Source: Clostridia bacterium
GTDB lineage: Bacteria > Bacillota > Clostridia > Christensenellales > DTU072
Assembly (NCBI GenBank): GCA_045535785.1
Contig: JAZSMH010000047.1
Location: forward strand, 8,250-72,249
Direction of reading: 5' to 3'
Length of the DNA: 64,000 nt
Shown: positions 1 through 64,000 of the stretch, in pieces
How positions within the stretch are numbered: position 1 is the stretch's first letter
How the letters are laid out: each line of letters starts with the position of its first letter
Position numbers and translations under genes: made by a program
Notes under the pieces: generated by a model
What the model saw: only the letters and a program-made list of their open reading frames with translations
Database searches by the model: none
What the model was told of the DNA's origin: nothing

Positions 1-1
1 A

Positions 2-950
<949 letters not shown>

Positions 951-955
951 ACGTA

Positions 956-1633
956 TTAGTTAGAACCAAGTTTGTTAAACGGACACACCGCGATACATAT
1001 ACCGCACACAGAGCCCCTACCGATATCACGGTAGGCTTTTTTCATATGGTCGGAGCATTTTTTCGCATCGAAGATAGTATCTCTATCGGCACCGCTTACG
1101 TATTCGTTGCCTTTTATAGCGTTAGCAGGGCAAGAAGTGTAACACTTATTACAGGTACCACAACTTATATCTTTAGGAACCCTATCTGGAGTAAGTGGTT
1201 TATCAATAAGTACGGTACATAGTCTAACTTTACTGCCGTATTCGTAGTGAATAAATAGTGCGTTCTTACCAATGAAGCCGTTGTTAGATTTTACCGCCGC
1301 CGTCTTGTGAGGGAAAGCACCGCTATAAGGATCTTGTACGGACGATTGACTAGCGGGCACCATTTTTACTTTGTAGCCTAGTTTTTCTAGATAGAGCGAC
1401 GCGTATAGCGCAAGTTGATCTAGCGCGAAGTTAACAGTGCGGTAGTGATGGAAGTATTCGTACGTAGGCGCGTAGATATTCTTTACTTCTTCAAAATAAC
1501 TATCTAGGAGCTTTATACCGATAGTTATCGCACCTTTATATTGACCGTAGTTTAGGTCGCTTATATCGGAAAAACCAACGAAGCTTGCGCCTTTTTCTAA
1601 CAATTTTTCTTTCAATTCAAAAAACTTTTCCAT
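956..1633 (-). CDS. Epoxyqueuosine reductase-like (QueG family) 4Fe-4S protein
   Basis: HKTAAVKS..GFIGKNAL...YGSKVRLCTVL, CxxCxxCxxxCP and CxxCxxxCP clusters. Confidence 0.7.
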   Translation of the reverse strand: MEKFFELKEKLLEKGASFVGFSDISDLNYGQYKGAITIGIKLLDSYFEEVKNIYAPTYEYFHHYRTVNFALDQLALYASLYLEKLGYKVKMVPASQSSVQDPYSGAFPHKTAAVKSNNGFIGKNALFIHYEYGSKVRLCTVLIDKPLTPDRVPKDISCGTCNKCYTSCPANAIKGNEYVSGADRDTIFDAKKCSDHMKKAYRDIGRGSVCGICIAVCPFNKLGSN

Positions 1634-1760
1634 ACTTATATTATACCTAGCACGCGTAAGTTTTGCAAGTAAGATAGGGTAAGATTCCCCACTCGGTTGA
1701 CATTAGGCTTTACTATTAATATAATAGTAGAGTCATTAATTTTTGCAAGAAGGTAATTTT

Positions 1761-2651
1761 ATGATTTACGAAAAGTGGATGCAATATTGCGACGATAACG
1801 CGCGCATTATAGATTTAATTATCCCGTCGGCACACGGTTGCGAAAGCTATTCTTTTAAGGAATCAAAGCGTTGTCAAGACGGTGATTTTTACGACCAATT
1901 TAGATATGGAGCAAGATATTTTAAGTTGATGCTCGACACCGACGAAAAAGGTAATATCGTCCTTACGCGAGGGCTTACAAAAGGGGAAAAACTCGAAGAA
2001 GTCTTGAAAGATTTTGCAAAAATCATAATGACGAGCGAAGAATTTTTTATTATAGAAATAGGCGTACACCCGGTGCAAAAATCGGTAGGTAACTTAGGTT
2101 ATCAATTCTTTGCCGATAGGACGAAAGTCAACGAGCTTATCGCTAAATATTTAGAGCCTTCTCTTTACGCCTACGACAATCGTAAAGAATTGCAACGCGC
2201 TACGCTAGGCGACATGAAAGAATTAGGCAAGCGCTATATTCTTGTCAACCGCGACGGCGAATACAACTATAGCGTTGATACCGATATTTTCACCCCATGG
2301 CGCAATATACTTAGCGAAAAGAAGGGACTAACTGTATCCGATCCCGTAGGCTTTTTCGTTGAATACGATTTAAGCGGCAAGTTTTGGATAACTTCCCAAC
2401 ACACGATAAAAGCGGAATTTACCAAGCCCATCACCATACCGCGTAGAGCGGATATTTATTATGGCAAACGCTACCTCGCGCTCGTTTCTGCACTAGGCAC
2501 GCATAGAGAATATCTCGAAAAAGCCAACGTTATTAGCGCGGATTTTCTCACCGAGAATTACACAAAATCGCGTGGAATACTCATTCTTAACGTGTTAAAA
2601 GATAACGTAAAATCAGACAAAATTAGCGATTTTATAAAAGGACTTTGGTGA
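1761..2651 (+). CDS. PI-PLC X-domain-like phosphodiesterase (divergent)
   Basis: LIIPSAHG...CQ...DQFRYGARYFKL resembles the PI-PLC L.IPGTHDS..CQ..QL..G.RYFD motif; start set at the ATG after the GAAGG RBS. Confidence 0.5.
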   Translation: MIYEKWMQYCDDNARIIDLIIPSAHGCESYSFKESKRCQDGDFYDQFRYGARYFKLMLDTDEKGNIVLTRGLTKGEKLEEVLKDFAKIIMTSEEFFIIEIGVHPVQKSVGNLGYQFFADRTKVNELIAKYLEPSLYAYDNRKELQRATLGDMKELGKRYILVNRDGEYNYSVDTDIFTPWRNILSEKKGLTVSDPVGFFVEYDLSGKFWITSQHTIKAEFTKPITIPRRADIYYGKRYLALVSALGTHREYLEKANVISADFLTENYTKSRGILILNVLKDNVKSDKISDFIKGLW

Positions 2652-2652
2652 T

Positions 2653-3324
2653 ATGAAATTAACGATTTTAGGTAATTACGGGCCGTATCCAACTAACAAC
2701 GGCAACCTAAGCGGTTACGCAGTAGAAGACAACGACTTTTTAATGCTTCTCGATATGGGTAGCGGTACGCTTTCTGAGTTTTTAAGTAAGTTTGATATAA
2801 AGAAATTAGACGCGATTTTTATTTCGCACCTACATTTTGACCACACGTCCGACCTACTTCCTTTTAGGTATTTATTGGACGCAATCGGCAAAAAAATCAC
2901 CGTTTTCACCGAATTTAGCGACACCGAGTATTACAAAATCCTATTTAATCACCCATTAATTGACTGTATTAACGTCAGCTATAAAGATACGATAGAATAT
3001 AAAGGTAGAACGTTTTCTTTTTATCGTATGAAGCACGGCGCACCCACGCTAGGTATCAAAATAAAGGGTGAAAAAACCTTCTTCTATACGGGCGACACCG
3101 CGTATTTTGACGAGCTCAATACTATCATAAACGACGTTGATATAGTACTTGCAGATTGCGCCCAAAGTCCCGATTTTTGCGGTGGTCACATGACGGTAGA
3201 ACAGGGCATAAATCTAGCAAAAACCTTCAAAAATACAAAGTTCATTTTTACCCATTTAAGCCCCAATTATGAGATAAAAGAAATATTACCCAATAACGCG
3301 GAAATTGCTACGTTATGCGAGTAG
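2653..3324 (+). CDS. MBL-fold metallo-hydrolase (RNase Z-like)
   Basis: LDMGSG, ISHLHFDH (HxHxDH), YTGDT, THLS motifs. Confidence 0.85.
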   Translation: MKLTILGNYGPYPTNNGNLSGYAVEDNDFLMLLDMGSGTLSEFLSKFDIKKLDAIFISHLHFDHTSDLLPFRYLLDAIGKKITVFTEFSDTEYYKILFNHPLIDCINVSYKDTIEYKGRTFSFYRMKHGAPTLGIKIKGEKTFFYTGDTAYFDELNTIINDVDIVLADCAQSPDFCGGHMTVEQGINLAKTFKNTKFIFTHLSPNYEIKEILPNNAEIATLCE

Positions 3325-3352
3325 AATAGATAAATGCAAATCAACATCACTT

Positions 3353-3390
3353 AAAAAGCGTGTCATGAATATATCATAACACGCCTTTTT
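3353..3390. terminator. Bidirectional intrinsic terminator
   Basis: A-run, GCGTGT..../..ACACGC imperfect hairpin, T-run, between convergent genes. Confidence 0.6.
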
Positions 3391-3410
3391 ATTTGTGATA
3401 AAGTTTAATA

Positions 3411-4247
3411 TTATTTGCCTGCGGAGAAATCGTTAAGCACGTAGGATATATTATTTTCTACTATTTTTACAGGGAGCTTTACACTCTTGATTAGCGATAT
3501 ACCGCCGTAAGAATAATCCTTATTTTCGGGTAAGTAGTATACGGTGAGTCCACTACCTACGGGATTTTCGTTTCTGCTTACCGTTACCGAATTAGCGCTT
3601 ATTACGTTAGTGCCGAATTTGTCGGTTTCTACCGTTACAGTTGCGGAGTCACTTTGATAAGTACAGCCTACTTCGTAAGCAGTATTATTGAATGGATCTG
3701 CAATCTTTATTGAAGAAGGTACGCTTGCTACGTCGTAGCAACGGATATAGAAGTAAATAAATTCGTTATCGGTGTAGTTAGCGTTACCAACGTTGATTTT
3801 ACCCGAAGTGTTCTTATCGCTTGCACTAGGATAGGTGATATCGTATACGTAATTCTTGCCGTCGTGACGAGCATTGAGCACGTAATCGTTCTCGCAGTTT
3901 TGAAGGTCAACGTAAGTACGCTTTAAGCTAATAACGTTTTGAACTCTCGTATAGAATGTGGTATCAAGAGTACATACGCCGTTACGAGTTAAACTTACCG
4001 TAACTTTGGTATCAGCCTTAGGATAAGCGCCCTTTTCTTCCGCGGTTAGGTTAGTGGTAGTTACCATATTCACGCTACCTACCTTAGTCGTACCACCGTT
4101 TACTTCGCTATCGTACATAGAATAGTTTAGACTTTCGTTGCTTGCCCAAGCTTGTTGTACCGTAATGCCACCACCTGTGCATGCACTAAAAAGAAGAGCG
4201 GATACAGCGACTACTACGCATACTGCTACAATTATTGCCTTTTTCAT
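3411..4247 (-). CDS. Hypothetical lipoprotein
   Basis: MKK + hydrophobic stretch + LFSAC lipobox; beta-rich body. Confidence 0.7.
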   Translation of the reverse strand: MKKAIIVAVCVVVAVSALLFSACTGGGITVQQAWASNESLNYSMYDSEVNGGTTKVGSVNMVTTTNLTAEEKGAYPKADTKVTVSLTRNGVCTLDTTFYTRVQNVISLKRTYVDLQNCENDYVLNARHDGKNYVYDITYPSASDKNTSGKINVGNANYTDNEFIYFYIRCYDVASVPSSIKIADPFNNTAYEVGCTYQSDSATVTVETDKFGTNVISANSVTVSRNENPVGSGLTVYYLPENKDYSYGGISLIKSVKLPVKIVENNISYVLNDFSAGK

Positions 4248-4411
4248 TTATACCTCGAGAACAAATGTATTACCTATTTTTTAGATAGTATACGAAAATC
4301 TTTTGATATTGTCAATTATTTGTATGAAAAAGCAAGTTAAAGAGTTATCCAAATTGACTTAAAGTGCGTATTGTGCTAATATAGATAGGAACAAACGAAG
4401 AAGGCGAAATT

Positions 4412-5491
4412 TTGGACTATTTATTTTTTGACATAGAAGCAAGCGAAGGTAAGAGTATCTGTAGCTTTGGATACGTCCTTACCGACGAGAATTTTAATAT
4501 TTTAGAGAAAAAGGACGTGCTTATTAATCCCGAAGCGCCCTTTTGCACCCAAGCAAGAAGCAAGAAAAAACAACAGGACGAGAAACATAAAGGTATTACT
4601 CTAGCATATCCACCCGAAGTTTTTTGTAGCAACCCCAATTTTACAAAAAGACACGCTATTATCAAAGAATTGCTCGAAAAAAAAGACCGTATAATTATGG
4701 GCTTTTCGCACGTAAACGACGCTAGATATTTGCGTATTGCTTGCACTAGATACTCTTTACCGCACTTTAATTACGAATTCTTCGACGTCCAAGATGCTTA
4801 CCGCGCTTACAAGAAGATAAAAGAACAAATGAGCCTAGAAAAAATCATCGCCGAGCTCGGTGTAAATATCGACGGATATACTTTGCATAAGAGCGTTGAC
4901 GATGCCGAGATAAGCATGCTTGTTGCCAAAGGCGTTTGCGAAAGTCTTAACGTAAGTCTACCCGAACTTATAGAAAAATTCCCTGCTAACCGCGGCAAGA
5001 ACACCGACGGTAAAGTTATCTACAACGGCACCAAAGCTGACTACAACTACCGCAAAATAATAAGAACGGTCACGCGCAACGCCCTCTACAATTTTGCAAA
5101 AGGCTTGAAGTTTAATAAGACGAGCCACCTTTTTTGCGGCAAAAAATTCTGTGCGTGTTCTACCTTTGAACGCGACGATATTAATTTTGCACTAAGAGCA
5201 GTGTACGAACTTAACAAAGTAGGCGGTAAGTACATCGGTAGCGTAATGCACTGCGACTACTATATCGTATTCGATAACGACGTAACTAACGGTAGAGATA
5301 GACAAGCGCTCGCTCTCGATAGACAAAAGAACGAACCCAATTTTAAGGTGATCACTGAGCGAGAGTTCTACGATATGTTAGGCTGTCAAAAAGAACAAAT
5401 ATTGCAAGTTAAGGCTCCCGTAATTGATAGAACGATTACCCAACTTAACAAAACGATTAAAGAAATTATGCAAAAAGCGAACGAAAATTAG
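4412..5491 (+). CDS. DEDDh 3'-5' exonuclease (DnaQ-like) with a probable degenerate BRCT C-terminus
   Basis: FFDIEAS (ExoI), DARYL, HKSVDDA (ExoIII); C-terminal GGKY..SV...DYYI...ITEREF resembles BRCT; TTG start. Confidence 0.75.
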   Translation: MDYLFFDIEASEGKSICSFGYVLTDENFNILEKKDVLINPEAPFCTQARSKKKQQDEKHKGITLAYPPEVFCSNPNFTKRHAIIKELLEKKDRIIMGFSHVNDARYLRIACTRYSLPHFNYEFFDVQDAYRAYKKIKEQMSLEKIIAELGVNIDGYTLHKSVDDAEISMLVAKGVCESLNVSLPELIEKFPANRGKNTDGKVIYNGTKADYNYRKIIRTVTRNALYNFAKGLKFNKTSHLFCGKKFCACSTFERDDINFALRAVYELNKVGGKYIGSVMHCDYYIVFDNDVTNGRDRQALALDRQKNEPNFKVITEREFYDMLGCQKEQILQVKAPVIDRTITQLNKTIKEIMQKANEN

Positions 5492-5496
5492 TTGAT

Positions 5497-5526
5497 AAAA
5501 AAAGCAGATGAAGACCTGCTTTTTTT
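5497..5526 (+). terminator. Intrinsic terminator
   Basis: AAAAAAGCAG-atgaagac-CTGCTTTTTT. Confidence 0.7.
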
Positions 5527-5700
5527 AATGATGCTATGTTAATGATGCCACTTCGTTAATGATGCCGTTGCACTAATGATGCCGCTACGCTAATTAAGGA
5601 TAAAAATATATTAACCCAACTGCGCTGCGGTCGCCACCGCTGATGTATGCCTTGCAGCAAATGATGTATCGTACTCCGTACGAAATTATGGATATTTTAT
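5526..5700 (+). repeat. Two short ATGATG(C/T) motif + hairpin arrays (REP/BIME-like family)
   Basis: TAATGATGC x4 at 5526, 5540, 5557, 5574; TGATGTAT at 5641 and 5662; the last ~34 bp match the reverse complement of 14956-14990 at all but two loop bases. Confidence 0.75.
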
Positions 5701-5831
5701 CCGCGTTACTATAGCAACACAACCTGCAAAATCGACATTTTCAAAAAAAGATATTGTAATTTGCGCGCGTGTGTGCTATAATACTTTTGCTAATTATTTA
5801 TTAATAAATATTTTTAGAGGTAGAAGCGGAT

Positions 5832-8800
5832 ATGATAAGAAGTTTTAAGGCGAAAGTGGCGATAACAATCCTTATGGCGCTACTTATAATTATGCTCGGA
5901 CTTACCGTTGTAGTGAGCGAGCAAGAAGGAAGCGCAATTTCTCTAAAAGGCGCAGACGATTCCCTTAATTATTACACCGCTGATTTTGATACCGAGTGGA
6001 CGACTTCTACTTATCACAACGCTCCCGATTTTACCCTAGATACTTTCCTTGGTAAGAACGTTATTTCTTACTTCTTAGATACCAATTACGACGAACAATA
6101 TTCTACCACCGCGTCCATTATTTCTAGTAAGACCGACGCATTCAAGGTAGACGGCGTACTACAATTTTATTACTACACAAGACAAGAAAAATCTTTACCC
6201 CACGTTATTTCCGCATACGGCAGTAGCAACGGTGAAGATTTTTATTTTATGGACGAAGCTATTTGCTTCGACAACGGTGCCGATAGCAAGACTTGGTCGC
6301 CTGCTTCTCTTGATATAAAGGCAGGTACCGAGTATCTTAAACTCGATTGGACGGTTTATTTTGGCAAGGTTGACGGTGTAGATAAGGAAGACGGTGCGCT
6401 CGTTTTTAATCTTGACGATATCACGGTTACTTGCGTAGAAGACACCGATTTTGCATATACCGAGTTTAATTTTGAACTTGTTAAGTCGGCGTATTACTAC
6501 GACGGTAGCGTTATCACGCCCGAGTATAACGTTAGCGCAGACACCCTGCACGATTTTTACACCACCTATCGTTTTGAACAAGGCGGTAGCGCGATAGAGC
6601 CCGTTCACGTAGGTAGTTACGACCTCGTAGTAGACCTTCATAACCAAGCAGGAAGACTTTGTGCAACCTTTACCGATACGGTAGAGATATTGCCTGAGAC
6701 CGTAACTTTAGATAGTTACGAAATTATCAATAACGGCACTTATGCCGTAATAACCAACGCTACCTTCGTCGATGCAAAGGGCAGAAAGGTTAGTATAGAA
6801 GAAGCGGACGTAAGAAGAGTTTACGACGGCACGCAAGAGGTGATTATCGAAGTAGGTAGCACCGATTTTACACCCTATCAAACTAATTTAGGCATTATAG
6901 CAACAGACGTCACCGCACCTTATGCTTTTTATCAAAATAGCGATTACGTTACGTGCGTATATGACGGTACGGTAAAAAGCGTCAGCGATAACTTAAAAGT
7001 TTTCTCTTCCTACGATTTTGATAACGACACCTACGTCGATTATAGCGCCGCTTTCGCTATCACCTATTTTGATAGCGAGGGTAACGAAACCGAGCCCAAA
7101 TACGTAGGCACTTATACCTACTCTATACCTTTTGGTAGAAGAGAGATAAAAGGCACGTTAGAGATAACTCCACGCCTAATTAACTACGGTGATTACGTTG
7201 GTAGTGCTAATCTTGACAAAAAATACGATGGCACGACTTTCTTATCTGTGGACGGAGTTATTAGCAATACTTTACCGACCGACAGTATCGTTTTATCCGA
7301 TATCCTTGACGGAGATATCGTCAATATAAGTTACGAAAAAGCAACTTATGTCAAAGACGTAGGACTTACCTATCTCGCTCTCGATGGGATAACCCTAAGC
7401 GGTGATAGCGCAAGTAATTACGCAATAAGCGAAGACTTCTACGTTAACGCAACTGCAAGGATTACCGCTACCACTCTTATTTTGAATTCTCTCAACACGA
7501 GCGACGGTGTAATCAGCGTAGAGGATAAAGAATACGATGGTAACGATTCCGCTAATCTAGTAGGACCTTCTTCCGCACTTGATATGCTAGGCGCAGGCAA
7601 CACGGTGGTAACGGTATCCGACCTTACCGCTACCTTCGACGGTGTAGACAGCGGATTACGCGGAGTTAAGCTAGAAGTTACCAACAGAGCGTTGTTTGAT
7701 AGATTCTTGCCCGAGGTTATTATAAATACCGAATTGAGCGCCAACGTAACCAAGCGCAATCTTCAAGCAGAAGTGAGTTTAGTGAGCGATACGGAAAAAG
7801 AGTACGACGGCACCACTAATGCAAAGCCTATCATTAGCACCCTTAGTTTAATTAACGTAGAAGATTACGGCGACGGCTTTATCGATATCGTTAATTTAGG
7901 AACGTATTCAGTTAAGTACGAATCAGCTTTATACAATAACGCCAACGCAGGCGACAAGAAGATAACCGTTACCGGTATTAGCATGTTAAGTAACGATTAT
8001 AAGCAAAATTCCGTCTTAAACAACTACTATATTGATAACGTCGTATTCGACGGAGTTATCAAAGCGAAACAAATATCCATTCTCACCGAGTACGTCCGTA
8101 TATACGAAGGCGAGGCGTTGCCTAACTTAAGGACCACCGCTAGCGAAATGGGTATCACCGCGATGACTATCCACGCTAATATTTTGGACGCGGAGAATAA
8201 TACTAACGCTATCTCTAACGTAAGAATTCCTTCAGGCGAATATTTTATAAGAGTAAGCTGTACTTCCAATAACTACACCCTAGGCGGAGCAGGCTATGCA
8301 ATAATTCCCCTTACCGTTACCGCTATTGACGAAAAGATATCTCAAGAGATCGTTATTGATAACGTCAATATGATTTCTAAAAAAATCACTATGCTTGTGG
8401 GTGGTGAATTCACCCTTAATGCAATAAGCTACACCAAATACGCAGGTACCGTTTACGAAACAGGCCTCATGCCCGAATTTAAGGCGAGCGGTAGCGTAGG
8501 TAGTGTAAGTAGCGACGGCACGATTTACGCCAACACCGTAGGCTCGTTCACGGTTACCGTTTCACAAAGTGGTAACGAGAATTATAACAAAGCAAAAGAT
8601 ATCATTTTGAGCGTTGATGTAAAACAAGATAAACTCAACGCCGAGTACGAATATACCGACAATCTCTACGTTGACGACGAATTACCCGACCTTAACGGAC
8701 ACGTTAATGTAAAAGTAGGCGCATATCCCGTTATAGGTAGAATAGAAAAAGGCGACGGACGCGTCCTATTAGGCGAGAACAAATATACATATTATTTCGT

Positions 8801-10859
8801 AGCAGACACGTATTACGAAGAATATTTTTTCGAAGGCACTTTACCTACTAGATACGAGCTCGGTTACGACGGTAGGTACGTAGTTAGCGAAGATACCTCG
8901 TACGTACCAGGCAAGGTATACTATTCGTTAGAGGGTACTCCTGCTGACGTTGCCGAGGGCGAAAACATAATCAATTCTGCTATTTTTTATTACGAGCTCG
9001 TCGATGACGTATTCGTATTAACCAACGATATAGTAGTTGATAAAGACAAGACGTATTATACGGTTACAGGAAAACTTGACGAAACGAGAACAATAGTAGG
9101 TATCTTGTACGAAAAGGTAGGGGAAGACTACGTAATAACTTCCGATAGTGAAATGCTCGCAGGTAAGACCTATTATTACCAAACCAAGAGCGTTTATGGT
9201 AGGACGCCTTTTACTGTAATTCTATTAGCCAATAAGCGCGCCCTTAACGTAACGCTAGACGGTAGCTATAGTATCGCATACGGCGAGAACTTCGACTTTA
9301 TTAACGCGCTATCAAGTGCAGAAATAGACGGACAACCGATTAGTTACGACGATATCGTTAATAAGCTCTTTGGTGGCGGCTTTGTGCTCAATCTAGTGAA
9401 TACCGAAGGTGCCGTTGCCGTCAACGTAAACGAACTATTGCCTAACGTCTACGCTATTGACGTAGCTATGGGTGTAGAAGATAGCTACTACGTTGATTTT
9501 GACGACGAGAGCCTCGTTTACGACGTAATTCTTAACGGTAACGTGACGTTAACCGTCCAAAGAAGCGTGCTCAATATAGGAATAGAGAATTTTGAAAAAT
9601 ACTACTATCAAGATTTACCTACCAAGGAAGAACTACTTGCTTTGTTAAAAATCAGCGGTAGTCATAGAGAAGAAGATATAGACACGATTCTCGCTAGCGT
9701 AGTGGTTACCCTTACTATTGATAAATATTCCTCTCCCGGTCAATATTCAGTCCTTCTCGACGGCAATACTACCCTCGATAATTACGAGCTCACCTTCGTT
9801 GAAGGATACGTTAGCGTGCTACCCGTTCCCATAACCGTCTATGCATCAACCAACGGCCACGAATACGGCAGAAGAGTAAGCGCAGTTAACTTGAATATCC
9901 TATTCGATAACGCCAATTACTACTCAAGAGAAGATATGATAATTTTACAAGATATCATTTCGGATAACGTAATCTTGACGGTAGACGTAACCAATGATTC
10001 ACCCGTAGGCGACTACTATATCGAGTTTAATTACACCGCCGACAATAATTTTTATGAGTTCAAATATATCGATTCTTACTACGTAGTAAGGACTTCAACC
10101 TTTACCGATATGTTGTTTAATGACAAACACGTTCTCTATGACGGTAATAGGCATACTATGGAGATAGAATACGACGTAAATCAATGGCCGAATATCAAGG
10201 TAGAATATAACTACACCTATTTCGTTGAACCGGGTGAATATACCTTCGTTGCAACGGTTTCACAAGCTAACTACACCACAGCAGTGCTAGAAGCAACCCT
10301 CTACATAGGCGTACTCACTATCCAAAGCAGTAACCTTACGAATAACTTCGTTCAAATGACCATCATTGACGAAACCTGCCTAACGGGTATCAATAGCGCG
10401 TACGAGCTCACTTTGATAAAAGCGGAAGAGCTAACTAGCGCCCAAGCGGACGTTATCAATGAAAAAATGTCCGAATACAACGTGTTTGGCGTATATAACG
10501 TATTGATTAGTCACGGTGTAGAAAGCGTTATTATGGGATATACGGGATACGAGCTTAAATTATCCCCGGCAGACTTTAAGAATAGCGAAAGAGTAAAACT
10601 CTTTGGTTATAAAGACGGACAATATCAAGAACTAGAATATAACTACGAAGACGGCATGATCATCGTCACCGTTGATAGTCTAGAAGGTATCACCATCGTA
10701 GAAGAGATAATCAAAGAGGTGGATATGACTAGCGCGTGGATATTCGTAGTGATTATAGTTATCGTAATGCTACTCGTGCTAGGAATAATATCAAAGCACT
10801 TCAAAAAACATAAGAAGTTCAAAGCCAAGAGTCGCAAGCGCCACCATAGATGGGCATAA
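5832..10859 (+). CDS. Large membrane-anchored surface protein with YDG-like and MBG-like repeat domains
   Basis: N-terminal signal/TM, repeated K(E/K)YDG motifs, MBG-like segments, C-terminal TM followed by a basic tail (KHFKKHKKFKAK). Confidence 0.8.
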   Translation: MIRSFKAKVAITILMALLIIMLGLTVVVSEQEGSAISLKGADDSLNYYTADFDTEWTTSTYHNAPDFTLDTFLGKNVISYFLDTNYDEQYSTTASIISSKTDAFKVDGVLQFYYYTRQEKSLPHVISAYGSSNGEDFYFMDEAICFDNGADSKTWSPASLDIKAGTEYLKLDWTVYFGKVDGVDKEDGALVFNLDDITVTCVEDTDFAYTEFNFELVKSAYYYDGSVITPEYNVSADTLHDFYTTYRFEQGGSAIEPVHVGSYDLVVDLHNQAGRLCATFTDTVEILPETVTLDSYEIINNGTYAVITNATFVDAKGRKVSIEEADVRRVYDGTQEVIIEVGSTDFTPYQTNLGIIATDVTAPYAFYQNSDYVTCVYDGTVKSVSDNLKVFSSYDFDNDTYVDYSAAFAITYFDSEGNETEPKYVGTYTYSIPFGRREIKGTLEITPRLINYGDYVGSANLDKKYDGTTFLSVDGVISNTLPTDSIVLSDILDGDIVNISYEKATYVKDVGLTYLALDGITLSGDSASNYAISEDFYVNATARITATTLILNSLNTSDGVISVEDKEYDGNDSANLVGPSSALDMLGAGNTVVTVSDLTATFDGVDSGLRGVKLEVTNRALFDRFLPEVIINTELSANVTKRNLQAEVSLVSDTEKEYDGTTNAKPIISTLSLINVEDYGDGFIDIVNLGTYSVKYESALYNNANAGDKKITVTGISMLSNDYKQNSVLNNYYIDNVVFDGVIKAKQISILTEYVRIYEGEALPNLRTTASEMGITAMTIHANILDAENNTNAISNVRIPSGEYFIRVSCTSNNYTLGGAGYAIIPLTVTAIDEKISQEIVIDNVNMISKKITMLVGGEFTLNAISYTKYAGTVYETGLMPEFKASGSVGSVSSDGTIYANTVGSFTVTVSQSGNENYNKAKDIILSVDVKQDKLNAEYEYTDNLYVDDELPDLNGHVNVKVGAYPVIGRIEKGDGRVLLGENKYTYYFVADTYYEEYFFEGTLPTRYELGYDGRYVVSEDTSYVPGKVYYSLEGTPADVAEGENIINSAIFYYELVDDVFVLTNDIVVDKDKTYYTVTGKLDETRTIVGILYEKVGEDYVITSDSEMLAGKTYYYQTKSVYGRTPFTVILLANKRALNVTLDGSYSIAYGENFDFINALSSAEIDGQPISYDDIVNKLFGGGFVLNLVNTEGAVAVNVNELLPNVYAIDVAMGVEDSYYVDFDDESLVYDVILNGNVTLTVQRSVLNIGIENFEKYYYQDLPTKEELLALLKISGSHREEDIDTILASVVVTLTIDKYSSPGQYSVLLDGNTTLDNYELTFVEGYVSVLPVPITVYASTNGHEYGRRVSAVNLNILFDNANYYSREDMIILQDIISDNVILTVDVTNDSPVGDYYIEFNYTADNNFYEFKYIDSYYVVRTSTFTDMLFNDKHVLYDGNRHTMEIEYDVNQWPNIKVEYNYTYFVEPGEYTFVATVSQANYTTAVLEATLYIGVLTIQSSNLTNNFVQMTIIDETCLTGINSAYELTLIKAEELTSAQADVINEKMSEYNVFGVYNVLISHGVESVIMGYTGYELKLSPADFKNSERVKLFGYKDGQYQELEYNYEDGMIIVTVDSLEGITIVEEIIKEVDMTSAWIFVVIIVIVMLLVLGIISKHFKKHKKFKAKSRKRHHRWA

Positions 10860-10898
10860 ATTAGTTAAGAAAAAAACAATATAAAGGAAGAGAGAAAC

Positions 10899-12464
10899 AT
10901 GAACAAAATTAACGCTCTATTGCACAAACTGTTTGGCACCACCCCTAACGATGGTGACATTCAGCCCAAAGAAGCCCTTGCTTTTAGCGTAGCGGGATTT
11001 GGTCAAAACCTTATCTGTACGGTAATAGGTTCTTACATAACCATATTCATGACGGACGCTATTGGTTTCAAAGCACTACCTGTTGCGCTACTTATGCTCT
11101 TTACGAGATTGTTCGACGCCGCTAACGATCCCATTATGGGAAGTATCGTTGACTTCACTCGTACCAAGTGGGGAAAATGTCGCCCTTACCTAAAGTGGAT
11201 GGCTATACCCGTTGCGGTAATGACGATACTCTGTTTCTTGCCTGTATATGGTAACGATACGGCAAGCTTCGTTGGTATCAGTGTAGTTTACGTACTATGG
11301 AGCGTTGTTTATACCATCGTAGACGTACCTTATTGGGGACTTTCTACCGCTATGACTAACGACACCTACAAGCGCGGTAACTTCCTTACTATTGCTCGTC
11401 TTATCTGTATGGCGGGTGCAGGTATAGTAACCATCGTTCTTCCCCAAATCACCAGTGCTATCACCAATTCGGTAAATGCAGATTTTGGTGGCAACACCGC
11501 ACTTGCAGCACCCGTTATCGGTGAAAAACTTAAGTGGACGTACTTTATCGCAGCAGCAGTTTGCTCGGTAGTAGCAATTCCTCTATTCTACGTAGGATTT
11601 AAGGGTACCAAAGAAAGAGTAGAACAAAACGAAAAAGTTGCTTCTCTCAAGCACAACCTAAAATTATTAATTAAGAACAAGCCCCTTATGCTTATCGTTC
11701 TTTCGGGTATACTAGGCGCCGCAAGAATGGGCTTTACCTACACCGGTGGTCTTTACTTTGCAAAATACGTTCTTGCTGACGTTACTTTCTTAGGCGCACA
11801 AGGCGAAGGTATCTACACGTTCATGACGTTAGCAATTCTTCCCGGTGGACTTATTGCTTCCGTACTAGTTCCTTTCTTTACGAAGAAAATTGGTAAGAAG
11901 AACACCTATATTTGGTCGCATATCCTTGGATTTATCGGTCTAGGCGTAGCGTTTATCGTAGGTCTTATCAACAAATCAAGTGGCTATACCGACACCGCTA
12001 CTATGGTAGTATTCTTTATCGGTATCGTTATCGCCGGTATACCTAGCGGATTTACCAACATTCTTACCTACGCAATGATCGGTGACACCGTAGAATATCT
12101 AGAACTTAAGACGGGCGAAAGAGCAGAAGGTATCTGCTTCGCTATGCAAACCTTCATTTCCAAAGTTGGTATGGCAGTAGGCGCGTTCATCGGCGTACTT
12201 TCTTACAATATCGCTAACGTAGAAGCTAACAACGCAGCAGCACTCGACCAAGCGGGCAAAGACACCATGTGGTGGATGCTAGTTGGTTTAGGCGCAATCA
12301 GTATGCTCGCTACCATCATTCCTTTGTTCTTCTATAAGTTCAACGAAAAACAACAACAAGAAGCTATCGCTATCATCAAAGAACGCAAACTTCAAGCAAA
12401 ACTTGCAGAAGAAGGCGAAGTAGAAAGTGAAGTAGAAGAAGGCAAAAACATAGTAGAAGAATAA
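10899..12464 (+). CDS. GPH-family (MelB/GusB-like) MFS sugar:cation symporter
   Basis: DAANDPIMGSIVDFTRTKWGKCRPY motif, ~12 TM, YAMIGDTVEYLELKTGERAEG. Confidence 0.9.
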   Translation: MNKINALLHKLFGTTPNDGDIQPKEALAFSVAGFGQNLICTVIGSYITIFMTDAIGFKALPVALLMLFTRLFDAANDPIMGSIVDFTRTKWGKCRPYLKWMAIPVAVMTILCFLPVYGNDTASFVGISVVYVLWSVVYTIVDVPYWGLSTAMTNDTYKRGNFLTIARLICMAGAGIVTIVLPQITSAITNSVNADFGGNTALAAPVIGEKLKWTYFIAAAVCSVVAIPLFYVGFKGTKERVEQNEKVASLKHNLKLLIKNKPLMLIVLSGILGAARMGFTYTGGLYFAKYVLADVTFLGAQGEGIYTFMTLAILPGGLIASVLVPFFTKKIGKKNTYIWSHILGFIGLGVAFIVGLINKSSGYTDTATMVVFFIGIVIAGIPSGFTNILTYAMIGDTVEYLELKTGERAEGICFAMQTFISKVGMAVGAFIGVLSYNIANVEANNAAALDQAGKDTMWWMLVGLGAISMLATIIPLFFYKFNEKQQQEAIAIIKERKLQAKLAEEGEVESEVEEGKNIVEE

Positions 12465-12491
12465 CAAAAAAACAACCTTAAGAGGTGATTT

Positions 12492-12992
12492 ATGATAATA
12501 TCTTTACCTAAGAGCGTAACCCGAAAAGCGGTGGAAGTTCTCGTACCGCTTGACGAACCGCTTTGCAAACTTTCTCGTATCACAGGCGGTGTACTCGCCT
12601 ACAACTGTAATGGCAAAATCGTCGGTCAAATTTTTAAAGATACCAAGAAGTCGGTACGAGTAAGCGTTGCCGACGGCGGTACGTTGATAGTAACTCGCAC
12701 CGATAACGGTGTAGATATTAAGGACGTAACTTTCGACGAGAAAGAAAATAGGGGAATTAACAAGGTTATTAAGAAGCGTTCTTTTAACGCGGAAGAGTTC
12801 ATTACCTACGGTGACGTATACAAGTCGCAGTACCAACTTTTCTTGCGTAAAAAAGGCGAAGTAAAACCCATTTTAGCGTTCAACGTAGTTCAACACCCGC
12901 TCGACGACGACGTAATTAACGTAAAAGTCAACGACGGCATGAACGTACTATGGGTAATTTTGTTAACTTCCGCAATAGAAATTTTGCGTTAA
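12492..12992 (+). CDS. Hypothetical protein (possibly LURP-one/tubby-C-like)
   Basis: 166-aa ORF with host codon usage and a GAGGTG RBS; fold guess is weak. Confidence 0.55.
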   Translation: MIISLPKSVTRKAVEVLVPLDEPLCKLSRITGGVLAYNCNGKIVGQIFKDTKKSVRVSVADGGTLIVTRTDNGVDIKDVTFDEKENRGINKVIKKRSFNAEEFITYGDVYKSQYQLFLRKKGEVKPILAFNVVQHPLDDDVINVKVNDGMNVLWVILLTSAIEILR

Positions 12993-13017
12993 AATAATCA
13001 CTTTATAATAAAAATGT

Positions 13018-13046
13018 ACGAGCGCGCACGCGTGCGCTCGTTTTTT
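13018..13046 (+). terminator. Intrinsic terminator
   Basis: ACGAGCGC-gcacgcgt-GCGCTCGT then T-run. Confidence 0.8.
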
Positions 13047-13239
13047 ATTGAAAAAAGCAGTAAATAATTGCAATTTGCTTTTCATAAGAGTATAATTATT
13101 TGCATACAAAACTAGGTCAAAATATAACTTTTAGACTTGTTCTAAAAATAAAACTGACAGAGCAGTTGGCGTTCGCTACGCTCGGCTGCACTGTTTGCAA
13201 AGCAAACAATATAACTCAATATAATGCTTGGAGTTAATT

Positions 13240-14037
13240 ATGTACGAAATATACGATAGTCACGCACACATATATCCCGAAGCAATAGCATCGAAAGCGG
13301 CAATAACCATAGGTAAATTCTACGATACCACCATGTCGGCGGACGGGTCGGTTAGTAAACTTCTAGAATCAGGCAAAAGAGCAGGTATATCCCGCTACGT
13401 AGTCCATTCCGTAGCCACCACACCCCACCAAGTAGGGTCTATCAATAGATTTATCGAGAAAGAATGTGCTTTGCACCCCGAGTTTATCGGTTTTATGACT
13501 TTGCACCAAGACATGACGGAAGAAGAAATTGCCCTTGAAGTGGATAATTGCATAAATAAAGGCTTCTTCGGTATAAAAATGCACCCTGATTTTCAAAAAT
13601 TCGCTATAAACAGTGACGAGGCAAGAAAAATTTATCGTGTAGTAGACGGCAGACTTCCCATCCTTTTCCATACGGGCGACTATAGATACAACTATTCCCA
13701 CCCTTCGTTTTTGGCGGAAATCGCTAAAGAATTCCCGAACGGCAAATTCATCGGCGCGCACTTTGGCGGTTGGTCGTGTTGGCAAGACTGCAAGGATATA
13801 TATAAAGGTCTCGACAACGTTTGGTTCGACACCTCTTCATCACTAGGCTTTCTCAATAACGACGAATTAATAACCAAACTTCTGCTAGAAATGGGCACCG
13901 AAAGATTTTTCTTCGGTTGCGACTACCCCATGTGGGACCATAAGGAAGAAGTAGAGCACTTCCTAAAACTCGATCTCACCGAAAAACAACGCGAAGATAT
14001 ATTCAGCAAGAACTTGCGTAATTTCTTAAATATATAA
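13240..14037 (+). CDS. Amidohydrolase family (TIM-barrel) protein
   Basis: DSHAH, GIKMHP, ILFHTG, GAHFGG, FDTSS, FGCDYP motifs; ATG after GGAG. Confidence 0.88.
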   Translation: MYEIYDSHAHIYPEAIASKAAITIGKFYDTTMSADGSVSKLLESGKRAGISRYVVHSVATTPHQVGSINRFIEKECALHPEFIGFMTLHQDMTEEEIALEVDNCINKGFFGIKMHPDFQKFAINSDEARKIYRVVDGRLPILFHTGDYRYNYSHPSFLAEIAKEFPNGKFIGAHFGGWSCWQDCKDIYKGLDNVWFDTSSSLGFLNNDELITKLLLEMGTERFFFGCDYPMWDHKEEVEHFLKLDLTEKQREDIFSKNLRNFLNI

Positions 14038-14078
14038 AATAAAGTTCATTTTTGGGGTAATATTGATTAAAATATAGA

Positions 14079-14106
14079 AAAACTCGACTTTTCTAAGTCG
14101 AGTTTT
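14079..14106. terminator. Bidirectional intrinsic terminator
   Basis: AAAACTCGAC-ttttctaa-GTCGAGTTTT between convergent genes. Confidence 0.75.
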
Positions 14107-14317
14107 AATTTTTATTATTTCCTAAAATATAATTTGCGTCTAAATCAAGTTCCTTACAAAGTTTTGCAAAAGTGTCTAATTTAGGCAATTTTTTTGTAGT
14201 TTTGTACTGAGTAATCATTTCGGGAGAAACACCTATACGCTTTGCGATTTCTATGGTAGTTAATCCACTATTTTTTAACTCTTCGCTTAATCTCTTTTTA
14301 ATAATCGATTCATTCAT
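14105..14317 (-). CDS. XRE-family helix-turn-helix regulator
   Basis: LTTIEIAKRIGVSPEMITQYKTTKKLPKLDTFAKLCKELDLDANYILG; start set at ATG 14317. Confidence 0.88.
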   Translation of the reverse strand: MNESIIKKRLSEELKNSGLTTIEIAKRIGVSPEMITQYKTTKKLPKLDTFAKLCKELDLDANYILGNNKN

Positions 14318-14350
14318 AATGTTATTATATAACCAATGGTTAGATATATG

Positions 14351-14380
14351 TTGACAACTAACCAACAGTTAGTATATAAT
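14351..14380 (+). promoter_or_regulatory. Sigma-A promoter with an inverted-repeat operator in the spacer
   Basis: TTGACA-N18-TATAAT; spacer carries ACTAAC-caaca-GTTAGT. Confidence 0.7.
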
Positions 14381-14413
14381 AACTATATTAATAAATCTAC
14401 GGAGGGATAAGGT

Positions 14414-14767
14414 ATGTATTGTAGTAATTGTGGACGAGAAATAAGTAACATGGTGGAGAGTTGTCCAAATTGTGGTGCGGTTTTACGTGGACATAGTAAT
14501 GTTGTGCGCACAAATGCAAACACGCGTGCACGCTCAGATTATCACGGAAGAACAGGCGAATCAAAACAAGGAATGGGTGTAGTATTTGGATTATTTTTGA
14601 GCATATTAGGACTTATAATAGGTGTGTGTATGTATTCTGATGGTACATTTGAAAGAAGCACCTTTATGAAAGGTTGGGGTATAGGATTTGGTATTAGTAT
14701 AGCAATTGGTGTTATTTGCGGAATAATTTATGGTGCAATTATTGGTGGAATATTAGCAACGTTATAA
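14414..14767 (+). CDS. Zinc-ribbon domain membrane protein
   Basis: MYCSNCG...CPNCG zinc ribbon plus two Gly-rich TM segments; GGAGG RBS. Confidence 0.82.
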   Translation: MYCSNCGREISNMVESCPNCGAVLRGHSNVVRTNANTRARSDYHGRTGESKQGMGVVFGLFLSILGLIIGVCMYSDGTFERSTFMKGWGIGFGISIAIGVICGIIYGAIIGGILATL

Positions 14768-14801
14768 AATGCAAGCATAAACTATATTGCTGAATAGTTC
14801 A

Positions 14802-14836
14802 AAGCGCACGGAATAACTTCGTGCGCTTATTTTTTA
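14802..14836 (+). terminator. Intrinsic terminator
   Basis: AAGCGCACG-gaataactt-CGTGCGCTT then T-run. Confidence 0.75.
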
Positions 14837-14946
14837 TTGGCACGCGTTATTTATGCCAATCCACAACTTCGCACTTGTGTAGTAAGGCGTGTCATTGCAT
14901 GAAGGTTGGTTGTTTTAGTGTTATATACAAAATAATTATCTTCTCT

Positions 14947-15084
14947 ATATATTTTTATCCATAATTTCGTACATAGTACGATACATCATTGTTGACTTTT
15001 AGTCAACTACATCATTTCGACCATAGGTCGATACATCATTTGCCGTAAGGCATACATCATGTTGCCATAAGCAACGCATCATTC
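14947..15084 (-). repeat. ATGATG(T/C) motif + variable hairpin array
   Basis: Five (A)CATCAT(T) motifs on + separated by perfect short hairpins GTTGAC/GTCAAC, CGACC/GGTCG, GCC/GGC, GTTGC/GCAAC, plus a terminal CGTAC/GTACG hairpin. Confidence 0.85.
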
Positions 15085-15118
15085 AAAAAACGTGAGTATT
15101 AATTATTATTACATTGAT

Positions 15119-15343
15119 TTATAAAAATCTCACGTTTTTTGTTATCACGTCCGAGTAAGAGAAGGACACTAGCGAGCCCGTTTTTAGGCGTACGGTGAAT
15201 ATATTAGGATAGGCGTTTTCCAATATTCCTTCTATCATTTCTATTTTATTCCGTCCGCGGTTTACCTTTAATTTTACGTTTAAGCCGATAGCATTTTTTA
15301 TTTTGTCTTTTGTTCCCGATACCGAGTATACTATTTCACGCAT
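15119..15343 (-). CDS. veg: Veg family protein
   Basis: KVNRGRNKI...GILENAYPNIFTV...SFSYSDVIT. Confidence 0.9.
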   Translation of the reverse strand: MREIVYSVSGTKDKIKNAIGLNVKLKVNRGRNKIEMIEGILENAYPNIFTVRLKTGSLVSFSYSDVITKNVRFL

Positions 15344-15386
15344 AATTCACCTTTTTTGTGATTATACCCAATTTGAAAAAAATTAG

Positions 15387-15415
15387 TCATATTATCGTTG
15401 TCTACCTAATACTTT
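15387..15415 (+). promoter_or_regulatory. Possible sigma-E promoter
   Basis: TCATATT-N14-AATACTTT upstream of a spore-coat gene; partial match to the mother-cell sigma-E consensus. Confidence 0.35.
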
Positions 15416-15445
15416 TTAATATAATCGACGGGAGAGACAATTAAT

Positions 15446-16912
15446 ATGGATAACAAATTATCAATCAACGCTAACGTAAAAGAAATAATATCGGAGACGC
15501 TTTTCCACGAAACGTGTGAGATTGCAGAAACCGACGGCAAGATTCTAGGAGTGACCGCAAGTAGCACCATTATCGGGTGTGAAGCACTTAATAGTGAAGC
15601 GCGTGTTTCCGTAAGGACGGATTTTCGCATAGTAAGATTTGACGGAGAGAATTATAATTCGGACGTTATTAGCGTCGAGAGTGTAAAAGTTATTCCTAAT
15701 AGCGGTATCACGCCCACCACCGACGTAGTGCTATTTGCAAGCGTTACCGACTGCGACAAAATATCCGCCTTCAAAGTAAGAGCCACCGTAAGTTTGAGCG
15801 GTTGGTACGTGCAAGAAAGGACGCTCGATATCCTAGATAACAATATGAACGGAGTATTTTGTAAGTGCGAAACTCAAAAAATAGAGCGCGTTATTCCGCT
15901 AGTAATGCAAAAAGAAACGTTATCTAATACCGACGAAGCACGCATGCCGATAGAAAAAATTCTCGATTATAGCGCGGATATTTGCGTAAATAACGTTTAC
16001 TTAAATAACGGTAGTTACCGAGTAGAAGGCGATATCAGTATAAGGATACTTATGGTAACCGATAACAAGCAATTCGTTACCCAAACCTTTAATCACAACT
16101 ACGGTGTGGACTTTGCTGACGAGAACGTAAATAACGACTCGGTAGCCGACGTAGTAGCGTGCATTAAAGACGTCAAGATAACCGTTACCGAAAGCGACAA
16201 GCGCATAATCGTTAGCGACGTTACCGCATCGTTCTATGGAATGATCACCAATACGGTAGAATGTAACAACGTCCTTGACGCGTACTCGCTCACCAACGTG
16301 ATTACTCTATATAAGGAAGACAAGAAGGTAAATACCCATTTTTGTTTGCGTACAGTAAGAGATAAGGTTAGCTCGGTCGTTAAAGACACGGGCGCGGTAG
16401 AAATAATAGGCGCGCTTTGCCCCGTAGTATCTGCCACCAACGTATCTAACGAAGACGGACTTTTCGTTGAAGGCGTAGTAGGCGTCAACGTCCTTTACCT
16501 TACCGAAAGCCACCCCGAAGTGAAGAAGGTAGAAGTACCTTTTAAAGTGCGCGTATCCACCGACTTTATCTGCGACGGCATCATTTGCCCCTTCGTCACC
16601 GTCCCGTCCACCACCGTACGCTTGCGCGGTAGCTCCGATCTAGAAGTCACCGTAGAACTTGTCGTCACCGTGCGCGGTATAAAATTGAATATCATATCGC
16701 TAGGCACCGATTTAGAAATAGGCGACGCCAAAGAAATAGACGACTTTGCTATCAGTTTATACGTAGTAAAGCAGGGCGAAACGCTCTACGACGTAGCCAA
16801 AGCGCTCAACACGGAAGAAAGCACCCTTACGCGCCTAAACGAAGATATATCCTTCCCCCTAAAAGGTGGCGAAAAGGTACTCTTCTATAAAGAAGAACAG
16901 CTAGAAATCTAA
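15446..16912 (+). CDS. SPOCS (DUF3794) repeats + C-terminal LysM spore coat assembly protein (SipL-like)
   Basis: Three beta-rich repeats; C-terminal YVVKQGETLYDVAK LysM motif; adjacent to veg as in clostridia. Confidence 0.8.
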   Translation: MDNKLSINANVKEIISETLFHETCEIAETDGKILGVTASSTIIGCEALNSEARVSVRTDFRIVRFDGENYNSDVISVESVKVIPNSGITPTTDVVLFASVTDCDKISAFKVRATVSLSGWYVQERTLDILDNNMNGVFCKCETQKIERVIPLVMQKETLSNTDEARMPIEKILDYSADICVNNVYLNNGSYRVEGDISIRILMVTDNKQFVTQTFNHNYGVDFADENVNNDSVADVVACIKDVKITVTESDKRIIVSDVTASFYGMITNTVECNNVLDAYSLTNVITLYKEDKKVNTHFCLRTVRDKVSSVVKDTGAVEIIGALCPVVSATNVSNEDGLFVEGVVGVNVLYLTESHPEVKKVEVPFKVRVSTDFICDGIICPFVTVPSTTVRLRGSSDLEVTVELVVTVRGIKLNIISLGTDLEIGDAKEIDDFAISLYVVKQGETLYDVAKALNTEESTLTRLNEDISFPLKGGEKVLFYKEEQLEI

Positions 16913-16944
16913 TACGCAGTAACTTGCTTAACAAAAATAATTAT

Positions 16945-16972
16945 AAGACAACGCGCGTTTCGTTGTCTTTTT
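16945..16972 (+). terminator. Intrinsic terminator
   Basis: AAGACAACG-cgcgttt-CGTTGTCTT then T-run. Confidence 0.75.
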
Positions 16973-17119
16973 AATTACACGCGCATATGCAATATATTAA
17001 TTAGGAAGTAGATTCTTTGGTGTGAACGACCATAAGAAAAAAAATAAAAAAATTTTTTACAAATATCAAAAAAACAGTTGACAAAATCGATTTAGTAGTA
17101 TATTCTAATAGGGCATTGT

Positions 17120-17197
<78 letters not shown>

Positions 17198-17205
17198 CGA
17201 GTTGT

Positions 17206-17282
17206 GGCGGCGTAGCTTAGTTGGTTAGAGCGGCCGGTTCATACCCGGCAGGTCGTTGGTTCGAATCTGACCGCCGCTACCA
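17206..17282 (+). tRNA. tRNA-Met (CAT, elongator-type)
   Basis: Cloverleaf GGCGGCG/CGCCGCT, anticodon loop TT-CAT-AC, CCA end; resembles the Bacillus elongator Met rather than Ile2. Confidence 0.9.
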
Positions 17283-17318
17283 CGAAATCCATAGATAATG
17301 CGACAATGTAAGTACCAA

Positions 17319-17393
17319 GGCCCCTTGGTCAAGCGGTTAAGACATCGCCCTTTCACGGCGGTAACATGGGTTCGATTCCCGTAGGGGTCACCA
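17319..17393 (+). tRNA. tRNA-Glu (TTC)
   Basis: Cloverleaf, CT-TTC-AC anticodon loop, CCA end. Confidence 0.95.
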
Positions 17394-17399
17394 AACAAT

Positions 17400-17475
17400 G
17401 GGAGCATAGCTCAGCTGGGAGAGCGCTTGCCTTACAAGCAAGATGTCATAGGTTCGAGTCCTATTGTTCCCACCA
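17400..17475 (+). tRNA. tRNA-Val (TAC), prophage integration site
   Basis: Cloverleaf, CT-TAC-AA anticodon loop, CCA end; 3' half duplicated at 25330. Confidence 0.95.
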
Positions 17476-17477
17476 AA
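17431..17477 (+). repeat. attL: 47-bp direct repeat
   Basis: CTTACAAGCAAGATGTCATAGGTTCGAGTCCTATTGTTCCCACCAAA, identical to 25330-25376. Confidence 0.95.
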
Positions 17478-17510
17478 ATAAGACGGTTTTTGACCGTCTT
17501 ATTTACTTTT
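17476..17510. terminator. Bidirectional terminator between the tRNA operon and the integrase
   Basis: AAATAAGACGG-tttttga-CCGTCTTATTT. Confidence 0.8.
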
Positions 17511-17526
17511 ATAGCATTTTTTAGCA

Positions 17527-18360
17527 TTATAACGAGTTGTTAATTAAGTCTATCTCGTGTAAAATAGTGTCACTTTTTGAGTATGATATTTTTTCTTTAT
17601 TCAGATAGTACGTCTTCGTAGTTCTCGTTGTAGTATGACCGAGCCACGCTTGGATCGTAGTTTCACGTACACCCAATTCATAGCACATTAATGAGAATGT
17701 ACAACGTAGGGAGCGCACGTTGAATTGTGGCATACCTATTCTTTTTAGGTGACGCTTCAAACACAAGAAGACGTAGTTTGGCTTGTATGAAGTAAAGTAT
17801 TTTTTGTAGTCACCGACGTCACGTAATATTTTTTCTAACTTATCAAACAACGGTAGCACTCTATCGGAGCCTTCTGTCTTGGTTCCGTGAATAAAAACAA
17901 GCTTCTTTTTGAAGTCCACTTCAAAACTGCCGGGAGCAATTAACTCGTTCCTACGTGCACCGGTGTAAAGGTACGTCAGATATAGCGTCTTGTACGGCTT
18001 GCCTTCCAGACTTTTTATAAAGCGGTTGCGCTGACGTTCGTTCATTGGTTCGGTATTCTCAAAGTGATAAACCTTAAACTTTACTGCCAAGATAGGGTTA
18101 AAGTCTATATAACGATTTCGGTATGCGTACTCGAATATATCCGTAACGTACTTTCTAACTTTATCCTGCATATTCGGTGTAGACGAAAGAGAATTGATAA
18201 AGCGCTGCAACTCGATTCCACGTATATCTTCGATATCACGCTCACCGAATTCTTTAAGAACGTGCTTAAGACAATACCGAATCACTTCCAACGTCGCATG
18301 CGACACAAATGGTTTCTTATAAATCTCAAACCAATCATTTACCCAATCACTAAATTTCAT
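17527..18360 (-). CDS. Tyrosine recombinase / phage integrase
   Basis: SAM-like core-binding N-terminus; LYTGARRNE (R), GTKT (K), RSLRCT (HxxR variant), LGH, TKTYY (Y); next to attL. Confidence 0.92.
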   Translation of the reverse strand: MKFSDWVNDWFEIYKKPFVSHATLEVIRYCLKHVLKEFGERDIEDIRGIELQRFINSLSSTPNMQDKVRKYVTDIFEYAYRNRYIDFNPILAVKFKVYHFENTEPMNERQRNRFIKSLEGKPYKTLYLTYLYTGARRNELIAPGSFEVDFKKKLVFIHGTKTEGSDRVLPLFDKLEKILRDVGDYKKYFTSYKPNYVFLCLKRHLKRIGMPQFNVRSLRCTFSLMCYELGVRETTIQAWLGHTTTRTTKTYYLNKEKISYSKSDTILHEIDLINNSL

Positions 18361-19510
18361 TATTCTTTTCGCTTATTATTCTAATTATCTTTTGACGTGA
18401 TATGTACTTTATATAGGGACGTTCGTCTAAGTCCTTAAGGACTTCGTCAAGGTTAGATAGTATATCTTCAGGCGTTTCGATAGAACGCAGCTCGCTAACT
18501 ACAGCTTGATAATACTCGTCTATTTTTTCCGAAGGAATATCGTCATCGAACTTAAACTTATTTAGAATTCCATACCCTTGAATCATTTTACGTCGGTAAA
18601 GTGCGTAGTATAAATTTTTGAAAACGTCGTAAGGGAATAACGGTTGACCTTTTTTGAACGTTCCTTTTAACACGTACTTAAAAACTTGGTGATATTTACC
18701 ACGCGAATCGTCGCACGTTACCGAATAACCTAATTTGAGATTGTCAAATTCTTCTTTAGTTAAGCGGATACCGTTATAGAGCAAATACCAAACCTTCTGC
18801 AAGAAAATTTCTATGTCGGTAAAATACCGTACCAACTTTCCATTGTTAAAAGAATAATCGTTGATATGCTTTCTCTTTTTGTCTAAACCTTTACGGAATA
18901 AAAATAAACAGTGCAAATGGGGGTGATACTCGAATTCATTGCCAACTTGTTTAGTAGTTATTTCTACCGCGCGAATAGCACCAACAAAGCCAAAATTCTT
19001 AAAGTCAATGCCGTTACACTTGCGCTTGCCTTCCATATACTGAATTATGTATGGGAATTTAACATACATTGTGTTGAGAACGTTAAGAAGGGATATACCG
19101 TTGCAATTCGGTACGGTAAATACGGTATGATAAATATCATACGTCTTACGTAACTCGTCTAAATAAGTAGTGTATTTTACTTCGCGACGTTGTGAGAGAA
19201 GATTTTGACAATTAACACAAAATTTGTCTTTACAAAGTTGAATTCTCTTAATATCTTTAACGGACTGAATACGATAATAGTCGATATCCCAATACTTATA
19301 GCAGGTTCTAACGTTGCTTCCTTGGTGATAAAGACGTTCGTTATTTATAGACTCTCTTGATAAAGTTTGATAATAATCGCATATCTCGTCGTTGCGAGAC
19401 ACTCTTTTTGCGCTTTTGCGTATCTTATCAGTCGAAACAATTAAGTCGGAATAGTTCATAATTTGTGTAGAGTTATTTCTATTTAGTTCAAGGCTCGCCT
19501 TTAGGCTCAC
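18350..19510 (-). CDS. rep: Rolling-circle replication initiator (HUH, Rep_1/pC194-like)
   Basis: HTVFTVPN (motif I), YHPHLHCLF (HUH motif II), VFKYVLKG (motif III Tyr); N-terminal CxxC pairs; GTG start after AGAAGG. Confidence 0.9.
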   Translation of the reverse strand: MSLKASLELNRNNSTQIMNYSDLIVSTDKIRKSAKRVSRNDEICDYYQTLSRESINNERLYHQGSNVRTCYKYWDIDYYRIQSVKDIKRIQLCKDKFCVNCQNLLSQRREVKYTTYLDELRKTYDIYHTVFTVPNCNGISLLNVLNTMYVKFPYIIQYMEGKRKCNGIDFKNFGFVGAIRAVEITTKQVGNEFEYHPHLHCLFLFRKGLDKKRKHINDYSFNNGKLVRYFTDIEIFLQKVWYLLYNGIRLTKEEFDNLKLGYSVTCDDSRGKYHQVFKYVLKGTFKKGQPLFPYDVFKNLYYALYRRKMIQGYGILNKFKFDDDIPSEKIDEYYQAVVSELRSIETPEDILSNLDEVLKDLDERPYIKYISRQKIIRIISEKNNEI

Positions 19511-19767
19511 GATTTAGCCTTCTTAAGGGGTGCTGAAGCACGTATTAGACGTTAACGGTTGAGTCCACTATTCGCTGCCGTGAAAGACCATATAACGTTG
19601 CAGGGGTACATCTATGACACTCACGCGTTGGCCCATTATTAGTGGTACGTGGCTAAAGCCATTAAGCTACGTTCCATTTTTAGGGACGTCGGCATTGGCC
19701 TACTGGCGTTCCCACTCATAGCCGACAGGGCTAATAAAGGGAAATTATAAAGGTGAGTTCCGTTTAG

Positions 19768-19825
19768 CTTGCTGGGGGAGGGGGACTGCCCCCACGTTCC
19801 CCCAGCAAGGTTATCAACATAAAAT
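19768..19825 (-). other. Putative double-strand origin (dso)
   Basis: Minus strand TTTTATGTTGATAA (19824-19811) resembles the pC194 nick site TCTTATCTTG^ATA; immediately followed by the 12-bp stem CTTGCTGGGGGA/TCCCCCAGCAAG with an inner GGGGG/CCCCC hairpin. Confidence 0.7.
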
Positions 19826-19837
19826 AATTATCTTACG

Positions 19838-20884
19838 TTACCTAGATTTGCGGTAACGGTTTGAATTGCTTGTTTTAATTATCTTACGTGAATAAAGTTT
19901 GCGGTTAGTTTCGTTGTCGTCGATAATCAAATCTTCAACACCAACAGCTTTAACGATCTCGTCTTTAGACGGATAAAGTTTACGCAGGTGTCTATCGTTA
20001 TACTTACCGATAGCACACGGCAACAAGTGGAATCTATAACCGTCGTCACCGTCCGTACGTACAACTACTTCACCTTCGGCAACACGTTCAGTTTCTTTGC
20101 AGCTAAAAGCACGCATACCGAAGAGCTTGAAGAATTTACCGTAAGAATGGTGAATTTTATGAATAGCAGGGGATAGACGTTTGATATCTTTATTCATGTT
20201 ATCAGCGTCCTGAGAATCTAATATAAAATAACCGTCAATATAGTGACCTATACGCTCAAAAAAGTTAGCCAAAAGCGATAATTCTTCGCTACGTCCACGT
20301 TCTAAATAAGAATCTACAGGGAAGACACTCTGCGCTTCAGAGACGTTGAAAACCATACCATATAATGAAGGCTTTTGACAAACGACCATATCATAATCAT
20401 AAGGCATAGACTTTTGACGATCGTCTAATATAGTTACGTTAGACGTAAGACAAGGGATATATTCAGGGTGCTTTTGATAGAAACTATACGTCTTTTGGCA
20501 CTCGTGATAGTGATAAATAAATGATTGTTGATCGTCATCACAAAATTGATTACGATTAATCAAGTCCATAATTCGCTTATACTTGCGCCATTTACGTTTA
20601 ACAACGCTAGTTATAGTCTTATATTGCTTACGTGCAAGGCAAACGGCTATAGTAGTTGAAGTATCGGTTTTACCGACACGCGGACCACCTTCCCAAACTT
20701 GAATACGGCTACCGTTCTTCAAGTCCTTGCGTAAATGCGTTAAACACAAAGAATATAATATCGTTACAGCTAGCGCAGGGATAAATAAGAAAAGCCACCA
20801 AGCAGAGTAGGTGAGCACAAACAAGAAACTTAAGATAGCCAAGAATAAAGATAGATTACGAATTGTTTTATACTTTTTTAGCAT
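19838..20884 (-). CDS. Zot/pI-like morphogenesis ATPase with N-terminal TM segment
   Basis: Walker A GGPRVGKT, Walker B-like FNVSEAQ, GHYIDGYFILDSQ...KDIKRL matching the Zot RH..xxxxTQ...D..IR region; hydrophobic N-terminus. Confidence 0.8.
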   Translation of the reverse strand: MLKKYKTIRNLSLFLAILSFLFVLTYSAWWLFLFIPALAVTILYSLCLTHLRKDLKNGSRIQVWEGGPRVGKTDTSTTIAVCLARKQYKTITSVVKRKWRKYKRIMDLINRNQFCDDDQQSFIYHYHECQKTYSFYQKHPEYIPCLTSNVTILDDRQKSMPYDYDMVVCQKPSLYGMVFNVSEAQSVFPVDSYLERGRSEELSLLANFFERIGHYIDGYFILDSQDADNMNKDIKRLSPAIHKIHHSYGKFFKLFGMRAFSCKETERVAEGEVVVRTDGDDGYRFHLLPCAIGKYNDRHLRKLYPSKDEIVKAVGVEDLIIDDNETNRKLYSRKIIKTSNSNRYRKSR

Positions 20885-21071
20885 TTTTAGTTTTTATACT
20901 CCTTCTAATTATTTTTACAAGCAAACCAAACGGCATCATAGCAACAAAGGCTACGAAAAGTACCGTAAGAAGAACTAATATAATTTCTAAACTAGGACCA
21001 AGCAATGGATCCAAAAAGAGCTGCTCTCCCATTACTACATGGAAGAAATCTAACAACGGTTGCAGTATCAT
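20868..21071 (-). CDS. Small single-TM protein (minor coat candidate, pVII/pIX-like)
   Basis: 67 aa, one TM, basic C-terminus; overlaps both neighbours. Confidence 0.7.
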   Translation of the reverse strand: MILQPLLDFFHVVMGEQLFLDPLLGPSLEIILVLLTVLFVAFVAMMPFGLLVKIIRRSIKTKNAKKV

Positions 21072-21220
21072 TTACTTAAATACCCCCATATTTTGATTAT
21101 TAATTTATATAGACCAAAAGTCATTAAGAAGATAAGACCAAGCATTATAACTTGACTAGGCAGATCTCCAGCATATTCAGGAATTAACGTATCTAAAATT
21201 AACTTTATATTACTTACCAT
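21068..21220 (-). CDS. 50-aa single-TM protein absent from the ORF track (minor coat candidate)
   Basis: MVSNIKLILDTLIPEYAGDLPSQVIMLGLIFLMTFGLYKLIIKIWGYLSK; starts 2 nt after the upstream stop and ends in an ATGA overlap with the next gene. Confidence 0.75.
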   Translation of the reverse strand: MVSNIKLILDTLIPEYAGDLPSQVIMLGLIFLMTFGLYKLIIKIWGYLSK

Positions 21221-21222
21221 AA

Positions 21223-21621
21223 TTAACGCGCTATAATAGAGCCTCCACCAAAACCACCACCACCATAATCAGGTGAAGTTTCATAGCCAAACCACTCTAA
21301 GAAATCACCGATAAAATTAAAGAATTTTACAAGATAAGAAGAAACTCCTTCAATAAATTCAATTAATAAATCAAGTACATCTTTAAATACAGGATAAAGG
21401 CCACTTTGGAACAAATCTATCAAGATATCGAGAACGTCGCGACCAAATTCCAAACCTAATTCGGCTATATCACCTAGAATAAGAAGGATATCGTTAATCA
21501 TACCTAAAAGCGTAGGTAAAAGGTTAAAAGTCAAATCTGCCATCGTTTGAAATGGCAGAATAATTGCTTGTATTAACGTTACCCAACGTTCTAAATCTAA
21601 AAAACTTGATACGAATTCCAT
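21223..21621 (-). CDS. Hydrophobic protein (pVI-like position)
   Basis: Amphipathic/hydrophobic 132 aa directly after the pIII-like gene; start set at ATG 21621, one base after the upstream TAG. Confidence 0.65.
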   Translation of the reverse strand: MEFVSSFLDLERWVTLIQAIILPFQTMADLTFNLLPTLLGMINDILLILGDIAELGLEFGRDVLDILIDLFQSGLYPVFKDVLDLLIEFIEGVSSYLVKFFNFIGDFLEWFGYETSPDYGGGGFGGGSIIAR

Positions 21622-21622
21622 A

Positions 21623-23137
21623 CTAACGCTTAACCATTTTGATAATAAATACAACTATAGCAATAGCTACAGCAAGAGCCAATATAGAACCTAACGTAAT
21701 GCCAAAAACTTCAATTCCACTTAACGTATCGAATGCATTAACAAATATATCGGTAGTACCACTTATAGCACCACCTAGGGCACCAAGAGAACTACCGTCA
21801 ACGGTTTCAGCAACGGCAAGACCTTCAGCATATCCTACGGAATAGCCTGCTCCACGTCCTGCTTCATAACCAACGTCATAACTAACTAATACACCTTCGT
21901 CGTATCCAGAGTCGTAACCTTCGTCTTCACCCATTGAAAAACCTATATTATAGCCGTCAGTCCAACTTTCACTAGTGATATTAACTCTAGAATCGGCATA
22001 TTTAACACCTTCGTCGTATCCAGAGTCGTAACCTTCGTCGTATCCAGAGTCGTAACCTTCGTCGTATCCAGAGTCGTAACCTTCGTCGTATCCAGAGTCG
22101 TAACCTTCGTCTTTCCCTATCTGATAATAAGTATCAGAGCCTTCATCCCAACCTTCGTCATAGCCTTCTTGCTTACCAACGTCATAACCAGCAGTATAAC
22201 CACTATTATAATCACCATAAACGTTAACTGAATCTACGGTACCAAAACCGATATAATCACTTAAGTACGTTCTTAAATCATTAAGTACTTCGGTTGTAGC
22301 ACTTGCTCCGAAGCCATTAAAAGGAGCGGGCGCTATTGCTTGATAACGTTCAGGCAATAAATCGTAATCTACACAATAACCTTCAATACTCATCTGACTT
22401 AAATAATTCTTACCGTCACCAACGTGACGATACATAGTGGGATATTTACCCCAAGAACCTACAAGGCCAAGAGTTAATTCGGTGAAACTGCCTTCAGGTG
22501 CGATAGAATAAAAATTTTGTGAAAGTCTCCAATCAGAAGTGGTAGAGGCATTGGTAGAAACTCTACTATCTAGCAACCTAATATTACCTGCAGAATATGT
22601 AGTAGACGTTAGATTATAAATATTAGATATATCAATAAAAGCCAATTTGAATTCATTGGTAGTGGTATCCAACCGATATTGAGCGCGTAAACCAACGTTA
22701 TAACAGTAATATTGATAAGAACCGCCAGAAGAACCTATAATGGTACTGTTAGTAGGTATAGCAGAATCGACTAATTTACCATAAACATAGCCAAACTCTT
22801 GAAAATAGGTAATGATGGTAGACGTTTCTTGATACGGTGTTATAAAATAATCTAAATAACGGTCTAAACGTTGAGTTTCGATATTTAATACATTAGCCTT
22901 GTTAAAATACAAGCCACAATTAGAAGAAGTAGATTGCGTTAAAGGCGCCACCGTACTACTAAAATTACTGCTATCTGCAGGAACCCAACTTTCTTCAGCC
23001 AGCGCCACCTTATCTACGTTCTTATATTCTACGTTAGTAGATATTCCGCTAAATGCAATAAAAGCAATAATGATAACTAGTGCCATTATTGCTACGTAAG
23101 TAAGTATATTTTTTTTATTCTCTTTCAAAAATTCCAT
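21623..23137 (-). CDS. pIII-like adsorption protein candidate
   Basis: N-terminal signal/TM, globular Ser/Thr/Tyr-rich region, Gly-rich G-Y-D-x repeat linker, C-terminal TM anchor. Confidence 0.68.
   Translation of the reverse strand: MEFLKENKKNILTYVAIMALVIIIAFIAFSGISTNVEYKNVDKVALAEESWVPADSSNFSSTVAPLTQSTSSNCGLYFNKANVLNIETQRLDRYLDYFITPYQETSTIITYFQEFGYVYGKLVDSAIPTNSTIIGSSGGSYQYYCYNVGLRAQYRLDTTTNEFKLAFIDISNIYNLTSTTYSAGNIRLLDSRVSTNASTTSDWRLSQNFYSIAPEGSFTELTLGLVGSWGKYPTMYRHVGDGKNYLSQMSIEGYCVDYDLLPERYQAIAPAPFNGFGASATTEVLNDLRTYLSDYIGFGTVDSVNVYGDYNSGYTAGYDVGKQEGYDEGWDEGSDTYYQIGKDEGYDSGYDEGYDSGYDEGYDSGYDEGYDSGYDEGVKYADSRVNITSESWTDGYNIGFSMGEDEGYDSGYDEGVLVSYDVGYEAGRGAGYSVGYAEGLAVAETVDGSSLGALGGAISGTTDIFVNAFDTLSGIEVFGITLGSILALAVAIAIVVFIIKMVKR
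22007..22111. repeat. Perfect 24-bp tandem repeat (4.4 copies) encoding EGYDSGYD
   Basis: ACCTTCGTCGTATCCAGAGTCGTA x4 + 9 bp; a further 1.4 copies at 21893-21925. Confidence 0.95.
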
Positions 23138-23259
23138 TTAAGTACCCCAGGCAGTTTAACGACGTGCCTAGGTCGTATGATAGATTATGAAGACTTGACA
23201 ATAAGTCATTGGTAGTGGGTAGTATTGTTAGCCTGTTCCCACCAACGCAGGCAAATAAT

Positions 23260-23454
23260 TTATCCACGGAATAAAGATACAAGTTTTAACAAGATAGCAA
23301 ACCCTAATGGAACCGCTATTAAGAAGAGGATCACGTTTCCTACAGGCGTTATACCGTCGTTATAAAGCAGTGAAAAAAGATCTTCCAAATTAGTCTTATT
23401 AGAACTTATAAAAGTTGTCGCCGCCGTAAAAAAATTATTAATAATTTCAGCCAT
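23260..23454 (-). CDS. Coat-like protein 2
   Basis: 64 aa, amphipathic N-half, one TM, basic C-end; shares S.(F/L)(W/Y).D..T.(I/V)G with the upstream ORF. Confidence 0.7.
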   Translation of the reverse strand: MAEIINNFFTAATTFISSNKTNLEDLFSLLYNDGITPVGNVILFLIAVPLGFAILLKLVSLFRG

Positions 23455-23479
23455 AGCAAATGAATTTAGAATCTAGCAT

Positions 23480-23692
23480 TTAGCCCCTTGCTTTGAAGAG
23501 TTTGCGTAACATTGCAAAAACGGTGAAAGCAAGACCAATACCACCGACTACAAGTCCGACAGTACCGATATCGGTTAGCTTGCTGCCTTCAGAGTCCCAA
23601 AAGATACTTACGCCAGCGCTTAACACGTTACCGAAACCGCTTACCGCAGAAGCTCCTGCTCCGAATAAAGTTTCAACAATTTGAGTTAGCAC
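23480..23692 (-). CDS. Major coat protein candidate (pVIII-like)
   Basis: 70 aa, Gly/Ala-rich amphipathic helix, TM, MLRKLFKARG basic tail; GTG start after AAGGGG. Confidence 0.75.
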   Translation of the reverse strand: MLTQIVETLFGAGASAVSGFGNVLSAGVSIFWDSEGSKLTDIGTVGLVVGGIGLAFTVFAMLRKLFKARG

Positions 23693-23940
23693 GATTCTAC
23701 CCCTTTAAGTAAATTCTCTATTGTCGCAGTGTCGACTCCACGATCTAACAATAGATTTGACAATGATTCTTCAATTTGCATACGGCGTTTTTTAGACATA
23801 AGAGCAAAGATAGAAATTTTATAAATCATTTCGTCGTTATAACAAAATCTCAATATACCGCCTTCTTGATAACAAAATAACTTGTCTTGCTCGTTAATGT
23901 TTGCGGAAAATAATAGATTGGTTTTTGACGTCTTCAACAT
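23686..23940 (-). CDS. Hypothetical phage protein
   Basis: 84 aa, ATG after AAGGTG, overlaps the coat gene start. Confidence 0.6.
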   Translation of the reverse strand: MLKTSKTNLLFSANINEQDKLFCYQEGGILRFCYNDEMIYKISIFALMSKKRRMQIEESLSNLLLDRGVDTATIENLLKGVESC

Positions 23941-23954
23941 AACGGCACACCTTA

Positions 23955-24146
23955 CTATTTATCACTTATAACGCCTGCTTGACGTAGAAGGATATTAAGC
24001 GCCTTCTTATCAGCGGGTTTAGGGGATAGATAAAAACTCTCGCCACCAATATCCAAACGGAAAGACGTATACGGGTGCTTGCTACCGTCATCGGCTACGT
24101 AAGTAGGCCTAGTTACTGCTACAGTTACTTTCTTTTCTTGTTCCAT
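23955..24146 (-). CDS. Small beta-rich protein, possible pV-like ssDNA-binding protein
   Basis: 63 aa, AAAGGAG RBS, first gene of the structural operon, aromatic/basic beta strands; function is a positional inference. Confidence 0.55.
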   Translation of the reverse strand: MEQEKKVTVAVTRPTYVADDGSKHPYTSFRLDIGGESFYLSPKPADKKALNILLRQAGVISDK

Positions 24147-24187
24147 AAAAAATTCTCCTTTTTAATTAATTATCGTATTTATTTATA

Positions 24188-24252
24188 TACCCAATTTGGG
24201 TACAACTAAATATTACTACCAATTTTGGGTAGTGTCAACCCATTTTGGGTAG
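24188..24252. promoter_or_regulatory. Prophage switch: leftward sigma-A promoter overlapped by three operator palindromes
   Basis: Minus strand TTGACA(24238-24233)-N17-TAATAT(24215-24210); TACCCAA-T-TTGGGTA, TACCAATTTTGGGTA, AACCCATTTTGGGTA. Confidence 0.75.
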
Positions 24253-24271
24253 TCTATTATAAAATTATCTT

Positions 24272-24553
24272 ATGAAATTCAACGAAAAACTAAAAATGAT
24301 AAGGAAAGAAAAAGGATTTACACAAAAAAATATTTATACGATACTTAAAGTATCGCCAAATTGTTATGCTTCTTGGGAGCAGGGAAGAACACAACCTGAT
24401 ATAGAGAACATAAGAAAATTGTGTGTGATATTTGAAGTATCTGCAGATTATCTTCTTAATTTAGAAGATGAAAGCGGTAGAAAAATCTATATAAACAACA
24501 GTTTTAATAATAACAACAATTTCAATAATAACAACGTTAGTATAAGAATTTGA
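24272..24553 (+). CDS. XRE-family repressor
   Basis: RKEKGFTQ...SPNCYASWEQGRTQPDIENIRKLCVIFEVSADYLL. Confidence 0.9.
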   Translation: MKFNEKLKMIRKEKGFTQKNIYTILKVSPNCYASWEQGRTQPDIENIRKLCVIFEVSADYLLNLEDESGRKIYINNSFNNNNNFNNNNVSIRI

Positions 24554-24576
24554 TAATAAATAATAGAGGAGTAATT

Positions 24577-25284
24577 ATGGGAGATAAATTAATTTGTCCG
24601 ATATGCGGAGAACCGACAAGAGTATATATGGGAAATGCAAGAAAAGACAAATTATGTGGCAAACACGCAGACGAACTAAAAACGGGTAAAATAGTTTTAT
24701 GCCCCGATTGCAACACATATCACAATAGTGACGTAGAATGCAAATGTAAAAAACAAATCAAATTTACCAAACAAGATATAACTTGTCTTATTTGCGGAAA
24801 AGAGTCAAATGGTAAACATTTTTGTTTGAACTGCTATAATAAATACAAGAATAAAATAATATTCCTTCAAGTTAAAAAATGTAATGAAACAACGTTGTTA
24901 GAAGCAGAATATGAAAGTGACCTAACGTGCGATGACGGACATATGGTAAAAAGTCCTTATGAAAAAATAATAGATAATTGGTTCTATTTGCAAAAAATTC
25001 AACACGCATATGAAAATAAACTATACATAAGTAAAACGGAAAGCATTACGCCAGACTTTTATATACCTGAATACAAGAACATACAAAACATCTACGTTGA
25101 GTGTTGGGGATATGGAAAAGATAATAAAAAGTATCAGGAAATAAAAGAGTATAAACAAAAGATATATCCGAAATTATGTAAAGAGAAAAAAATAACGGTA
25201 GTTTATTTGAGTAAAAAAGAAATAGACGACAACTCATATAAGCATAAATTTGAATTTTTAGAACCTTATAAGGTCAATGAATAA
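24577..25284 (+). CDS. Cys/His zinc-finger protein with PD-(D/E)xK-like C-terminal domain (phage accessory gene)
   Basis: CPIC, CGKH, CPDC, CLIC..CLNC; DGHMVKS.YE.IIDN...PDFY.P...YVECWG; start set at ATG after GAGGA. Confidence 0.7.
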   Translation: MGDKLICPICGEPTRVYMGNARKDKLCGKHADELKTGKIVLCPDCNTYHNSDVECKCKKQIKFTKQDITCLICGKESNGKHFCLNCYNKYKNKIIFLQVKKCNETTLLEAEYESDLTCDDGHMVKSPYEKIIDNWFYLQKIQHAYENKLYISKTESITPDFYIPEYKNIQNIYVECWGYGKDNKKYQEIKEYKQKIYPKLCKEKKITVVYLSKKEIDDNSYKHKFEFLEPYKVNE

Positions 25285-25329
25285 TACAATAACAACTGCG
25301 TTGTTAAAAATAGAAGCAATAGGATAAAT

Positions 25330-25376
25330 CTTACAAGCAAGATGTCATAGGTTCGAGTCCTATTGTTCCCACCAAA
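25330..25376 (+). repeat. attR: duplicated 3' half of tRNA-Val
   Basis: Identical to 17431-17477. Confidence 0.95.
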
Positions 25377-25410
25377 CAAGAAGAGTCACAACGTGGCTCT
25401 TTTTTGTTTG
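25377..25410 (+). terminator. Intrinsic terminator (probably the original tRNA operon terminator)
   Basis: AAGAGTCAC-aac-GTGGCTCTT then T-run. Confidence 0.7.
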
Positions 25411-25860
25411 TGGGGGAACGGTAGGACGAGAAGAGTCCATTAGCCGAGCGAAGCGAACGCCAAGGTTCTTATGCATAGCATAAGGTTCTTTTTGCTAGGA
25501 ACCATAGCCGCGAAACTTCGGTTCGCAAAATTGCCGCAGGCAATTCTGATGAGTGAGAAGAAAGTCGAACTAACTAATACAGTCTAGCGATAGGGATGCA
25601 CTTAAATAGAGTATGTACGCAACTTCGAATGGTCCTATTGTATGTACGTTCATATAAGAGTCACAAAATGGTGTATTTCATAGGGATTTTGAAAAACAAA
25701 TAAAAATCAATAGGAATATACTATTTCGGGTGAATCAAAGAAGCAGAACTTGGATTTAAGCTCCAAGTTCTTTTTCTATGCACAAATATCTTTTAAGCTG
25801 AAAACAACAAAATGTATCAAAATAAATCTATAATTCTATTGAGACAGACGCCATAATTGC

Positions 25861-25889
25861 TTGACATTACTTTTAATATGCGTTATAGT
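25861..25889 (+). promoter_or_regulatory. Sigma-A promoter of the HipA-like operon
   Basis: TTGACA-N17-TATAGT. Confidence 0.65.
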
Positions 25890-25939
25890 TATTGTGTCAA
25901 AATAGAAACATAACCCTATTGATTTATTGAGGAGATTAT

Positions 25940-26797
25940 ATGATAGACTTTTCAAAATACGAAAGAACTAACACATATTATGGTGGAACAGAACGTAAAT
26001 TTGGCGTAAATGTTGACGGCTTTGAATATATGATTAAATTTCAAAAGCAAACAAATTTCGGTGTAAAACGTCTTAATCACATCTCTGAGTACGTCGGCTC
26101 GCATATTTTTGAGTTGCTTGGCTTTGAAACGCAAGACACCTATCTTGGATTATACAATGGCGAGCAAGTTGTGGCGTGCAAAAATTTTATTAACGGCGAA
26201 ACGCAATTCGTTCCCTTTAATGATGTTGGCGAAAGTTCTCTTGAACAAGATAAGGAAACCTATCAATATTCTTATCAAGATATAATGCAAATGCTTCGAG
26301 ATAATGTAAAACTTACAAACGTTCAAGAAACGATAAGTATGTTTTGGGATATTTACGTTGTAGACGCATTAATTGGCAACTTTGATAGACACGGTGGGAA
26401 TTGGGGATTTTTAAAAAAGAACAACAAATATACACTTGCCCCCGTTTTTGACAATGGCTCATCTCTTTATTCTCAGCTTGTAGATGATGATATGATGAAA
26501 CAAATTATGCAGTCGGAAGAAATGACAAACGAAAGGATTTATAAATTCCCCACGTCGCAAGTTCAATTAAACGGCAAAAAGAGTTCTTATTTTGAAGTAA
26601 TCAATTCATTAGAGTTTAAGGAATGTAATGAAGCGGTTATAAAAATATGCGAAAGATATTCGCAAGAAAAAATCGACGAATTGATTGACGAAACCCCATT
26701 TTTAACCGATACTCATAAAGAATTTTACAAATATATATTAAGACAAAGATTTGAAAAGATATTGCTTCCCGCTTACAAGAAATTAACGGAGAAATAA
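25940..26797 (+). CDS. HipA/HipT-like Ser/Thr kinase (kinase core only)
   Basis: YGGTERK Gly loop, MIKF, SEY, DALIGNFDRHGGNWG, LAPVFDNGSSL. Confidence 0.85.
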   Translation: MIDFSKYERTNTYYGGTERKFGVNVDGFEYMIKFQKQTNFGVKRLNHISEYVGSHIFELLGFETQDTYLGLYNGEQVVACKNFINGETQFVPFNDVGESSLEQDKETYQYSYQDIMQMLRDNVKLTNVQETISMFWDIYVVDALIGNFDRHGGNWGFLKKNNKYTLAPVFDNGSSLYSQLVDDDMMKQIMQSEEMTNERIYKFPTSQVQLNGKKSSYFEVINSLEFKECNEAVIKICERYSQEKIDELIDETPFLTDTHKEFYKYILRQRFEKILLPAYKKLTEK

Positions 26798-26798
26798 A

Positions 26799-27578
26799 AT
26801 GAGAAAGTTAACCACAATGGGCTTTATCTGTCTTGAAGACGATTATAAGTTCATTTACAAAATTGCTAAAATTGAATATGAAGAATGGGAAGACGGTGCA
26901 TTTAACTATATATTCCGTCCATTTTATAACGTTATTGATATGTTGCCTGACCACTTATTTCAGGGCATTCCTGGACTTGATTTGAGTTTGAAAAGAGCCG
27001 TATATGAACGTAAGAATATAGTTCCCACTTTTATTGCGGAAAGAACACCAAGTGAACATCGTGAAGATTTGTGGGCGTTGATGGAAGAAAGCGGTATGCA
27101 AGCATTGAACCGCTTAGAATGGCTCATTAAAACAAACAAGAGATATTCAGGCGATAGATTTTTCGTTATGCCTTTTGACGGTAAAGATGCTGTTAGTTAT
27201 AAAGAGCGCTCTATGTACGATTTGGTAAGAAGGTCGGATAGTCTCAATAAAAAATTGCTTGAAATTATTTGCTTTGGCGATTATCTTTATGCTGATGATA
27301 TTATAATAGACGACAAATCTCGCCTTTATTATTACAGACTTTTAATGCCGATGTATATCCGTGAATTTGAGCGCAAAAAAAAGCTTAGAATGCGCGGAAT
27401 AGAAAAAGCGAAAGAACAAAACGTTTATAAAGGTCGTGGACAAATAAAAATTGACCCATTACTCTTTGATAGAGTTGCTAATGATTATTTGCACGGAAAA
27501 ATATCTGCCGACCAAGCGTCTTTGATATTAAAAATAAGTAGAGCAACATTTTTTAGAAGATTAAGGGAAAGAAAATAA
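26799..27578 (+). CDS. Fusion of a HipS/HipA-N-terminal-like domain with a truncated serine-recombinase tail and HTH
   Basis: N-half FIAERTPSEHREDL...GM...LEWL.KT...GD; C-half EFER...GIEKAK...YKGR...ISRATFFR. Confidence 0.6.
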   Translation: MRKLTTMGFICLEDDYKFIYKIAKIEYEEWEDGAFNYIFRPFYNVIDMLPDHLFQGIPGLDLSLKRAVYERKNIVPTFIAERTPSEHREDLWALMEESGMQALNRLEWLIKTNKRYSGDRFFVMPFDGKDAVSYKERSMYDLVRRSDSLNKKLLEIICFGDYLYADDIIIDDKSRLYYYRLLMPMYIREFERKKKLRMRGIEKAKEQNVYKGRGQIKIDPLLFDRVANDYLHGKISADQASLILKISRATFFRRLRERK

Positions 27579-27597
27579 GAATTTTGCGGAGCATACA

Positions 27598-28158
27598 ATG
27601 GGAAAGAAATTATCAGAAATGAGTTTGGAAGAACTTTGGTTGTTGTTTCCAATCTTTTTAGAAGAACATAAAGATTGTTGGCAAGAATGGTACTTTGAAG
27701 AAGAGCGTCTATTGAAAAACGTATTTTCTTCAAGTGAAAGAATCAGCCATATTGGCAGCACCGCTATTCCTTCTATTTGGGCAAAACCTATTGTAGATAT
27801 TCTCGTAGAAGTTCCAAAGGGGAGAAATTTGCTTGACTACGAAGCACAGTTAACAAACAACGGCTATATTTGTATGTCACAAAGCAAAGATAGAATGTCT
27901 TTTAACAAAGGATATACCGAGAATGGATTTTCTGAGCGAGTATTTCATTTACACTTGAGATATGTAGGGGATAACGACGAATTGTACTTCAGAGATTATC
28001 TTATCGAGTATATTGAGATAGCAAAAGAGTATGAAAAATTAAAGCTCTCGCTATGGAAAGAATACGAACATAATCGAGATGCTTATACGAAAGCAAAGAC
28101 CGAGTTTGTAAAGAAATATACAGAAAACGCGAAGTCGATTTATGGAAGTAGATATTGA
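27598..28158 (+). CDS. GrpB family (UPF0157) nucleotidyltransferase-fold protein
   Basis: ISHIGSTAIP..AKPIVDI, FHLHL, FRDYL, Y..LKL.L, YT.AKTEF. Confidence 0.88.
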   Translation: MGKKLSEMSLEELWLLFPIFLEEHKDCWQEWYFEEERLLKNVFSSSERISHIGSTAIPSIWAKPIVDILVEVPKGRNLLDYEAQLTNNGYICMSQSKDRMSFNKGYTENGFSERVFHLHLRYVGDNDELYFRDYLIEYIEIAKEYEKLKLSLWKEYEHNRDAYTKAKTEFVKKYTENAKSIYGSRY

Positions 28159-28296
28159 CGAATTCCAATTTATCAAACCATTGACTTTGTGATATATTAA
28201 AAAAGGCGATTAGACTTTCTTACTAGGACCATTAAGATGGTAGAATATAGCAGGTTAGAATACATGACGCGTGTATTTTTCTTATAGCCTTGTTAA

Positions 28297-29490
28297 TCAA
28301 ACGCGTATTCTTGCTATTTTTCCGTAAGGCGGAGTAACGTTATCGTTATTTAATAGCCATAATACGGGTATACCCATGGTAAGTGTTTTTTTAGGGAAGG
28401 GCGCGTATCCATCGGTAAGAATAATTATACTCGCGGGTTTATTTTCCATATTTTTATTTACGTATTCGAATATGATCTGAAAGTTTGTACCACCACCGCC
28501 TTTTGGGTGGATAGTTTTTAATTCCCGTTCATTTTCAAAAGGTTTTGGTTCTACGATAGCGGCATCAAAAAAGCCTATCAACCCTTTTAGTTTTCCGTCA
28601 AATTGGTCGATTGCACCTTTTATTTCCGAATATGCCGCGGTAATCATACTGTCCGACATAGATCCCGACGTATCAATCATAAATAGTATATCTTTTACTA
28701 TTTCTTCTTTTTCATTAAAGTCTGGAAGGAAAAAGGAACTTTCGTTATAGCGCCGATCGGGCGGTGAAAAAGAATAATCCATCACTTCTTCCTGTACAAA
28801 ATCGTTAAGTACAGTTTTCCAATTAGTTTGTGGATTTTTTAGTTCTTCAAAAATTCGTTCGATAAAGTTAGGCAAAAGTCCGCGAGAATTATTTGGATCG
28901 CGCATAGCAATAGCAGTATGAGCATCTTCAATGCGCTTTTTCCATACGTTACGTAATTCAACGTTCTTTTCATGCGTGCCCCATCGCGAGTGATCGTCCC
29001 AATTTTGTCCGATATTTTTTTTAAGATAGCCGTTTGTTTTTATAAGCATTTCATAAATTTGTTCGGCAGTATACTCATATCCTTCCTTGCCGTCGGGTGT
29101 TAGATGCATAAGTGTGCCGTAGTTAGAAAGCGTGATACTTGCGTAATTCATATTGTTTTCTAACAAAATATTAGAATTTACCACAATATCGCAAGCAACG
29201 TTAAAAACAGTGTTATCACGATTACGTGACCGTAAACAATGTTGCAAAACTACGTGCATAATTTCATGTAACATAACGAAATCAAGTTCGCTACTAGTTA
29301 GACTTTCCAAAAAGTCAATGCCAAAAATTATACGTACACCGTCTGTGCAAGCGGTGTTTATTTTTTCATCTAGCGTATAAGTCATATGCATCAAAAGCAA
29401 TCCAAAAAATCCGTGATTGTTAAGTAAGCGCATACGCGAAAGCATAAGTTTTTTTATGCACTTTTTTATTCTTTCGTTAGTAACAACCAT
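28297..29490 (-). CDS. Metallopeptidase (HExxH) + vWA-like domain protein (DUF2201-like)
   Basis: TACTDG, MLHEIMH, NVACD, IDTSGSM MIDAS, GGGGTNF, LTDGY. Confidence 0.85.
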   Translation of the reverse strand: MVVTNERIKKCIKKLMLSRMRLLNNHGFFGLLLMHMTYTLDEKINTACTDGVRIIFGIDFLESLTSSELDFVMLHEIMHVVLQHCLRSRNRDNTVFNVACDIVVNSNILLENNMNYASITLSNYGTLMHLTPDGKEGYEYTAEQIYEMLIKTNGYLKKNIGQNWDDHSRWGTHEKNVELRNVWKKRIEDAHTAIAMRDPNNSRGLLPNFIERIFEELKNPQTNWKTVLNDFVQEEVMDYSFSPPDRRYNESSFFLPDFNEKEEIVKDILFMIDTSGSMSDSMITAAYSEIKGAIDQFDGKLKGLIGFFDAAIVEPKPFENERELKTIHPKGGGGTNFQIIFEYVNKNMENKPASIIILTDGYAPFPKKTLTMGIPVLWLLNNDNVTPPYGKIARIRV

Positions 29491-30591
29491 TTATAAATTT
29501 CCTTTTGTGCGTAACCATTTCAAAAATTCAGGAATTTGCATTAATTTTTCTACGTAGTTTTCATCTATGTGAATATAATCTTTCAAAAGCATTGTAGCAA
29601 AATCTGCAGGCATTTTTTCTGCATAGATTATAGAATTTTTGATACGCGTCATTTCATTTTTGTGTTCTCGCGCATACGCCACCATTGAAGACGTTAAAGC
29701 ATACAAACAATCGGTGTTTGTGGGTAAAGGCGGTGATTTTCCGTCAAAAATATCCGATACGTTGGGGATTTTGTTATAAAAGTGTGCCCACGTTTTGAAT
29801 TCAACCGCTACACCGCACCCGACAATGCCCGCAATAAGAAAAAACGTTTTTTCCAAATCGCTATTTACGTTATTAAGAACGTTGCTTACCATTTCCCAAG
29901 AGCGCGGGGTAGGAAAGGCGAGATCGTCAGAAGACGTATCTAGTCGTGACAAATAATTTGGTTTGAACGTCAAAAAACCTATTACATTATCGTTTATATT
30001 GTTTTTTTGCGCCCATTTTTTCCAAGACAAAAAGTTACTTTCTACTTCTATATGCAAAAGTCTATTAGCAAGTGCTTTCGGCATTTTGTAAGCGACGGAT
30101 TTGTCGGTTGTACGGTTGCCTGCGGCTATGACTATACAATTATCGGGCAGTTTGTGCTCGCCGATAACTCTATCAAGAGTTATTTGATAGGCGGCGGCCT
30201 GTATCGACTGTGGTGCTGCAGAAATTTCGTCAAGAAAAAGGATATTGACGACGTCTTTACTTTCGTCCATGTTGAAAATTTTTGGTTTTAACCATATAGC
30301 CAAGGTTTTATCGTTATTCGCAGTCGGTATTCCGCGAAGATCGATAGGATTGAAGAGTAAGAGCCGTACGTCGGTAACGAATACCTTTTTCGAGGTGTTT
30401 TCTTCAATATTTTTTGCAATTTGCCGTATCGCTTGCGACTTACCCACACCGGGTGCCCCCCAAAGCATTACGGACGGGATAATTTTTATAGGTAGGTGAT
30501 TATTAATGACGGTACAAAAAGCATTACTCAATTCTTCTACCGTTTTTTCTACGTCAAGAGAAGGAACGTTATTAAGTTTTAGTTCGTTCAT
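29491..30591 (-). CDS. MoxR-like AAA+ ATPase
   Basis: WGAPGVGKS, LFLDE, AAGNR, ALANRLLH, FPTPRSW. Confidence 0.88.
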   Translation of the reverse strand: MNELKLNNVPSLDVEKTVEELSNAFCTVINNHLPIKIIPSVMLWGAPGVGKSQAIRQIAKNIEENTSKKVFVTDVRLLLFNPIDLRGIPTANNDKTLAIWLKPKIFNMDESKDVVNILFLDEISAAPQSIQAAAYQITLDRVIGEHKLPDNCIVIAAGNRTTDKSVAYKMPKALANRLLHIEVESNFLSWKKWAQKNNINDNVIGFLTFKPNYLSRLDTSSDDLAFPTPRSWEMVSNVLNNVNSDLEKTFFLIAGIVGCGVAVEFKTWAHFYNKIPNVSDIFDGKSPPLPTNTDCLYALTSSMVAYAREHKNEMTRIKNSIIYAEKMPADFATMLLKDYIHIDENYVEKLMQIPEFLKWLRTKGNL

Positions 30592-33500
30592 TTTTTATCC
30601 ACCCCCAATTCACAGTCTAGTTTTTCAAGCTCTTTCGTTAATTCTTCAATTTTATCGGTGTAGTCTTCTTTGCGTGCAAGTTCTGTTTTTAGTGCGTCTT
30701 GTCTTGCGTAAGTATCGTTAAGATGTTTTTTCTTTTTTTCCAAAATTTCCGTTAATTTCCCTAAATAATTATCTATACGTGTAAGAATACCAAGTTGTGT
30801 ATCACCAAGTTCAACGTAATATTTTCCGTTTTTAATTAACCAAACAAAAGGCTTTTGCAAAGTCATATTGACGGGTGACAAAATATCAAACCCTTGATAG
30901 GAAGTAATCACGGTTTCTTTTGAATTAAGGACGTTATTTTTAAGCGTACCGAAGATTTCTTCGCGAAGCAGTTTTCTTTCGTCAGCGCTATATTCGCGAC
31001 GGTTATTTTTGTAGTATTCAATATCTAATTGACATTTTTTTATCACGTCTAGTTGGTTAGTGATGCTTGAAGGAAGCTCTAACAGTTGCTTTTGTATAAG
31101 CATGCGTTTTTCCACCGTTTTGCTCTGCAAAGACTGATATTTTGACAATTCGTTCGCCCTTTCCACCCTTTTTTTGATTAGTGGGTTGCCGATAGCAAGG
31201 GCTTTTACTTCAGCGTAGTTAAGGACGGTATTCTCTACGTCCGATCCGCTTCGTTCCGCTAAAGAACCCGAAAGTAATTTAGTAATAAATCTCTGTTTTG
31301 TTTCTAACAATTGCCAAGAATATGCGTCAAAACTTCCTTCGGTTACGTATCGATAGATATCGATTTTTGCATTATCGTTGCCTTGACGAAGGATACGTCC
31401 TTCCCGTTGCGTCATATCGGCAGGTCGCCAAGGTACGTCAAGGTGATGCATTGCAACCAGTTTATTTTGCACGTTCACCCCAAGCCCAAGTTTAAAAGTT
31501 GAGCCAATCAAAACGCGAACAATGCCGTTTCTCGTTTTTAAGAACAATTTTTCTCTCTCCGTTTCGGTATTTGCATCGTGTACGTAAGCGATTTTTTCTT
31601 TGGGTATCCCCATATTCACTAACAATTTTTTTACTTCATCATAGACGTTAAAACCGTTTTTTGGGACCGAAGTATCGCAAAAAATAAGTTGAACGCCACT
31701 TTTATAGTTTGTTTTTAAATAAATATCGAATACGTTTTCTACACATCTTGCCACTTTTGACTGATAACTAAATGGAATAGTATTGTCTATGAGTCTAATA
31801 TCTAGCGCTGCTTTTCTACCGTCCGTAGTGATCTTTAACATATTGTCTTTATGTCGCGGTACGTCACCACTTCTTATTCTTTCAGCACGAATAGATATTT
31901 CGTTAAGATACTTTTTTAAATCGTGACTTTTTGTTATGATAGCATCGCTATATCCATCGAATTTAGGTATATTAGCAGTTTCGTCTAGTTGGTGAAAATC
32001 TGCTATAGAAGATAACAGCGAAGTAAGCTCGGGCAGGTTGTGGAATTTTGAAAACCGCGTGACAAGACGATAGTTGCTCGTATCTACGTCAATTTCAAAT
32101 TCGGTTGCTTTTTCTGCGAACATACCTATCCAACTGTCAAAATTCTGCAAGTCTAGCATAGCGAGTTCATCGCTTTGTAAATATTGTTGCATAACGAAAA
32201 CGTCCGTTAAGGAATTAGTTATAGGCGTACCCGTTGCCATCACCACCCCACCACCGTTATTTTGTTCTTGAATAAGCCGTACTTTATTCAGCATATCGGT
32301 ACATTTTTTCGAGCCGTTTGCGCTTATACCGGGCATATTATCCATCTTTGTCTGCAAAGGTACGTTCTTGTAGTTATGCGCTTCGTCAATAAACAATCTC
32401 GTTATGCCGAGTTCGTCAAAATATATAGAGTCGTACACTTCGTCAAGTACCGTGGACAGATTACTAAGTGCTTTTTCCACCGCCGTCAATCTACTTTTTA
32501 GTTGATAAGTGGCCTTATTTTGTTTAGTAACTATTCTTTGTATAAACTCTTTATCTTTTTGTAGTTGTCTGATAAAGAATTGCCTTGATAGGGGAATAAG
32601 TTCAAAACAACTGTACGCCATTATGATACCGTCATAATCTTCGTCGCGTATCTTTTCAAGAACTTTCATTCTATTAGTCGGCGCAAAATTCTTTGGTTCT
32701 ACACAAAGTAATTTTGCATTAGGATACATGGTAAGAAAGATATTTTTCCATTGTTCTACGATATTATTAGGCACTACGTAGAGATTTTTTTGGGATAAAC
32801 CCATACGTTTTAGTTCCATACCGCTAGCAATCATAACGTACGTCTTGCCACTTCCTACTTCATGCGCAAGCAACGTATTCGGCGAAAAGAGTATCCTTGC
32901 CACTGCATTTTTTTGATAAGGATATAGCGTTACGTTAGAAGAAAGGGTAGGAAAAGTTAGGAATGAGCCGTCAAAAATACGTCTACGGACGCATCCAAAA
33001 TTGTTTTCATATATAATTTCTAGCCGTTCTTTTCGTTTTTCGTCTTTCCAAACCCATTTTTGAAATTCCGCAATCAATTTTTTTTGTTTTTCGAGTGCAA
33101 GGAAAGTTTCCGCTTGATTTAATATTTTTTTATGATATGCGTTGTCGGTGATTACGATATTTTTTTGGTTGAGCGTCTTTTCTAGAATTCGTAATGCGCC
33201 CATTCTCGAAGTACCGTACGTACTGTTTGACGTTACGGTGTTAGATAGAAAGTAATCCCGTTTTAGTGGAATTTCCCAAGTTCCCGTTATTTCATCGTGC
33301 AACGTACGTTGATGACTGCTATAACGGTCCGACGGTAAGTTAAAGAGATATAAAATAAAGTCGTCGATAACGTCTGTAGGCACCCAAGGTGAACCTAGCG
33401 TGATAAAAATATCTTTCGTTGCCACCGCGCTAGGCAAGACTTTTTTTATGGCTTTTAGATTGTCGCGAAAATACCCGTTGTAGATTTTGTTTGCTTCTTC

Positions 33501-34013
33501 CGCTTTCTTCCACTTTTGCATTAAATTTCCCGAGAGATATTCTTCCGCCGTTTCCCATCCCTTATAAAAACATTCACCCCAAGTTTGTGGATTTTGATAA
33601 ATAGCCCCTTTTAACGCGCAAATAACCGTTTTGCAATCTTCCCCTGTGATAGCAGATATATATTCTATATCCACGCACCCAATGGTAGATAGTGACGTAA
33701 CTAGTGCATCGGGAATACTATCTACGTGTACGTCTTGCGCGCGAATATCGGTAAAGAATGCGTTTTCATAATCTAACGGTAGATCCATAGAAGTAGCTTC
33801 AGATATGAGTTTTTCTAATTTTTGCTCTTTTTCTTTTTTCCGTTTCACCTTTATTTCTTTTTGTAAGATGACTTTTTTGTGCGTTTTTGAGAGGCAATCG
33901 GCAATTTTCGTCAATTCATCAATTGATAGACGATTGTTTTTTTCATTTATAATTAAATTTGCAATATGCTCCAATGCGTCAGCGAGATCGTCAATTAATA
34001 TGAATTCGTTCAT
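30588..34013 (-). CDS. SF2 (SNF2-like) helicase of the DarB / methylase-helicase type, without a methylase domain
   Basis: LYPYQ, AHEVGSGKT, IDEAH, ATGTP, LGVNVQ, QREGRILRQGN; no methyltransferase motifs seen. Confidence 0.85.
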   Translation of the reverse strand: MNEFILIDDLADALEHIANLIINEKNNRLSIDELTKIADCLSKTHKKVILQKEIKVKRKKEKEQKLEKLISEATSMDLPLDYENAFFTDIRAQDVHVDSIPDALVTSLSTIGCVDIEYISAITGEDCKTVICALKGAIYQNPQTWGECFYKGWETAEEYLSGNLMQKWKKAEEANKIYNGYFRDNLKAIKKVLPSAVATKDIFITLGSPWVPTDVIDDFILYLFNLPSDRYSSHQRTLHDEITGTWEIPLKRDYFLSNTVTSNSTYGTSRMGALRILEKTLNQKNIVITDNAYHKKILNQAETFLALEKQKKLIAEFQKWVWKDEKRKERLEIIYENNFGCVRRRIFDGSFLTFPTLSSNVTLYPYQKNAVARILFSPNTLLAHEVGSGKTYVMIASGMELKRMGLSQKNLYVVPNNIVEQWKNIFLTMYPNAKLLCVEPKNFAPTNRMKVLEKIRDEDYDGIIMAYSCFELIPLSRQFFIRQLQKDKEFIQRIVTKQNKATYQLKSRLTAVEKALSNLSTVLDEVYDSIYFDELGITRLFIDEAHNYKNVPLQTKMDNMPGISANGSKKCTDMLNKVRLIQEQNNGGGVVMATGTPITNSLTDVFVMQQYLQSDELAMLDLQNFDSWIGMFAEKATEFEIDVDTSNYRLVTRFSKFHNLPELTSLLSSIADFHQLDETANIPKFDGYSDAIITKSHDLKKYLNEISIRAERIRSGDVPRHKDNMLKITTDGRKAALDIRLIDNTIPFSYQSKVARCVENVFDIYLKTNYKSGVQLIFCDTSVPKNGFNVYDEVKKLLVNMGIPKEKIAYVHDANTETEREKLFLKTRNGIVRVLIGSTFKLGLGVNVQNKLVAMHHLDVPWRPADMTQREGRILRQGNDNAKIDIYRYVTEGSFDAYSWQLLETKQRFITKLLSGSLAERSGSDVENTVLNYAEVKALAIGNPLIKKRVERANELSKYQSLQSKTVEKRMLIQKQLLELPSSITNQLDVIKKCQLDIEYYKNNRREYSADERKLLREEIFGTLKNNVLNSKETVITSYQGFDILSPVNMTLQKPFVWLIKNGKYYVELGDTQLGILTRIDNYLGKLTEILEKKKKHLNDTYARQDALKTELARKEDYTDKIEELTKELEKLDCELGVDKK

Positions 34014-34213
34014 ATCTATAAAAAATCTACCTTTATTTTTTTCTTATTGTGAATGTAGTATAGCAAAGTCAATGGAATGTTTTTGGTACACGAAAAATTA
34101 TCTTAACGGTGGCGCATTAATATCTTGATAACTATCTCTTTTTATGGTACAATTTATATGGATTTAACGAAATTATCAACGTAGAAAATAAAAGTTTTTT
34201 TGGGAGACAGAAT

Positions 34214-35344
34214 ATGATATATAAGAATTTTTTGGGTAAATCACTTTCCGCACTAGGTATGGGCTGTATGCGTCTACCACTTATAGATGGCAAGCACGAT
34301 AATATCGACGTTGATACCGTTAGTCAAATGGTAGAGTACGCTATTAATAAAGGCGTCAATTACTTCGACACCGCGTGGGGTTATCACGACGGACAGTCGG
34401 AGAGAGTTATAGGTAAAGTGTTAAAAAAATACCCTAGAGAAAGTTTTTATTTAGCAAGCAAATTCCCCGGCTACGACCTAAACAATATAACGAGAGTAGA
34501 AGAAATCTTTGAAGAACAACTAGAACGTTGTCAAGTGGAATATTTCGATTTTTATATGTTCCACAACGTATGCGAAACCAACGTTGATTACTATCTAGAT
34601 CCTAAGTACGGCATTTTTGACTACCTTATCGAGCAAAAGAAAAACGGTAGAATTAAGCATTTAGGTTTTTCTACGCACGCATCACAACAGAACTTTTTAC
34701 GCTTTTTAGACGCATACGGTGAGCATATGGAATTTTGCCAAGTACAACTCAATTGGATAGATTGGAAAATGCAGAATGCAAAGGCAAAAGTAGAAGAACT
34801 CAACAAGCGCAATATCCCCGTTTGGGTTATGGAGCCCGTCCGCGGTGGCAAGCTCGCTACGCTAGAAGATAAATATTTAGACCAACTAAAAACTTTGCGT
34901 CCAGTTAGCGCGGTAGAATGGGCGTTTAGATATCTACAAAGCATACAAGGCGTGACGGTAACGCTATCGGGTATGTCGAATATGGCGCAATTACAAGACA
35001 ATATTGCGATTTTTGAACAAGAAAAACCCCTTAATAGTGAAGAACTAGCCAAATTATACGACGTCGCTAACCAAATTACCTCCGTAGGCACGTTGCCGTG
35101 CACTTCTTGTCGCTACTGCACCACCGACTGCCCTATGGAATTAGATATTCCTAAAATAATAGAACTCTACAACGAGCACGTATACACGGGCGGTGGCTTC
35201 CTTGCACCTATGGCTATCGGCGCGATGCCCGAAAACAAACGTCCTTCCGCGTGCATAGGTTGTCAACAATGCGAATCGGTTTGCCCGCAAAATATAAAAA
35301 TTAGCGAAATGATGACCGATTTTACGTCAAGGTTAAAAGACTAA
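34214..35344 (+). CDS. Aldo/keto reductase with C-terminal Fe-S domain
   Basis: LGMGCMRLP, YFDTAWGY, MEPVRGG, CTSCRYC...CIGCQQCESVCP. Confidence 0.92.
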   Translation: MIYKNFLGKSLSALGMGCMRLPLIDGKHDNIDVDTVSQMVEYAINKGVNYFDTAWGYHDGQSERVIGKVLKKYPRESFYLASKFPGYDLNNITRVEEIFEEQLERCQVEYFDFYMFHNVCETNVDYYLDPKYGIFDYLIEQKKNGRIKHLGFSTHASQQNFLRFLDAYGEHMEFCQVQLNWIDWKMQNAKAKVEELNKRNIPVWVMEPVRGGKLATLEDKYLDQLKTLRPVSAVEWAFRYLQSIQGVTVTLSGMSNMAQLQDNIAIFEQEKPLNSEELAKLYDVANQITSVGTLPCTSCRYCTTDCPMELDIPKIIELYNEHVYTGGGFLAPMAIGAMPENKRPSACIGCQQCESVCPQNIKISEMMTDFTSRLKD

Positions 35345-35766
35345 TGAGTAATTTAGAAAAAGCAAAACAAATATTATCGGACGGTGAATATACTTGCGTG
35401 CTAGCGAATGAAAAAATCACCCTTTCGACCAAAGAAAGGGGAGTAAAACCGCTAGTTAAGTGGCTAGAAAGTAGTTTAGATTTTCGCGATTTTTCTTCCG
35501 CTGACAAGGTGATAGGTAAAGGCGCCGCGTTCCTTTATTTATTACTCGGTATAAAATCAATTTACGCTTTCGTTATAAGCACCCCCGCACTAGAATTGTT
35601 GCGAGAACGTAACGTTTATGTAGAATATAGCCAAGAAGTAGACAATATTATCAACCGCCAAGGTACGGGAATTTGTCCTTTTGAAGAAGCGGTGCTACCA
35701 ATAACCGATGAAAAACTCGCCTACCAGCTAATCAAAGAAAAAATGCAAAATTTAGGCATAAAATAG
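35344..35766 (+). CDS. DUF1893 family protein
   Basis: RGVKPL, ADKVIGKGAA, IINR...CPFE. Confidence 0.82.
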   Translation: MSNLEKAKQILSDGEYTCVLANEKITLSTKERGVKPLVKWLESSLDFRDFSSADKVIGKGAAFLYLLLGIKSIYAFVISTPALELLRERNVYVEYSQEVDNIINRQGTGICPFEEAVLPITDEKLAYQLIKEKMQNLGIK

Positions 35767-35776
35767 GGGAACAATC

Positions 35777-36826
35777 ATGAAAAAAGAACGTAAGAAGAAT
35801 GGCGAAAAGAAAACTTTATCAGAAAATCAAAAGAAAGCCAAATTAGTCTTTCAGGTATTATTTTGGGTTTTCATTGCATACTCGATATTCTGCCTTTGTA
35901 GGTCGGGTTCAAGTCTAGTATCAATGACTTTGCAGAACCAAAAATGCCGTAACGTTGAATTAGGGCAAGCAAGGTACGAAGAGATACTTGCTTCGGGCGT
36001 GCAATCTAAATATTCGTATTATACCGAAGAAGAAATAGCACAGGACAGCGATTTAGAAGTTACCGCATTATACCATTTTCCCAACAAAACGGGCGAAAAG
36101 AAGAACTATATTCTCGTTGTTCCGGGCGGTGGATATTTTGAATGTAACGTAAACAAAGTTGCCTTTCCGTACGCAGCGAAAGCCAACGAAGCAGGGTACA
36201 CCGCTTTCGTACTAGGTTATAGATACGGCAGATACTCTTCCCGCCACGCACCGCTAGTTGATATTGCTAGAGCGATTAAATATATCACCGATAACGCGGA
36301 TAGTTTTAACGTTATTCCCACCGATTATATGATAGTAGGGTACTCCGCCGGTGGTAACCTTACGGGCTTATTTGCTTCCGAAGAATTAGGGTACAAGCAG
36401 TATGGTTTACCCAAGCCCTTAACCGTTTCTCTCGTTTATCCGTGGATCAATATCAATGACAAAATACAGGTTACGGGCAATTATTGGCGAGATATATATA
36501 GCCTTTGCGCAAGAGCAATCGGTAACTCCTTCTTTATTGGCAAAGGCCGCACTTTGCAAGATAAATTCGACATTTGTGTACAAAATCACGTTGACGACAA
36601 CTATCCCGCGGTATTCATGGTGCACGGTGACAAGGATTTCGTCGTACCACATCAATACAACGCCGAAGTTATGGAAGAAGCGTTAAGGACGCATAACGTC
36701 AAATATAAATACACTCTTTACAAAGGTCTAAATCACGGATTTGGGATAGGCGAAGGCACCGTTGCCGAGAATTGGGTTGCCGAATCTATAGAATTTTGGG
36801 AAAATTGCAAAAAAATAGCGAATTAA
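35777..36826 (+). CDS. Membrane-anchored alpha/beta hydrolase (esterase)
   Basis: N-terminal TM, VPGGGY, GYSAGG nucleophile elbow, HGDKD, HGFG. Confidence 0.85.
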   Translation: MKKERKKNGEKKTLSENQKKAKLVFQVLFWVFIAYSIFCLCRSGSSLVSMTLQNQKCRNVELGQARYEEILASGVQSKYSYYTEEEIAQDSDLEVTALYHFPNKTGEKKNYILVVPGGGYFECNVNKVAFPYAAKANEAGYTAFVLGYRYGRYSSRHAPLVDIARAIKYITDNADSFNVIPTDYMIVGYSAGGNLTGLFASEELGYKQYGLPKPLTVSLVYPWININDKIQVTGNYWRDIYSLCARAIGNSFFIGKGRTLQDKFDICVQNHVDDNYPAVFMVHGDKDFVVPHQYNAEVMEEALRTHNVKYKYTLYKGLNHGFGIGEGTVAENWVAESIEFWENCKKIAN

Positions 36827-36890
36827 TTTTTCCAAAGGTATTGACAATTTTGGATATTAATGTAAAAATAGTTATTAGATAAATATTTTA

Positions 36891-36950
36891 GGTATATGCT
36901 TATAAATTGGATAAGCGTTTCTACCAACCACCGTATAATGGTTGACTACC
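36891..36950 (+). promoter_or_regulatory. Purine (guanine-class) riboswitch aptamer
   Basis: P1 GGTA/TACC, P2 GCTTAT/ATAAGC, J2/3 GTTTCTAC, P3 CAACCA/TGGTTG with CCGTATAA loop, GAC with C at the specificity position; TTGACA promoter at 36841. Confidence 0.85.
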
Positions 36951-36983
36951 GATTTTTTAGACAATGGTAGTCAACTTTTTGTT
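36941..36983 (+). terminator. Riboswitch expression-platform terminator overlapping the aptamer
   Basis: GTTGACTACC (36941-36950) / GGTAGTCAAC (36966-36975) then TTTTTGTTT. Confidence 0.8.
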
Positions 36984-37082
36984 TATAAAAGAATAATTTT
37001 TATCTTTATTTCCGTCATACTTTTACCTTGCTTTTCGTATTATATACAATGCAAAAAATAAGGAGAGTGTAGACGAGTAAAA

Positions 37083-38816
37083 ATGAAAGGAAGTTTATAC
37101 AGTATGAAATTAATTATCGATAACGTAGAATACGTTGCAAAAATGGGACAATCTCTCTATGATATTGTCAAAGAAATGGGTTTGGTAAAAGGCAAATTAT
37201 CTACCGATCCTATCGCGGCGAAACTCGCAGGTAGAGTATTCACCCTTAACTATATTCCTTTGCGCGAAAAGGACGTTCAACCCGTTCGTTCTTCTATAAG
37301 GAAAGCGGTAGCCGCAGCTAACGGCATAGTACGTCTACTTACCTACAACGATCAAGCAGGACGCGAAACGTACGTAAGAACGGCACAATTCATTATTTTC
37401 CTTGCTATAGAAAGACTATGGCCGGAAGCACATGCAAAAATGAGCTGTACCGTAGGTTCGGGTATCTATTTCAAAGTTCAGAACGCACCCGATTTTAGCG
37501 CGGACAAGTTAAAAGAAGAGATAAATATTATTATCAAAGAAAACATCGTTCTTCACCGTAGCATCATGACTACCGAAGAAGCGATCGCTTACTATAAGAG
37601 CCAAGGTCTTGACGATAAGGCGCGTCTACTTGAATATAGACAAAAGAAGACCTTCAATATGTACAAAGACGGTGAATACGCAGATTACTTCTATGGTGAG
37701 CTTGCTCCCTCCACGTCTTACCTATACACGTGGGATATCATTCCTTCGCAAGACGGCTTTATCTTCATTTTGCCCAATATCAACAACCCCGACCAAGTAG
37801 CAGACTACAAAGAATCACCCAACTTCTTTAGCGTTTACAAAGAAGGCAAAGATTGGGGCGAGCTCATGGAATGCGAAACCGTTGCCGACCTTAACGAGTT
37901 GGTAGAGAATGGCAAAATTAGAGAACTTATTAGAGTTAACGAAGCGTTACACGAGAAGCGTTTTTCAGAGATCGCCAATATGATTTGCGAACGCGGTGCA
38001 AAAGCAGTTATGCTCGCAGGACCTAGTTCGTCAGGTAAAACCACTTCCGCTAACCGTCTAGCAACGCAATTAAGGGTGCACGGCAAGAAGCCTATTCTTA
38101 TGAGCCTTGACGATTACTACATAGACCGCGACCTTATCGAGCCCGGTCCCGATGGCAAAATCGACCTAGAACATATCAACACCATCGACACCGACCTATT
38201 TAGTAAACACCTAAACGCGCTCTTTAACGGTGAAGAAGTAGAATTACCTTACTTTAACTTTAAGAAGGGTAAGCGCGAATGGCAAGGACACAAACTCCGC
38301 CTTACCGAAAAGACGGTTATTATAGTAGAAGGCTTACACGGACTTAACCCCACCCTTCTACCCAAAGACATGGATAGCAATCTCGTGTTCAGACTATACG
38401 TTAGCCCCTTGCTCGCGCTTAATCTAGACGACCATAACAGAATTCATTCTAGTTACCTAAGACTACTTAGACGCGTAGTTAGAGACTTCGAGTCGCGCGG
38501 TGCTTCCGTACAACGCACGCTCTCAATGTGGGATTCGGTAAGAAGCGGAGAAGAGAAGTGGATATTCCCCTTCCAAGAGAATGCCGACGTCATCTTCAAT
38601 AGCTCTACCTTGTACGAGCTAGCTATTATCAAAAGACATATCTATCCTTTGTTAAAAGCAATAGAGCCGTCCGACGATTGCTACGACCAAGTACGCGCTA
38701 TGGTAAAAATCCTTAACTTCGTCCGTGAAGCAGACGTTGATAACGAAATTCCCCCAACGAGTATCGTCCGCGAATTTATCGGTGGCAATATGTTCTATCA
38801 CAAAGACGAAGAATAG
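37083..38816 (+). CDS. Nucleoside kinase (uridine kinase/PRK family) with ThrRS-like N-terminal region
   Basis: AGPSSSGKTT, SLDDYY, IVEGLHGLN, RLLRRVVRD; alternative start at 37104. Confidence 0.85.
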   Translation: MKGSLYSMKLIIDNVEYVAKMGQSLYDIVKEMGLVKGKLSTDPIAAKLAGRVFTLNYIPLREKDVQPVRSSIRKAVAAANGIVRLLTYNDQAGRETYVRTAQFIIFLAIERLWPEAHAKMSCTVGSGIYFKVQNAPDFSADKLKEEINIIIKENIVLHRSIMTTEEAIAYYKSQGLDDKARLLEYRQKKTFNMYKDGEYADYFYGELAPSTSYLYTWDIIPSQDGFIFILPNINNPDQVADYKESPNFFSVYKEGKDWGELMECETVADLNELVENGKIRELIRVNEALHEKRFSEIANMICERGAKAVMLAGPSSSGKTTSANRLATQLRVHGKKPILMSLDDYYIDRDLIEPGPDGKIDLEHINTIDTDLFSKHLNALFNGEEVELPYFNFKKGKREWQGHKLRLTEKTVIIVEGLHGLNPTLLPKDMDSNLVFRLYVSPLLALNLDDHNRIHSSYLRLLRRVVRDFESRGASVQRTLSMWDSVRSGEEKWIFPFQENADVIFNSSTLYELAIIKRHIYPLLKAIEPSDDCYDQVRAMVKILNFVREADVDNEIPPTSIVREFIGGNMFYHKDEE

Positions 38817-38972
38817 CGGGGAGCCCCCGTTGGCAGTTGGTCGGTTAAGTGTCGACCACTTAATAAATAAATAATGCGTGTTAAGTTTTATCTATCGAAT
38901 GTAGATAAGCCCGCTACGCGCGGTGCGGCAAGGAGTGTCCTTGCATGCAAGTTGCAGCGAGCCGCTGTGGCA
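38816..38972. repeat. Mosaic GC-rich repeat modules (A-C-B order)
   Basis: GCGGGGAGCCCCCG, GCGGCAAGGAGTGTCCTTGCATGCA and GCAGCGAGCCGCTGTGGCA, each exactly repeated at 50601-50681. Confidence 0.85.
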
Positions 38973-39023
38973 GTTAGTAAATTCAGTGTCGTACACCAAA
39001 TAAAGAGAAGTCGTAAATATATA

Positions 39024-39182
39024 TTATCCTCAACTTGCAATGCAATTGCAAACTTCACTTTGACGATAAGGAAAAACTTCACTATCGAAGATAACTTCAC
39101 TTGCTCGTTAGAGCAAACTTCACCTTATTATTTCGACGTTAAGTCGATAGGCGTAGCCAATTCATGACGATAGTCAATTCAT
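39024..39182 (-). repeat. 159-bp GTGAAGTT/ATGAATTG motif + hairpin array, copy 1
   Basis: Reverse complement of 50833-50991 with one mismatch. Confidence 0.92.
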
Positions 39183-39240
39183 TAATAATATAGAGATATT
39201 ATACTTTAATTAAAAAATTGTTGTATTTTGGATAAATATA

Positions 39241-39279
39241 AAAAACGGGTGACAAACGATGCTTTGTCGCTCGTTTTTT
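39241..39279 (+). terminator. Intrinsic terminator-like hairpin
   Basis: AAAAACGGGTGACAAA..../..TTTGTCGCTCGTTTTT with G:U pairs. Confidence 0.65.
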
Positions 39280-39479
39280 ATTAAGCAAATTTCAAGATAA
39301 AAAATCGTCGTTATTTTGCAAAAATATCAAAAAAATCGTATTTTGTCGATAATCATAATTCACTATTTACAAATACTATCATATACACTATAATGAAGAT
39401 ATAGAAGTAACTTTTTGACCATTCCCCTAACCACTCAGCGAAGATAAATTGTAATAGAAGTACGATAATAGGAGCAAAT

Positions 39480-40184
39480 ATGAAAAAGAAGATTATTGTA
39501 ATTATATTGTGTATTATTCTTATATCGTTATGCGCATTAAGTTTTTGTGGATGTATAGTAAAAGCAAGTTGGTTTTCCGAAGAATATCATATAAAAAAAG
39601 TATCGGAAAAAATTCAAGAGAAATATATAGATAGTGATTTTACGGTGAAAATATATAGTGACCATAGTACGAATAGTGAACTCATAAAAGAAGTAAAACC
39701 TACGAGTTTTGAAATTTATCCTATATATAATATAGACGAGCAATTAACGTATTTTCTTATAGAATTTGAACCTTGGGGGCATATGTACGTAAAACTAAAA
39801 GATCCAAGTATTTCGAGCAATAGCTTATATAGAGTTAGCGCGGGGTATACCGAAAAATGGTCACCGTGTACACTCGATCCTGAAAAAAATACCGAATATG
39901 ATTATGATTTAATATGGGAGTTGGACGAAAATGGTGAAAAAGTAGTTCATTACAGAAGTCCATATTACGTGCGTGGGATAAAGAATGAAAAAAGATATAT
40001 AGTTAGATATGAATGTTACGATTTCAAAGGCTCAAAACGGTTAATTCCAGCAGTAAAAATGGGAGATAAGTACGTAAATTTATATGCAAATACCGAATTT
40101 ACTATTGAAAATGGTAGAGTGGTAGAAAAACAAGCGACGTGTGAAGGAATAAATTTTATAGTAAAGAGTTTATTTGATTTATAG
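39480..40184 (+). CDS. Hypothetical lipoprotein (AT-rich)
   Basis: MKKK + hydrophobic stretch + FCGC lipobox; AGGAG RBS. Confidence 0.72.
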   Translation: MKKKIIVIILCIILISLCALSFCGCIVKASWFSEEYHIKKVSEKIQEKYIDSDFTVKIYSDHSTNSELIKEVKPTSFEIYPIYNIDEQLTYFLIEFEPWGHMYVKLKDPSISSNSLYRVSAGYTEKWSPCTLDPEKNTEYDYDLIWELDENGEKVVHYRSPYYVRGIKNEKRYIVRYECYDFKGSKRLIPAVKMGDKYVNLYANTEFTIENGRVVEKQATCEGINFIVKSLFDL

Positions 40185-40307
40185 AAGATAAATTATGATA
40201 TTATAAAAAGCTCTATTCATAATTTAATTATTTTACAAAACACTCTTTTAATTCTCTTATTTTTATGTTAAAATGGTATAGAAATAATAACAAAAGGGTG
40301 TTTTTTT

Positions 40308-41225
40308 ATGAAAAAGTTTTTTAGTGGTGTTCTTAACGTTATTGGTATGTTTTTTGCGGCGATTTTGATATTAGCCGTTGTTTTCGTAGCGATTAATTGC
40401 GTATTTTTACCGAAGTATTTGACTAACGAATATACCGTAGAAGTTGATAACGAAGTAAGGGAAGAGATGGTAATAATGAGTACCAACGTTAGATATTTTA
40501 ACCCCCTTGACTTTTTCCAAAAGAGTTGGTTTTATCGTGCCGATTTACTTATGAAAGACGTCGATAGCGTCAAGCCCGATATTATAGGATTCCAAGAAGT
40601 AACACCCATTCAATACGATTACATCGTAAAGAATATGCCGTCTTACGATAATATTCTAGCATATAGAGATAACTCTATCTTCAAAGAAGGTTGCGCTATT
40701 TTCTTTAGGTCGGATAAATATAACAAAATTGACGCAGGGCATTTTTGGCTAAGCACCACCCCCGACGTAATGAGTAAAGATTGGGGGAGCGAGCATTACC
40801 GCGTTACCGTATACGCAATTTTGGAAGATAAAGTAACTAGCGAGCGCTTCGTAGTATTCAATACTCACCTTGATAGCAAGAGTCAAGAAGCAAGAATAAA
40901 TGGTATCGACGTAGTTTTGGATAAGATTTCAGAATTCGGCTCTATCCCTGCATTTTTGATGGGCGACCTTAACGCAGAGCCCGATAGCGAAACTATTAAT
41001 GCTACCAAAGAAGATTTTGACGATGCGTGTCTTATTGCTACCGTTACCGACCAAGGCCCTACCTATCACGATTGGGGCAACGAAGAAAAAGAGAAAAGAA
41101 TAGACTACGTTATGATTAGTAAAGGCGATGCTACAGTATCAGAATACGTTATCGTTGATAATAATCACGATGGCGTTTATTCAAGCGACCACTCGTCCAT
41201 TTACATAAAAGCAAAGTTAAATTAG
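40308..41225 (+). CDS. Endonuclease/exonuclease/phosphatase family protein, membrane-anchored
   Basis: MSTNVR, IGFQEV, FNTHLD, MGDLN, IDYV, SDH. Confidence 0.88.
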   Translation: MKKFFSGVLNVIGMFFAAILILAVVFVAINCVFLPKYLTNEYTVEVDNEVREEMVIMSTNVRYFNPLDFFQKSWFYRADLLMKDVDSVKPDIIGFQEVTPIQYDYIVKNMPSYDNILAYRDNSIFKEGCAIFFRSDKYNKIDAGHFWLSTTPDVMSKDWGSEHYRVTVYAILEDKVTSERFVVFNTHLDSKSQEARINGIDVVLDKISEFGSIPAFLMGDLNAEPDSETINATKEDFDDACLIATVTDQGPTYHDWGNEEKEKRIDYVMISKGDATVSEYVIVDNNHDGVYSSDHSSIYIKAKLN

Positions 41226-41383
41226 ACGTTTTTTGTTAGAAGATAACTTAATTTACACTTAAATCGCGCGCGCGTAATATTAATTATTTGACATACGCGC
41301 GCGCGTTTGGTATAATATTCAAGATAATTGGCGCAAATAGGCGCATTTTGGGAAAATTACGAAATACTTTTTTTGAGAGAATA

Positions 41384-42829
41384 ATGAAAAAAGACTTCAA
41401 TAGATTAAAAAGCGGACAATATTTAGGTACTTTGATAAAAAGTGCCCTTATCGCGCTTGCCGTAGGAAGCTTATTTTGCGGTATCAGTCTATTGGTGGTT
41501 AAACTTTGCGCTTTTCTTATCCCCGTTTGGAGCTACGTTATTATCGGTTTAGGCGGTGGACTAATTGCAGGCGCAATTTCCTTTTTTATTCTAAAACCAA
41601 GTGACAAACAACTTGCCAAGAAGATAGACGAAGACCTTAATCTCGGCGAAAAGGTACAAACCATGCTCGCATTTGAAAATCAAAGCGGAGCAATGATAGA
41701 GATGCAACGTCAGGACACCGTATCAAGATTATCGGGCGCGAAACTCAATATTTTTGATATTAAGAAGTGGTGGATAGCGTTGCTTGCAGTGGTAATAGGG
41801 CTTGCCGTCCTTATCCCCGGTATTATCATTCCTTCTAGATACGTACCCCCTATCGTTGACGATGGTGACGAAGACTACGAAGTAACCGATTGGCAAGTGG
41901 TTGCGTTGCAAGAACTTATTTTGGACGTACAAGCATCTAATATGTATGCCGATGCAAAAACTCGCATTGTCGACCAATTAGAAGATTTGATAGTTTCGTT
42001 AGAGAGTGCAGACAAGGTGAGCGCAATGAAGTCGCTCGTTGTAGACGTTATCGTTGACGTCAAGAAGATTCCTGCCGACTTTAACACGGTAGAAAAACTC
42101 GTCCCCGTACTATCTACAAGTAATCTCGACACTCTTAAGACCTTGTCCGCAGCGCTTAGCACCTACGATGCAATTACCATTCAATCGTCGCTCAATTCTT
42201 TCAAGGATACCTTAGACAAAACCAACAATAACTTAAAGCAAGACCTTAATAGCATAAAAGACGAAGTAGACGCACTTCTACCCACTACGGGAATAGAGAA
42301 GACGGATAATCTCTACGTCTATATATCAAATTTTGCTAAGAATATGAAGATTGCCGCTAACAGTATGAGCATCGACGATGCCGACATGACGCAAGAAAGA
42401 CTTAGAGAAGCGTTCGACCTTATCTCTACCCAACTCAATGAAGAAATCGTAGGCAACAATGGTCAAAAGCACAACAAGACGGTTAGCGAAACGGTAGTCA
42501 ATAGACTTATGCAAATTTTCGGCATAACCAAAGACGATTTGCCCAAAGATCCCAACGACAACAAGGTAGACACCGAATACGGTGACGAAAAGGACGACAA
42601 CAAAGAAGTAGGCGAAGGCGGATACGGCTCGGGCGAAACGGTATACGGCAGTGACGATATCGTCCTAGATCCCATCACGGGCGAACACGTAAAATATAGC
42701 GAACTCATCAATACTTACTACGCTATGGTTACCGAAGCGTTGACGTCGGGCGAAGTAAGCGAAGAAGTAGAACAACTTATTAATAAATATTTTTCACACC
42801 TATTCAATGGTGGAAAAGCGGAAGAATAA
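41384..42829 (+). CDS. Hypothetical membrane protein, first gene of the Bat-like operon
   Basis: Three TM segments, coiled-coil body, C-terminal GEGGYGSG...Y...Y motif; start uncertain (41288 or 41384). Confidence 0.7.
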   Translation: MKKDFNRLKSGQYLGTLIKSALIALAVGSLFCGISLLVVKLCAFLIPVWSYVIIGLGGGLIAGAISFFILKPSDKQLAKKIDEDLNLGEKVQTMLAFENQSGAMIEMQRQDTVSRLSGAKLNIFDIKKWWIALLAVVIGLAVLIPGIIIPSRYVPPIVDDGDEDYEVTDWQVVALQELILDVQASNMYADAKTRIVDQLEDLIVSLESADKVSAMKSLVVDVIVDVKKIPADFNTVEKLVPVLSTSNLDTLKTLSAALSTYDAITIQSSLNSFKDTLDKTNNNLKQDLNSIKDEVDALLPTTGIEKTDNLYVYISNFAKNMKIAANSMSIDDADMTQERLREAFDLISTQLNEEIVGNNGQKHNKTVSETVVNRLMQIFGITKDDLPKDPNDNKVDTEYGDEKDDNKEVGEGGYGSGETVYGSDDIVLDPITGEHVKYSELINTYYAMVTEALTSGEVSEEVEQLINKYFSHLFNGGKAEE

Positions 42830-42857
42830 AAAAAAATAATTTCGGAAGGAGTAACGG

Positions 42858-43838
42858 ATGGAAAATTTAGAAAAAGTAAAAGCGTTTAGCGAAGCGGTTG
42901 CAAGGATAGAAACCGAATTAAAGAAAGACATCGTAGGTAAGAGCGAAGTTCTTGAAGATATCATTATCGCGGTTATTGCCGGCGGTAACGTGCTACTAGA
43001 AGGCGTACCCGGAGTAGGTAAGACCAGACTAGTTAGATCGTTAGGTAGAACTTTACGTTTACCGTTTTCTAGAATACAATTTACCCCCGACCTTATGCCC
43101 GCCGACATCACGGGTACTAACGTTATCGAGAAAGACGAACAAGGTAGACTTAACACTATCTTTAAGAAAGGCCCCATTTTTGCTAACCTAGTACTCGCAG
43201 ACGAAATCAACCGTGCTACCCCTAAGGCACAATCGGCTATGCTAGAAGTTATGCAAGAGCATAAAGTTACCATTTCTAACCAAACCCACGTTATTCCCGA
43301 GCCCTTCTTCGTGCTCGCTACCGAGAATCCCATTGAGCAAGACGGTACCTATCCTTTGCCCGAAGCACAAATGGACAGATTCTTATTCAAACTCATTATG
43401 ACCTTCCCCACCAACGAAGAATTGGTTGATATCGTAAAAATGACGCAAATTACGATGGACGAAAATTCCGAAGCAGTCGTTGACGGCGCTACCATTCTAG
43501 AAATGAGAGAATTAGCAAAAACCGTTCCCGTTATCGACGAAGTATTGCTATATGCAGTTAATCTAGTATCTTCCACCCACCCCGAACTAGGCGGTGAAGT
43601 TGCGAAGAAGTATATTAAGTACGGTGCATCCCCTAGAGCAGCACAAGCATTAGTAAGCTCGGCTAAAGTTAGAGCACTTATAAAAGGCAACTACAACGTA
43701 AGTTACGAAGATATCGATGCGCTCGCTCACGCAGTATTAAGACACAGAATTAAGATAAACTACAACGCAATCAACGACGGTCTAAAAATAGACGACGTTA
43801 TCGACCTATTAATAAAAGCAAACCGCAAAGCAAAATAA
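42858..43838 (+). CDS. MoxR family AAA+ ATPase
   Basis: LLEGVPGVGKT, RIQFTPDLMPADITG, LADEINRATPK, ATENPIE, GASPRA. Confidence 0.95.
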   Translation: MENLEKVKAFSEAVARIETELKKDIVGKSEVLEDIIIAVIAGGNVLLEGVPGVGKTRLVRSLGRTLRLPFSRIQFTPDLMPADITGTNVIEKDEQGRLNTIFKKGPIFANLVLADEINRATPKAQSAMLEVMQEHKVTISNQTHVIPEPFFVLATENPIEQDGTYPLPEAQMDRFLFKLIMTFPTNEELVDIVKMTQITMDENSEAVVDGATILEMRELAKTVPVIDEVLLYAVNLVSSTHPELGGEVAKKYIKYGASPRAAQALVSSAKVRALIKGNYNVSYEDIDALAHAVLRHRIKINYNAINDGLKIDDVIDLLIKANRKAK

Positions 43839-43855
43839 GAAGTAGAAGTTAAACA

Positions 43856-44740
43856 ATGGCATTACCCGTAATCAGCGAAGAATTTTTGCAACAAATGGAA
43901 ACGTTGCAACTGCTCGTTAAGAACAACGTAGCAGGTAATTTTGGAGGCAACCGTAAGACGAAGAAGTACGGTTCTTCTTGCGAGTTCGCTGATTATAGAG
44001 ATTACGTAGCAGGCGACGACATTACGAAAATCGATTGGAACGTCTACGCAAGGTTTGATAAATTATATCAAAAACTTTACCTTGACGAAAGACAAATGCA
44101 CACCAAGATTTATATCGATGCTAGCCGTTCTATGGCGTACGGCAGTGCGGAAAAAGCACGTCAAGCGTTAAAAATGGCAGCGGTTATTGCATATCTATCT
44201 ATTTGCGAAATGGATAGAGTTTCTATCTTCGTTATTAAAGAAAAAGAAACTACCGCGCTCATTAACGGCATTATCGGTAAAGAAGCATTCACTAGCAAGA
44301 TAGGCTTACTTAACACCATAGATTTTAGCGGTGACAGTTACATTAGCGATGCTATCGTACCCACTCCCGTAGGCTACGGTGACGGAATTTCGGTAATTAT
44401 TAGCGACTTCTTGACGGAAAATAACTACGAAGACGCTATTAACCACCTTGCCGACAAAAAAAGAGACGTTATTTGTTTGCAAATTCTTTCTAATGAAGAA
44501 CTTAATCCTTTAGCGCGTGGCAAAGTTCACTTCTTCGACTCGGAGAATTCTTCTAGATTCTATCGTAAGAATATTGATAGAGAAGTAGCCAAAGCTTACG
44601 CAAAAGCGTTAGAATACGTTATGGGAAGAATTAAGAATTGTTGCGCTTCTCGCGATGCTACTTACCTTATGATCCCTGCGGAAAAGAACATAGGCGAAGT
44701 GGTCTTTAACGAATTTTCAAAAATGGGGGTACTGAAATAA
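43856..44740 (+). CDS. DUF58 family protein
   Basis: GSSCEFADYRDYVAGDDITKIDWNVYAR, IDASRSM, ISDFL. Confidence 0.92.
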   Translation: MALPVISEEFLQQMETLQLLVKNNVAGNFGGNRKTKKYGSSCEFADYRDYVAGDDITKIDWNVYARFDKLYQKLYLDERQMHTKIYIDASRSMAYGSAEKARQALKMAAVIAYLSICEMDRVSIFVIKEKETTALINGIIGKEAFTSKIGLLNTIDFSGDSYISDAIVPTPVGYGDGISVIISDFLTENNYEDAINHLADKKRDVICLQILSNEELNPLARGKVHFFDSENSSRFYRKNIDREVAKAYAKALEYVMGRIKNCCASRDATYLMIPAEKNIGEVVFNEFSKMGVLK

Positions 44741-46581
44741 TGAATTTTACGTATCCACTTGGACTACTAGGTCTTATAGGTATTCCCATTCTTATCTTGA
44801 TTTATATAATCAAGAATAAATACACGGAACAAACCGTTTCTTCCACCTACATTTGGACTTTGAGTGAAAAATTCTTAAAGCGTAGGAATCCTATAAGCAA
44901 AATAGCGGGTATCATTAGCCTAATTTTGCAAATTCTTGCAGTAATTTTAGTTTCTATTGCTATCGCGCACCCCGTTTTCGTAATACCCGATGCGGCAAAA
45001 GAATATTGCTTTATTCTAGACGGCTCTGGCAGTATGAACGTTCTTTACGACGGCGACACGGGCTTTAATAAAGGCGTAGACGAGATAGAAGAAGTGATAG
45101 ATAATTCACAAGACGGCAGTATGTATACTTTGCTTTTTGCAAATAACGGTTGCGAAGCGGTTTACGAGCGTATCACTAACAAAGAGCAAGCTATCAAACT
45201 TCTTAACGAATTAAAACCGGGTTTTGGTACAACCGACTTTACCGATAGCATTAAGCGCGCTCAAGAATATTTTGACGAGAATCCTTCGGTTGTTACCTAT
45301 CTAGTTACCGATGGTAATTACGAAGTAGACAATATAAAATTGCTTAATCTAGGTAAAGATTTTAACAATTATTCGTTAAGTAACTTTACTGTAGATTTTG
45401 ACGGAGAAAAAGTCACCGTAGCAGGGGATATTACTTCCTACTATCAAGACGCTACCTTACCTATCAGTCTTTACGTTGACGGACAAAAGGTAGATTTAGA
45501 CGAAAGCACCGTAGAAGTGAAAAAAGGCGAGAAAAAGACGGTTATTTATACCCACGTTACTAGCGAATTTGCTTCCGCTAAGGTAGCAATAGACGTAAAG
45601 GACGACTTAATGGAAGATAATGTTGTAGAAATTTTCGACATCAGTAGCGAGAACGGATTTTCTACCCTTATCGTAAGCGATACGCCGTTTTTCCTTGAAT
45701 CTATGTTAAAAGCAACCGGCAATGCAAAAATAAAGGTGGTAGGCACCGAAGAATATAAGAACTATACCGGATTTAGTTTGTACGTATTCCATTCTTTCGT
45801 TCCCGAGTCGCTACCTAGAGACGGCGCAATATGGTTCGTCAACGCGCGCCAAAGCGTATCGGGTACGGGATTTAGCGTACAAGGTGTTGTGGATTTAGAA
45901 AAACCCGAAGAACTCACCCTTTCAAAATCTACCGCCACTATGGTAAAACAACTAATAAAGGGTATGAAAGGCGAAGGTATCTACGTATCTTCTTACGTAA
46001 AATGCGGACTTTACGATAACTTCACCACCCTTTTATCATACAAAGGCAACCCCGTAGTTTTCACGGGAGTTAATAGTTACGGCAATAGAGAAGTCGTGTT
46101 TGCATTCGATTTACACGATACCAACTTCCCTCTAATGCTCGATTTCGTTGCACTTTGTAACAACCTTATTGATTATACCTTCCCCGACGTAGTAGAGAGC
46201 ACTTCTTACTACGCAGGCGACACTCTTAACGTCAACGTTATCACTAATTGTGATAGCATTAGAGTGGATACGCCGTCAGGGGAGCACGCATATCTTGATA
46301 CGTCCAATGCTATTGCGGAATACCTTCTCAAAGAAGTAGGCACGTACAAGATTACCGTAATGGTAGGGGATGCTAAGTCGGAGTTTTCCATTAGTAGCCA
46401 ACTACCGATAGAAGAGAGAGAAACTAACCTAGCTACGCAAGGAGTAAAACTCGTAGGACAAGCAAGTAGCGATGGTTTTGACGGCATATTCGACGAATTG
46501 TGGGTATGGATGCTTGTTTTAGGTGCAGTATTTATTGCTGATTGGATGGTGTATTGTTATGAAAAATATCAACTTCGATAA
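44740..46581 (+). CDS. BatA-domain + vWA protein
   Basis: F.YPLGLLGL..IPILILIY BatA N-terminus, LDGSGSM MIDAS, VTDG, C-terminal TM. Confidence 0.85.
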   Translation: MNFTYPLGLLGLIGIPILILIYIIKNKYTEQTVSSTYIWTLSEKFLKRRNPISKIAGIISLILQILAVILVSIAIAHPVFVIPDAAKEYCFILDGSGSMNVLYDGDTGFNKGVDEIEEVIDNSQDGSMYTLLFANNGCEAVYERITNKEQAIKLLNELKPGFGTTDFTDSIKRAQEYFDENPSVVTYLVTDGNYEVDNIKLLNLGKDFNNYSLSNFTVDFDGEKVTVAGDITSYYQDATLPISLYVDGQKVDLDESTVEVKKGEKKTVIYTHVTSEFASAKVAIDVKDDLMEDNVVEIFDISSENGFSTLIVSDTPFFLESMLKATGNAKIKVVGTEEYKNYTGFSLYVFHSFVPESLPRDGAIWFVNARQSVSGTGFSVQGVVDLEKPEELTLSKSTATMVKQLIKGMKGEGIYVSSYVKCGLYDNFTTLLSYKGNPVVFTGVNSYGNREVVFAFDLHDTNFPLMLDFVALCNNLIDYTFPDVVESTSYYAGDTLNVNVITNCDSIRVDTPSGEHAYLDTSNAIAEYLLKEVGTYKITVMVGDAKSEFSISSQLPIEERETNLATQGVKLVGQASSDGFDGIFDELWVWMLVLGAVFIADWMVYCYEKYQLR

Positions 46582-49180
46582 TCCATATTTATTGCTCATA
46601 ACACTACCTTTGATAGCGGTAATTACGGTACCGTTTATTATCGCCATACGCAAAGAAAACCGCGATAAGTCGGTTATTGCTTCTTTTATCATGCACCTTC
46701 TTATAGTTTGCTTTGCTACTTTAATTGTTGCGGGCACGCAGATGACCTTCGTTATGACGGAGACGGAAATATACGTACTTGCAGACGTTTCTTACTCATC
46801 TCACGATAATCTCGACAAAATCGACCAATATATCGATAACGTAGACGAAAATAAACCCGAAGGCGCATCTTTGGGCGTAGTTTGCTTTGGCAAAGACTAC
46901 GAATTGTTTACCGAAATGGGCGCGGAGAGAAGTAGCGTAACGACTTCTACCGTTGACGACAGTGCAACCGATATTATATCCGCACTTGAATACACCGCTA
47001 CGCTATTTAGAGAAGACGTTATTAAGCGCATAGTACTTATCACCGATGGTAAGGCCACCGATAACGAAAGCACTTCTGCTCTTATCCGCACCGTTGCTAA
47101 TTTGTCAGAAAGCGGTATCTATATCGATGCAATGTATCTCGATAACAATATAAAAGAAGACGCCAAAGAAGTACAAATTAACGCGGTAGAATTTAACGAC
47201 TTTACCTACCTAAATCACGAAACCACCGCGGACGTACTTATCCAAAGTTCTTTTGATACCGAAGCAATTATCGCATTATACAAAGGCGAAAATAAGTATT
47301 ACCAAAAGGCGGTTAACCTAAATAAAGGCTACAACGTAGTTAACTTTACGCTCGATACCTTCATTGCGGGTGAATTCGATTATACGTTAGAAATAACCGT
47401 TACGGGTGACGAATCTTCATATAACAATACTTATAGATTTACCCAAAGCGTATCCGCTACGCTAGAAGTTTTACTTATAACCGAGAATCAAGCGGACTAC
47501 GAAGCGGCAAAAGAATTATACGGCAATTCCGCCAATATCACCGCATTTGTAAACAAACCCAACGTACCTTACTCAATAGAAGATATCTGTAAGTACGACG
47601 AAATTATGCTCGTCAACTGCGACGTGCGTAAACTCAACAATTATAGCTCGTTTGTTTCTAACGTTGACACCGCGGTATCACTCTTTGGTAAGAGTTTAGT
47701 TACCATAGGCGACAACAAGATTCAAAATAGAGAAGAAGGCATTTTGCTAGAATTATCCGACATGCTACCCGTTAAATTCGGTAACGACGATAGAGAGCCA
47801 AAACTCTACGGTATAGTATTCGACGCGTCGCGCAGTATGCAATTTGCTTCTCACTACATTATGGCAAAAGAAGCGTTAAGACAAATTCTTAACTTACTTA
47901 ACGACGAAGATTTTGTATCTGTAGTAGCATTCTCAGGCGATATCACCGTTGCTAGCCCTGCTCAAAAAGCATCGAATAGAGAGCAAATAATAAGCGATAT
48001 CGAGTCACTAGAGCCCACTCAAGGTACCTTCTTAGGTAAAGGCCTTGACGAAATGTACAAGGTAATGGATACCATGCAAGGCTTTAGCAAAAAAGAAGTT
48101 ATGGTTATTAGCGACGGTATGTCGTACACTCTAGAAGAAGACGATCCTATCAAACTTGCCGAAGCAATGTATAAGAGCGGTATCAACGTATCTGCAATCA
48201 ATATTGCCACGATAAACGGTGAGCCTACGCTAAAAAGCATGGCAGAAGCAGGTAGGGGCGAATATTACTTTATTAAGGACAATACCGACGTATCGGACTT
48301 TATCTTAGGCGACGTAGCTAACGACGTAACCGATAGCGTTGTCGAAAAAGACACTGCAGTTTATATAGAAAGAATTAACGACGACGTCCTTAACGGCGTA
48401 GAGAAGTTCGCTAGAATTTCGGGCTACTACTACGGCAAGGCGAAAGCTAGTGCCAAGACCGTACTTAGCGTTGATTATGAAGTTAACGACACCACCACCG
48501 TAAAAGCACCTTTATATTCCTATTGGAATTATGGTAATGGCAAAGTATCATGCTATACGGGCGTTATTAGCGGTACGTGGATAAGGAATTGGACGGGTAC
48601 GGAAACTAAATTCTTAAAGAATATCGTCTCCGTCAATACCCCTATGGAAAAGGTAAGTTCACCCTACGTTGTAAATATCGAAGCAGACGGAAATTACGCT
48701 AATATCCAAGTTACTGCACCCAAACTCAACGTTTCGGCAACCGCAAGTATTGAGATTACTTCTCCGTCGGGAAAGAAAGAAACCAAAGAACTAGCATTCG
48801 ATTCTACTAGTTATTATCATAAGATAGAGACTGACGAAATAGGTAAATACGTCGTTAACGTAAGTTATTCTTACGAAGGTGCAACGTATAACGCAACGAG
48901 TATATTCAATACGTCATACGAGCTAGAATACGACGAATTCGCTACCTACAGTGCGTCTACTTTATATAAGGTTATGCAAAATTACGGTCAAGTAAGCGAA
49001 AACGGCGAGCTAACTATCGTTAACGACGACAAAGAGATAGCAACGTACGTAATTAAGTTCACCGTACCGTTAGCAATAATTATTGCCGTATTGTTTATAG
49101 TTGACGTAATTATTCGCAAACTAAAATGGAACGATATAAAGGGCTTCTTCAAGAAGAACTCAAAAGGAGGAGAAAAATGA
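46559..49180 (+). CDS. Membrane protein with two vWA domains
   Basis: ADVSYSS...LITDG and FDASRSM...GTFLG...ISDG; start set at ATG 46559. Confidence 0.85.
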   Translation: MKNINFDNPYLLLITLPLIAVITVPFIIAIRKENRDKSVIASFIMHLLIVCFATLIVAGTQMTFVMTETEIYVLADVSYSSHDNLDKIDQYIDNVDENKPEGASLGVVCFGKDYELFTEMGAERSSVTTSTVDDSATDIISALEYTATLFREDVIKRIVLITDGKATDNESTSALIRTVANLSESGIYIDAMYLDNNIKEDAKEVQINAVEFNDFTYLNHETTADVLIQSSFDTEAIIALYKGENKYYQKAVNLNKGYNVVNFTLDTFIAGEFDYTLEITVTGDESSYNNTYRFTQSVSATLEVLLITENQADYEAAKELYGNSANITAFVNKPNVPYSIEDICKYDEIMLVNCDVRKLNNYSSFVSNVDTAVSLFGKSLVTIGDNKIQNREEGILLELSDMLPVKFGNDDREPKLYGIVFDASRSMQFASHYIMAKEALRQILNLLNDEDFVSVVAFSGDITVASPAQKASNREQIISDIESLEPTQGTFLGKGLDEMYKVMDTMQGFSKKEVMVISDGMSYTLEEDDPIKLAEAMYKSGINVSAINIATINGEPTLKSMAEAGRGEYYFIKDNTDVSDFILGDVANDVTDSVVEKDTAVYIERINDDVLNGVEKFARISGYYYGKAKASAKTVLSVDYEVNDTTTVKAPLYSYWNYGNGKVSCYTGVISGTWIRNWTGTETKFLKNIVSVNTPMEKVSSPYVVNIEADGNYANIQVTAPKLNVSATASIEITSPSGKKETKELAFDSTSYYHKIETDEIGKYVVNVSYSYEGATYNATSIFNTSYELEYDEFATYSASTLYKVMQNYGQVSENGELTIVNDDKEIATYVIKFTVPLAIIIAVLFIVDVIIRKLKWNDIKGFFKKNSKGGEK

Positions 49181-50601
49181 AAAAATTAGTTACAGTAATA
49201 ATGATAATTCTCGTCCTTTTCGGGTGTGTCGCTTGCGTAGAATACAACGATGCCGTAAATAAGCCCGGACAAGGTAATCAAAGCGGCAACAACAATAATA
49301 ATAATAACAATAACAACAACGATAACCAAGATACGCCTAACGAGCAAGAAGGCGAACTTTCTACCGTTACGTTGATGTATAACGGAGAATTCTACCAACC
49401 TTCTATCGTAATCAAAGCACAATGGGACAATGGTTTTTCGGTAAGAACGGCAGAATTTGACGATAACGGAGAAGCAAAGATTTACGGACTTGACGGAGAA
49501 TACGACGTAACGCTATCCGCTTTACCCAAAGGCTACAGCTATAATCCTAATATCTATTATACGTCTAACGAAAGACGTCATATCGAGATAGAACTATTCA
49601 AAGTTACGGAGACGGTAGGCACGGGCAAAGGTCTATATCACAGTGAAGGTGTTATCGTAATCGACCAGACGGCGGTTTATAGAGCGGAATTAGAAAGTGC
49701 CAGAGACGTAGTTTATTACGAATTTGCACCGCAAAAAAGCGGTACCTACACCATAGAATCTTGGGTAGACACCACGGCGGAATTAGTTAATCCCATGGCG
49801 GACGTCTACGAAGGCTCGATTGCTTACAAGAATTTCTCATACACCATCAACACGGGTGGCAAAGAGGGTACGTTTAGTAAGAACTTCGTCTACGACGTAG
49901 AGATAGCGGACGAAATGATTAGCGAGAATGGTAGCGCGGTATTTACCTTCGGAATAAAAGCAACGGTAAAAACCGACAAGTTCCCCGTATACGTAGACTT
50001 TGCTATCAAACTTGACGGAATGTTCGACCTTGACCATACGATTAGTCAATATATCGTTCCGCAAGAGAATTTCGTTAGAGCGGAAGAAGTAAGCGGCACG
50101 CTAAGTACTCCCGCAAGAAAAGTAGGCAGTAATTACTTATTTGACCAAAGTATGTATAAGCTCAACCCCGCAGACGGTTACTACTATCTATACGATGCAG
50201 AAACCGACACCTACGTGCAAAAACTCTATGCGTTCATAAGCAGTCCTTGCTTCTTTATCGACAAAGCGTTTACAGAGATAGAGTACGAAGGCAATAAGAA
50301 TCTTACCGTCAACAAAGGTAAGGACAACTACAAAATATTCATTGAAGGTGCCGCAGCAACTATAGCTGCAGGGTATGACAACGTACCCACGGCTCTACAA
50401 AATCAAGAAGGTTATGCCCAATACACTAATTCCGACGGCGTGTATCCCGTAACCGAAGAATTAAAGATCTTCTTGCAAGCGTATAGCACGTCACAATGGC
50501 TCTTCAACGATGGTAACGGCTTTGTAGAAAGCTTCACCACACCGAGATACTACTGCGACGAAGATAGCCAATGGCTCTTCGGTTGCGCCCTATACAAATA
50601 G
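49177..50601 (+). CDS. Hypothetical lipoprotein with Asn-rich linker
   Basis: AGGAGG RBS, ATGA overlap, LFGC lipobox, poly-Asn (AAC/AAT) stretch. Confidence 0.75.
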   Translation: MKKLVTVIMIILVLFGCVACVEYNDAVNKPGQGNQSGNNNNNNNNNNNDNQDTPNEQEGELSTVTLMYNGEFYQPSIVIKAQWDNGFSVRTAEFDDNGEAKIYGLDGEYDVTLSALPKGYSYNPNIYYTSNERRHIEIELFKVTETVGTGKGLYHSEGVIVIDQTAVYRAELESARDVVYYEFAPQKSGTYTIESWVDTTAELVNPMADVYEGSIAYKNFSYTINTGGKEGTFSKNFVYDVEIADEMISENGSAVFTFGIKATVKTDKFPVYVDFAIKLDGMFDLDHTISQYIVPQENFVRAEEVSGTLSTPARKVGSNYLFDQSMYKLNPADGYYYLYDAETDTYVQKLYAFISSPCFFIDKAFTEIEYEGNKNLTVNKGKDNYKIFIEGAAATIAAGYDNVPTALQNQEGYAQYTNSDGVYPVTEELKIFLQAYSTSQWLFNDGNGFVESFTTPRYYCDEDSQWLFGCALYK

Positions 50602-50681
50602 CGGGGAGCCCCCGCGGGCAGTAGCAGCGAGCCGCTGTGGCACCACTACGCGTGGAGCGGCAAGGAGTGTCCTTGCATGCA
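50601..50681. repeat. Mosaic GC-rich repeat modules (A-B-C order)
   Basis: Same three modules as 38816-38972 in a different order. Confidence 0.85.
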
Positions 50682-50721
50682 TGTTGGTCGTTCAAGTGTT
50701 ATCTACTATATAAAGAAATAA

Positions 50722-50756
50722 GGCGTGATAGGTTGTTTGCTTATCACGCCATTTTT
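50722..50756 (+). terminator. Intrinsic terminator
   Basis: GGCGTGATA..../..TATCACGCC then ATTTTT. Confidence 0.65.
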
Positions 50757-50832
50757 AATTATATTGCTTTGTAATATAGCCGAGCAACTTTAGTTACGAA
50801 AGCCGTTTTTTTATTTGTAAATGAGTTTGCCT

Positions 50833-50991
50833 ATGAATTGACTATCGTCATGAATTGGCTACGCCTATCGACTTAACGTCGAAATAATAAGGTGAAGTTT
50901 GCTCTAGCGAGCAAGTGAAGTTATCTTCGATAGTGAAGTTTTTCCTTATCGTCAAAGTGAAGTTTGCAATTGCATTGCAAGTTGAGGATAA
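50833..50991 (+). repeat. 159-bp GTGAAGTT/ATGAATTG motif + hairpin array, copy 2
   Basis: Inverted near-identical copy of 39024-39182. Confidence 0.92.
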
Positions 50992-51025
50992 AATTTATTA
51001 TACCAACTGCGCTCCGACCGCCGTC

Positions 51026-51220
51026 GGCTCACCGACAAAACAAAAGACGGACAAGATAAACTCTGTCCGCCTTATTTGCTTATTAAGTGTTCTTACTTAA
51101 CCGACTGCCACAACGGCTCGCTGCGACCAACTGCCCACAGGGGCTCACCGACAAAACAAAAGCGAACAGAATAAACTCTGTCCGCCTTATTTGCTTATTA
51201 AGTGTTCTTACTTAACCGAC
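51026..51220. repeat. ~80-bp direct duplication of mosaic modules
   Basis: 51026-51105 vs 51142-51220; an inverted module B lies between them at 51106-51124. Confidence 0.85.
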
Positions 51221-51246
51221 CAATTGTGCTGTCGGTCGCTCACCGA

Positions 51247-51543
51247 CTAGCCTTGCGCGTGAAGTAGTACTTGGAACACGAAGAATAGGATAGAAAATAC
51301 AAGTATGCTAGCAGCGATAATTACGGTTGCTAGTTTGAACTTGCCGTCAATGCTTCTTGACTTATTTCTTCCGAAGAACGTATCCGAGCCACCGGTGATT
51401 GCGCTCATATTGTTGCTAGCGTCACCACGTTGTAGAAGAACAACGATAATCATAGCGATGCTAGAAAGAACCATTAATATCATAAATGCAATGCTAAATC
51501 CGTTATAAACGTCAGCAGCAGTTGCCATTAACAAACCAAACAT
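51247..51543 (-). CDS. secG: Preprotein translocase subunit SecG
   Basis: IIVVLLQRG...MSAITGGSDTFFGRNKSR...K.ATV. Confidence 0.9.
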   Translation of the reverse strand: MFGLLMATAADVYNGFSIAFMILMVLSSIAMIIVVLLQRGDASNNMSAITGGSDTFFGRNKSRSIDGKFKLATVIIAASILVFSILFFVFQVLLHAQG

Positions 51544-51659
51544 AGTATTCTCCTTATAAATAACAGTTTTGCTTATCTATTTTAGCACACCAATTAGTTT
51601 CTGACAAGCGTTTTATTACTTTTTCTGCTAATTATTAATATTTTAAGCAAAAATTTATC

Positions 51660-52601
51660 TCAATAGAACGTACTTATCACGTCTTCACCGTCAAGCGGTT
51701 GACAAGGCGTTATTTGTCTAACATAAAGCACAGGCCCTTCGTTGCCGTATACTTCGTGATTTTCTATCTTTATTTGTGCTTTTACAATGCACCAACGCGA
51801 AGTAACGGGCTTGAAGTAACCGTCGTGTTTTACCACAAGTCCACAGTACTTAGTATCCGCTTCGCAACATACCATAACGTGCCTACCTATAATAAAAGTG
51901 TATTTACCTAAACTTTCGTCATAGGCTACCACGCCTTTTAGTTTAACGACCTTTCCGTCAAAAATCTCTTGATTTTCGCTAATTTCGCGGTAAAAATACG
52001 CATAGTCCCTATCTTCAATATGTACCACGGGCGCGTCAATATCAAAAGGCAACGGATCGACGATATCGTCACGCTCAATTTCGCCTAGTTGATTTTCGTA
52101 AAGAATATCGTTGTTACGCGATATAGCGCGCACTAGTTTATGGTACGGCTCTTTACTCGTTGACGAATTGTAGCGGTTGAATACGATAAGGTCGGCATAA
52201 TTGAACTTATCATAAGTAAGTTGTCGCATATTTTGATTGTACGATAGGATAGTAGTGCAGTCTGCGAAAGCCATTATTTGACAAATCATCCAGTTGTCGG
52301 GGATTTGATCGAGGAAATCGCCAAGCTCCCACATTCCGTTGTATTCAACGAAAATTCTTTCGTACCCATTCTTCTTTTGAATATCAAGGAAATTAAACAA
52401 AGTCATATCTTCGCGCGTAAGGATATGCACGTCGATATCACTACTAATTTCGAACTCTTCTTCACCTTCTTCGAATACGAATAGCGCCGTCTTTTCCCCA
52501 GTGTTTAGCTCGCTAGAATTGAGCGCGCCGTTAAGGAAAGTCGTCTTACCCGAATCAAGGAATCCCGTGAATATATATAAACCTACGTTGAATTCTTCCA
52601 T
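51660..52601 (-). CDS. CobW-like GTPase domain fused to a C-terminal OB-like domain with a CCEAD motif (TIGR03943-like)
   Basis: FTGFLDSGKTT, VEYNGMW; C-terminal GRHVMVCCEAD; start set at ATG 52601. Confidence 0.72.
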   Translation of the reverse strand: MEEFNVGLYIFTGFLDSGKTTFLNGALNSSELNTGEKTALFVFEEGEEEFEISSDIDVHILTREDMTLFNFLDIQKKNGYERIFVEYNGMWELGDFLDQIPDNWMICQIMAFADCTTILSYNQNMRQLTYDKFNYADLIVFNRYNSSTSKEPYHKLVRAISRNNDILYENQLGEIERDDIVDPLPFDIDAPVVHIEDRDYAYFYREISENQEIFDGKVVKLKGVVAYDESLGKYTFIIGRHVMVCCEADTKYCGLVVKHDGYFKPVTSRWCIVKAQIKIENHEVYGNEGPVLYVRQITPCQPLDGEDVISTFY

Positions 52602-52602
52602 A

Positions 52603-53820
52603 TTATATTCCAAAAATCTCCGCCAATTTTTCTTCGTCAAGCTCGCTACCGATTACACAAATCTTGCCGATTACCGCACCGCTTCCTTTTCTTACGTCAA
52701 CGTTACCGGGGATAAAATCAAAATGTATCCAACCGTCAACGCCGTCTACGATACCCTTTGCGCGTAAAATGTTGCCTTGCTCTTCAAAAGAGTTAAGAAT
52801 ATCCAAAATCTCACTTTCGGAATACTTAACTGCCGTTTCTTTGCCCCAAGCAGTGAATACTTCGTCCGCATGATGTCCGTGGTGATGTCCGCAACAACAC
52901 TCTTCACCGTGTTCATGATGGTGATGGTGTTCATGCTCATGTTCGTGACCACAACAGCACTCTTCACCGTGTTCATGATGGTGATGGTGCTCGTGTCCGT
53001 GCTCGTGACCACAACAACATTCTTCACCGTGTTCATGATGATGGTGCTCGTGTCCGTGCTCATGACCGCAACAACACTCTTCACCGTGTTCGTGGTGATG
53101 ATGATGTTCGTGATGTCCGTGCTCGTGTCCGCAACAACACTCTTCACCATGTTCGTGGTGATGATGGTGATGATGATGCTCAACGGAAGAAAGTAGTTCG
53201 TTAGCCATATCGGATATGGTATTAGTATTTTCCATAGCTTCAAGAACTTGTTCTCCGCTAAGTTGAGATATATGAGTGGATACGATAGTGCAGTTGGGGT
53301 TATTTTCCTTTACGAAAGCAACGCACTCGTCGATTTTCTTTTGACTTGCTTCATCGGTGTGACTTAGTATTACGCAACTAGCGTGTTGAAGTTGATCTAA
53401 GAAGAATTCTCCGAAGTTCTTTGCGTATACCGCGCATTTTTTCGCGTTGATTACCGTAGTTTTTGTATTGATTTCTACGTCGGGTAGACCGCTCTTTACC
53501 GCGTTTATTACGTCGCTAAGTTTACCTACGCCCGAAGGTTCAACGATAATGCGGTCGGGGTTAAATTGCTCTGCAACTTCTTTTAAGGCTTTTGCAAAAT
53601 CACCCACAAGGCTACAACAGATACAACCGCTATTCATTTCGGTTATTTGTACGCCCGTTTCTTGCAAAAATCCGCCGTCAATACCGATTTCGCCGAATTC
53701 ATTCTCGATTATTACTTTCTTTTCGTTAGGATACGCTTCGAGAAGAAGCTTTTTGATAAGAGTAGTTTTGCCAGCTCCCAAAAAACCCGATATAATATCA
53801 ATTTTCATATTTTTATCCAC
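52603..53820 (-). CDS. COG0523 (CobW/P47K) metallochaperone GTPase with His/Cys-rich insert
   Basis: SGFLGAGKTT, ENEFG, GCICC, VEPSGVG, LRAKG; five HEHGEECCCG repeats. Confidence 0.92.
   Translation of the reverse strand: MDKNMKIDIISGFLGAGKTTLIKKLLLEAYPNEKKVIIENEFGEIGIDGGFLQETGVQITEMNSGCICCSLVGDFAKALKEVAEQFNPDRIIVEPSGVGKLSDVINAVKSGLPDVEINTKTTVINAKKCAVYAKNFGEFFLDQLQHASCVILSHTDEASQKKIDECVAFVKENNPNCTIVSTHISQLSGEQVLEAMENTNTISDMANELLSSVEHHHHHHHHEHGEECCCGHEHGHHEHHHHHEHGEECCCGHEHGHEHHHHEHGEECCCGHEHGHEHHHHHEHGEECCCGHEHEHEHHHHHEHGEECCCGHHHGHHADEVFTAWGKETAVKYSESEILDILNSFEEQGNILRAKGIVDGVDGWIHFDFIPGNVDVRKGSGAVIGKICVIGSELDEEKLAEIFGI
52870..53178. repeat. Tandem repeat encoding (H)n-EHGEECCCG x5
   Basis: Near-identical ~57-63 bp units inside the COG0523 gene. 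Confidence 0.9.
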
Positions 53821-53889
53821 CTATATTTAATTTTTAATATTGCGAATTGTAGCACAAAGCAATATATTTGTCAATTAATACTTTCAGTA

Positions 53890-54564
53890 TTATAATTCCA
53901 CGCTTTCGTAGAGATCCAATACTTTAATTATATCACCAAAATCTTTTTTTAGAGAATTCACGTCGCATTTTATAGCAGGGAAAGTGTTGTAGTGCATGGG
54001 AATAAGGGTATCGAAATGGAAATATTTTTCGCACGCAAACTTTGCTTGATCTATGTCCATAGTGTACACCCCACCGATAGGCAATAACCCGACGTTAGGC
54101 TTATAGTACTCGTCAATTAGTTGCATATCGCTAAATAAGGCGGTGTCGCCCGCGTGATAAATCACCTTCTCGCCAAGTTTAATGATTAATCCAACCGCAC
54201 CACCTGCGTATTTTTCGTCAAAAGAAGAAGAGTGCTCCGCTTTAACTAGGCTAACTTCAATACCGTCGCCTAAATCTATTTTACCACCAACGTTGAGCCC
54301 AACGCCGTATAGATAAGGATATTTCTTTTGCACTAGGTCAATAAGCTCTACCATGCCGATTACCGTAGCCGCACTTTCTTGTAAAAGGTCGAGCCCGCCC
54401 GTATGATCGTGATGCCCATGTGTAAGCAAAATAAAGTCGGGCGCAAAAAATTGTGGCAAAGTTTCTTTCAGCCTTTCTTCATCGGTGCAAAAAGGATCGG
54501 TTATTATCGTTTTACCATTGTATTCAATCAAAAAACAAGAGTGTTCTACGTAAGTTATTTTCAT
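53890..54564 (-). CDS. Metal-dependent hydrolase, MBL fold (UPF0173-like)
   Basis: HSCF, LTHGHHDH, YHAGDT, LPIGG.YTM, PMHY. Confidence 0.88.
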   Translation of the reverse strand: MKITYVEHSCFLIEYNGKTIITDPFCTDEERLKETLPQFFAPDFILLTHGHHDHTGGLDLLQESAATVIGMVELIDLVQKKYPYLYGVGLNVGGKIDLGDGIEVSLVKAEHSSSFDEKYAGGAVGLIIKLGEKVIYHAGDTALFSDMQLIDEYYKPNVGLLPIGGVYTMDIDQAKFACEKYFHFDTLIPMHYNTFPAIKCDVNSLKKDFGDIIKVLDLYESVEL

Positions 54565-54727
54565 AAAAAATCTCCTTATAACGGTATAATTATATAATAA
54601 TTATAAAAAATACGCAAGGAGGAAATGGATAGTAAAAATACTTTTGCAAAAAATCACCATATATGCTATAATGAAAAAAGTTAAGAAAAAGTGAATTTTT
54701 TGAGAAAAACGAAAAACGGAGTTATCA

Positions 54728-55888
54728 ATGGAAAGTAAAGTTTTTGAAATTATCGCAAAAGAACAAAACAGACAAAACACCTTCATCGAGCTTATCGCTA
54801 GTGAGAACTTTTGTAGCGAGAACGTTATGAAAGCGGTGGGTAGTTGTCTTACCAATAAGTATAGCGAAGGATATCCAAGTAAGCGCTACTACGGCGGTTG
54901 CGAACATATCGACGAATTAGAAAATTATTGCAAAGAACAATGGCAAAAGGTTTTTAATACCGATTACCACGTTAACGTACAACCCCACAGTGGTTCAAGT
55001 GCCAACTTAGCTGTGTACGCAGCACTTCTCAATAAGGGCGACAAGGTACTTAGTATGGAACTAAACAACGGTAGCCACCTTACCCACGGTTCCCCCGTCA
55101 ACAACAGTGGCAAACTTTATGATTTCTACTTCTACGGAGTAGACGAGAACGGCTACATAGACTACGACGACGTTAGGAAAAAAGCTCACGAAGTTATGCC
55201 TAAGCTTATCGTTGCAGGCGCAAGCGCATATTCAAGAATTATCGACTTCAAGGTGTTCGGTGAGATCGCTAGTGAAGTAGGCGCACTTCTTATGGTAGAT
55301 ATTGCACACATAGCAGGATTAGTCGCTACGGGTTACCATCCTACACCGTTTGGGTATGCCGATGTAGTTACTACCACTACTCATAAGACCTTACGCGGTA
55401 CGCGTGGTGGACTTATTTTCTGCAAGCAAGAGCTCGCTCGCAAAATAGATAGCGGTATCTTCCCCGGTACGCAAGGCGGGCCGTTAAATCACGTAATCGC
55501 AGGCAAAGCGGTTACCGCAGAAGAAGCGCAAAGTGCCGACTACAAGGACTATATCGGTAACGTTGTCGCTAACTGCAAAGCAATGGCGGAAGAATTTGTA
55601 AAAATGGGCTACAAGGTAGTTACGGGTGGCACGGACAACCACTTGTTCTTAGTTGACCTTACCGACAAAGGCGTTAGCGGCAAGCAAGTGCAAGACGCAT
55701 GCGACGAAGTAGGTATCACCCTTAACAAGAACTGCGTACCTAACGAAACGCGCTCACCTATGCAAACGAGCGGTGTAAGAATAGGTACCGCCGCAATGAC
55801 GACGAAAGGCTTTACCAAAGAACAATTCATAGAAGTTGCGCATAGAATAGACGAAGTAATCAAAAATATCGTAAGCGCACAAAACTAG
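54728..55888 (+). CDS. glyA: Serine hydroxymethyltransferase
   Basis: [44 protein letters not shown]. Confidence 0.97.
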
Positions 55889-55957
55889 TCGATTTTATAG
55901 AATATTGAAAAAAAGTAAGTTCGCGATAAAATAAAAACAAAAAAAGGAGTTAGCACA

Positions 55958-56446
55958 ATGAACAATCTTTTATTAGCGCTAGAGCCAGGCGTAGTTATCG
56001 GTATAATCGTAGCTGCAGCCATAGTGGGGATAATTCTACTCGGCGTTATCTTGAATCGTATCAATATTGTTTTCCGCGCAAGATACAACCTATCTTTGTG
56101 GGGCGGTGCATTCCTAATGATGGTTGCAGAAATCTTAGTCGTAGTTGCAATAATATGGGTAGATAACACAATTGCAAAAGTAATAATGTGCGTGGTTGCA
56201 GGCATCTTAGCAATAATCACCTTGATATTCAATATCAAGAAAGCGGGTGGAATGGGCGTGCTAGCGCTACTTTTACAAATGATTTTCTCAATCGGTTGCC
56301 CCTTTATGATACTAGGACTATTCACAAGGCAAGGTAGACGCGACCTAATCGTTGACAAAATGAGCGACGACTACCGCGTAAGAAGATACAAAGAAAAACA
56401 CGGCTTAAATAACGAAGATAACTTCGACGACATCTACCGTAATTAA
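55958..56446 (+). CDS. Hypothetical membrane protein
   Basis: AAGGAG RBS, ~4 TM segments. Confidence 0.7.
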   Translation: MNNLLLALEPGVVIGIIVAAAIVGIILLGVILNRINIVFRARYNLSLWGGAFLMMVAEILVVVAIIWVDNTIAKVIMCVVAGILAIITLIFNIKKAGGMGVLALLLQMIFSIGCPFMILGLFTRQGRRDLIVDKMSDDYRVRRYKEKHGLNNEDNFDDIYRN

Positions 56447-56465
56447 ACAGTTTGTAGACCATAAC

Positions 56466-56501
56466 AAAACGAGTGATAACAATGCTTTATCACTCGTTTT
56501 T
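56466..56501. terminator. Bidirectional intrinsic terminator
   Basis: AAAACGAGTGATAA..../..TTATCACTCGTTTT between convergent genes. Confidence 0.8.
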
Positions 56502-56526
56502 CTTTGCAGAAATAAAATTAATTTTC

Positions 56527-56739
56527 TTAAAATTGTTCTTTCCCAACAATGTAATCAATAGAACAGTCAAAAAATTCAGCTAGCGCCCATACGTCAAGAA
56601 CGTTAGGTATAACAATCCCTGCTTCCCATCGCGAAATATTCGCTTGCTTGATTCCCGTCTTTGTAGCTAATTCCCTTTGAGAAAGCCCTTTTTCTAGGCG
56701 TAATTCTTTAATTTTATTGTTACTAAAATCGCCATTCAT
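56527..56739 (-). CDS. XRE-family helix-turn-helix regulator
   Basis: IKELRLEKGLSQRELA...ISRWEAG..IP...LAEFFDCSIDYIVG. Confidence 0.9.
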   Translation of the reverse strand: MNGDFSNNKIKELRLEKGLSQRELATKTGIKQANISRWEAGIVIPNVLDVWALAEFFDCSIDYIVGKEQF

Positions 56740-56747
56740 ACCTTAAT

Positions 56748-56801
56748 TATACAAAAAAGTATCATATACTACTTGACTGATACAAAAATGTATCATAAAA
56801 T
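56748..56801 (+). promoter_or_regulatory. Sigma-A promoter with operator in the spacer and a second operator copy upstream
   Basis: TTGACT(56773)-N17-TAAAAT(56796); spacer GATAC-aaaaat-GTATC; upstream ATAC-aaaaaa-GTAT. Confidence 0.7.
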
Positions 56802-56836
56802 TATTATATATACCGAAAGTCATGGGAGAAAGTAAT

Positions 56837-59800
56837 ATGAAAAGGAAAATTTTATTTTTATTCATAATTATAATGCTTTTGAGTTTATGTACATTTAGTG
56901 CGTGTTACAAAAACGATACTGATGATAATTCCGATGATAATTATGAAGGGGATGGTGATAAAGATACTACGATTACTGATGACAAAGAAGGTAATAAATC
57001 CGAACATACACATGAATTTGGAAGTTGGGAGACGATCATCAATGCAACTTGTATTTTAGAAGGTAGACAAAAGCGATATTGTGAGTGCGGGGAAGAAGAA
57101 ACTGTTGTTATACCTATTGATAATAGTATGCACCATTATAGCGATGTTTTATACTACAATAATGATGTGCATTATTATATATGCAGAGACTGCGGTTATT
57201 TTGACACAAAAAAACATGTATTTATCAATGATAAGTGCACGTTTTGTGGATTAATATCTGGATTTAATTTTGTATATAACGAAGAAACGGATACATATTC
57301 TATCACTAAGTATAATGGTTCACTTCCTGATGTCGAAGTACCTAGTGTTTATGACGGCAAACTAGTTACACGTATAGATGAGAGAGCTTTTTTTGATTCT
57401 AATATCATAGAATCAGTTTCTATTCCAACAAGTATTACTAGCATAGGCAATGAAGCATTTAAATATTGCAAAAAATTGTCTAACGTTGATATTAAGAACA
57501 ATAGTAAATTGATTAGCATAGGAAATATGGCATTCTATGATTGTATTGCGCTTACATCCATTTATATTCCGCATAAAATCACTGAAATCGGAGAAAATGC
57601 ATTTAAAAATAGTAATATTAATTATGCTGATGTGCCTATAAAAATCATTAGCTTTTTACCTAAATATACACTTAATACACTTGTTATAAATGGTGGTACC
57701 TGTCTAGAAAATAATATTTTTGATGGTTTTGATAATTTGACGTCTATTACTATAAAAAATAACGTCATTTTAGCGGAAAATGATATTTTTTGCGAAAGCA
57801 ATTTAATTTATGCAGATATACCAACTTCATGGATAGAACATATTAATAAAAAAGAGTTAAAAACTTTGATTATTAATAGTGGAGAAAGGATAGAAAATAA
57901 TGCATTTGTTGATTGTGATAATTTGGAATCTATAACTATTTCAAAGAGTGTAAAAACAATAGGTGAATATGCATTTCATAACTGTGATTCGCTTATAGAT
58001 ATTAACATTTTAAATGTAACAGATATAGAAAACTTTGCATTTAAAGATTGTAAATCCTTAACAAATATAATAATTCCTAGTAGCGTTGCTAATATAGGTC
58101 ACGGCGCATTTATCGACTGTGTATCTTTAGAAAATATAACTTTTGAAAATGATTCTAGATTATCTACCATAGATGACCGTGCATTTGCGAACTGTAACAA
58201 TTTAAGCAATATAATAATTCCACAAGGGGTTACTAACGTAGCGGACAATATTTTACAAGGATGTCCGATTGTTTATGCAGAGATTCCAACAATCGCAATT
58301 AAAAGTTTGCCTAAAAATAAATTAGAAAGAGTTACTATAACAAAAGGAAATAGTATAATATACAGTGCATTTTATGATTGTAAAAATCTTACCCAAATTG
58401 AGATATCACAAGAAATAACACGTATAGAAAAAAATGCTTTTAGTGGTTGTTCATCGCTTAATGCAGTTTTTTATCATGGGAGCCTAGAATCATGGATTAA
58501 TATTAATTTTGAAAATAAAGATTCTAGTCCTTTTGCGAATTCGAAAGCGGAATTTTATATTAATGACACGTTGGTGACAAATGCAATCATACCAAACGGT
58601 ATTCAAATTATAAATAACTATGCGTTTTACAATTATTCTTTCATAGAATTAATAACCATTCCAGCTGATATTGTCAGTATTGGAGATAATTCTTTTTATG
58701 GAGTCAATGCATACGAAATTGAAGCTCCAACACACGTAATGAAAGTTTTGGAAAAAAAAGAATTAAAAAAACTTAATATTAACGGTGGACAAATGATAAA
58801 AAAAGATGATTTTGCTGATGCACTAAAACTAACTTCTATCGTAATTAGTGATACAGTTGAATCAATAGAAAATGATGCATTTAGTATTTGTCCAATAGTA
58901 TATGCAAAAGTACCAACCGTCGCTTTAAGAAGCATGAACAAAAGTTTTTTGCGTGAGATAGAAATAACTAGTGGTAATGATTTGTATAGTGCCTGTTTTT
59001 CAAATTGCGATAATTTAGTTTCGGTTAATTTAAGCGAGAATTGTAATATTGATAGTATAAAAGAATACACGTTTTCATTTTGCGATTCATTAACAAATGT
59101 ATATATACCTAGTAGTGTTACAAGGATAGAAAAATATGCATTTAATGAATGTAGGTCTCTTTCTACTATTAGTTTTTATAAAAATAGCAAATTAAAAATA
59201 ATAGAAGGATATGCATTTTATTTGTGTTTATCTCTTGAACAGTTTGAGTTTGAGAAAAACATCCAATTGGACAAAATTTCTACTTATGCATTCTATAAAT
59301 GTCAAAATTTAAAAAAAGTAATACTAGCAGGGGATATAAAAAGTATTGACAACAATGCCTTTTATGAATGTACTTCGCTTGCCATTGTTAATTATGTCGG
59401 TGATATAAGTTCTTGGGTGAATATTGATTTTAATGGAAATCAAGCCAATCCTATATGTCTACCTAATGTAAAATTATACATTAATGGAACTATTCCCACT
59501 ACAATAAACATACCTAATACTGTTACAGAAATAAAGGCTTATTCATTTTATAATTGTAAATCAATAGAATCTATTACTATAGCAAAAAGTGTAAAAGCGA
59601 TAGGATATAACGCATTTTATAATTGCACTCCTCAACATATAGAAATGCCCGCGTCATTTGCAAAAGACATTGATAAGAAAAATTTAAGAACTCTTGTTAT
59701 TAATAGCGGGGAGAGTATAGATGATTATGCATTTGCTGAATGTGAAAATTTAGTAAGTGTTTTAATAAATAATGATAAATTAAAAAATATAGGGGAATAT

Positions 59801-60850
59801 GCATTTTATAATTGTTCTTCAATTAAGGAAATAAATATCCCTGCAAGTGTAACAAGTATAGGCGATTATGTGTTCATGTATTGCGTTAATTTAACTACCG
59901 TAACTTTTAAAGAAAACAGTCAACTTGCAAGTATAGGGAAAAGGGGATTTGTGAATTGCATGAGCCTAACATCTATTACTATCCCTAAACGCGTTGCGAG
60001 CATAGGTGAATCTGCATTCGCTTCTTGCTATGATTTAACCACCGTTACTTTTGAAGAAAATAGCCAACTTACAAGGATAGGGGACAGTGCGTTCGCTTTT
60101 TGCTATGATTTAACCACCGTTACTTTTGAAGGAAATAGTCAACTTAAAAGCATAGGCTCTAGTGCGTTCTATTCGTGTAAAAAACTAGAAAAAACAACGG
60201 AAAATGATGTTAATTATATAATGGCGAACGATAATCCGTATTATTTTGCTGCAAATATGGAGGAAAAGAAGGCAACAAAGTGTATTATAAATCCTAAATG
60301 TAAAGTTATTATGAATGATGCGTTTCTTTCTTGCAATGACCTAAAAAGTATCAAAATTCCTTCAAGTGTAACGAGTATATGCGATTCTGCGTTTAAAGAT
60401 TGTGATAGTCTAACTAGCATCACCATTCCTGCGAGTATAACGAATATAGGTGAAGATACGTTTAAAGATTGCTCTAAACTAAAAATCATTAATTATTTAG
60501 GAACGGTAGAACAATGGCTTAATATATCATTTGGTCGTTATGATGCTACTAATCCTTGCTGTAGTGGTGCTAAATTATATATAAACGATACTATACCTAC
60601 AAATTTAGTTATACCTGATACTATTACTGAAATTAAAGCCCATGCGTTTGAAGACTGCACTAGTATTACTTCAGTCATTATTCCATTAAGTGTAACAAGT
60701 ATAGGTTTTAGTGCATTCTCTTCATGCTCTAACTTAACCGATATTTACTATACTGGTACCGAAGAACAATGGGATGCAATAAGCAAAAAATACCATTGGG
60801 ATTATAACGCAGGCGATTATACCATTCACTATAATTACGTTGAAGAATAG
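56837..60850 (+). CDS. BspA-like leucine-rich repeat (LRR_5) lipoprotein
   Basis: FSAC lipobox, many IGxxAFxxCxxLxxIxIP repeats, HTHEFGSW and W.AISK.Y.W motifs; AT-rich. Confidence 0.9.
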   Translation: MKRKILFLFIIIMLLSLCTFSACYKNDTDDNSDDNYEGDGDKDTTITDDKEGNKSEHTHEFGSWETIINATCILEGRQKRYCECGEEETVVIPIDNSMHHYSDVLYYNNDVHYYICRDCGYFDTKKHVFINDKCTFCGLISGFNFVYNEETDTYSITKYNGSLPDVEVPSVYDGKLVTRIDERAFFDSNIIESVSIPTSITSIGNEAFKYCKKLSNVDIKNNSKLISIGNMAFYDCIALTSIYIPHKITEIGENAFKNSNINYADVPIKIISFLPKYTLNTLVINGGTCLENNIFDGFDNLTSITIKNNVILAENDIFCESNLIYADIPTSWIEHINKKELKTLIINSGERIENNAFVDCDNLESITISKSVKTIGEYAFHNCDSLIDINILNVTDIENFAFKDCKSLTNIIIPSSVANIGHGAFIDCVSLENITFENDSRLSTIDDRAFANCNNLSNIIIPQGVTNVADNILQGCPIVYAEIPTIAIKSLPKNKLERVTITKGNSIIYSAFYDCKNLTQIEISQEITRIEKNAFSGCSSLNAVFYHGSLESWININFENKDSSPFANSKAEFYINDTLVTNAIIPNGIQIINNYAFYNYSFIELITIPADIVSIGDNSFYGVNAYEIEAPTHVMKVLEKKELKKLNINGGQMIKKDDFADALKLTSIVISDTVESIENDAFSICPIVYAKVPTVALRSMNKSFLREIEITSGNDLYSACFSNCDNLVSVNLSENCNIDSIKEYTFSFCDSLTNVYIPSSVTRIEKYAFNECRSLSTISFYKNSKLKIIEGYAFYLCLSLEQFEFEKNIQLDKISTYAFYKCQNLKKVILAGDIKSIDNNAFYECTSLAIVNYVGDISSWVNIDFNGNQANPICLPNVKLYINGTIPTTINIPNTVTEIKAYSFYNCKSIESITIAKSVKAIGYNAFYNCTPQHIEMPASFAKDIDKKNLRTLVINSGESIDDYAFAECENLVSVLINNDKLKNIGEYAFYNCSSIKEINIPASVTSIGDYVFMYCVNLTTVTFKENSQLASIGKRGFVNCMSLTSITIPKRVASIGESAFASCYDLTTVTFEENSQLTRIGDSAFAFCYDLTTVTFEGNSQLKSIGSSAFYSCKKLEKTTENDVNYIMANDNPYYFAANMEEKKATKCIINPKCKVIMNDAFLSCNDLKSIKIPSSVTSICDSAFKDCDSLTSITIPASITNIGEDTFKDCSKLKIINYLGTVEQWLNISFGRYDATNPCCSGAKLYINDTIPTNLVIPDTITEIKAHAFEDCTSITSVIIPLSVTSIGFSAFSSCSNLTDIYYTGTEEQWDAISKKYHWDYNAGDYTIHYNYVEE

Positions 60851-60854
60851 TTGC

Positions 60855-60882
60855 AAAAAGACGAGCGTTTGCTCGTCTTTTT
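60855..60882. terminator. Intrinsic terminator
   Basis: AAAAAGACGAGC-gttt-GCTCGTCTTTTT. Confidence 0.82.
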
Positions 60883-60975
60883 CTATCCTTAATTAAGTTA
60901 TCCATTTAAGCAAAAATATAACGCGTGTTACGATAAGTAGCACGCGTTTTTCGTTTGGTTAGTTTTAGTTATTTA

Positions 60976-61911
60976 CTATTTTAGGTGTTTTGCCATGAAG
61001 TTAAGCACTTGTTCGATACACTTCTTGCTTGCTTTGGTATTGAGAGTTAGGTGGAAGCAGTGATTTTCGAGAAGTTTAGAAGTGATATAAACTTCGTTCT
61101 CTACGCCTAGGTCGTCAAGTTTTTGTTTTAGAAGTTCGCCTTGACCTTTGCAGAAGATATCTTTACCACTTATTGCTAAGAAAGCAGGACACCACTTTTC
61201 GTTTACCCAGTTGATGGGGCTTGCTTCTTTCAATAAGGGGAAGTCGTTCATATTGCTGAAGTCTTTCTTTAACTTGAAGGTGTCGTTATAGATATAGCAA
61301 CGTCCGATATCCCATACGATATTGAAGGGAAGTTTGGTAAGACTAATACTTGCTACTAGGTCGTACGGACCGCAGAAACTTACTAGAAGCGTGGGTTTAA
61401 CTTTGAATTCAGGTGCGCCGATAGCGGTGCGTTGATCTTCGTTGCTAGCTAATGCTACTAGTTGCGTTGCGTGATGCGCGCCTGCACTGTCACCCGATAC
61501 GCATACCTTAGTAAGGTCGATATTGTATACCTTTGCCAACTCTTCTAGATAGTTAAGTGCGGTTATGCAGTCGATGCACGCTTGCGGGAAAGCATTCTTA
61601 GGTGATAGCGCGTAGTTAATGTTGTATACGAAGTATCCTTCGTTAGCAAAGAGTTTACATATACTTCTTCTGTATTTTTTGTCGCCTTTAACGAATCCGC
61701 CACCGTGAATGTTGACGAATACGGGAAGTAGGGGCTTACCTTCGCCAACCAAATTAGGATCGTAGTATACTTCTGCAGTAGTATCAAGATCGGGTGCTCT
61801 GTCGCTATATACGATATCTTTCTTTCTTACGATATTCTTATAACGGCGATAGTTTTGCGATGGGTCAAAAAGTTTGTCTATTAAGACGAACAAAAATTCA
61901 GAACGAGTCAT
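60976..61911 (-). CDS. Alpha/beta hydrolase (HSL-family esterase)
   Basis: IHGGGF, YALSP, GDSAGA, HCF; start set at ATG after GGAGG. Confidence 0.88.
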   Translation of the reverse strand: MTRSEFLFVLIDKLFDPSQNYRRYKNIVRKKDIVYSDRAPDLDTTAEVYYDPNLVGEGKPLLPVFVNIHGGGFVKGDKKYRRSICKLFANEGYFVYNINYALSPKNAFPQACIDCITALNYLEELAKVYNIDLTKVCVSGDSAGAHHATQLVALASNEDQRTAIGAPEFKVKPTLLVSFCGPYDLVASISLTKLPFNIVWDIGRCYIYNDTFKLKKDFSNMNDFPLLKEASPINWVNEKWCPAFLAISGKDIFCKGQGELLKQKLDDLGVENEVYITSKLLENHCFHLTLNTKASKKCIEQVLNFMAKHLK

Positions 61912-62092
61912 ATTTCCTCCAAAAATCAATTAGTATAATAATTATACGACACCGCGTTTGTTTTTTCAAGACCAAAACGAAAATTTTAGCGAAATTTATC
62001 GAAAAAAGTAAGACCAACTAGCATTGACATTAGCGCGCCTATTATGATAGAATATCATAAAGTAGTAATACAAACCAATAAGGGAGAGCCAA

Positions 62093-63685
62093 ATGGAAGA
62101 TAAGAAGAACCTTTTGTCCGCCGATACTTCGGCATTATCCGTTGATAACGTAAATAGTGAAGATATAGTACCCAAGAAAGAAAAAATCTTTTACGGTATG
62201 GGTGCAATACTAGACGGTGGCGGCGTTGCCCTTATCAGTTGCGTGCTTTTTGCATATTTTAATATCGTACTAGGTATAAGCGGACTTATCACTTCTATCA
62301 TTATATTTGCGGGCAAACTTTGGGATGCTATCACCGATCCTCTTATGGGTGTAATTAGCGACAACACCAAGAGTAAATACGGTAGACGTAAGCCCTATAT
62401 CGTAATAAGCGGTGTTCTTATCTTCGTAGCGTTAGGACTACTTTTCATGCCTTATAACCTTATGGGCGTTACCGATAAAGCGGCTATTATAGCGATAGTT
62501 TGCGTAATGTATATATTCTACAACACCGCTAACACCGTAGCAATGGTACCTTATTGCTCAATGTCGGGCGATATCAGCAAGAGTTTCTCCGAGCGAAACA
62601 AAGCAAACTCGGTAAAACTTATTTTCTCCATTTTATCAGGCGGTCTATGCTACGTAGTGCCTTTCTTGTTCTTAGAGCTTTTTGAAGGCGGTACCATTGA
62701 CCAAACGGGCTTCTACCTATGTATCTTCTTAGTATTCGGAATTCTTTTCGGCGTACCCATGATTCTTTGTGGTATTTTCGTAAAAGAGCGCGTACCTTTC
62801 GATCCTACGCTAAAAGCAAAGTTTAGCCTAAAATCATATTCCGAGCCCTTCAAAATTAAATCATTCAAATGGCATATAATTATGTACGTAAGCGCGTTCA
62901 TTTGCCTTGACGTAGTTAGCGCACTTGCACCATACTACGCTTCGCAAGTTTGGGATAGCCAAGTAGTCAATCTTTTCGGCATAATTGATATGAAATTCTC
63001 GTCGATGTTCATCGTAGCTCCCTTGATGGTATCGGCAGGTTGTATGTTCCCCGTCGTTCAAAAACTCCGTAAGACAAAAGGTAAGCAGTTTGCTTTCCGC
63101 GTAGGTCTTCCCGCATATATAATAGGCGCAATCGTACTTGCTATTACCCAACCTTCGTGGAATGGTGGCGTATATATCGTAATAGTAGCGTCACTAGTAA
63201 TGGGCGTAGGCTTTGCAGGCGCACAAATGATGCCTTGGATGATCTTCCCCGACACCGTAGACGTAGCCGAATTGAAATTAGGCCATCGCCCCACGGGTAG
63301 CTTTAGCGGACTAATGACTTTATTAAGAAAAATAGCAGGCGGTGTAGCAATTCTCGTTATCGGTATCGTATTCGAGTTTAGCGGACAAATCCCCGGTATG
63401 AACGAAACCCAACCCGAAACGGCAATTCTAGCAATCAGAATACTTATGGGCGGATTTATCGCAATATTCATTAGTATCGCCTTTATAGCATCCTTTATGT
63501 ATAAAGTTACTAACAAAAAACTCGCTCGCATTAAGTACTTCAACGAACTTGCCCAAAACGGTGAACTTGCTAATATTACCGAAGAAGAAAACCAAGAGAG
63601 AATTGCTCTTATAGAACAACTCGCCGGTAAATTCGATCCCGAATACGACAGAAAGCACGTTCTAAAAATCACCGACGAAGAATAA
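62093..63685 (+). CDS. GPH-family MFS sugar:cation symporter
   Basis: WDAITDPLMGVISDNTKSKYGRRKPY, MIFPDTVDVAELKLG. Confidence 0.9.
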   Translation: MEDKKNLLSADTSALSVDNVNSEDIVPKKEKIFYGMGAILDGGGVALISCVLFAYFNIVLGISGLITSIIIFAGKLWDAITDPLMGVISDNTKSKYGRRKPYIVISGVLIFVALGLLFMPYNLMGVTDKAAIIAIVCVMYIFYNTANTVAMVPYCSMSGDISKSFSERNKANSVKLIFSILSGGLCYVVPFLFLELFEGGTIDQTGFYLCIFLVFGILFGVPMILCGIFVKERVPFDPTLKAKFSLKSYSEPFKIKSFKWHIIMYVSAFICLDVVSALAPYYASQVWDSQVVNLFGIIDMKFSSMFIVAPLMVSAGCMFPVVQKLRKTKGKQFAFRVGLPAYIIGAIVLAITQPSWNGGVYIVIVASLVMGVGFAGAQMMPWMIFPDTVDVAELKLGHRPTGSFSGLMTLLRKIAGGVAILVIGIVFEFSGQIPGMNETQPETAILAIRILMGGFIAIFISIAFIASFMYKVTNKKLARIKYFNELAQNGELANITEEENQERIALIEQLAGKFDPEYDRKHVLKITDEE

Positions 63686-63707
63686 AAACATAAAACAAAC
63701 GAATAAT

Positions 63708-63740
63708 AAGAACTCTACAAGCAGTAGGGTTCTTTTTTTT
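63708..63740 (+). terminator. Intrinsic terminator
   Basis: AAGAACTCTAC-aagca-GTAGGGTTCTT then T-run. Confidence 0.8.
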
Positions 63741-63778
63741 GTTGTATAAATTTCCTTTTTTAGTAAATACTTTCGGTT

Positions 63779-64000
63779 ATGAAAAAAATAGCCCTAGTGT
63801 TGATTATTATTTGTATGGCGCTTACCGTTGGTTGTATTAATAGTGACGGTGAGTTTTTGCGCATACATATTAGGGCAAATAGTGACGATAGTCTAGATCA
63901 AGAGATAAAACTCGTCACGCGCGACCTTGTAGTTGAATACCTTAAGCCGTTATTATCTAACGTGAGCAGTGCAAAAGGCGCGGAGAAGGTTATTTTAGCT
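63779..64000 (+). CDS. spoIIR: Stage II sporulation protein R, N-terminal part (runs off the window)
   Basis: MKKIALVLIIICMALTVGCINSDGEFLRIHIRANSDDSLDQEIKLVTRD, matching the SpoIIR LRLHV.ANSD..DQ.LK..VRD motif. Confidence 0.85.
   Translation, partial: MKKIALVLIIICMALTVGCINSDGEFLRIHIRANSDDSLDQEIKLVTRDLVVEYLKPLLSNVSSAKGAEKVILA

Follow-up and report, generated by a model that had tools for sequence, protein, structure and literature searches.

Word-and-hairpin arrays of a Clostridia genome as candidate relatives of the Gut-1 motif and partners of Avd-like proteins

Between the genes of an uncultured Clostridia bacterium lie short arrays in which a repeated word alternates with different hairpins, raising the question of what kind of element they are and with what, if anything, they act. 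We examined this question in a window of 64,000 nt, by which we mean the whole stretch of DNA that was analysed, and in the genome from which it comes (G000; 2.16 Mb, 71 contigs, 39% G+C), whose SipL/LysM and veg genes show the host to be a spore-former. An earlier note on the window had claimed five arrays with a shared grammar, consisting of a directional 7–9-nt word, variable hairpins, and a conserved terminus. All five are present and follow this grammar, with array ends refined as listed here together with adjoining features (hp, hairpin).

5527–5602, plus strand: array 1, with four ATGATGC words, short degenerate spacers, and terminus ATTAAGGATA
5641–5694, plus strand: array 2, a short array reading TGATGTA-hp-AATGATGTA-hp-AATTATGGATA
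5641–5726, plus strand: an 86-nt block made up of array 2, then TTT, then a reversed terminus remnant, TATCCGCGTTAC
14903–14955, minus strand: an AT-rich module (AAAATATATAGAGAAGATAATTATTTTGTATATAAC) that adjoins the terminus of the focal array and follows many termini
14956–15082, minus strand: the focal array, with five ATGATGY words, five different perfect hairpins, and terminus AATTATGGATA
15085–15140, minus strand: a hairpin resembling a two-way terminator (A6-CGTGAG..CTCACG-T6), belonging to a small veg-like gene on the minus strand
39025–39182, minus strand: a chimeric array of two ATGAATT units, then four GTGAAGT units, with terminus GTTGAGGATA
50833–50990, plus strand: a chimeric array, the near-identical inverted copy of the array at 39 kb

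Along the minus strand, the focal array reads as a T-run followed by GAATGATGC-hp-ATGATGT-hp-AATGATGTA-hp-AATGATGTA-hp-AATGATGTA-hp-AATTATGGATA, with stems GTTGC, TGCC, TCGACC, GTTGAC, and TCGTAC, and its terminus appears on the plus strand as TATCC at 14956–14960. When folded as DNA, either strand gives five separate hairpins joined by unpaired 9-nt linkers, with z scores of −6.0 and −5.9 for the two strands that were equalled by none of 200 shuffles. The array begins 2 nt past the T-run of the veg-like gene's terminator; the orthologous gene in the sister-strain sequence L350 was called PF06257. The AT-rich module on its other side is promoter-like on the plus strand (TATACA-18-TATATT) and recurs past the termini of array families A, B, and D. 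Array 1 likewise starts directly past a two-way terminator (A7-GCAG..CTGC-T7), that of an upstream 359-aa gene, and the 86-nt block lies directly 3′ of a GC-module hairpin (GCGGT-CGCC-ACCGC). The 160-nt copies at 39 kb and at 50.8 kb, which are near-identical from the first ATGAATT to GGATAA, are real arrays as previously described, but each is a chimera of two ATGAATT and four GTGAAGT units, and the earlier observation that copies keep a stem while its loop changes from tcc to tat was correct. The 12-kb segment between these inverted copies was considered as a transposon and rejected, being an ordinary MoxR/DUF58/BatA/VWA operon. GC-rich modules (CCAACTGCGCTGCGGTCGCCACCGC, CCACAGCGGCTCGCTG, GCAAGGAGTGTCCTTGCATGCAAG) at 5603–5640, 38816–39024, 50601–50832, and 50991–51246 constitute a second mosaic repeat system that is interleaved with the arrays and reshuffled between strains; these modules often form a hairpin 'head' from which an array starts.

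A motif-chain scan of the host genome called 82 arrays rich in hairpins, of which 78 lie outside long ORFs, in support of the earlier description of a non-coding, polar, dispersed element. At least six word families occur (ATGATGY, GTGAAGT, RTGAAAT, GYKATAT, GCGATAT, and ATGAATT), with ~30 arrays for ATGATGY, 18 for GTGAAGT, 15 for RTGAAAT, and 14 for GYKATAT/GCGATAT taken together, in addition to the ATGAATT arrays. Each array is polar and usually comprises four copies of a 7–9-nt word and a word-like terminus with hairpins between them, and 50 of the 82 have exactly four words plus the terminus. Two AATGATGTA words spaced 11–19 nt apart occur 48 times in this genome and not once in 40 relatives, and the reversed-pattern control gave no hits. 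The consensus of 61 termini is AARTTRWGGATAAA, and the sequence beyond the terminus is conserved as an A-tract only, not as a −10 box; we also considered the terminus as a promoter, a case that is weak without conservation of a −10 box. CRISPRs are recognised by 23–50-nt repeats and unique spacers, whereas the repeats here are 7–9 nt long and the 8–21-nt palindromic spacers recur between arrays; MITEs have terminal inverted repeats and a target-site duplication, whereas these arrays have asymmetric ends, with a word at one and GGATA at the other. No target-site duplication was present at the two recent copies (39 and 50.8 kb) or at the 86-nt insertion. A near-identical 143-nt GCGATAT/GTGAAGT array is present in at least 10 copies and stands at many contig ends (C1, C2, C13, C34, C38, C41, C58, and C65), making arrays a main cause of assembly breaks in this metagenome-assembled genome.

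The genomic surroundings of the arrays are stereotyped. Arrays start where a pre-existing hairpin has its 3′ foot, usually 6–9 nt beyond a terminator stem, and the strictly called terminators that precede arrays are two-way, with an upstream A-tract, in 11 of 11 cases compared to 42% of 973 other terminators (p = 7e-5). The upstream gene is co-directional for 45 of 67 arrays, and divergent promoter regions, which hold 3 of the 67, are avoided. Facing arrays are common and meet as GGATA-N2-3-TATCC or GGATA-N12-13-TATCC; otherwise the recurrent AT-rich module follows. A bias with respect to the replication strand, which the earlier note had proposed to check, was absent (31:29). We also considered GGATA-N3-TATCC as the core of a site-specific recombination system and rejected it, as no recombinase is associated with it. 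As a separate observation, small XRE/HTH_3 genes are overrepresented up to 400 nt from arrays in the host genome (7/31 compared to 124/1603 ORFs, p = 0.008), and three XRE genes start 8–19 nt past an array terminus, which then resembles their ribosome-binding site.

The earlier note had proposed that the element is selected on hairpin structure and had named missing stem covariation as an argument to the contrary; covariation proved to be strong. Spacers with stems of at least 5 bp account for 36–71%, compared to 3–9% in shuffles. The stems are different perfect 4–7-bp hairpins in which pairing rather than sequence is conserved, family A alone having 26 different 5-nt arms, and all four pair types occur. 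The Watson-Crick fraction of the stems was 0.83–0.92, compared to 0.34–0.52 when 3′ arms were shuffled among units, and RNAalifold analysis of 24 units from several genomes gave five pairs, each with double compensatory changes in 10–12 units and none with a one-sided (wobble) change. Among 655 stem pairs, 4 were G.T and 5 were A.C, with no excess of G.T. Identical stems carry loops of between 3 and 6 nt. Read on the word strand, 72% of the loops have T as their first base and 84% have a pyrimidine as their last, and the closing pair is C-G in 74% compared to 16% in the genome background. Of 123 distinct hairpins, 49 follow the pattern C-G(N)NA-G when read on the complementary strand and none when read on the word strand (genome background, 3.6%), and in six other genomes (G044–G049) 13 hairpins follow it on the complementary strand and 1 on the word strand; the ordinary one-way terminators of the host have no such loop bias. 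Mini-hairpins of the GCGAAGC type are extraordinarily stable in DNA, and this stability depends on the C-G closing pair (PMC13037366, PMC3201870). As far as sequence statistics can indicate, the loops and closing pairs probably point to DNA that is read on the strand opposite the RTGAWRT word. The scarcity of G.T pairs could also reflect young, recombination-generated stems instead of a function at the DNA level.

The arrays had not been recognised as a named family, and a match to an already described one had been given as grounds for revising the proposal. Such a match exists for part of the family. The Rfam motif Gut-1 (RF01706) has the consensus CAaUGAAAU-hairpin-GUGAAAU-hairpin-GUGAAAu-hairpin-UGAAAU, an alternation of word and hairpin, and its covariance model has a gathering score of 50 bits. 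A GTGAAAT array of the host genome is a true match at 67.4 bits, and arrays linked to genes in the genomes G235 and G229 scored 56.1 and 53.7 bits. The GTGAAGT part of the 39-kb array (39047–39125) reached 35.8 bits (E 9.5e-6), with the array aligned in register, and the focal array reached 20.9 bits (E 0.085), both aligned along the whole model but below gathering; the segment at 5500–5730, containing arrays 1 and 2, had no Rfam match. Thus, the GTGAAAT sub-family is Gut-1 and the earlier statement is not supported; the window arrays stay below threshold. The C/D box (AUGAUGU) resembles the word in the Rfam output, a likeness that was set aside as noise. The window arrays have the architecture of Gut-1, with a repeated 7-nt word and at least three covarying hairpins, and Gut-1 similarly alternates (G/A)UGAAAU with variable covarying hairpins and CUUCG-type loops; they differ from it in their words (ATGATGY and ATGAATT/GTGAAGT) and in their sub-gathering scores. 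The best reading of these comparisons is that the window arrays are orphan, sub-threshold variants of Gut-1-type arrays. In the main text of Weinberg et al. 2010 (PMC2864571), Gut-1 appears as a likely ncRNA known from human-gut metagenome sequence only, and that main text does not contain the several word families per genome, the conserved terminus, the post-terminator position, the head-to-head pairs, the link to PF05635 described below, the DNA-type loop statistics, or the turnover between strains.

Arrays with this grammar extend well beyond the host. A looser three-word pattern was found in 25 of 401 genomes of the order, with the host richest by far at 47 hits, and true arrays occur in at least four families of the order and also in other genera. 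Exact AATGATGTA patterns were run against genome, viral, and metagenome contigs and returned mostly tandem and coding repeats, and the scan of genome contigs yielded six true related genomes, all from uncultured gut or rumen Clostridia, whose arrays share the grammar and have a similar terminus but other stems. Over at least four families, the stems have turned over completely while ATGATGY as the word and ARTTRWGGA as the terminus have been conserved. Plasmid and phage records yielded no similar arrays.

The gene family that accompanies the arrays is PF05635. By raw counts that ignore kinship, 15 of the 16 genomes with ATGATGY arrays have it, compared to 1 of 11 congeners lacking the ATGATGY pattern, a comparison in which the other words were checked in a 400-kb sample of G019 only. 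G247 has 15 arrays and no PF05635 match. The host has four PF05635 genes, all outside the window, making the window copies orphans; the earlier claim that the partner lies outside the window is therefore supported for the likely partner gene. Immediately upstream of three of the four (on contigs C20, C4, and C46) lies a double word-and-hairpin array in inverted arrangement, and each of these arrays has a word of its own (GTGAAGT, ATGAAAT, and ATGTAAT among the three); in one case ATTAAGGATA closes the arm and leaves 7 nt to the ATG. An upstream double array was also found for 7 of 8 PF05635 genes located in other genomes and for those of G310 and G240. Gene-linked ATGATGY arrays occur in G048, G310, and G240; the host assembly holds no gene-linked copy of this word, the commonest in its genome. 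The orientation of the gene-proximal arm varies, with the word strand at C46 and in G310 and the complementary strand at C20, at C4, and in G048. A cross-genome screen for gene families recurrently beside arrays gave nothing beyond XRE and chance and, being run on the loci of orphan arrays, did not pick up PF05635.

PF05635 proteins resemble Avd (PMC10053308), which forms a pentameric, highly basic barrel (10.1101/344556), and the closest solved structure to the PF05635 protein, PDB 2RLD, has five chains. Avd and the 23S rRNA IVS proteins belong to the same small four-helix-bundle family (PMC10053308); Avd is a basic pentameric barrel that acts on structured nucleic acid, and IVS copies lie within hairpin-forming inserts (PMC10053308, 10.1101/344556). 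Unlike the Avd of diversity-generating retroelements, the PF05635 genes of the host stand alone, with word-and-hairpin arrays upstream and with neither a reverse transcriptase nor template or variable repeats in the genome. The upstream arrays suggest, from gene position and sequence, that an Avd-like protein may be the partner of the Gut-1 motif, which has had no assigned function since 2010. The agreement between a pentamer and four words plus a terminus is numerology.

We found sister strains through their SipL and SecG proteins, with flanking genes ~97–99% identical, and every array locus that we compared varies between these strains. Units are gained or lost, blocks are exchanged, or an array is present in one strain and absent from another, and breakpoints fall within a loop, within an arm, or at the foot of a hairpin. 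Array 1 is kept with small changes in L350/L351, from which the 86-nt block is missing so that ..GCCACCGC runs directly into CAAAATCGAC. At the veg locus, L350, L355, and L360 retain the first unit alone, followed by 3 or 4 GTGAAGT units (a one-unit indel), compared to five A units and the AT-rich module in the window strain, which alone has that module; the far end is common to all strains. At the PRK locus, four ATGAATT units in L360 correspond to seven in L355 and to two fused to four GTGAAGT units in the window, and different cargo genes adjoin the array in each strain. Every array at the SecG locus (50.8 kb) starts after ..GAGTTTGCCT, with ATGATGT and GCGATAT together or pure ATGAATT in other strains and the chimera in the window. 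The arrays are thus among the fastest-changing parts of the genome between strains, which breaks assemblies and could make them useful as a strain marker. Beside an array, the interval that separates the PRK-like gene from the Exo_endo_phos gene forms a cassette hot spot (window 38816–40308; L355 17860–21229; L360 17841–18272), with no cargo in L360, a 234-aa ORF in the window, and HTH_3, a 113-aa ORF, and DUF6273 in L355; a purine riboswitch (RF00167, 54 bits) lies at 36870–36968, upstream of the PRK-like gene. The operon at 5832–14040, which encodes a 1675-aa YDG-domain protein, is 84–87% identical between strains compared to 97–99% for its flanking genes.

Several repeat systems invite comparison with these arrays. 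STAR elements of Staphylococcus are also intergenic short direct repeats with variable spacers that expand and contract between strains and superficially resemble CRISPRs, but they consist of a GC-rich 14-mer with ~40-nt non-hairpin spacers and are not known to have a terminus or partner gene (PMC3532100, PMC5294841); the STAR signature T[GAT]TGTTG[GT]GGCCC[CA] (PMC5294841) was absent from all array sequences that we read. In the mosaic elements of Neisseria (dRS3 + RS), short repeats similarly bracket interchangeable, strain-shuffled units beside variable cassettes, whereas dRS3 is a 20-bp inverted-repeat site of phage integration and the units are 50–150 bp long and are not hairpins (PMC1797815). 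REP and BIME sequences, to which the earlier note had likened the arrays, and REPINs are closer in being short extragenic palindromes with tens of dispersed copies, arranged as lineage-specific mosaic arrays near the 3′ ends of genes. REPs, as Nunvar in 2010 and Bertels & Rainey in 2011 reportedly described them, share one conserved imperfect palindrome, form inverted doublets, and have a cognate Y1 HUH gene. In the arrays described here, by contrast, the palindromes are all different and perfect, the linker is the conserved part, the units stand in direct, polar order, and an HUH partner gene is absent.

The window does contain one HUH-type gene. By a cluster of four tRNAs at 17120–17472 lies an integrated element (17431–25376) with a tyrosine integrase (17527–18360), a Rep_1 rolling-circle initiator (18350–19510), and an HTH_19/HTH_3 repressor-like gene (24272–24553). 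The window has 16 copies of TCTTGATA, a sequence akin to CTTGATA, the core of pC194-type nick sites, compared to 2.6 expected from shuffles, with no site at an array and several in or near the prophage (19355, 21418, 22827, and 23864). Four tyrosine recombinases are present in the host genome, as in relatives, and none adjoins an array.

The earlier proposal of a REP/BIME-like non-autonomous element, mobilised as single-stranded DNA by a Y1/HUH (RAYT-type) transposase, fits a dispersed, hairpin-based element that inserts at the 3′ foot of hairpins, has loops like those of single-stranded DNA mini-hairpins, and shares the window with Rep_1. The searches for an enzyme have largely refuted it, and we give it next to no credence: PF01797 (Y1 HUH) has no match in the host genome (96% complete) or in three of six other array-bearing genomes (G044, G046, and G048); the host has no reverse transcriptase and, by self-BLAST, no multicopy transposase, IS, or other multicopy protein family; no gene flanked by inverted REP-like copies was found; and the lagging-strand bias is absent. 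Rep_1 is unrelated to the presence of arrays, as among 34 genomes it occurs only in the host and in the array-less G012, and its prophage, although present in L350, is missing from the array-bearing L355 and L360, where SipL directly precedes GrpB. With no transposase found, the arrays might be selfish or neutral hairpin minisatellites that have no protein partner, are made and reshuffled only by replication slippage and template switching at hairpins, and are tolerated past terminators. A one-unit indel (3 compared to 4 units) and an expansion (four compared to seven) between strains, the chimeras, the breakpoints at hairpin feet, and the avoidance of promoter regions, as expected of harmless junk, all suit this idea, and template switching is known to create and keep perfect hairpins (PMC8794818, PMC5941160). 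We nevertheless think it improbable, since the conservation of ATGATGY and ARTTRWGGA across at least four families despite turnover of the stems, a strand-specific loop rule that mutation alone would not be expected to yield, and the tight adjacency of arrays to PF05635 genes all speak against it.

An RNA function, a somewhat stronger candidate but still an unlikely one, would make the arrays structured ncRNA genes. Transcription would follow the word strand or run antisense from the terminus side and stop at the shared two-way terminator, and the product would act as RNA, such as a sponge or a scaffold, with the same Avd-like protein as a possible partner. The classification of Gut-1 as a likely ncRNA in the main text of the 2010 study is one reason to entertain it, as are the strong covariation, the two-way character of all strictly called terminators before arrays, the promoter-like TATACA-18-TATATT directed into the focal array, and, on the complementary strand, GNRA-like loops and an RNA fold like beads on a string (z = −4.8). 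Other features are harder to reconcile with RNA: both strands lack the wobble excess, triloops of the C-GAA-G type, which mark stability of DNA and not of RNA, make up 41% of the loops, the A-tract past the terminus is conserved without a −10 box, the veg locus of the sister strains is too tight for an antisense promoter, and wholesale replacement between strains would be odd for a functional RNA gene. We regard it as very improbable that the arrays are double-stranded DNA platforms bound by another host protein, with DnaA occupying the terminus or XRE-type repressors the palindromes. The terminus reads TTATCC[AT][CTA]A on the complementary strand, that of GTGAAAT arrays is a perfect DnaA box (TTATCCACA), and 12 of the 62 genomic TGTGGATAW sites are array termini; most termini, however, deviate at box positions 7–8, and TTATCCACA is not enriched in the genome (29 compared to ~26 expected, estimated from base composition). 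The case for XRE repressors draws on the enrichment of their genes near arrays and on the three that begin just past a terminus, but loops of 3 to 6 nt on the same stems do not fit dimeric operators, and the enrichment may reflect shared residence in variable regions.

The explanation that we favour, with moderate confidence, is that the five arrays are orphan copies of a word-and-hairpin family, of which Gut-1 is the GTGAAAT version, and that this family is the cis partner of the PF05635 Avd-like proteins. A basic, pentameric Avd-like protein would bind the repeated words, and the very stable mini-hairpins would hold these words single-stranded or at fixed spacing, with recognition probably on the complementary DNA strand. 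Binding at the protein's own promoter would amount to autoregulation, and the protein may also occupy dozens of orphan sites past terminators; arrays bound there may insulate the ends of genes, titrate the protein, or do nothing for the cell. Spread and turnover may proceed by hairpin-stimulated slippage, template switching, or recombination, with no need for a dedicated transposase. A bolder extension of this explanation, which we offer as speculation and think unlikely in its full form, would have Gut-1-type arrays and PF05635 constitute a two-component system that has so far gone unrecognised: a pentameric Avd-like barrel would recognise some five copies of a programmable 7–9-nt word on single-stranded DNA between C-G(N)NA-G mini-hairpins, each paralogue would have one word, arrays would be written at the feet of terminators by transposase-independent copying, and gene ends would become hypervariable, protein-marked hot spots of cassette exchange.

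These results place Gut-1, an orphan, metagenome-only motif in Rfam since 2010, in a defined host genome, and make it one word-variant of a much larger grammar with at least six words in a single 2-Mb genome. Its candidate partner belongs to the same family as the Avd of diversity-generating retroelements, a protein that is essential yet little understood, and the lack of wobble pairs together with the one-strand DNA mini-hairpin loops calls into question the assumption that Gut-1 acts as RNA. If the pairing of proteins with words is true, it would amount to a simple, naturally programmable system of nucleic-acid recognition. As a minor observation, a PF05635 gene follows a tRNA both in the host (C29:98849–99136) and in G019 (C6:~86620–87000), matching the tRNA-adjacent context. 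Upstream of the tRNA-adjacent gene are not word-and-hairpin arrays but heptamer-type CTTCAC/TTTTCAC repeats in an inverted repeat, and these heptamer-preceded genes may be an older form of the same partnership.

Follow-up and report, generated by a model that had tools for sequence, protein, structure and literature searches.

Organization of the locus

Within the window, the whole 64,000-nucleotide stretch of Clostridia DNA analysed here, three minus-strand genes encode a helicase (30588-34013, 1141 aa), a MoxR-like AAA+ ATPase (29491-30591, 366 aa) and a zincin-vWA protein (28297-29490, 397 aa), together referred to below as the trio. The helicase/ATPase junction reads GGGGGTGGATAAAAAATGAACG; its ATGA at 30588-30591 combines the helicase stop codon TGA with the overlapping ATPase start codon ATG, and a Shine-Dalgarno-like site, GGGGGTGGA, is located upstream of this start. 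At the junction of the ATPase and zincin-vWA genes, AAAGGAAATTTATAAATGGTT, the ATG directly follows the TAA and has the Shine-Dalgarno-like sequence AAAGGAAA ahead of it. Such a site is present for each of the three genes. The positions of the open reading frames, the ATGA overlap and the TAA/ATG abutment all corresponded to the translational coupling put forward in the original prediction, and the three genes constitute a single operon encoding a fixed three-protein set.

The intergenic region preceding the helicase gene (34014..34213, minus strand), which is divergent from an aldo-keto reductase gene, contains a TTGACT at 34072-34067. The assignment of this region as that of the operon promoter is a tentative one, since a promoter scan yielded weak consensus promoters only.

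The encoded proteins

Domain profile searches detected SNF2-rel_dom, ResIII and Helicase_C in the helicase (30588..34013, minus strand), with motif I at G387-T391, a DEAH motif at 543-546 and motif VI, QREGR, at 869-873. The protein consists of a variable N-terminus (residues 1-70), a conserved pre-helicase region (76-350), the helicase core and a C-terminal region (950-1141). Residues 1-70, the short novel N-terminus noted originally, are not conserved across relatives. The protein matched PHROG 10089 ('DarB-like antirestriction') with E=1.4e-246 over residues 94-1138, corresponding to profile positions 2104-3210 of 4647. Its closest plasmid matches were ~38% identical and covered the C-terminal ~54% of methylase-helicase-type proteins of ~1970 aa. 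Both results place it in the DarB family, as a standalone SWI2/SNF2-type helicase/translocase of the DarB clade. No methylase domain was found by domain profile search in the helicase or in neighbouring ORFs. The original prediction of a DarB-like C-terminal match without a methylase was therefore correct with regard to the family, but the matched share is nearer to half than to the two-thirds proposed.

The second protein (29491..30591, minus strand) carries a Walker A motif, GAPGVGKS, at 45-52 and Walker B at D121-E122. It reached only 34.7 bits with AAA_3 at a cut-off of 27 and is thus a divergent MoxR member; a canonical MoxR encoded at 42858-43838 in the window scored 202.6 bits. Together with this AAA_3 core, the invariant Walker motifs and the translationally coupled vWA partner identify the protein as MoxR-like. 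PHROG 1297 matched residues 39-361 (E=2.2e-91), and more than 6000 homologues exist. AAA_lid_2 was not detected by domain profile search, and the C-terminal domain of ~180 aa is without assigned function.

The third protein (28297..29490, minus strand) is a fusion of a zincin metallopeptidase and a vWA domain (DUF2201_N plus DUF2201/VWA_2) that matched PHROG 1314 over residues 5-396 (E=1.2e-81). It possesses the zincin motif HEIMH (H75-E76-x-x-H79) and a complete MIDAS motif (D273-T-S275-G-S277, D360). An AF2 model of the full protein (pLDDT 80.6) was confirmed by Foldseek to contain the vWA fold, and matches to this model concerned the vWA domain alone. The zincin domain was also modelled separately (residues 1-262, pLDDT 81); Foldseek returned no significant structural neighbour, the top PDB matches being selecase, PprI, BlaR1 and SPRTN (6mdx) at E=0.6-1.1. 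Sequence searches for solved structures related to the trio proteins gave no informative relative, and the trio contains neither a nuclease nor any other evident killing effector.

Conservation and distribution of the trio

A close relative of the ATPase is present in 439 species genomes, and the best 80 loci from these were used for a gene-neighbourhood survey. The order helicase-ATPase-zincin-vWA, the common strand and the abutting or overlapping spacing were kept in all 80 loci where the contig permits. Clustering of the surveyed loci recovered the trio genes in 79, 79 and 78 loci, while the flanking genes differed nearly everywhere and neighbour clustering yielded no further conserved gene belonging to the trio core. 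Three additional metagenome contexts showed the same arrangement. The joint conservation on which the original prediction depended was thus observed; the trio is indeed inherited as one unit, and the co-occurrence of its genes is not due to chance. All three genes are kept under purifying selection: median dN/dS was 0.065 for the helicase, 0.066 for the ATPase and 0.093 for the zincin-vWA gene, and the HExxH, MIDAS, Walker A/B and helicase motifs are all invariant among relatives.

The trio occurs in 4/25 genomes of the genus and in 8/399 genomes of the class (about 2%), but in none of the 16 genomes that represent 16 further families of the order. ATPase identity is ~70% across different families, and the three genes are transferred horizontally together among Clostridia of the gut and rumen. 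A clean empty site could not be demonstrated within the genus, where the species are too diverged and the flanking reductase, 35-53% identical, is itself patchy. At >50% identity, the trio was not found in 50,697 phage and 72,556 plasmid records; the closest phage match was 33% identical, and plasmid matches ranged from 27 to 39%. Among 2.9 million IMG/VR contigs, just 2 carry close copies, in one of which the helicase is split by an inserted element.

Genomic setting and mobile-element insertions

A HipA_C kinase cassette at 25.9-27.6 kb adjoins the trio and a tRNA cluster lies at 17.1-17.5 kb, in agreement with the toxin-antitoxin-like neighbour and the tRNA described originally. An integrase/Rep_1 element is flanked by the two copies of a 47-bp direct repeat, at 17431-17477 and 25330-25376. 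The trio is thus located outside this att-bounded prophage, and no other copy of the tRNA-derived att repeat able to bound the trio was found beyond 25.4 kb. The proposed location in the island is therefore imprecise. In many genomes, the trio does reside in accessory DNA that resembles defence islands. Its recurrent neighbours are GmrSD pairs, an IetA-like FtsH-type AAA-M41 protein, a DUF2779/Cas4-like protein, DarT/NADAR and Fic.

Serine recombinases occur near the trio in 7 loci. In three unrelated loci (L038, L062 and L101), elements encoding large serine recombinases are inserted at helicase codon 866. This codon, D866 (PAD|MTQREGR, immediately ahead of helicase motif VI), is intact in the present genome (31416..31418, minus strand).

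Putative regulation by a WYL-WCX protein

WYL-WCX regulators are encoded near the trio in 34 loci. An 18-bp palindrome, TGYACC-N6-GGTRCA, lies upstream of the helicase gene in 27/58 loci, compared to an expectation of 2.6 +/- 1.5 in random windows, and also precedes WYL, AAA_lid_6 ATPase and FtsH-like AAA-M41 genes. From these sequence patterns, a WYL-WCX regulator appears to govern trio expression through this candidate operator in many relatives.

No WYL gene adjacent to the trio was found in the window. The genome does harbour a WYL gene on another contig, C54, that is 47-48% identical to the trio-linked WYL cluster. A degenerate putative operator copy is located at 34073..34090 (minus strand) and matches 9/12 specified positions of the palindrome. 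Its left half-site, TGTACCAAAAA, is intact at 34090-34080, and the identical 11-mer, with just 6 occurrences in the 2.16 Mb, is present in the promoter of the C54 WYL gene. The regulator may thus act in trans on the trio from contig C54. The full operator has four perfect copies in this genome, none of them at the trio or the WYL gene, so that the half-site alone links both. WYL regulators also control DNA-damage responses, and linkage to them is therefore not specific to defence.

Comparison with known systems

Searches against PADLOC, NCBIfam and Pfam yielded generic SNF2/AAA matches only and no named defence system matching the trio, the zincin-vWA protein had no PADLOC match, and literature searches did not return a description of the trio. 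In this respect, the view that the system is an undescribed one was supported.

The helicase has its closest known counterparts in DarB of phage P1 and in the methylase-SWI2/SNF2 dyad found in polyvalent proteins that phages, plasmids and conjugative elements encode (Iyer et al. 2017, PMC5512222). All belong to the same helicase family; identity to plasmid dyad proteins is ~38% over 89% of the trio helicase, and the match extends over the pre-helicase region of ~260 aa as well as the C-terminal region. In contrast to the dyad, the trio helicase has neither a fused nor an adjacent N6-adenine methylase, the profile match beginning at position 2104, and lacks the polyvalent architecture. It is chromosomal, without a close phage or plasmid copy in the collections searched, and shares an operon with two further genes outside any virion or transfer context.

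The ATPase and the zincin-vWA protein match, over their full length, both families of a phage MoxR/metallopeptidase-vWA pair (PHROG 1297/1314). This pair has been described in group 2.2 jumbo phages (Iyer et al. 2021, PMC7824862), and virion assembly has been proposed as the role of the phage pair. In the Acinetobacter phage Presley (Schitoviridae), it lies within the replication module beside a DNA helicase, and the zincin-vWA protein is annotated 'N4-like (gp25)'; no literature on the AAA/von Willebrand pair of N4-like phages was found. Identity to the phage pairs is only 27-45%, they lack a DarB-type helicase, the gene order on jumbo-phage contigs is reversed, and the context of the trio is chromosomal rather than that of a phage genome.

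The trio also resembles the vWA-MoxR ternary systems (Kaur, Burroughs, Iyer, Aravind 2020, PMC7159879) in combining MoxR, a vWA-fused peptidase at the effector position and a third component in an accessory, conflict-type setting. A metallopeptidase at this position is rare in those systems (PMC7159879). As judged by the domain of the third gene, the trio is set apart by an SNF2 translocase in place of a VMAP, iSTAND or FtsH type. The hosts differ as well, gut Clostridia for the trio and mostly multicellular bacteria for the ternary systems. With DISARM DrmD, BREX BrxH, Dpd DpdE, Hma HmaA and Zorya ZorD, the helicase shares the generic SNF2 core, as seen in local Helicase_C/N-lobe matches, but scores far under the cut-offs (52 bits versus 610 for DrmD, 36 versus 500 for DpdE). 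Partner genes of these five systems were not found near the trio.

Possible function of the trio

Three other explanations were weighed. Chance adjacency or a meaningless operon fusion of a helicase unrelated to the ATPase/vWA pair might be suggested by the occurrence of the pair without such a helicase in phages, pSYSA and Burkholderiales plasmids; it is hardly credible, being contradicted by the locus survey with its fixed order, strand and overlaps in ~80 loci amid unrelated flanks, and by purifying selection on all three genes. More serious, but in our view unlikely, is that the trio acts on the side of the invader, as an anti-defence or establishment module left over from or carried by an integrative element, which would shield incoming DNA or neutralise restriction by the host in the manner of DarB/ArdC. 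Members of the DarB-like family to which the helicase belongs form part of polyvalent plasmid and phage proteins (PMC5512222), and the ATPase/zincin-vWA pair occurs in Schitoviridae, phage G, cyanophages, jumbo-phage contigs and, beside T4SS genes, conjugative plasmids. The serine recombinases at 7 loci and the tRNA-adjacent variable region in this genome point the same way. However, the defining methylase of the DarB dyad is missing, copies at >50% identity are absent from the phage and plasmid collections and nearly so from IMG/VR, and most flanks lack conjugation or virion genes. The trio moreover has its own putative WYL-type operator, common to chromosomal island genes, is itself broken by mobile-element insertions and here lies outside the att-bounded prophage. 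The anti-defence option, left standing beside defence in the original prediction, is disfavoured on account of the missing close phage or plasmid copies, the missing methylase, the frequent linkage to a WYL regulator and putative operator, and the breakage by mobile elements.

A stress or DNA-repair machine, in which a helicase, an AAA+ unfoldase and a SPRTN/Wss1-type protease would clear protein roadblocks or DNA-protein crosslinks, is quite unlikely. The set of motor, AAA+ ATPase and zincin resembles eukaryotic crosslink repair, which speaks for such a function, as does the linkage to a WYL-WCX regulator and operator. Under this explanation, a WYL activator of the DriD/PafBC type would respond to single-stranded DNA and induce the trio. 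The weak Foldseek matches included SPRTN (6mdx) and PprI, a protease of the damage response, but these were not significant (E about 1, aligned core of 70-130 residues). A presence in ~2% of class genomes, horizontal transfer and variable island sites are unlike housekeeping repair, and the neighbours of the trio are mainly restriction, toxin or defence-type genes.

Based on these results we regard the trio, with a probability of roughly 50%, as an accessory conflict system, most likely one of defence against phages or other invading DNA that would operate by a motor-AAA-protease mechanism. The DarB-clade SNF2 motor, devoid of a methylase partner, would bind double-stranded DNA and translocate along it. 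Through its MIDAS site, the vWA domain would hold on to an acidic residue in a client protein, and the MoxR-like AAA+ ring would spend ATP on remodelling the vWA-client complex. The fused zincin would then cleave the client, which may be either a DNA-bound invader protein met by the motor or the variable N-terminal segment of the helicase; in the latter case the cut would switch the motor on. Control of the motor by the ATPase/peptidase module, as originally proposed, is one possible wiring among several.

Several observations were counted against defence. The three proteins have their closest relatives in phages or plasmids, namely in DarB-type dyads and in the MoxR/peptidase-vWA pair of Presley/N4-like (gp25) type and of jumbo phages, all presumed to act for the invader. 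The trio is also without a nuclease or killing effector and, in the window, without an adjacent WYL gene, its putative operator is degenerate, and WYL regulators are not specific to defence.

A bolder and, to us, improbable version of the defence reading is that the trio represents a new type of immunity that attacks the proteins of an invader on its DNA and not the DNA itself, with the codon-866 insertions as a counter-measure of mobile elements. Here, the methylase-less, DarB-derived translocase would track incoming or replicating foreign DNA. Its targets would be tightly or covalently bound proteins, such as a phage terminal protein, a conjugative relaxase, a rolling-circle Rep or a genome-protecting protein. 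The bound protein would be captured by the vWA MIDAS, unfolded by the MoxR ring and degraded by the fused zincin.

The common putative WYL operator would define a small regulon consisting of the trio, the FtsH-like AAA-M41 protein and the AAA_lid_6 ATPase. If the trio serves in defence, it would add a family, present in at least 439 species-level genomes, to the little-explored immune repertoire of gut and rumen Firmicutes, and give an example of a host taking over an anti-restriction motor of phages and plasmids. It would also offer a first functional handle on the MoxR/peptidase-vWA pair, which is widespread in N4-like (Schitoviridae) and jumbo phages and in plasmids. Finally, integration of tetracycline-resistance-carrying elements at codon 866 connects the mobility of resistance genes with loss of a candidate immune gene.

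Results

Organization and composition of the operon

The three minus-strand genes encode a helicase (P0001, 30588-34013, 1141 aa), a MoxR-like AAA ATPase (P0002, 29491-30591, 366 aa) and a zincin metallopeptidase-vWA protein (P0003, 28297-29490, 397 aa). The ORF listing agreed with the coordinates of the original prediction throughout, and the translational coupling proposed there was found in the sequence: the stop codon of the helicase gene and the start codon of the AAA gene overlap in an ATGA (…GGGGGTGGATAAAAAATGAACG…), and the TAA of the AAA gene is followed without a gap by the ATG of the zincin-vWA gene (…AAAGGAAATTTATAAATGG…). A purine-rich Shine-Dalgarno-like site precedes each of the latter two starts. 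The GC content of the trio is 0.365-0.388 compared to 0.395 genome-wide.

P0001 contains the Pfam domains SNF2-rel_dom, ResIII and Helicase_C, and the Pfam scan identified no methylase domain, as had been predicted. Residues 94-1138 match phage protein family PHROG 10089 ('DarB-like antirestriction'; E=1.4e-246) over profile positions 2104-3210 of 4647. By tblastn against plasmids, P0001 is ~38% identical across 89% of its length to a 'helicase-related protein' (1972 aa) of a C. perfringens plasmid, of which the hit spans the C-terminal ~54%; similar genes occur on plasmids of Enterococcus, Streptococcus suis and C. botulinum. A comparison of 57 relatives showed variability in residues 1-70 and conservation of the segment 76-350, of the helicase core (motif I GSGKT 387-391, DEAH 543-546, QREGR 869-873) and of much of the C-terminus. 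Precomputed annotations assign PF28553 WH_1 and PF28554 DUF8437 to the pre-helicase part in relatives.

P0002 exceeds the AAA_3 (MoxR) threshold weakly (34.7 bits, cut-off 27) and matches PHROG 1297 over its full length. P0003 consists of DUF2201_N, a zincin domain with the motif HEIMH, and DUF2201/VWA_2, and it matches PHROG 1314 full-length. Residues H75, E76, H79, D273, T274, S275, S277 and D360 are invariant among 60 relatives. The AlphaFold model of P0003 (pLDDT 80.6) confirms the vWA fold. The zincin domain modelled alone (pLDDT 81) had no significant PDB neighbour, the top matches being selecase, PprI, BlaR1 and SPRTN at non-significant E values of 0.6-1.1. Members of PHROG 1314 are named 'HNH endonuclease' in RefSeq phage records (e.g. 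NC_023719.1 gp576 and NC_023581.1). No HNH domain is detectable in these zincin-vWA proteins, and the name is therefore probably a propagated mis-annotation.

Conservation and distribution of the trio

More than 6000 homologues of the AAA protein were obtained, the closest of which are 66-75% identical and derive nearly exclusively from gut or rumen metagenomes. Encoding-site look-ups of three AAA relatives each returned helicase, AAA and zincin-vWA genes in differing neighbourhoods. With each GTDB species represented by one genome, 439 of the genomes scanned encoded a close AAA relative. The best 80 loci of these were examined by tblastn: gene order and strand were constant and the genes abutted or overlapped wherever the contig reached. 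Clustering of all ORFs placed the trio families in 79, 79 and 78 loci, the next commonest family occurring in only 34, and the flanks otherwise differed almost everywhere, so that the gene-neighbourhood survey suggested in the original prediction revealed conservation of the trio as a unit. Median dN/dS values (NG86, pairs of 78-98% nucleotide identity) were 0.065 for the helicase, 0.066 for AAA and 0.093 for zincin-vWA. The trio is a real, coupled, conserved and horizontally mobile three-gene unit under selection. Occasional decayed copies exist: in one locus (L054:9462-10001) the helicase is reduced to its final ~170 residues, which are preceded by a different 475-aa ORF, and in another (L021:6676-10001) it is split into 1012 and 147 aa.

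Hosts belong to Oscillospiraceae, Acutalibacteraceae, Lachnospiraceae and Christensenellaceae, and also include a genome of Erysipelotrichaceae (Absicoccus) and a single bin with the label Muribaculaceae. The AAA proteins remain near 70% identical across host families, which implies spread by horizontal transfer. The distribution is sparse. The trio occurs in 4 of 25 genomes of the genus, where the identity of only about 50% indicates different alleles, in none of 16 genomes representing 16 further families of this order, and in 8 of 399 genomes drawn from across the class.

Genomic neighbourhoods

The trio is located in variable islands in which restriction, toxin and defence-type genes abound. 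Among the neighbours that recur in relatives, HTH-WYL-WCX regulators are found in 34 loci, an AAA + AAA_lid_6 ATPase (~677 aa) in 20, a 281-aa protein accompanying this ATPase in 17, and an FtsH-like AAA-Peptidase_M41 protein hitting PADLOC IetA in 8; further recurrent neighbours are GmrSD-type pairs, LRR_5 proteins, DUF2779/Cas4-like proteins, a 5'-nucleotidase and serine recombinases, and DarT/NADAR and Fic occur in one context. In four loci (L019, L026, L051, L078) the helicase gene is immediately preceded by the AAA_lid_6 gene. In the last three of these, the zincin-vWA gene is in turn followed by the 281-aa gene, so that this pair brackets the trio; L019 ends before that point. PADLOC yielded no hit for either protein, and the two may belong to the trio as an extension of it or make up a separate system, also undescribed.

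On one side of the trio in the window lie a gene encoding GrpB (27598-28158) and, beyond it, a cassette with a HipA_C kinase (25940-27578); on the other, an aldo-keto reductase is encoded on the opposite strand, its gene beginning at a distance of 200 bp. An integrase/Rep_1 element is bounded by perfect 47-bp direct repeats (17431-17477 and 25330-25376, attL/attR) that correspond to the 3' end of tRNA-Val, which places the trio, the HipA cassette and GrpB outside this element. On the plus strand at 42858-50601, a canonical MoxR gene (AAA_3 202 bits, AAA_lid_2) followed by DUF58 and then three large ORFs resembles a MoxR-DUF58-vWA operon of the Bat/aerotolerance type and is unrelated to the trio.

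A putative WYL operator

In relatives, an 18-bp palindrome, TGYACC-N6-GGTRCA, is located ~40-110 nt upstream of the helicase ORF (loci L014-L093). Allowing at most 2 mismatches in the 12 specified positions, it was present in 27 of 58 loci, compared to 2.6 ± 1.5 (maximum 7) for random 260-nt windows of the same loci. The palindrome also occurs in intergenic DNA before WYL, AAA_lid_6, AAA-M41 and LRR_5 genes, which probably ties these operons into one WYL regulon. It is probably the operator of the WYL regulator, and in many relatives the trio is linked to both.

The window contains no WYL gene. Another contig of the same genome, C54, carries a WYL-WCX regulator gene (C54:12121-13179, minus strand) whose product shares 47-48% identity with the WYL cluster linked to the trio. 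The gene lies just downstream of an FtsH-like AAA-Peptidase_M41 gene (C54:13253-14548, minus strand) and is divergent from an LRR_5 gene. Together with a 264-aa gene, these form a second island (C54:11358-16352), its families being those that flank the trio in other genomes. In the window helicase promoter, TTGACT is directly preceded by GTGTACCAAAAACATTCCA (34073-34090); this sequence fits the palindrome at 9 of 12 positions, and its left half is intact. The C54 WYL promoter carries ATGTACCAAAAATGTCGCA. Both promoters share the 11-mer TGTACCAAAAA, present in six copies in the 2.16 Mb genome: these two, one at a tRNA 3' end, and the remainder inside or between unrelated ORFs, none promoter-like. 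The WYL gene and the half-site in both promoters make control of the trio in trans plausible.

Insertions at helicase codon 866

In three unrelated loci, L038 (Absicoccus; 4547-7300), L062 (Eubacterium sp.; 3580-9124) and L101 (an IMG/VR contig; 6107-8793), the helicase gene is interrupted at the same point, D866 in the numbering of the window helicase, just before motif VI. At the right junctions (…GTCCGCAAA..ATG.CCGACT/GATATG…) the helicase resumes at D866-M867. L062 has kept the left helicase half up to …CCGGCAGAT; beyond this break the insert begins with bases similar to those of the downstream helicase sequence, the pattern expected of attP arms resembling attB. Homologous large serine recombinases (Resolvase, Recombinase, Zn_ribbon_recom, DUF4368) are encoded by the genes abutting the junctions. 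Those of L038 and L101 are 73% identical over their full length; that of L062 shares with them only N- and C-terminal segments (65-89% identical). The insert in L062, ~5.5 kb long, contains a Tet(M/O/W)-like ribosomal protection gene and a rearranged recombinase. A family of mobile elements thus uses the best-conserved part of the helicase gene for integration, as would fit a gene whose inactivation benefits such elements; alternatively, a conserved sequence may simply be used as attB. The window helicase is intact at the equivalent site (31416-31418, minus strand).

Occurrence of the AAA and zincin-vWA pair

The trio is not borne by known phages or plasmids. The AAA and zincin-vWA pair alone, by contrast, is widespread, with 643 phage records, mostly N4-like Schitoviridae, and it was also found in phage G and cyanophage S-TIM5. 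In phage Presley, the order is ATPase, small ORF, gp25-like protein and DNA helicase, all within the replication module. Five IMG/VR contigs of 77-190 kb (L103-L107), jumbo-phage-like and in four cases 143-190 kb long, carry the pair reversed, with zincin-vWA preceding AAA; their AAA proteins are 43-45% identical to that of the window, and no DarB-type helicase is encoded near the pair. Among plasmids, Synechocystis pSYSA carries the pair surrounded by toxin-antitoxin genes, and conjugative plasmids of Burkholderiales carry it next to T4SS genes. The pair proteins of phages, plasmids and IMG/VR contigs are 25-45% identical to those of the window.

Discussion

The building blocks and the theme of the trio are already known, namely MoxR-vWA with a peptidase effector and SNF2 motors in conflict systems. 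The DarB methylase-helicase dyad has been described in a study that also names the metallopeptidase the principal hub of polyvalent proteins (Iyer et al. 2017, PMC5512222); MoxR-vWA ternary conflict systems have been reported, the third components of which differ from that of the trio (Kaur et al. 2020, PMC7159879); and the pair has been noted in jumbo phages, where a role in virion assembly was guessed (Iyer et al. 2021, PMC7824862). A description of the trio was found neither in these studies nor elsewhere in the literature searched, and the fixed helicase-AAA-zincin-vWA combination is not described in the resources searched.

Adjacency of the three genes by chance is highly improbable, as the locus survey excludes it. 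The ancestry of all three proteins favours a module by which an invader establishes itself, an explanation that we consider rather unlikely. Somewhat less likely still is an accessory machine for repair of DNA damage or crosslinks, which the link to WYL regulators and the composition of the trio would favour. The trio most likely represents a conflict system, defence being the most likely role. In such a system, the SNF2 translocase would supply DNA tracking and the MoxR-gated vWA-zincin protein would capture and cleave a protein client, candidates for which are an invader protein on DNA or the variable N-terminus of the helicase itself.

Follow-up and report, generated by a model that had tools for sequence, protein, structure and literature searches.

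Guanine-I riboswitches are textbook OFF switches, and those of B. subtilis xpt-pbuX and yxjA/nupG turn off purine synthesis, uptake, and salvage genes. The B. subtilis pbuE (ydhL) adenine riboswitch has the same RF00167 fold and is a transcriptional ON switch that governs a purine efflux pump: the 5' arm of its terminator is the 3' side of P3/P1, the ligand-bound aptamer blocks the terminator, and control is probably kinetic. Three further groups with the same fold and C74, namely guanine-II (Paenibacillus PRT genes), 2'-dG-III, and 8-oxoguanine riboswitches, govern salvage or degradation genes and are ON switches by prediction or by experiment (PMC9295807, PMC10556655), and the overlap logic itself has been validated experimentally for pbuE-type and 8-oxoguanine switches (PMC10556655). 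A 2007 survey listed only glycine, adenine, and lysine riboswitches as ON switches, and our literature search found no paper joining 'guanine riboswitch' and 'uridine kinase'.

The locus described here lies within the window, i.e. the whole 64,000-nt stretch of Clostridia bacterium DNA that was analysed, and judging from its sequence it is likely a riboswitch of guanine-I type that acts at transcription as an ON switch for the gene of a 570-aa kinase. As in pbuE, the 5' arm of the terminator is formed by the 3' side of P3/P1, but position 74 is C instead of U, P1 has only 4 bp, and the regulated gene encodes a kinase (joined by a small membrane protein in some relatives) and not an efflux pump. 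The joining regions are identical to those of the B. subtilis guanine-I aptamers, which also have C74, and yxjA likewise combines U24 with G-C as the first P2 pair (PMC2018637), whereas the polarity is opposite and the gene association new. The features of the locus are as follows.

36841-36869, + strand: sigma-70-type promoter, TTGACA, 17-nt spacer, (TGn)AAAAAT; 10/12 consensus matches, TG before the -10
36891-36950, + strand: whole guanine-I type purine aptamer; RF00167, 54.3 bits; pairs validated, -13.4 kcal/mol
36891-94/36947-50, + strand: P1, four pairs
36895-97, + strand: J1/2, UAU, canonical
36897, + strand: U24
36898-903/36911-16, + strand: P2, covaries in relatives
36904-10, + strand: L2, AAAUUGG
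36917-24, + strand: J2/3, GUUUCUAC, canonical 8 nt
36925-30/36939-44, + strand: P3
36931-38, + strand: L3, CCGUAUAA, 8 nt
36945-46, + strand: J3/1, A73 C74, i.e. AC(U), canonical
36940-36984, + strand: whole intrinsic terminator, 11 pairs followed by U5GU3
36940-36950, + strand: terminator 5' arm, GGUUGACUACC, formed by the P3 3' strand, J3/1 with C74, and the P1 3' strand
36951-65, + strand: terminator loop, 15 nt
36966-36976, + strand: terminator 3' arm, GGUAGUCAACU
36976-84, + strand: U tract, TTTTTGTTT
36985-37103, + strand: AT-rich spacer from terminator to start codon
37022-37050, + strand: weak promoter-like site within the spacer, 9/12 match
37087-94, + strand: ribosome-binding site, AAAGGAAG
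37104-38816, + strand: kinase gene, 570 aa, ThrRS-N-like region and PRK/Udk-family P-loop kinase domain

The preliminary description had proposed a purine aptamer at this site, to be checked with RF00167, and the covariance model indeed matched 36870-36968 (+); its score of 54.3 bits exceeds the gathering score of 37, and E was 1.7e-6 over the entire window and 1e-8 when only a 400-nt region was scanned. The limits proposed for the aptamer coincide exactly with its outermost P1 pair (G18-C78), and the C74 (36946), the 8-nt L3, and the short P1 (GGUA/UACC) that had been pointed out are all present. For comparison we assembled two sets of loci: one retrieved by protein similarity and blind to the RNA, consisting of the window and 10 orthologous loci, and one of 46 metagenome loci whose retrieval pattern specified the aptamer's 3' half, such that uniformity in that half is partly by construction. 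All 10 kinase orthologues (69-83% identity), which were chosen by protein similarity alone, have an upstream RF00167 match of 37.1-60.4 bits. The guanine-I pocket is complete (U22, U47, U51, A52, the G46-C53 pair, and C74) and is common to 39 of 40 distinct cores, while the GG of L2 and the CC of L3, which would form the kissing loops, are retained in all relatives. P1 reads GGUA/UACC in all 40 distinct cores and, as it never varies, gives no covariation evidence for itself; most of P3 is similarly invariant and uninformative. In P2, four pairs show changes on both sides, 92.6% of alignment cells are paired versus 24-49% when the alignment is slid, and none of 500 shuffles reached the observed pairing or covariation score. 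We regard it as confirmed that the RNA at 36891-36950 is a genuine guanine-I type aptamer.

The preliminary description also held that the terminator 5' arm is the 3' strand of P3/P1, and this pairing (36940-50 with 36966-76) was borne out. Since the arm is made of aptamer strands, aptamer and terminator are mutually exclusive, as in the pbuE ON switch. The terminator hairpin has a folding energy of -15.7 kcal/mol (z = -4.45), and 0/200 shuffles fold as well; a simple terminator scan of the locus found none because its loop limit was 3-8 nt and the loop here is 15 nt. The pbuE-like wiring holds throughout both sets: a hairpin plus U tract using UGGUUGACUACC occurs in 11/11 loci of the protein-retrieved set, and the aptamer/terminator overlap in 46/46 metagenome loci. 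C74 pairs with G in every relative's terminator. In one of the orthologous loci (L038), A73 is changed to U with a compensating U to A change in the terminator 3' arm, and in another (L040) U71 is changed to C with a compensating A to G change; these paired substitutions are evidence for the terminator helix. The terminator state is the more stable of the two (-20.2 versus -13.4 kcal/mol for the aptamer state), while for transcripts ending at 36960-36965 the minimum-energy fold is the aptamer, which is displaced only once 36976 has been transcribed.

These features suggest the following sequence of events. Transcription would start near 36876, and the three-way junction of 36891-36950 would be the most stable structure until the terminator 3' arm is made. 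If no ligand is bound, the 3' arm would invade the aptamer and capture the 3' sides of both P3 and P1 along with C74, the base that pairs with the ligand; the resulting 11-pair hairpin with its U tract would end transcription ahead of the gene. Bound guanine (or hypoxanthine) would lock the junction and the weak P1 of 4 bp, the terminator could not nucleate, and the polymerase would continue into the kinase gene. The decision would presumably be kinetic, as in pbuE, and the response in vivo would be ON.

One could argue that this is an ordinary OFF switch, or a constitutive terminator beside a relic aptamer, such that purine does not induce the gene, as most guanine-I riboswitches are OFF switches and the terminator is far more stable than the aptamer. 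However, a separate antiterminator element is absent and aptamer strands form the 5' arm of the sole U-tract hairpin in 57/57 loci, which leaves ligand binding no route to favor termination. In a relic, moreover, one would hardly expect joining regions to stay intact and P2 to covary across 40 distinct cores. We therefore consider this explanation highly improbable. The identity of the ligand deserves similar scrutiny. U24 had been called unusual and, together with the 8-nt L3 and the short P1, read as a hint of a changed ligand; this did not hold, as position 24 is W (A or U) in the consensus of published guanine aptamers (PMC2018637) and A, U, or G within the present group, L3 is 6-7 nt in most relatives and varies from 6 to 8 nt among close ones, and J2/3 is canonical. 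In fact, the tightest natural guanine binders are marked by U24 together with a G-C pair at the start of P2 (PMC2018637). An adenine riboswitch was rejected since position 74 is C. Guanine-II and xanthine-II variants carry a one- or two-nucleotide insertion in J2-3 and 2'-dG-III aptamers deviate in all three joining regions and are linked to a purine nucleoside hydrolase (PMC9295807), while the 8-oxoguanine riboswitch has lost U47 and is associated with an 8-oxoguanine deaminase (PMC10556655). In contrast, the junctions here are canonical guanine-I: J2/3 has its 8 nt without insertion, which rules out guanine-II and xanthine-II membership as well as the 2'-dG classes; 2'-dG-III is further set aside by the canonical joining regions and the kinase gene, and the 8-oxoguanine class by the retained U47 and, again, the kinase gene. 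It might still be that the fold is kept and the natural ligand is another purine derivative, such as a nucleoside substrate of the kinase, in the manner of the 'snuggler' variants (2'-dG, xanthine, 8-oxoguanine). The atypical gene association, the ON logic common to 2'-dG-III and 8-oxoguanine variants, and the group-specific traits of an invariant 4-bp P1 and an A-G mismatch that often occupies the 54-72 pair would fit such a ligand. Yet all named guanine-I contacts (U22, U47, U51, C74) are kept, every published variant class has insertions, deletions, or substitutions in its joining regions, and U24 with the G-C pair occurs in high-affinity guanine aptamers. We judge such a ligand quite unlikely, and guanine (or hypoxanthine) is the probable one.

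The nature of the regulated enzyme is a separate issue. The kinase orthologues all begin MKL(I/L/K/N)ID, and an alternative in-frame ATG upstream at 37083 is the less likely start; the nearest database protein is also 570 aa. Residues of about 75-215 resemble the N-terminal region of ThrRS, and the C-terminal half consists of a P-loop domain of the PRK/Udk family (PRK Pfam domain, 55.2 bits versus a cut-off of 22) that retains the P-loop, catalytic Asp, and lid arginines. The same architecture has been described for the three-domain 'uridine kinase' of Thermotoga maritima and Treponema pallidum, which combines ThrRS-like and nucleoside-kinase domains (PMC10248530); no riboswitch is reported for that system, whereas the kinase here is riboswitch-linked. 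The switch could operate as proposed and the enzyme be a true uridine/cytidine kinase, in which case guanine would induce pyrimidine salvage and balance purine and pyrimidine pools. Among protein families, it matches uridine kinase models and structures best, and its relatives, a family with thousands of metagenomic members, are named 'uridine kinase' or 'nucleoside kinase' in their sources. However, the 'uridine-kinase-like' label of the preliminary description stands at the level of the fold only. The protein falls well below the Udk equivalog cut-offs (TIGR00235, 85.4 versus 220.3 bits; NF004018, 90.6 versus 180 bits), and throughout the long-form family the positions aligned with UCK2 Asp84, Tyr112, His117, and Arg176, which we take from the UCK2 and T. 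thermophilus structures to be base- and ribose-recognizing, are Glu, Phe, Gly, and Ala. Furthermore, a canonical udk of 203 aa already exists in the genome, adjoining tdk, and the T. maritima protein showed no uridine kinase activity, only ATPase activity with uridine present (PMC10248530). Overall, a true uridine/cytidine kinase seems unlikely.

A different function is suggested by the relatives. In 5 of the 10 genome loci and about 20 metagenome loci, a half-size YgjV-family protein is encoded between riboswitch and kinase, and in one locus (L043) a YgjV-like protein is fused in frame to the kinase. These proteins of roughly 80-95 aa match the second half of the YgjV model (PF10688; 24.3-29 bits versus 23.5) and have three helices in the predicted structure (pLDDT 74). 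SemiSWEET half-transporters were their top fold matches, but a relationship was rejected as the matches are non-significant (sequence profile, E = 1.6; fold, E about 1 and TM about 0.5); the partner family is YgjV, not PnuC or SWEET. The pairing of a 3-helix protein with a P-loop kinase is reminiscent of the PnuC-NadR 'import and phosphorylate' pairs and suggests uptake and trapping. Because many relatives co-transcribe the gene of this SemiSWEET-sized membrane protein with that of the kinase or fuse the two, the module would most likely import and phosphorylate ('trap') a nucleoside-like compound, and the free purine base could signal that nucleic-acid breakdown products are available. This reading rests on the relatives, as the window's own operon has no partner gene and no YgjV-family gene was found in its genome. 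We tentatively propose, as a possibility rather less likely than not, that the riboswitch group flags an import-and-trap module induced by purine and made up of the three-domain 'uridine kinase' family and its YgjV-like partner. On this view the kinase may act on purine nucleosides (guanosine, inosine, or deoxy forms) or a related derivative, and not on uridine. The purine-sensing ON switch, the half-transporter (fused or neighboring), and the absence of pyrimidine-reading residues from the pocket together yield a concrete and cheap substrate hypothesis and a first functional clue to an orphan kinase family; if the import-and-trap reading is true, a family occurring across Clostridia, Thermotoga, and spirochaetes would have its first assigned function. 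As for the RNA, ON wiring with an unaltered guanine pocket would indicate that polarity can be inverted with the aptamer untouched; if so, the canonical guanine-I aptamer joins the natural ON switches and supplies a natural guanine-inducible part besides pbuE.

The design recurs in many uncultured gut Clostridia. RF00167 matches once per genome, both in the window's own and in all 10 related ones; as the only purine riboswitch there, it would be the single RNA element through which these genomes read purine availability directly. Among distant kinase homologues (~40% identity), no riboswitch was found at E <= 1. The 10 orthologous loci have no flanking gene in common, and 24 genomes of the same genus contain neither the riboswitch nor a full-length orthologue; thus, the cassette is patchy, vertical inheritance with synteny was rejected, and the cassette is possibly mobile. 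PurE (PF00731) was not found in the window's genome or in 15 of the 24 same-genus genomes. Purine auxotrophy as the rationale of the switch was nonetheless ruled out as a general link, since PurE is present in 8 of 10 cassette-carrying genomes. No further Rfam family matched in the spacer that might have indicated a second regulatory RNA, while the promoter-like site at 37022-37050, being 3' of the terminator, could provide riboswitch-independent expression of the kinase.

An Rfam scan of the whole window returned a single purine riboswitch match, to RF00167 at 36870-36968 on the forward strand, which scored 54.3 bits (gathering score 37; E = 1e-8 when the local region was scanned alone). The preliminary description had proposed a guanine-type aptamer here, and the scan agrees with it; the aptamer details it listed were likewise all found in place. 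The features, all on the forward strand and in xpt numbering where nucleotides are named, are as follows.

End at 36869, forward: sigma-70-type promoter directly upstream of the aptamer (TTGACA, 17 nt, AAAAAT with TG before it)
36891-94 with 36947-50, forward: P1, G18-A21 paired with U75-C78
36895-97, forward: J1/2, U22 A23 U24
36898-903 with 36911-16, forward: P2, six pairs
Loop of P2, forward: L2, AAAUUGG
36917-24, forward: J2/3, GUUUCUAC
36925-30 with 36939-44, forward: P3, six pairs
Loop of P3, forward: L3, CCGUAUAA, 8 nt
36945-46, forward: J3/1, A73 C74
37104, forward: most likely start of the predicted kinase ORF, 570 aa, beginning MKLIID as in all orthologues

The segment at 36940-36950 (GGUUGACUACC), which comprises the 3' strand of P3, J3/1 including C74, and the 3' strand of P1, also pairs with 36966-36976 to form a terminator hairpin followed by TTTTTGTTT. 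The terminator 5' arm thus consists of aptamer strands, as had been claimed together with a pbuE-like ON wiring. The isolated hairpin has a folding energy of -15.7 kcal/mol (z = -4.45), and none of 200 shuffles folded equally well. It was not detected by a simple terminator scan, because the loop limit of that scan is 3-8 nt and the actual loop is 15 nt. For the full leader, the terminator state has -20.2 kcal/mol versus -13.4 for the three-way junction, while in the folding of growing transcripts the three-way junction is the minimum-energy fold of RNAs ending at 36960-36965 and is displaced only once the terminator 3' arm is complete, at 36976. Since the leader has no separate antiterminator, ligand binding can only counter termination, which makes this riboswitch a predicted ON switch that is necessarily co-transcriptional, like the adenine-responsive pbuE of Bacillus subtilis.

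Genome contigs were searched with the kinase protein as query and without use of the RNA, which identified, in Candidatus Stercoripulliclostridium and other Clostridia MAGs, 10 orthologous loci (69-83% identity); one further match was a homologue of 40% identity. An RF00167 match scoring 37-60 bits lies upstream in every one of the 10 orthologous loci. In their alignment, four P2 pairs show changes on both sides, and 92.6% of P2 cells are paired versus 24-49% with slid partners. Each leader in this protein-retrieved set has a hairpin and U tract consuming UGGUUGACUACC, and C74 is paired with G in all of the predicted terminators. Two orthologous loci have compensated changes, with A73 to U in the aptamer strand matched by U to A in the terminator 3' arm (L038) and U71 to C matched by A to G (L040). 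The overlapping terminator is also present in 46/46 additional loci from metagenome contigs; these were retrieved with an exact pattern for the aptamer 3' half, and the set is therefore biased in that half. Both sets combined contain 40 distinct aptamer cores. The P1 5' strand is GGUA in every one, although it lies outside the search pattern, and P1 has no contiguous pair past the four in 27. Because P1 is invariant, covariation provides no independent support for this helix.

With regard to the ligand, the element retains every position that contacts guanine in published work (U22, U47, U51, and C74) and has a J2/3 of the canonical eight nucleotides. Guanine-II and xanthine-II riboswitches have insertions in J2-3, 2'-dG-III has all three junctions changed, and U47 is lost in the 8-oxoG class (PMC9295807, PMC10556655), so the kept contact positions and eight-nucleotide J2/3 rule out these variant classes and leave guanine or hypoxanthine as the most likely predicted ligand. 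U24 had been flagged as unusual, which did not hold: 89 guanine aptamers have A or U at this position, with a P1 of 2 to 9 pairs (PMC2018637), and our 40 cores comprise 25 with U, 10 with A, and 5 with G. Among natural aptamers, the two that bind most tightly (B. subtilis yxjA and S. pyogenes xpt) have both U24 and a P2 starting G-C or G-U (PMC2018637), as does the window element.

Neither the aptamer nor the switching logic is new. ON wiring of the purine riboswitch fold is established for adenine (pbuE; PMC10556655) and predicted or shown for the guanine-II, 2'-dG-III, and 8-oxoG variants (PMC9295807, PMC10556655). Guanine-I switches are described as commonly lowering expression, and a 2007 survey named only glycine, adenine, and lysine as ON switches. 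No paper joining a guanine riboswitch to this kinase family was found in the partial literature searched, which is weak evidence; within that partial set, the guanine-I/ON combination, its regulon, and the functional hint are undescribed.

The window's genome and each of the 10 related genomes contain one RF00167 match, and the riboswitch and full-length kinase orthologue are both absent from 24 same-genus genomes. No flanking gene is common to the orthologous loci, which leaves riboswitch and kinase as the conserved unit, sometimes with a membrane protein between them. PurE (PF00731) was not found in the window's genome (assembly 96% complete) or in 15/24 same-genus genomes, which suggests that much of the genus is unable to make purines de novo. 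However, PurE is present in 8/10 cassette-carrying genomes, and therefore purine auxotrophy does not explain the design. Elsewhere in the window, 17120-17472 (forward strand) holds a cluster of four tRNA genes.

In the kinase, a PRK/Udk-family P-loop kinase domain covers residues about 300-510, and residues about 80-220 match the ThrRS N-terminal region, both in PDB 6vu9 (residues 63-205, E = 1.4e-6) and in ThrRS genes of relatives. The protein falls below uridine kinase equivalog cut-offs. In an alignment with human UCK2 and T. thermophilus Udk, its P-loop, catalytic Asp, and lid arginines are retained, and Glu, Phe, Gly, and Ala occupy the positions of Asp84, Tyr112, His117, and Arg176, the residues that read ribose and base in the published structures. 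The same replacements occur throughout the long-form family, in the riboswitch-linked clade and beyond. An ordinary 203-aa udk is also present in the window's genome, adjoining tdk and a psuG-like gene; this salvage cluster, outside the window on genome contig C48 (about 32200-35800), encodes thymidine kinase, the canonical uridine kinase, a pseudouridine-5'-phosphate glycosidase-like protein, and a PNP/UDP-family phosphorylase. By described architecture, the regulated kinase resembles the T. maritima "three-domain UK", a ThrRS-like region plus nucleoside-kinase domain, which in a published screen had no uridine kinase activity at full length or truncated and only ATPase activity with uridine present (PMC10248530). 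The kinase stop TAG is directly followed by a GC-rich stretch (CGGGGAGCCCCCG...; 38814-39170) in a genome otherwise of 39% GC, and the ORFs on both strands at 38874-39167 look spurious.

In 5/10 genome loci and about 20 metagenome loci, a 78-96-aa protein encoded between riboswitch and kinase aligns to the latter half of the YgjV family model (24-29 bits, cut-off 23.5). Its predicted structure has three helices (pLDDT 74), and its best sequence-profile and fold matches, both non-significant, are SemiSWEETs. At one related locus (L043, 1156-3222), an in-frame fusion places the YgjV-like three-helix protein at the kinase N-terminus in a 684-aa product, and the same arrangement occurs in proteins of 684 and 631 aa from the database. 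The fusion ties the functions of membrane protein and kinase together. The pair points to uptake and phosphorylation of one compound as its probable role. No YgjV-family gene was found in the window's genome, so the kinase is alone there.

In the two closest relatives (L036 3297-4061, L037 2377-3093), a conserved membrane protein (multi-pass, about 250 aa; MDVV/IKKW(L/F)IGDMG...) lies 3' of the kinase on the same strand, with no counterpart at that window position. At another locus (L046, about 905-1200), three tandem copies of an approximately 70-nt unit (GGAAAACTTTTTGGAAAAA..GTTTTCCCAAACCCTTTCAAAAACTTTC..), each with a strong hairpin, separate the riboswitch terminator from the membrane-protein gene. 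A second group of ON-wired guanine-type riboswitches with the same UGGUUGACUACC terminator overlap (metagenome loci L047, L052, L053, L056, L059, L061, L062, L065, L067, L068, L072, L075, L078, L080, L083, L087, and L089) lies directly upstream of a gene that takes the place of the kinase and encodes an FAD-dependent protein (at least 457 aa, with a PF21688 C-terminal domain), followed on several contigs by a TraX-family membrane protein.
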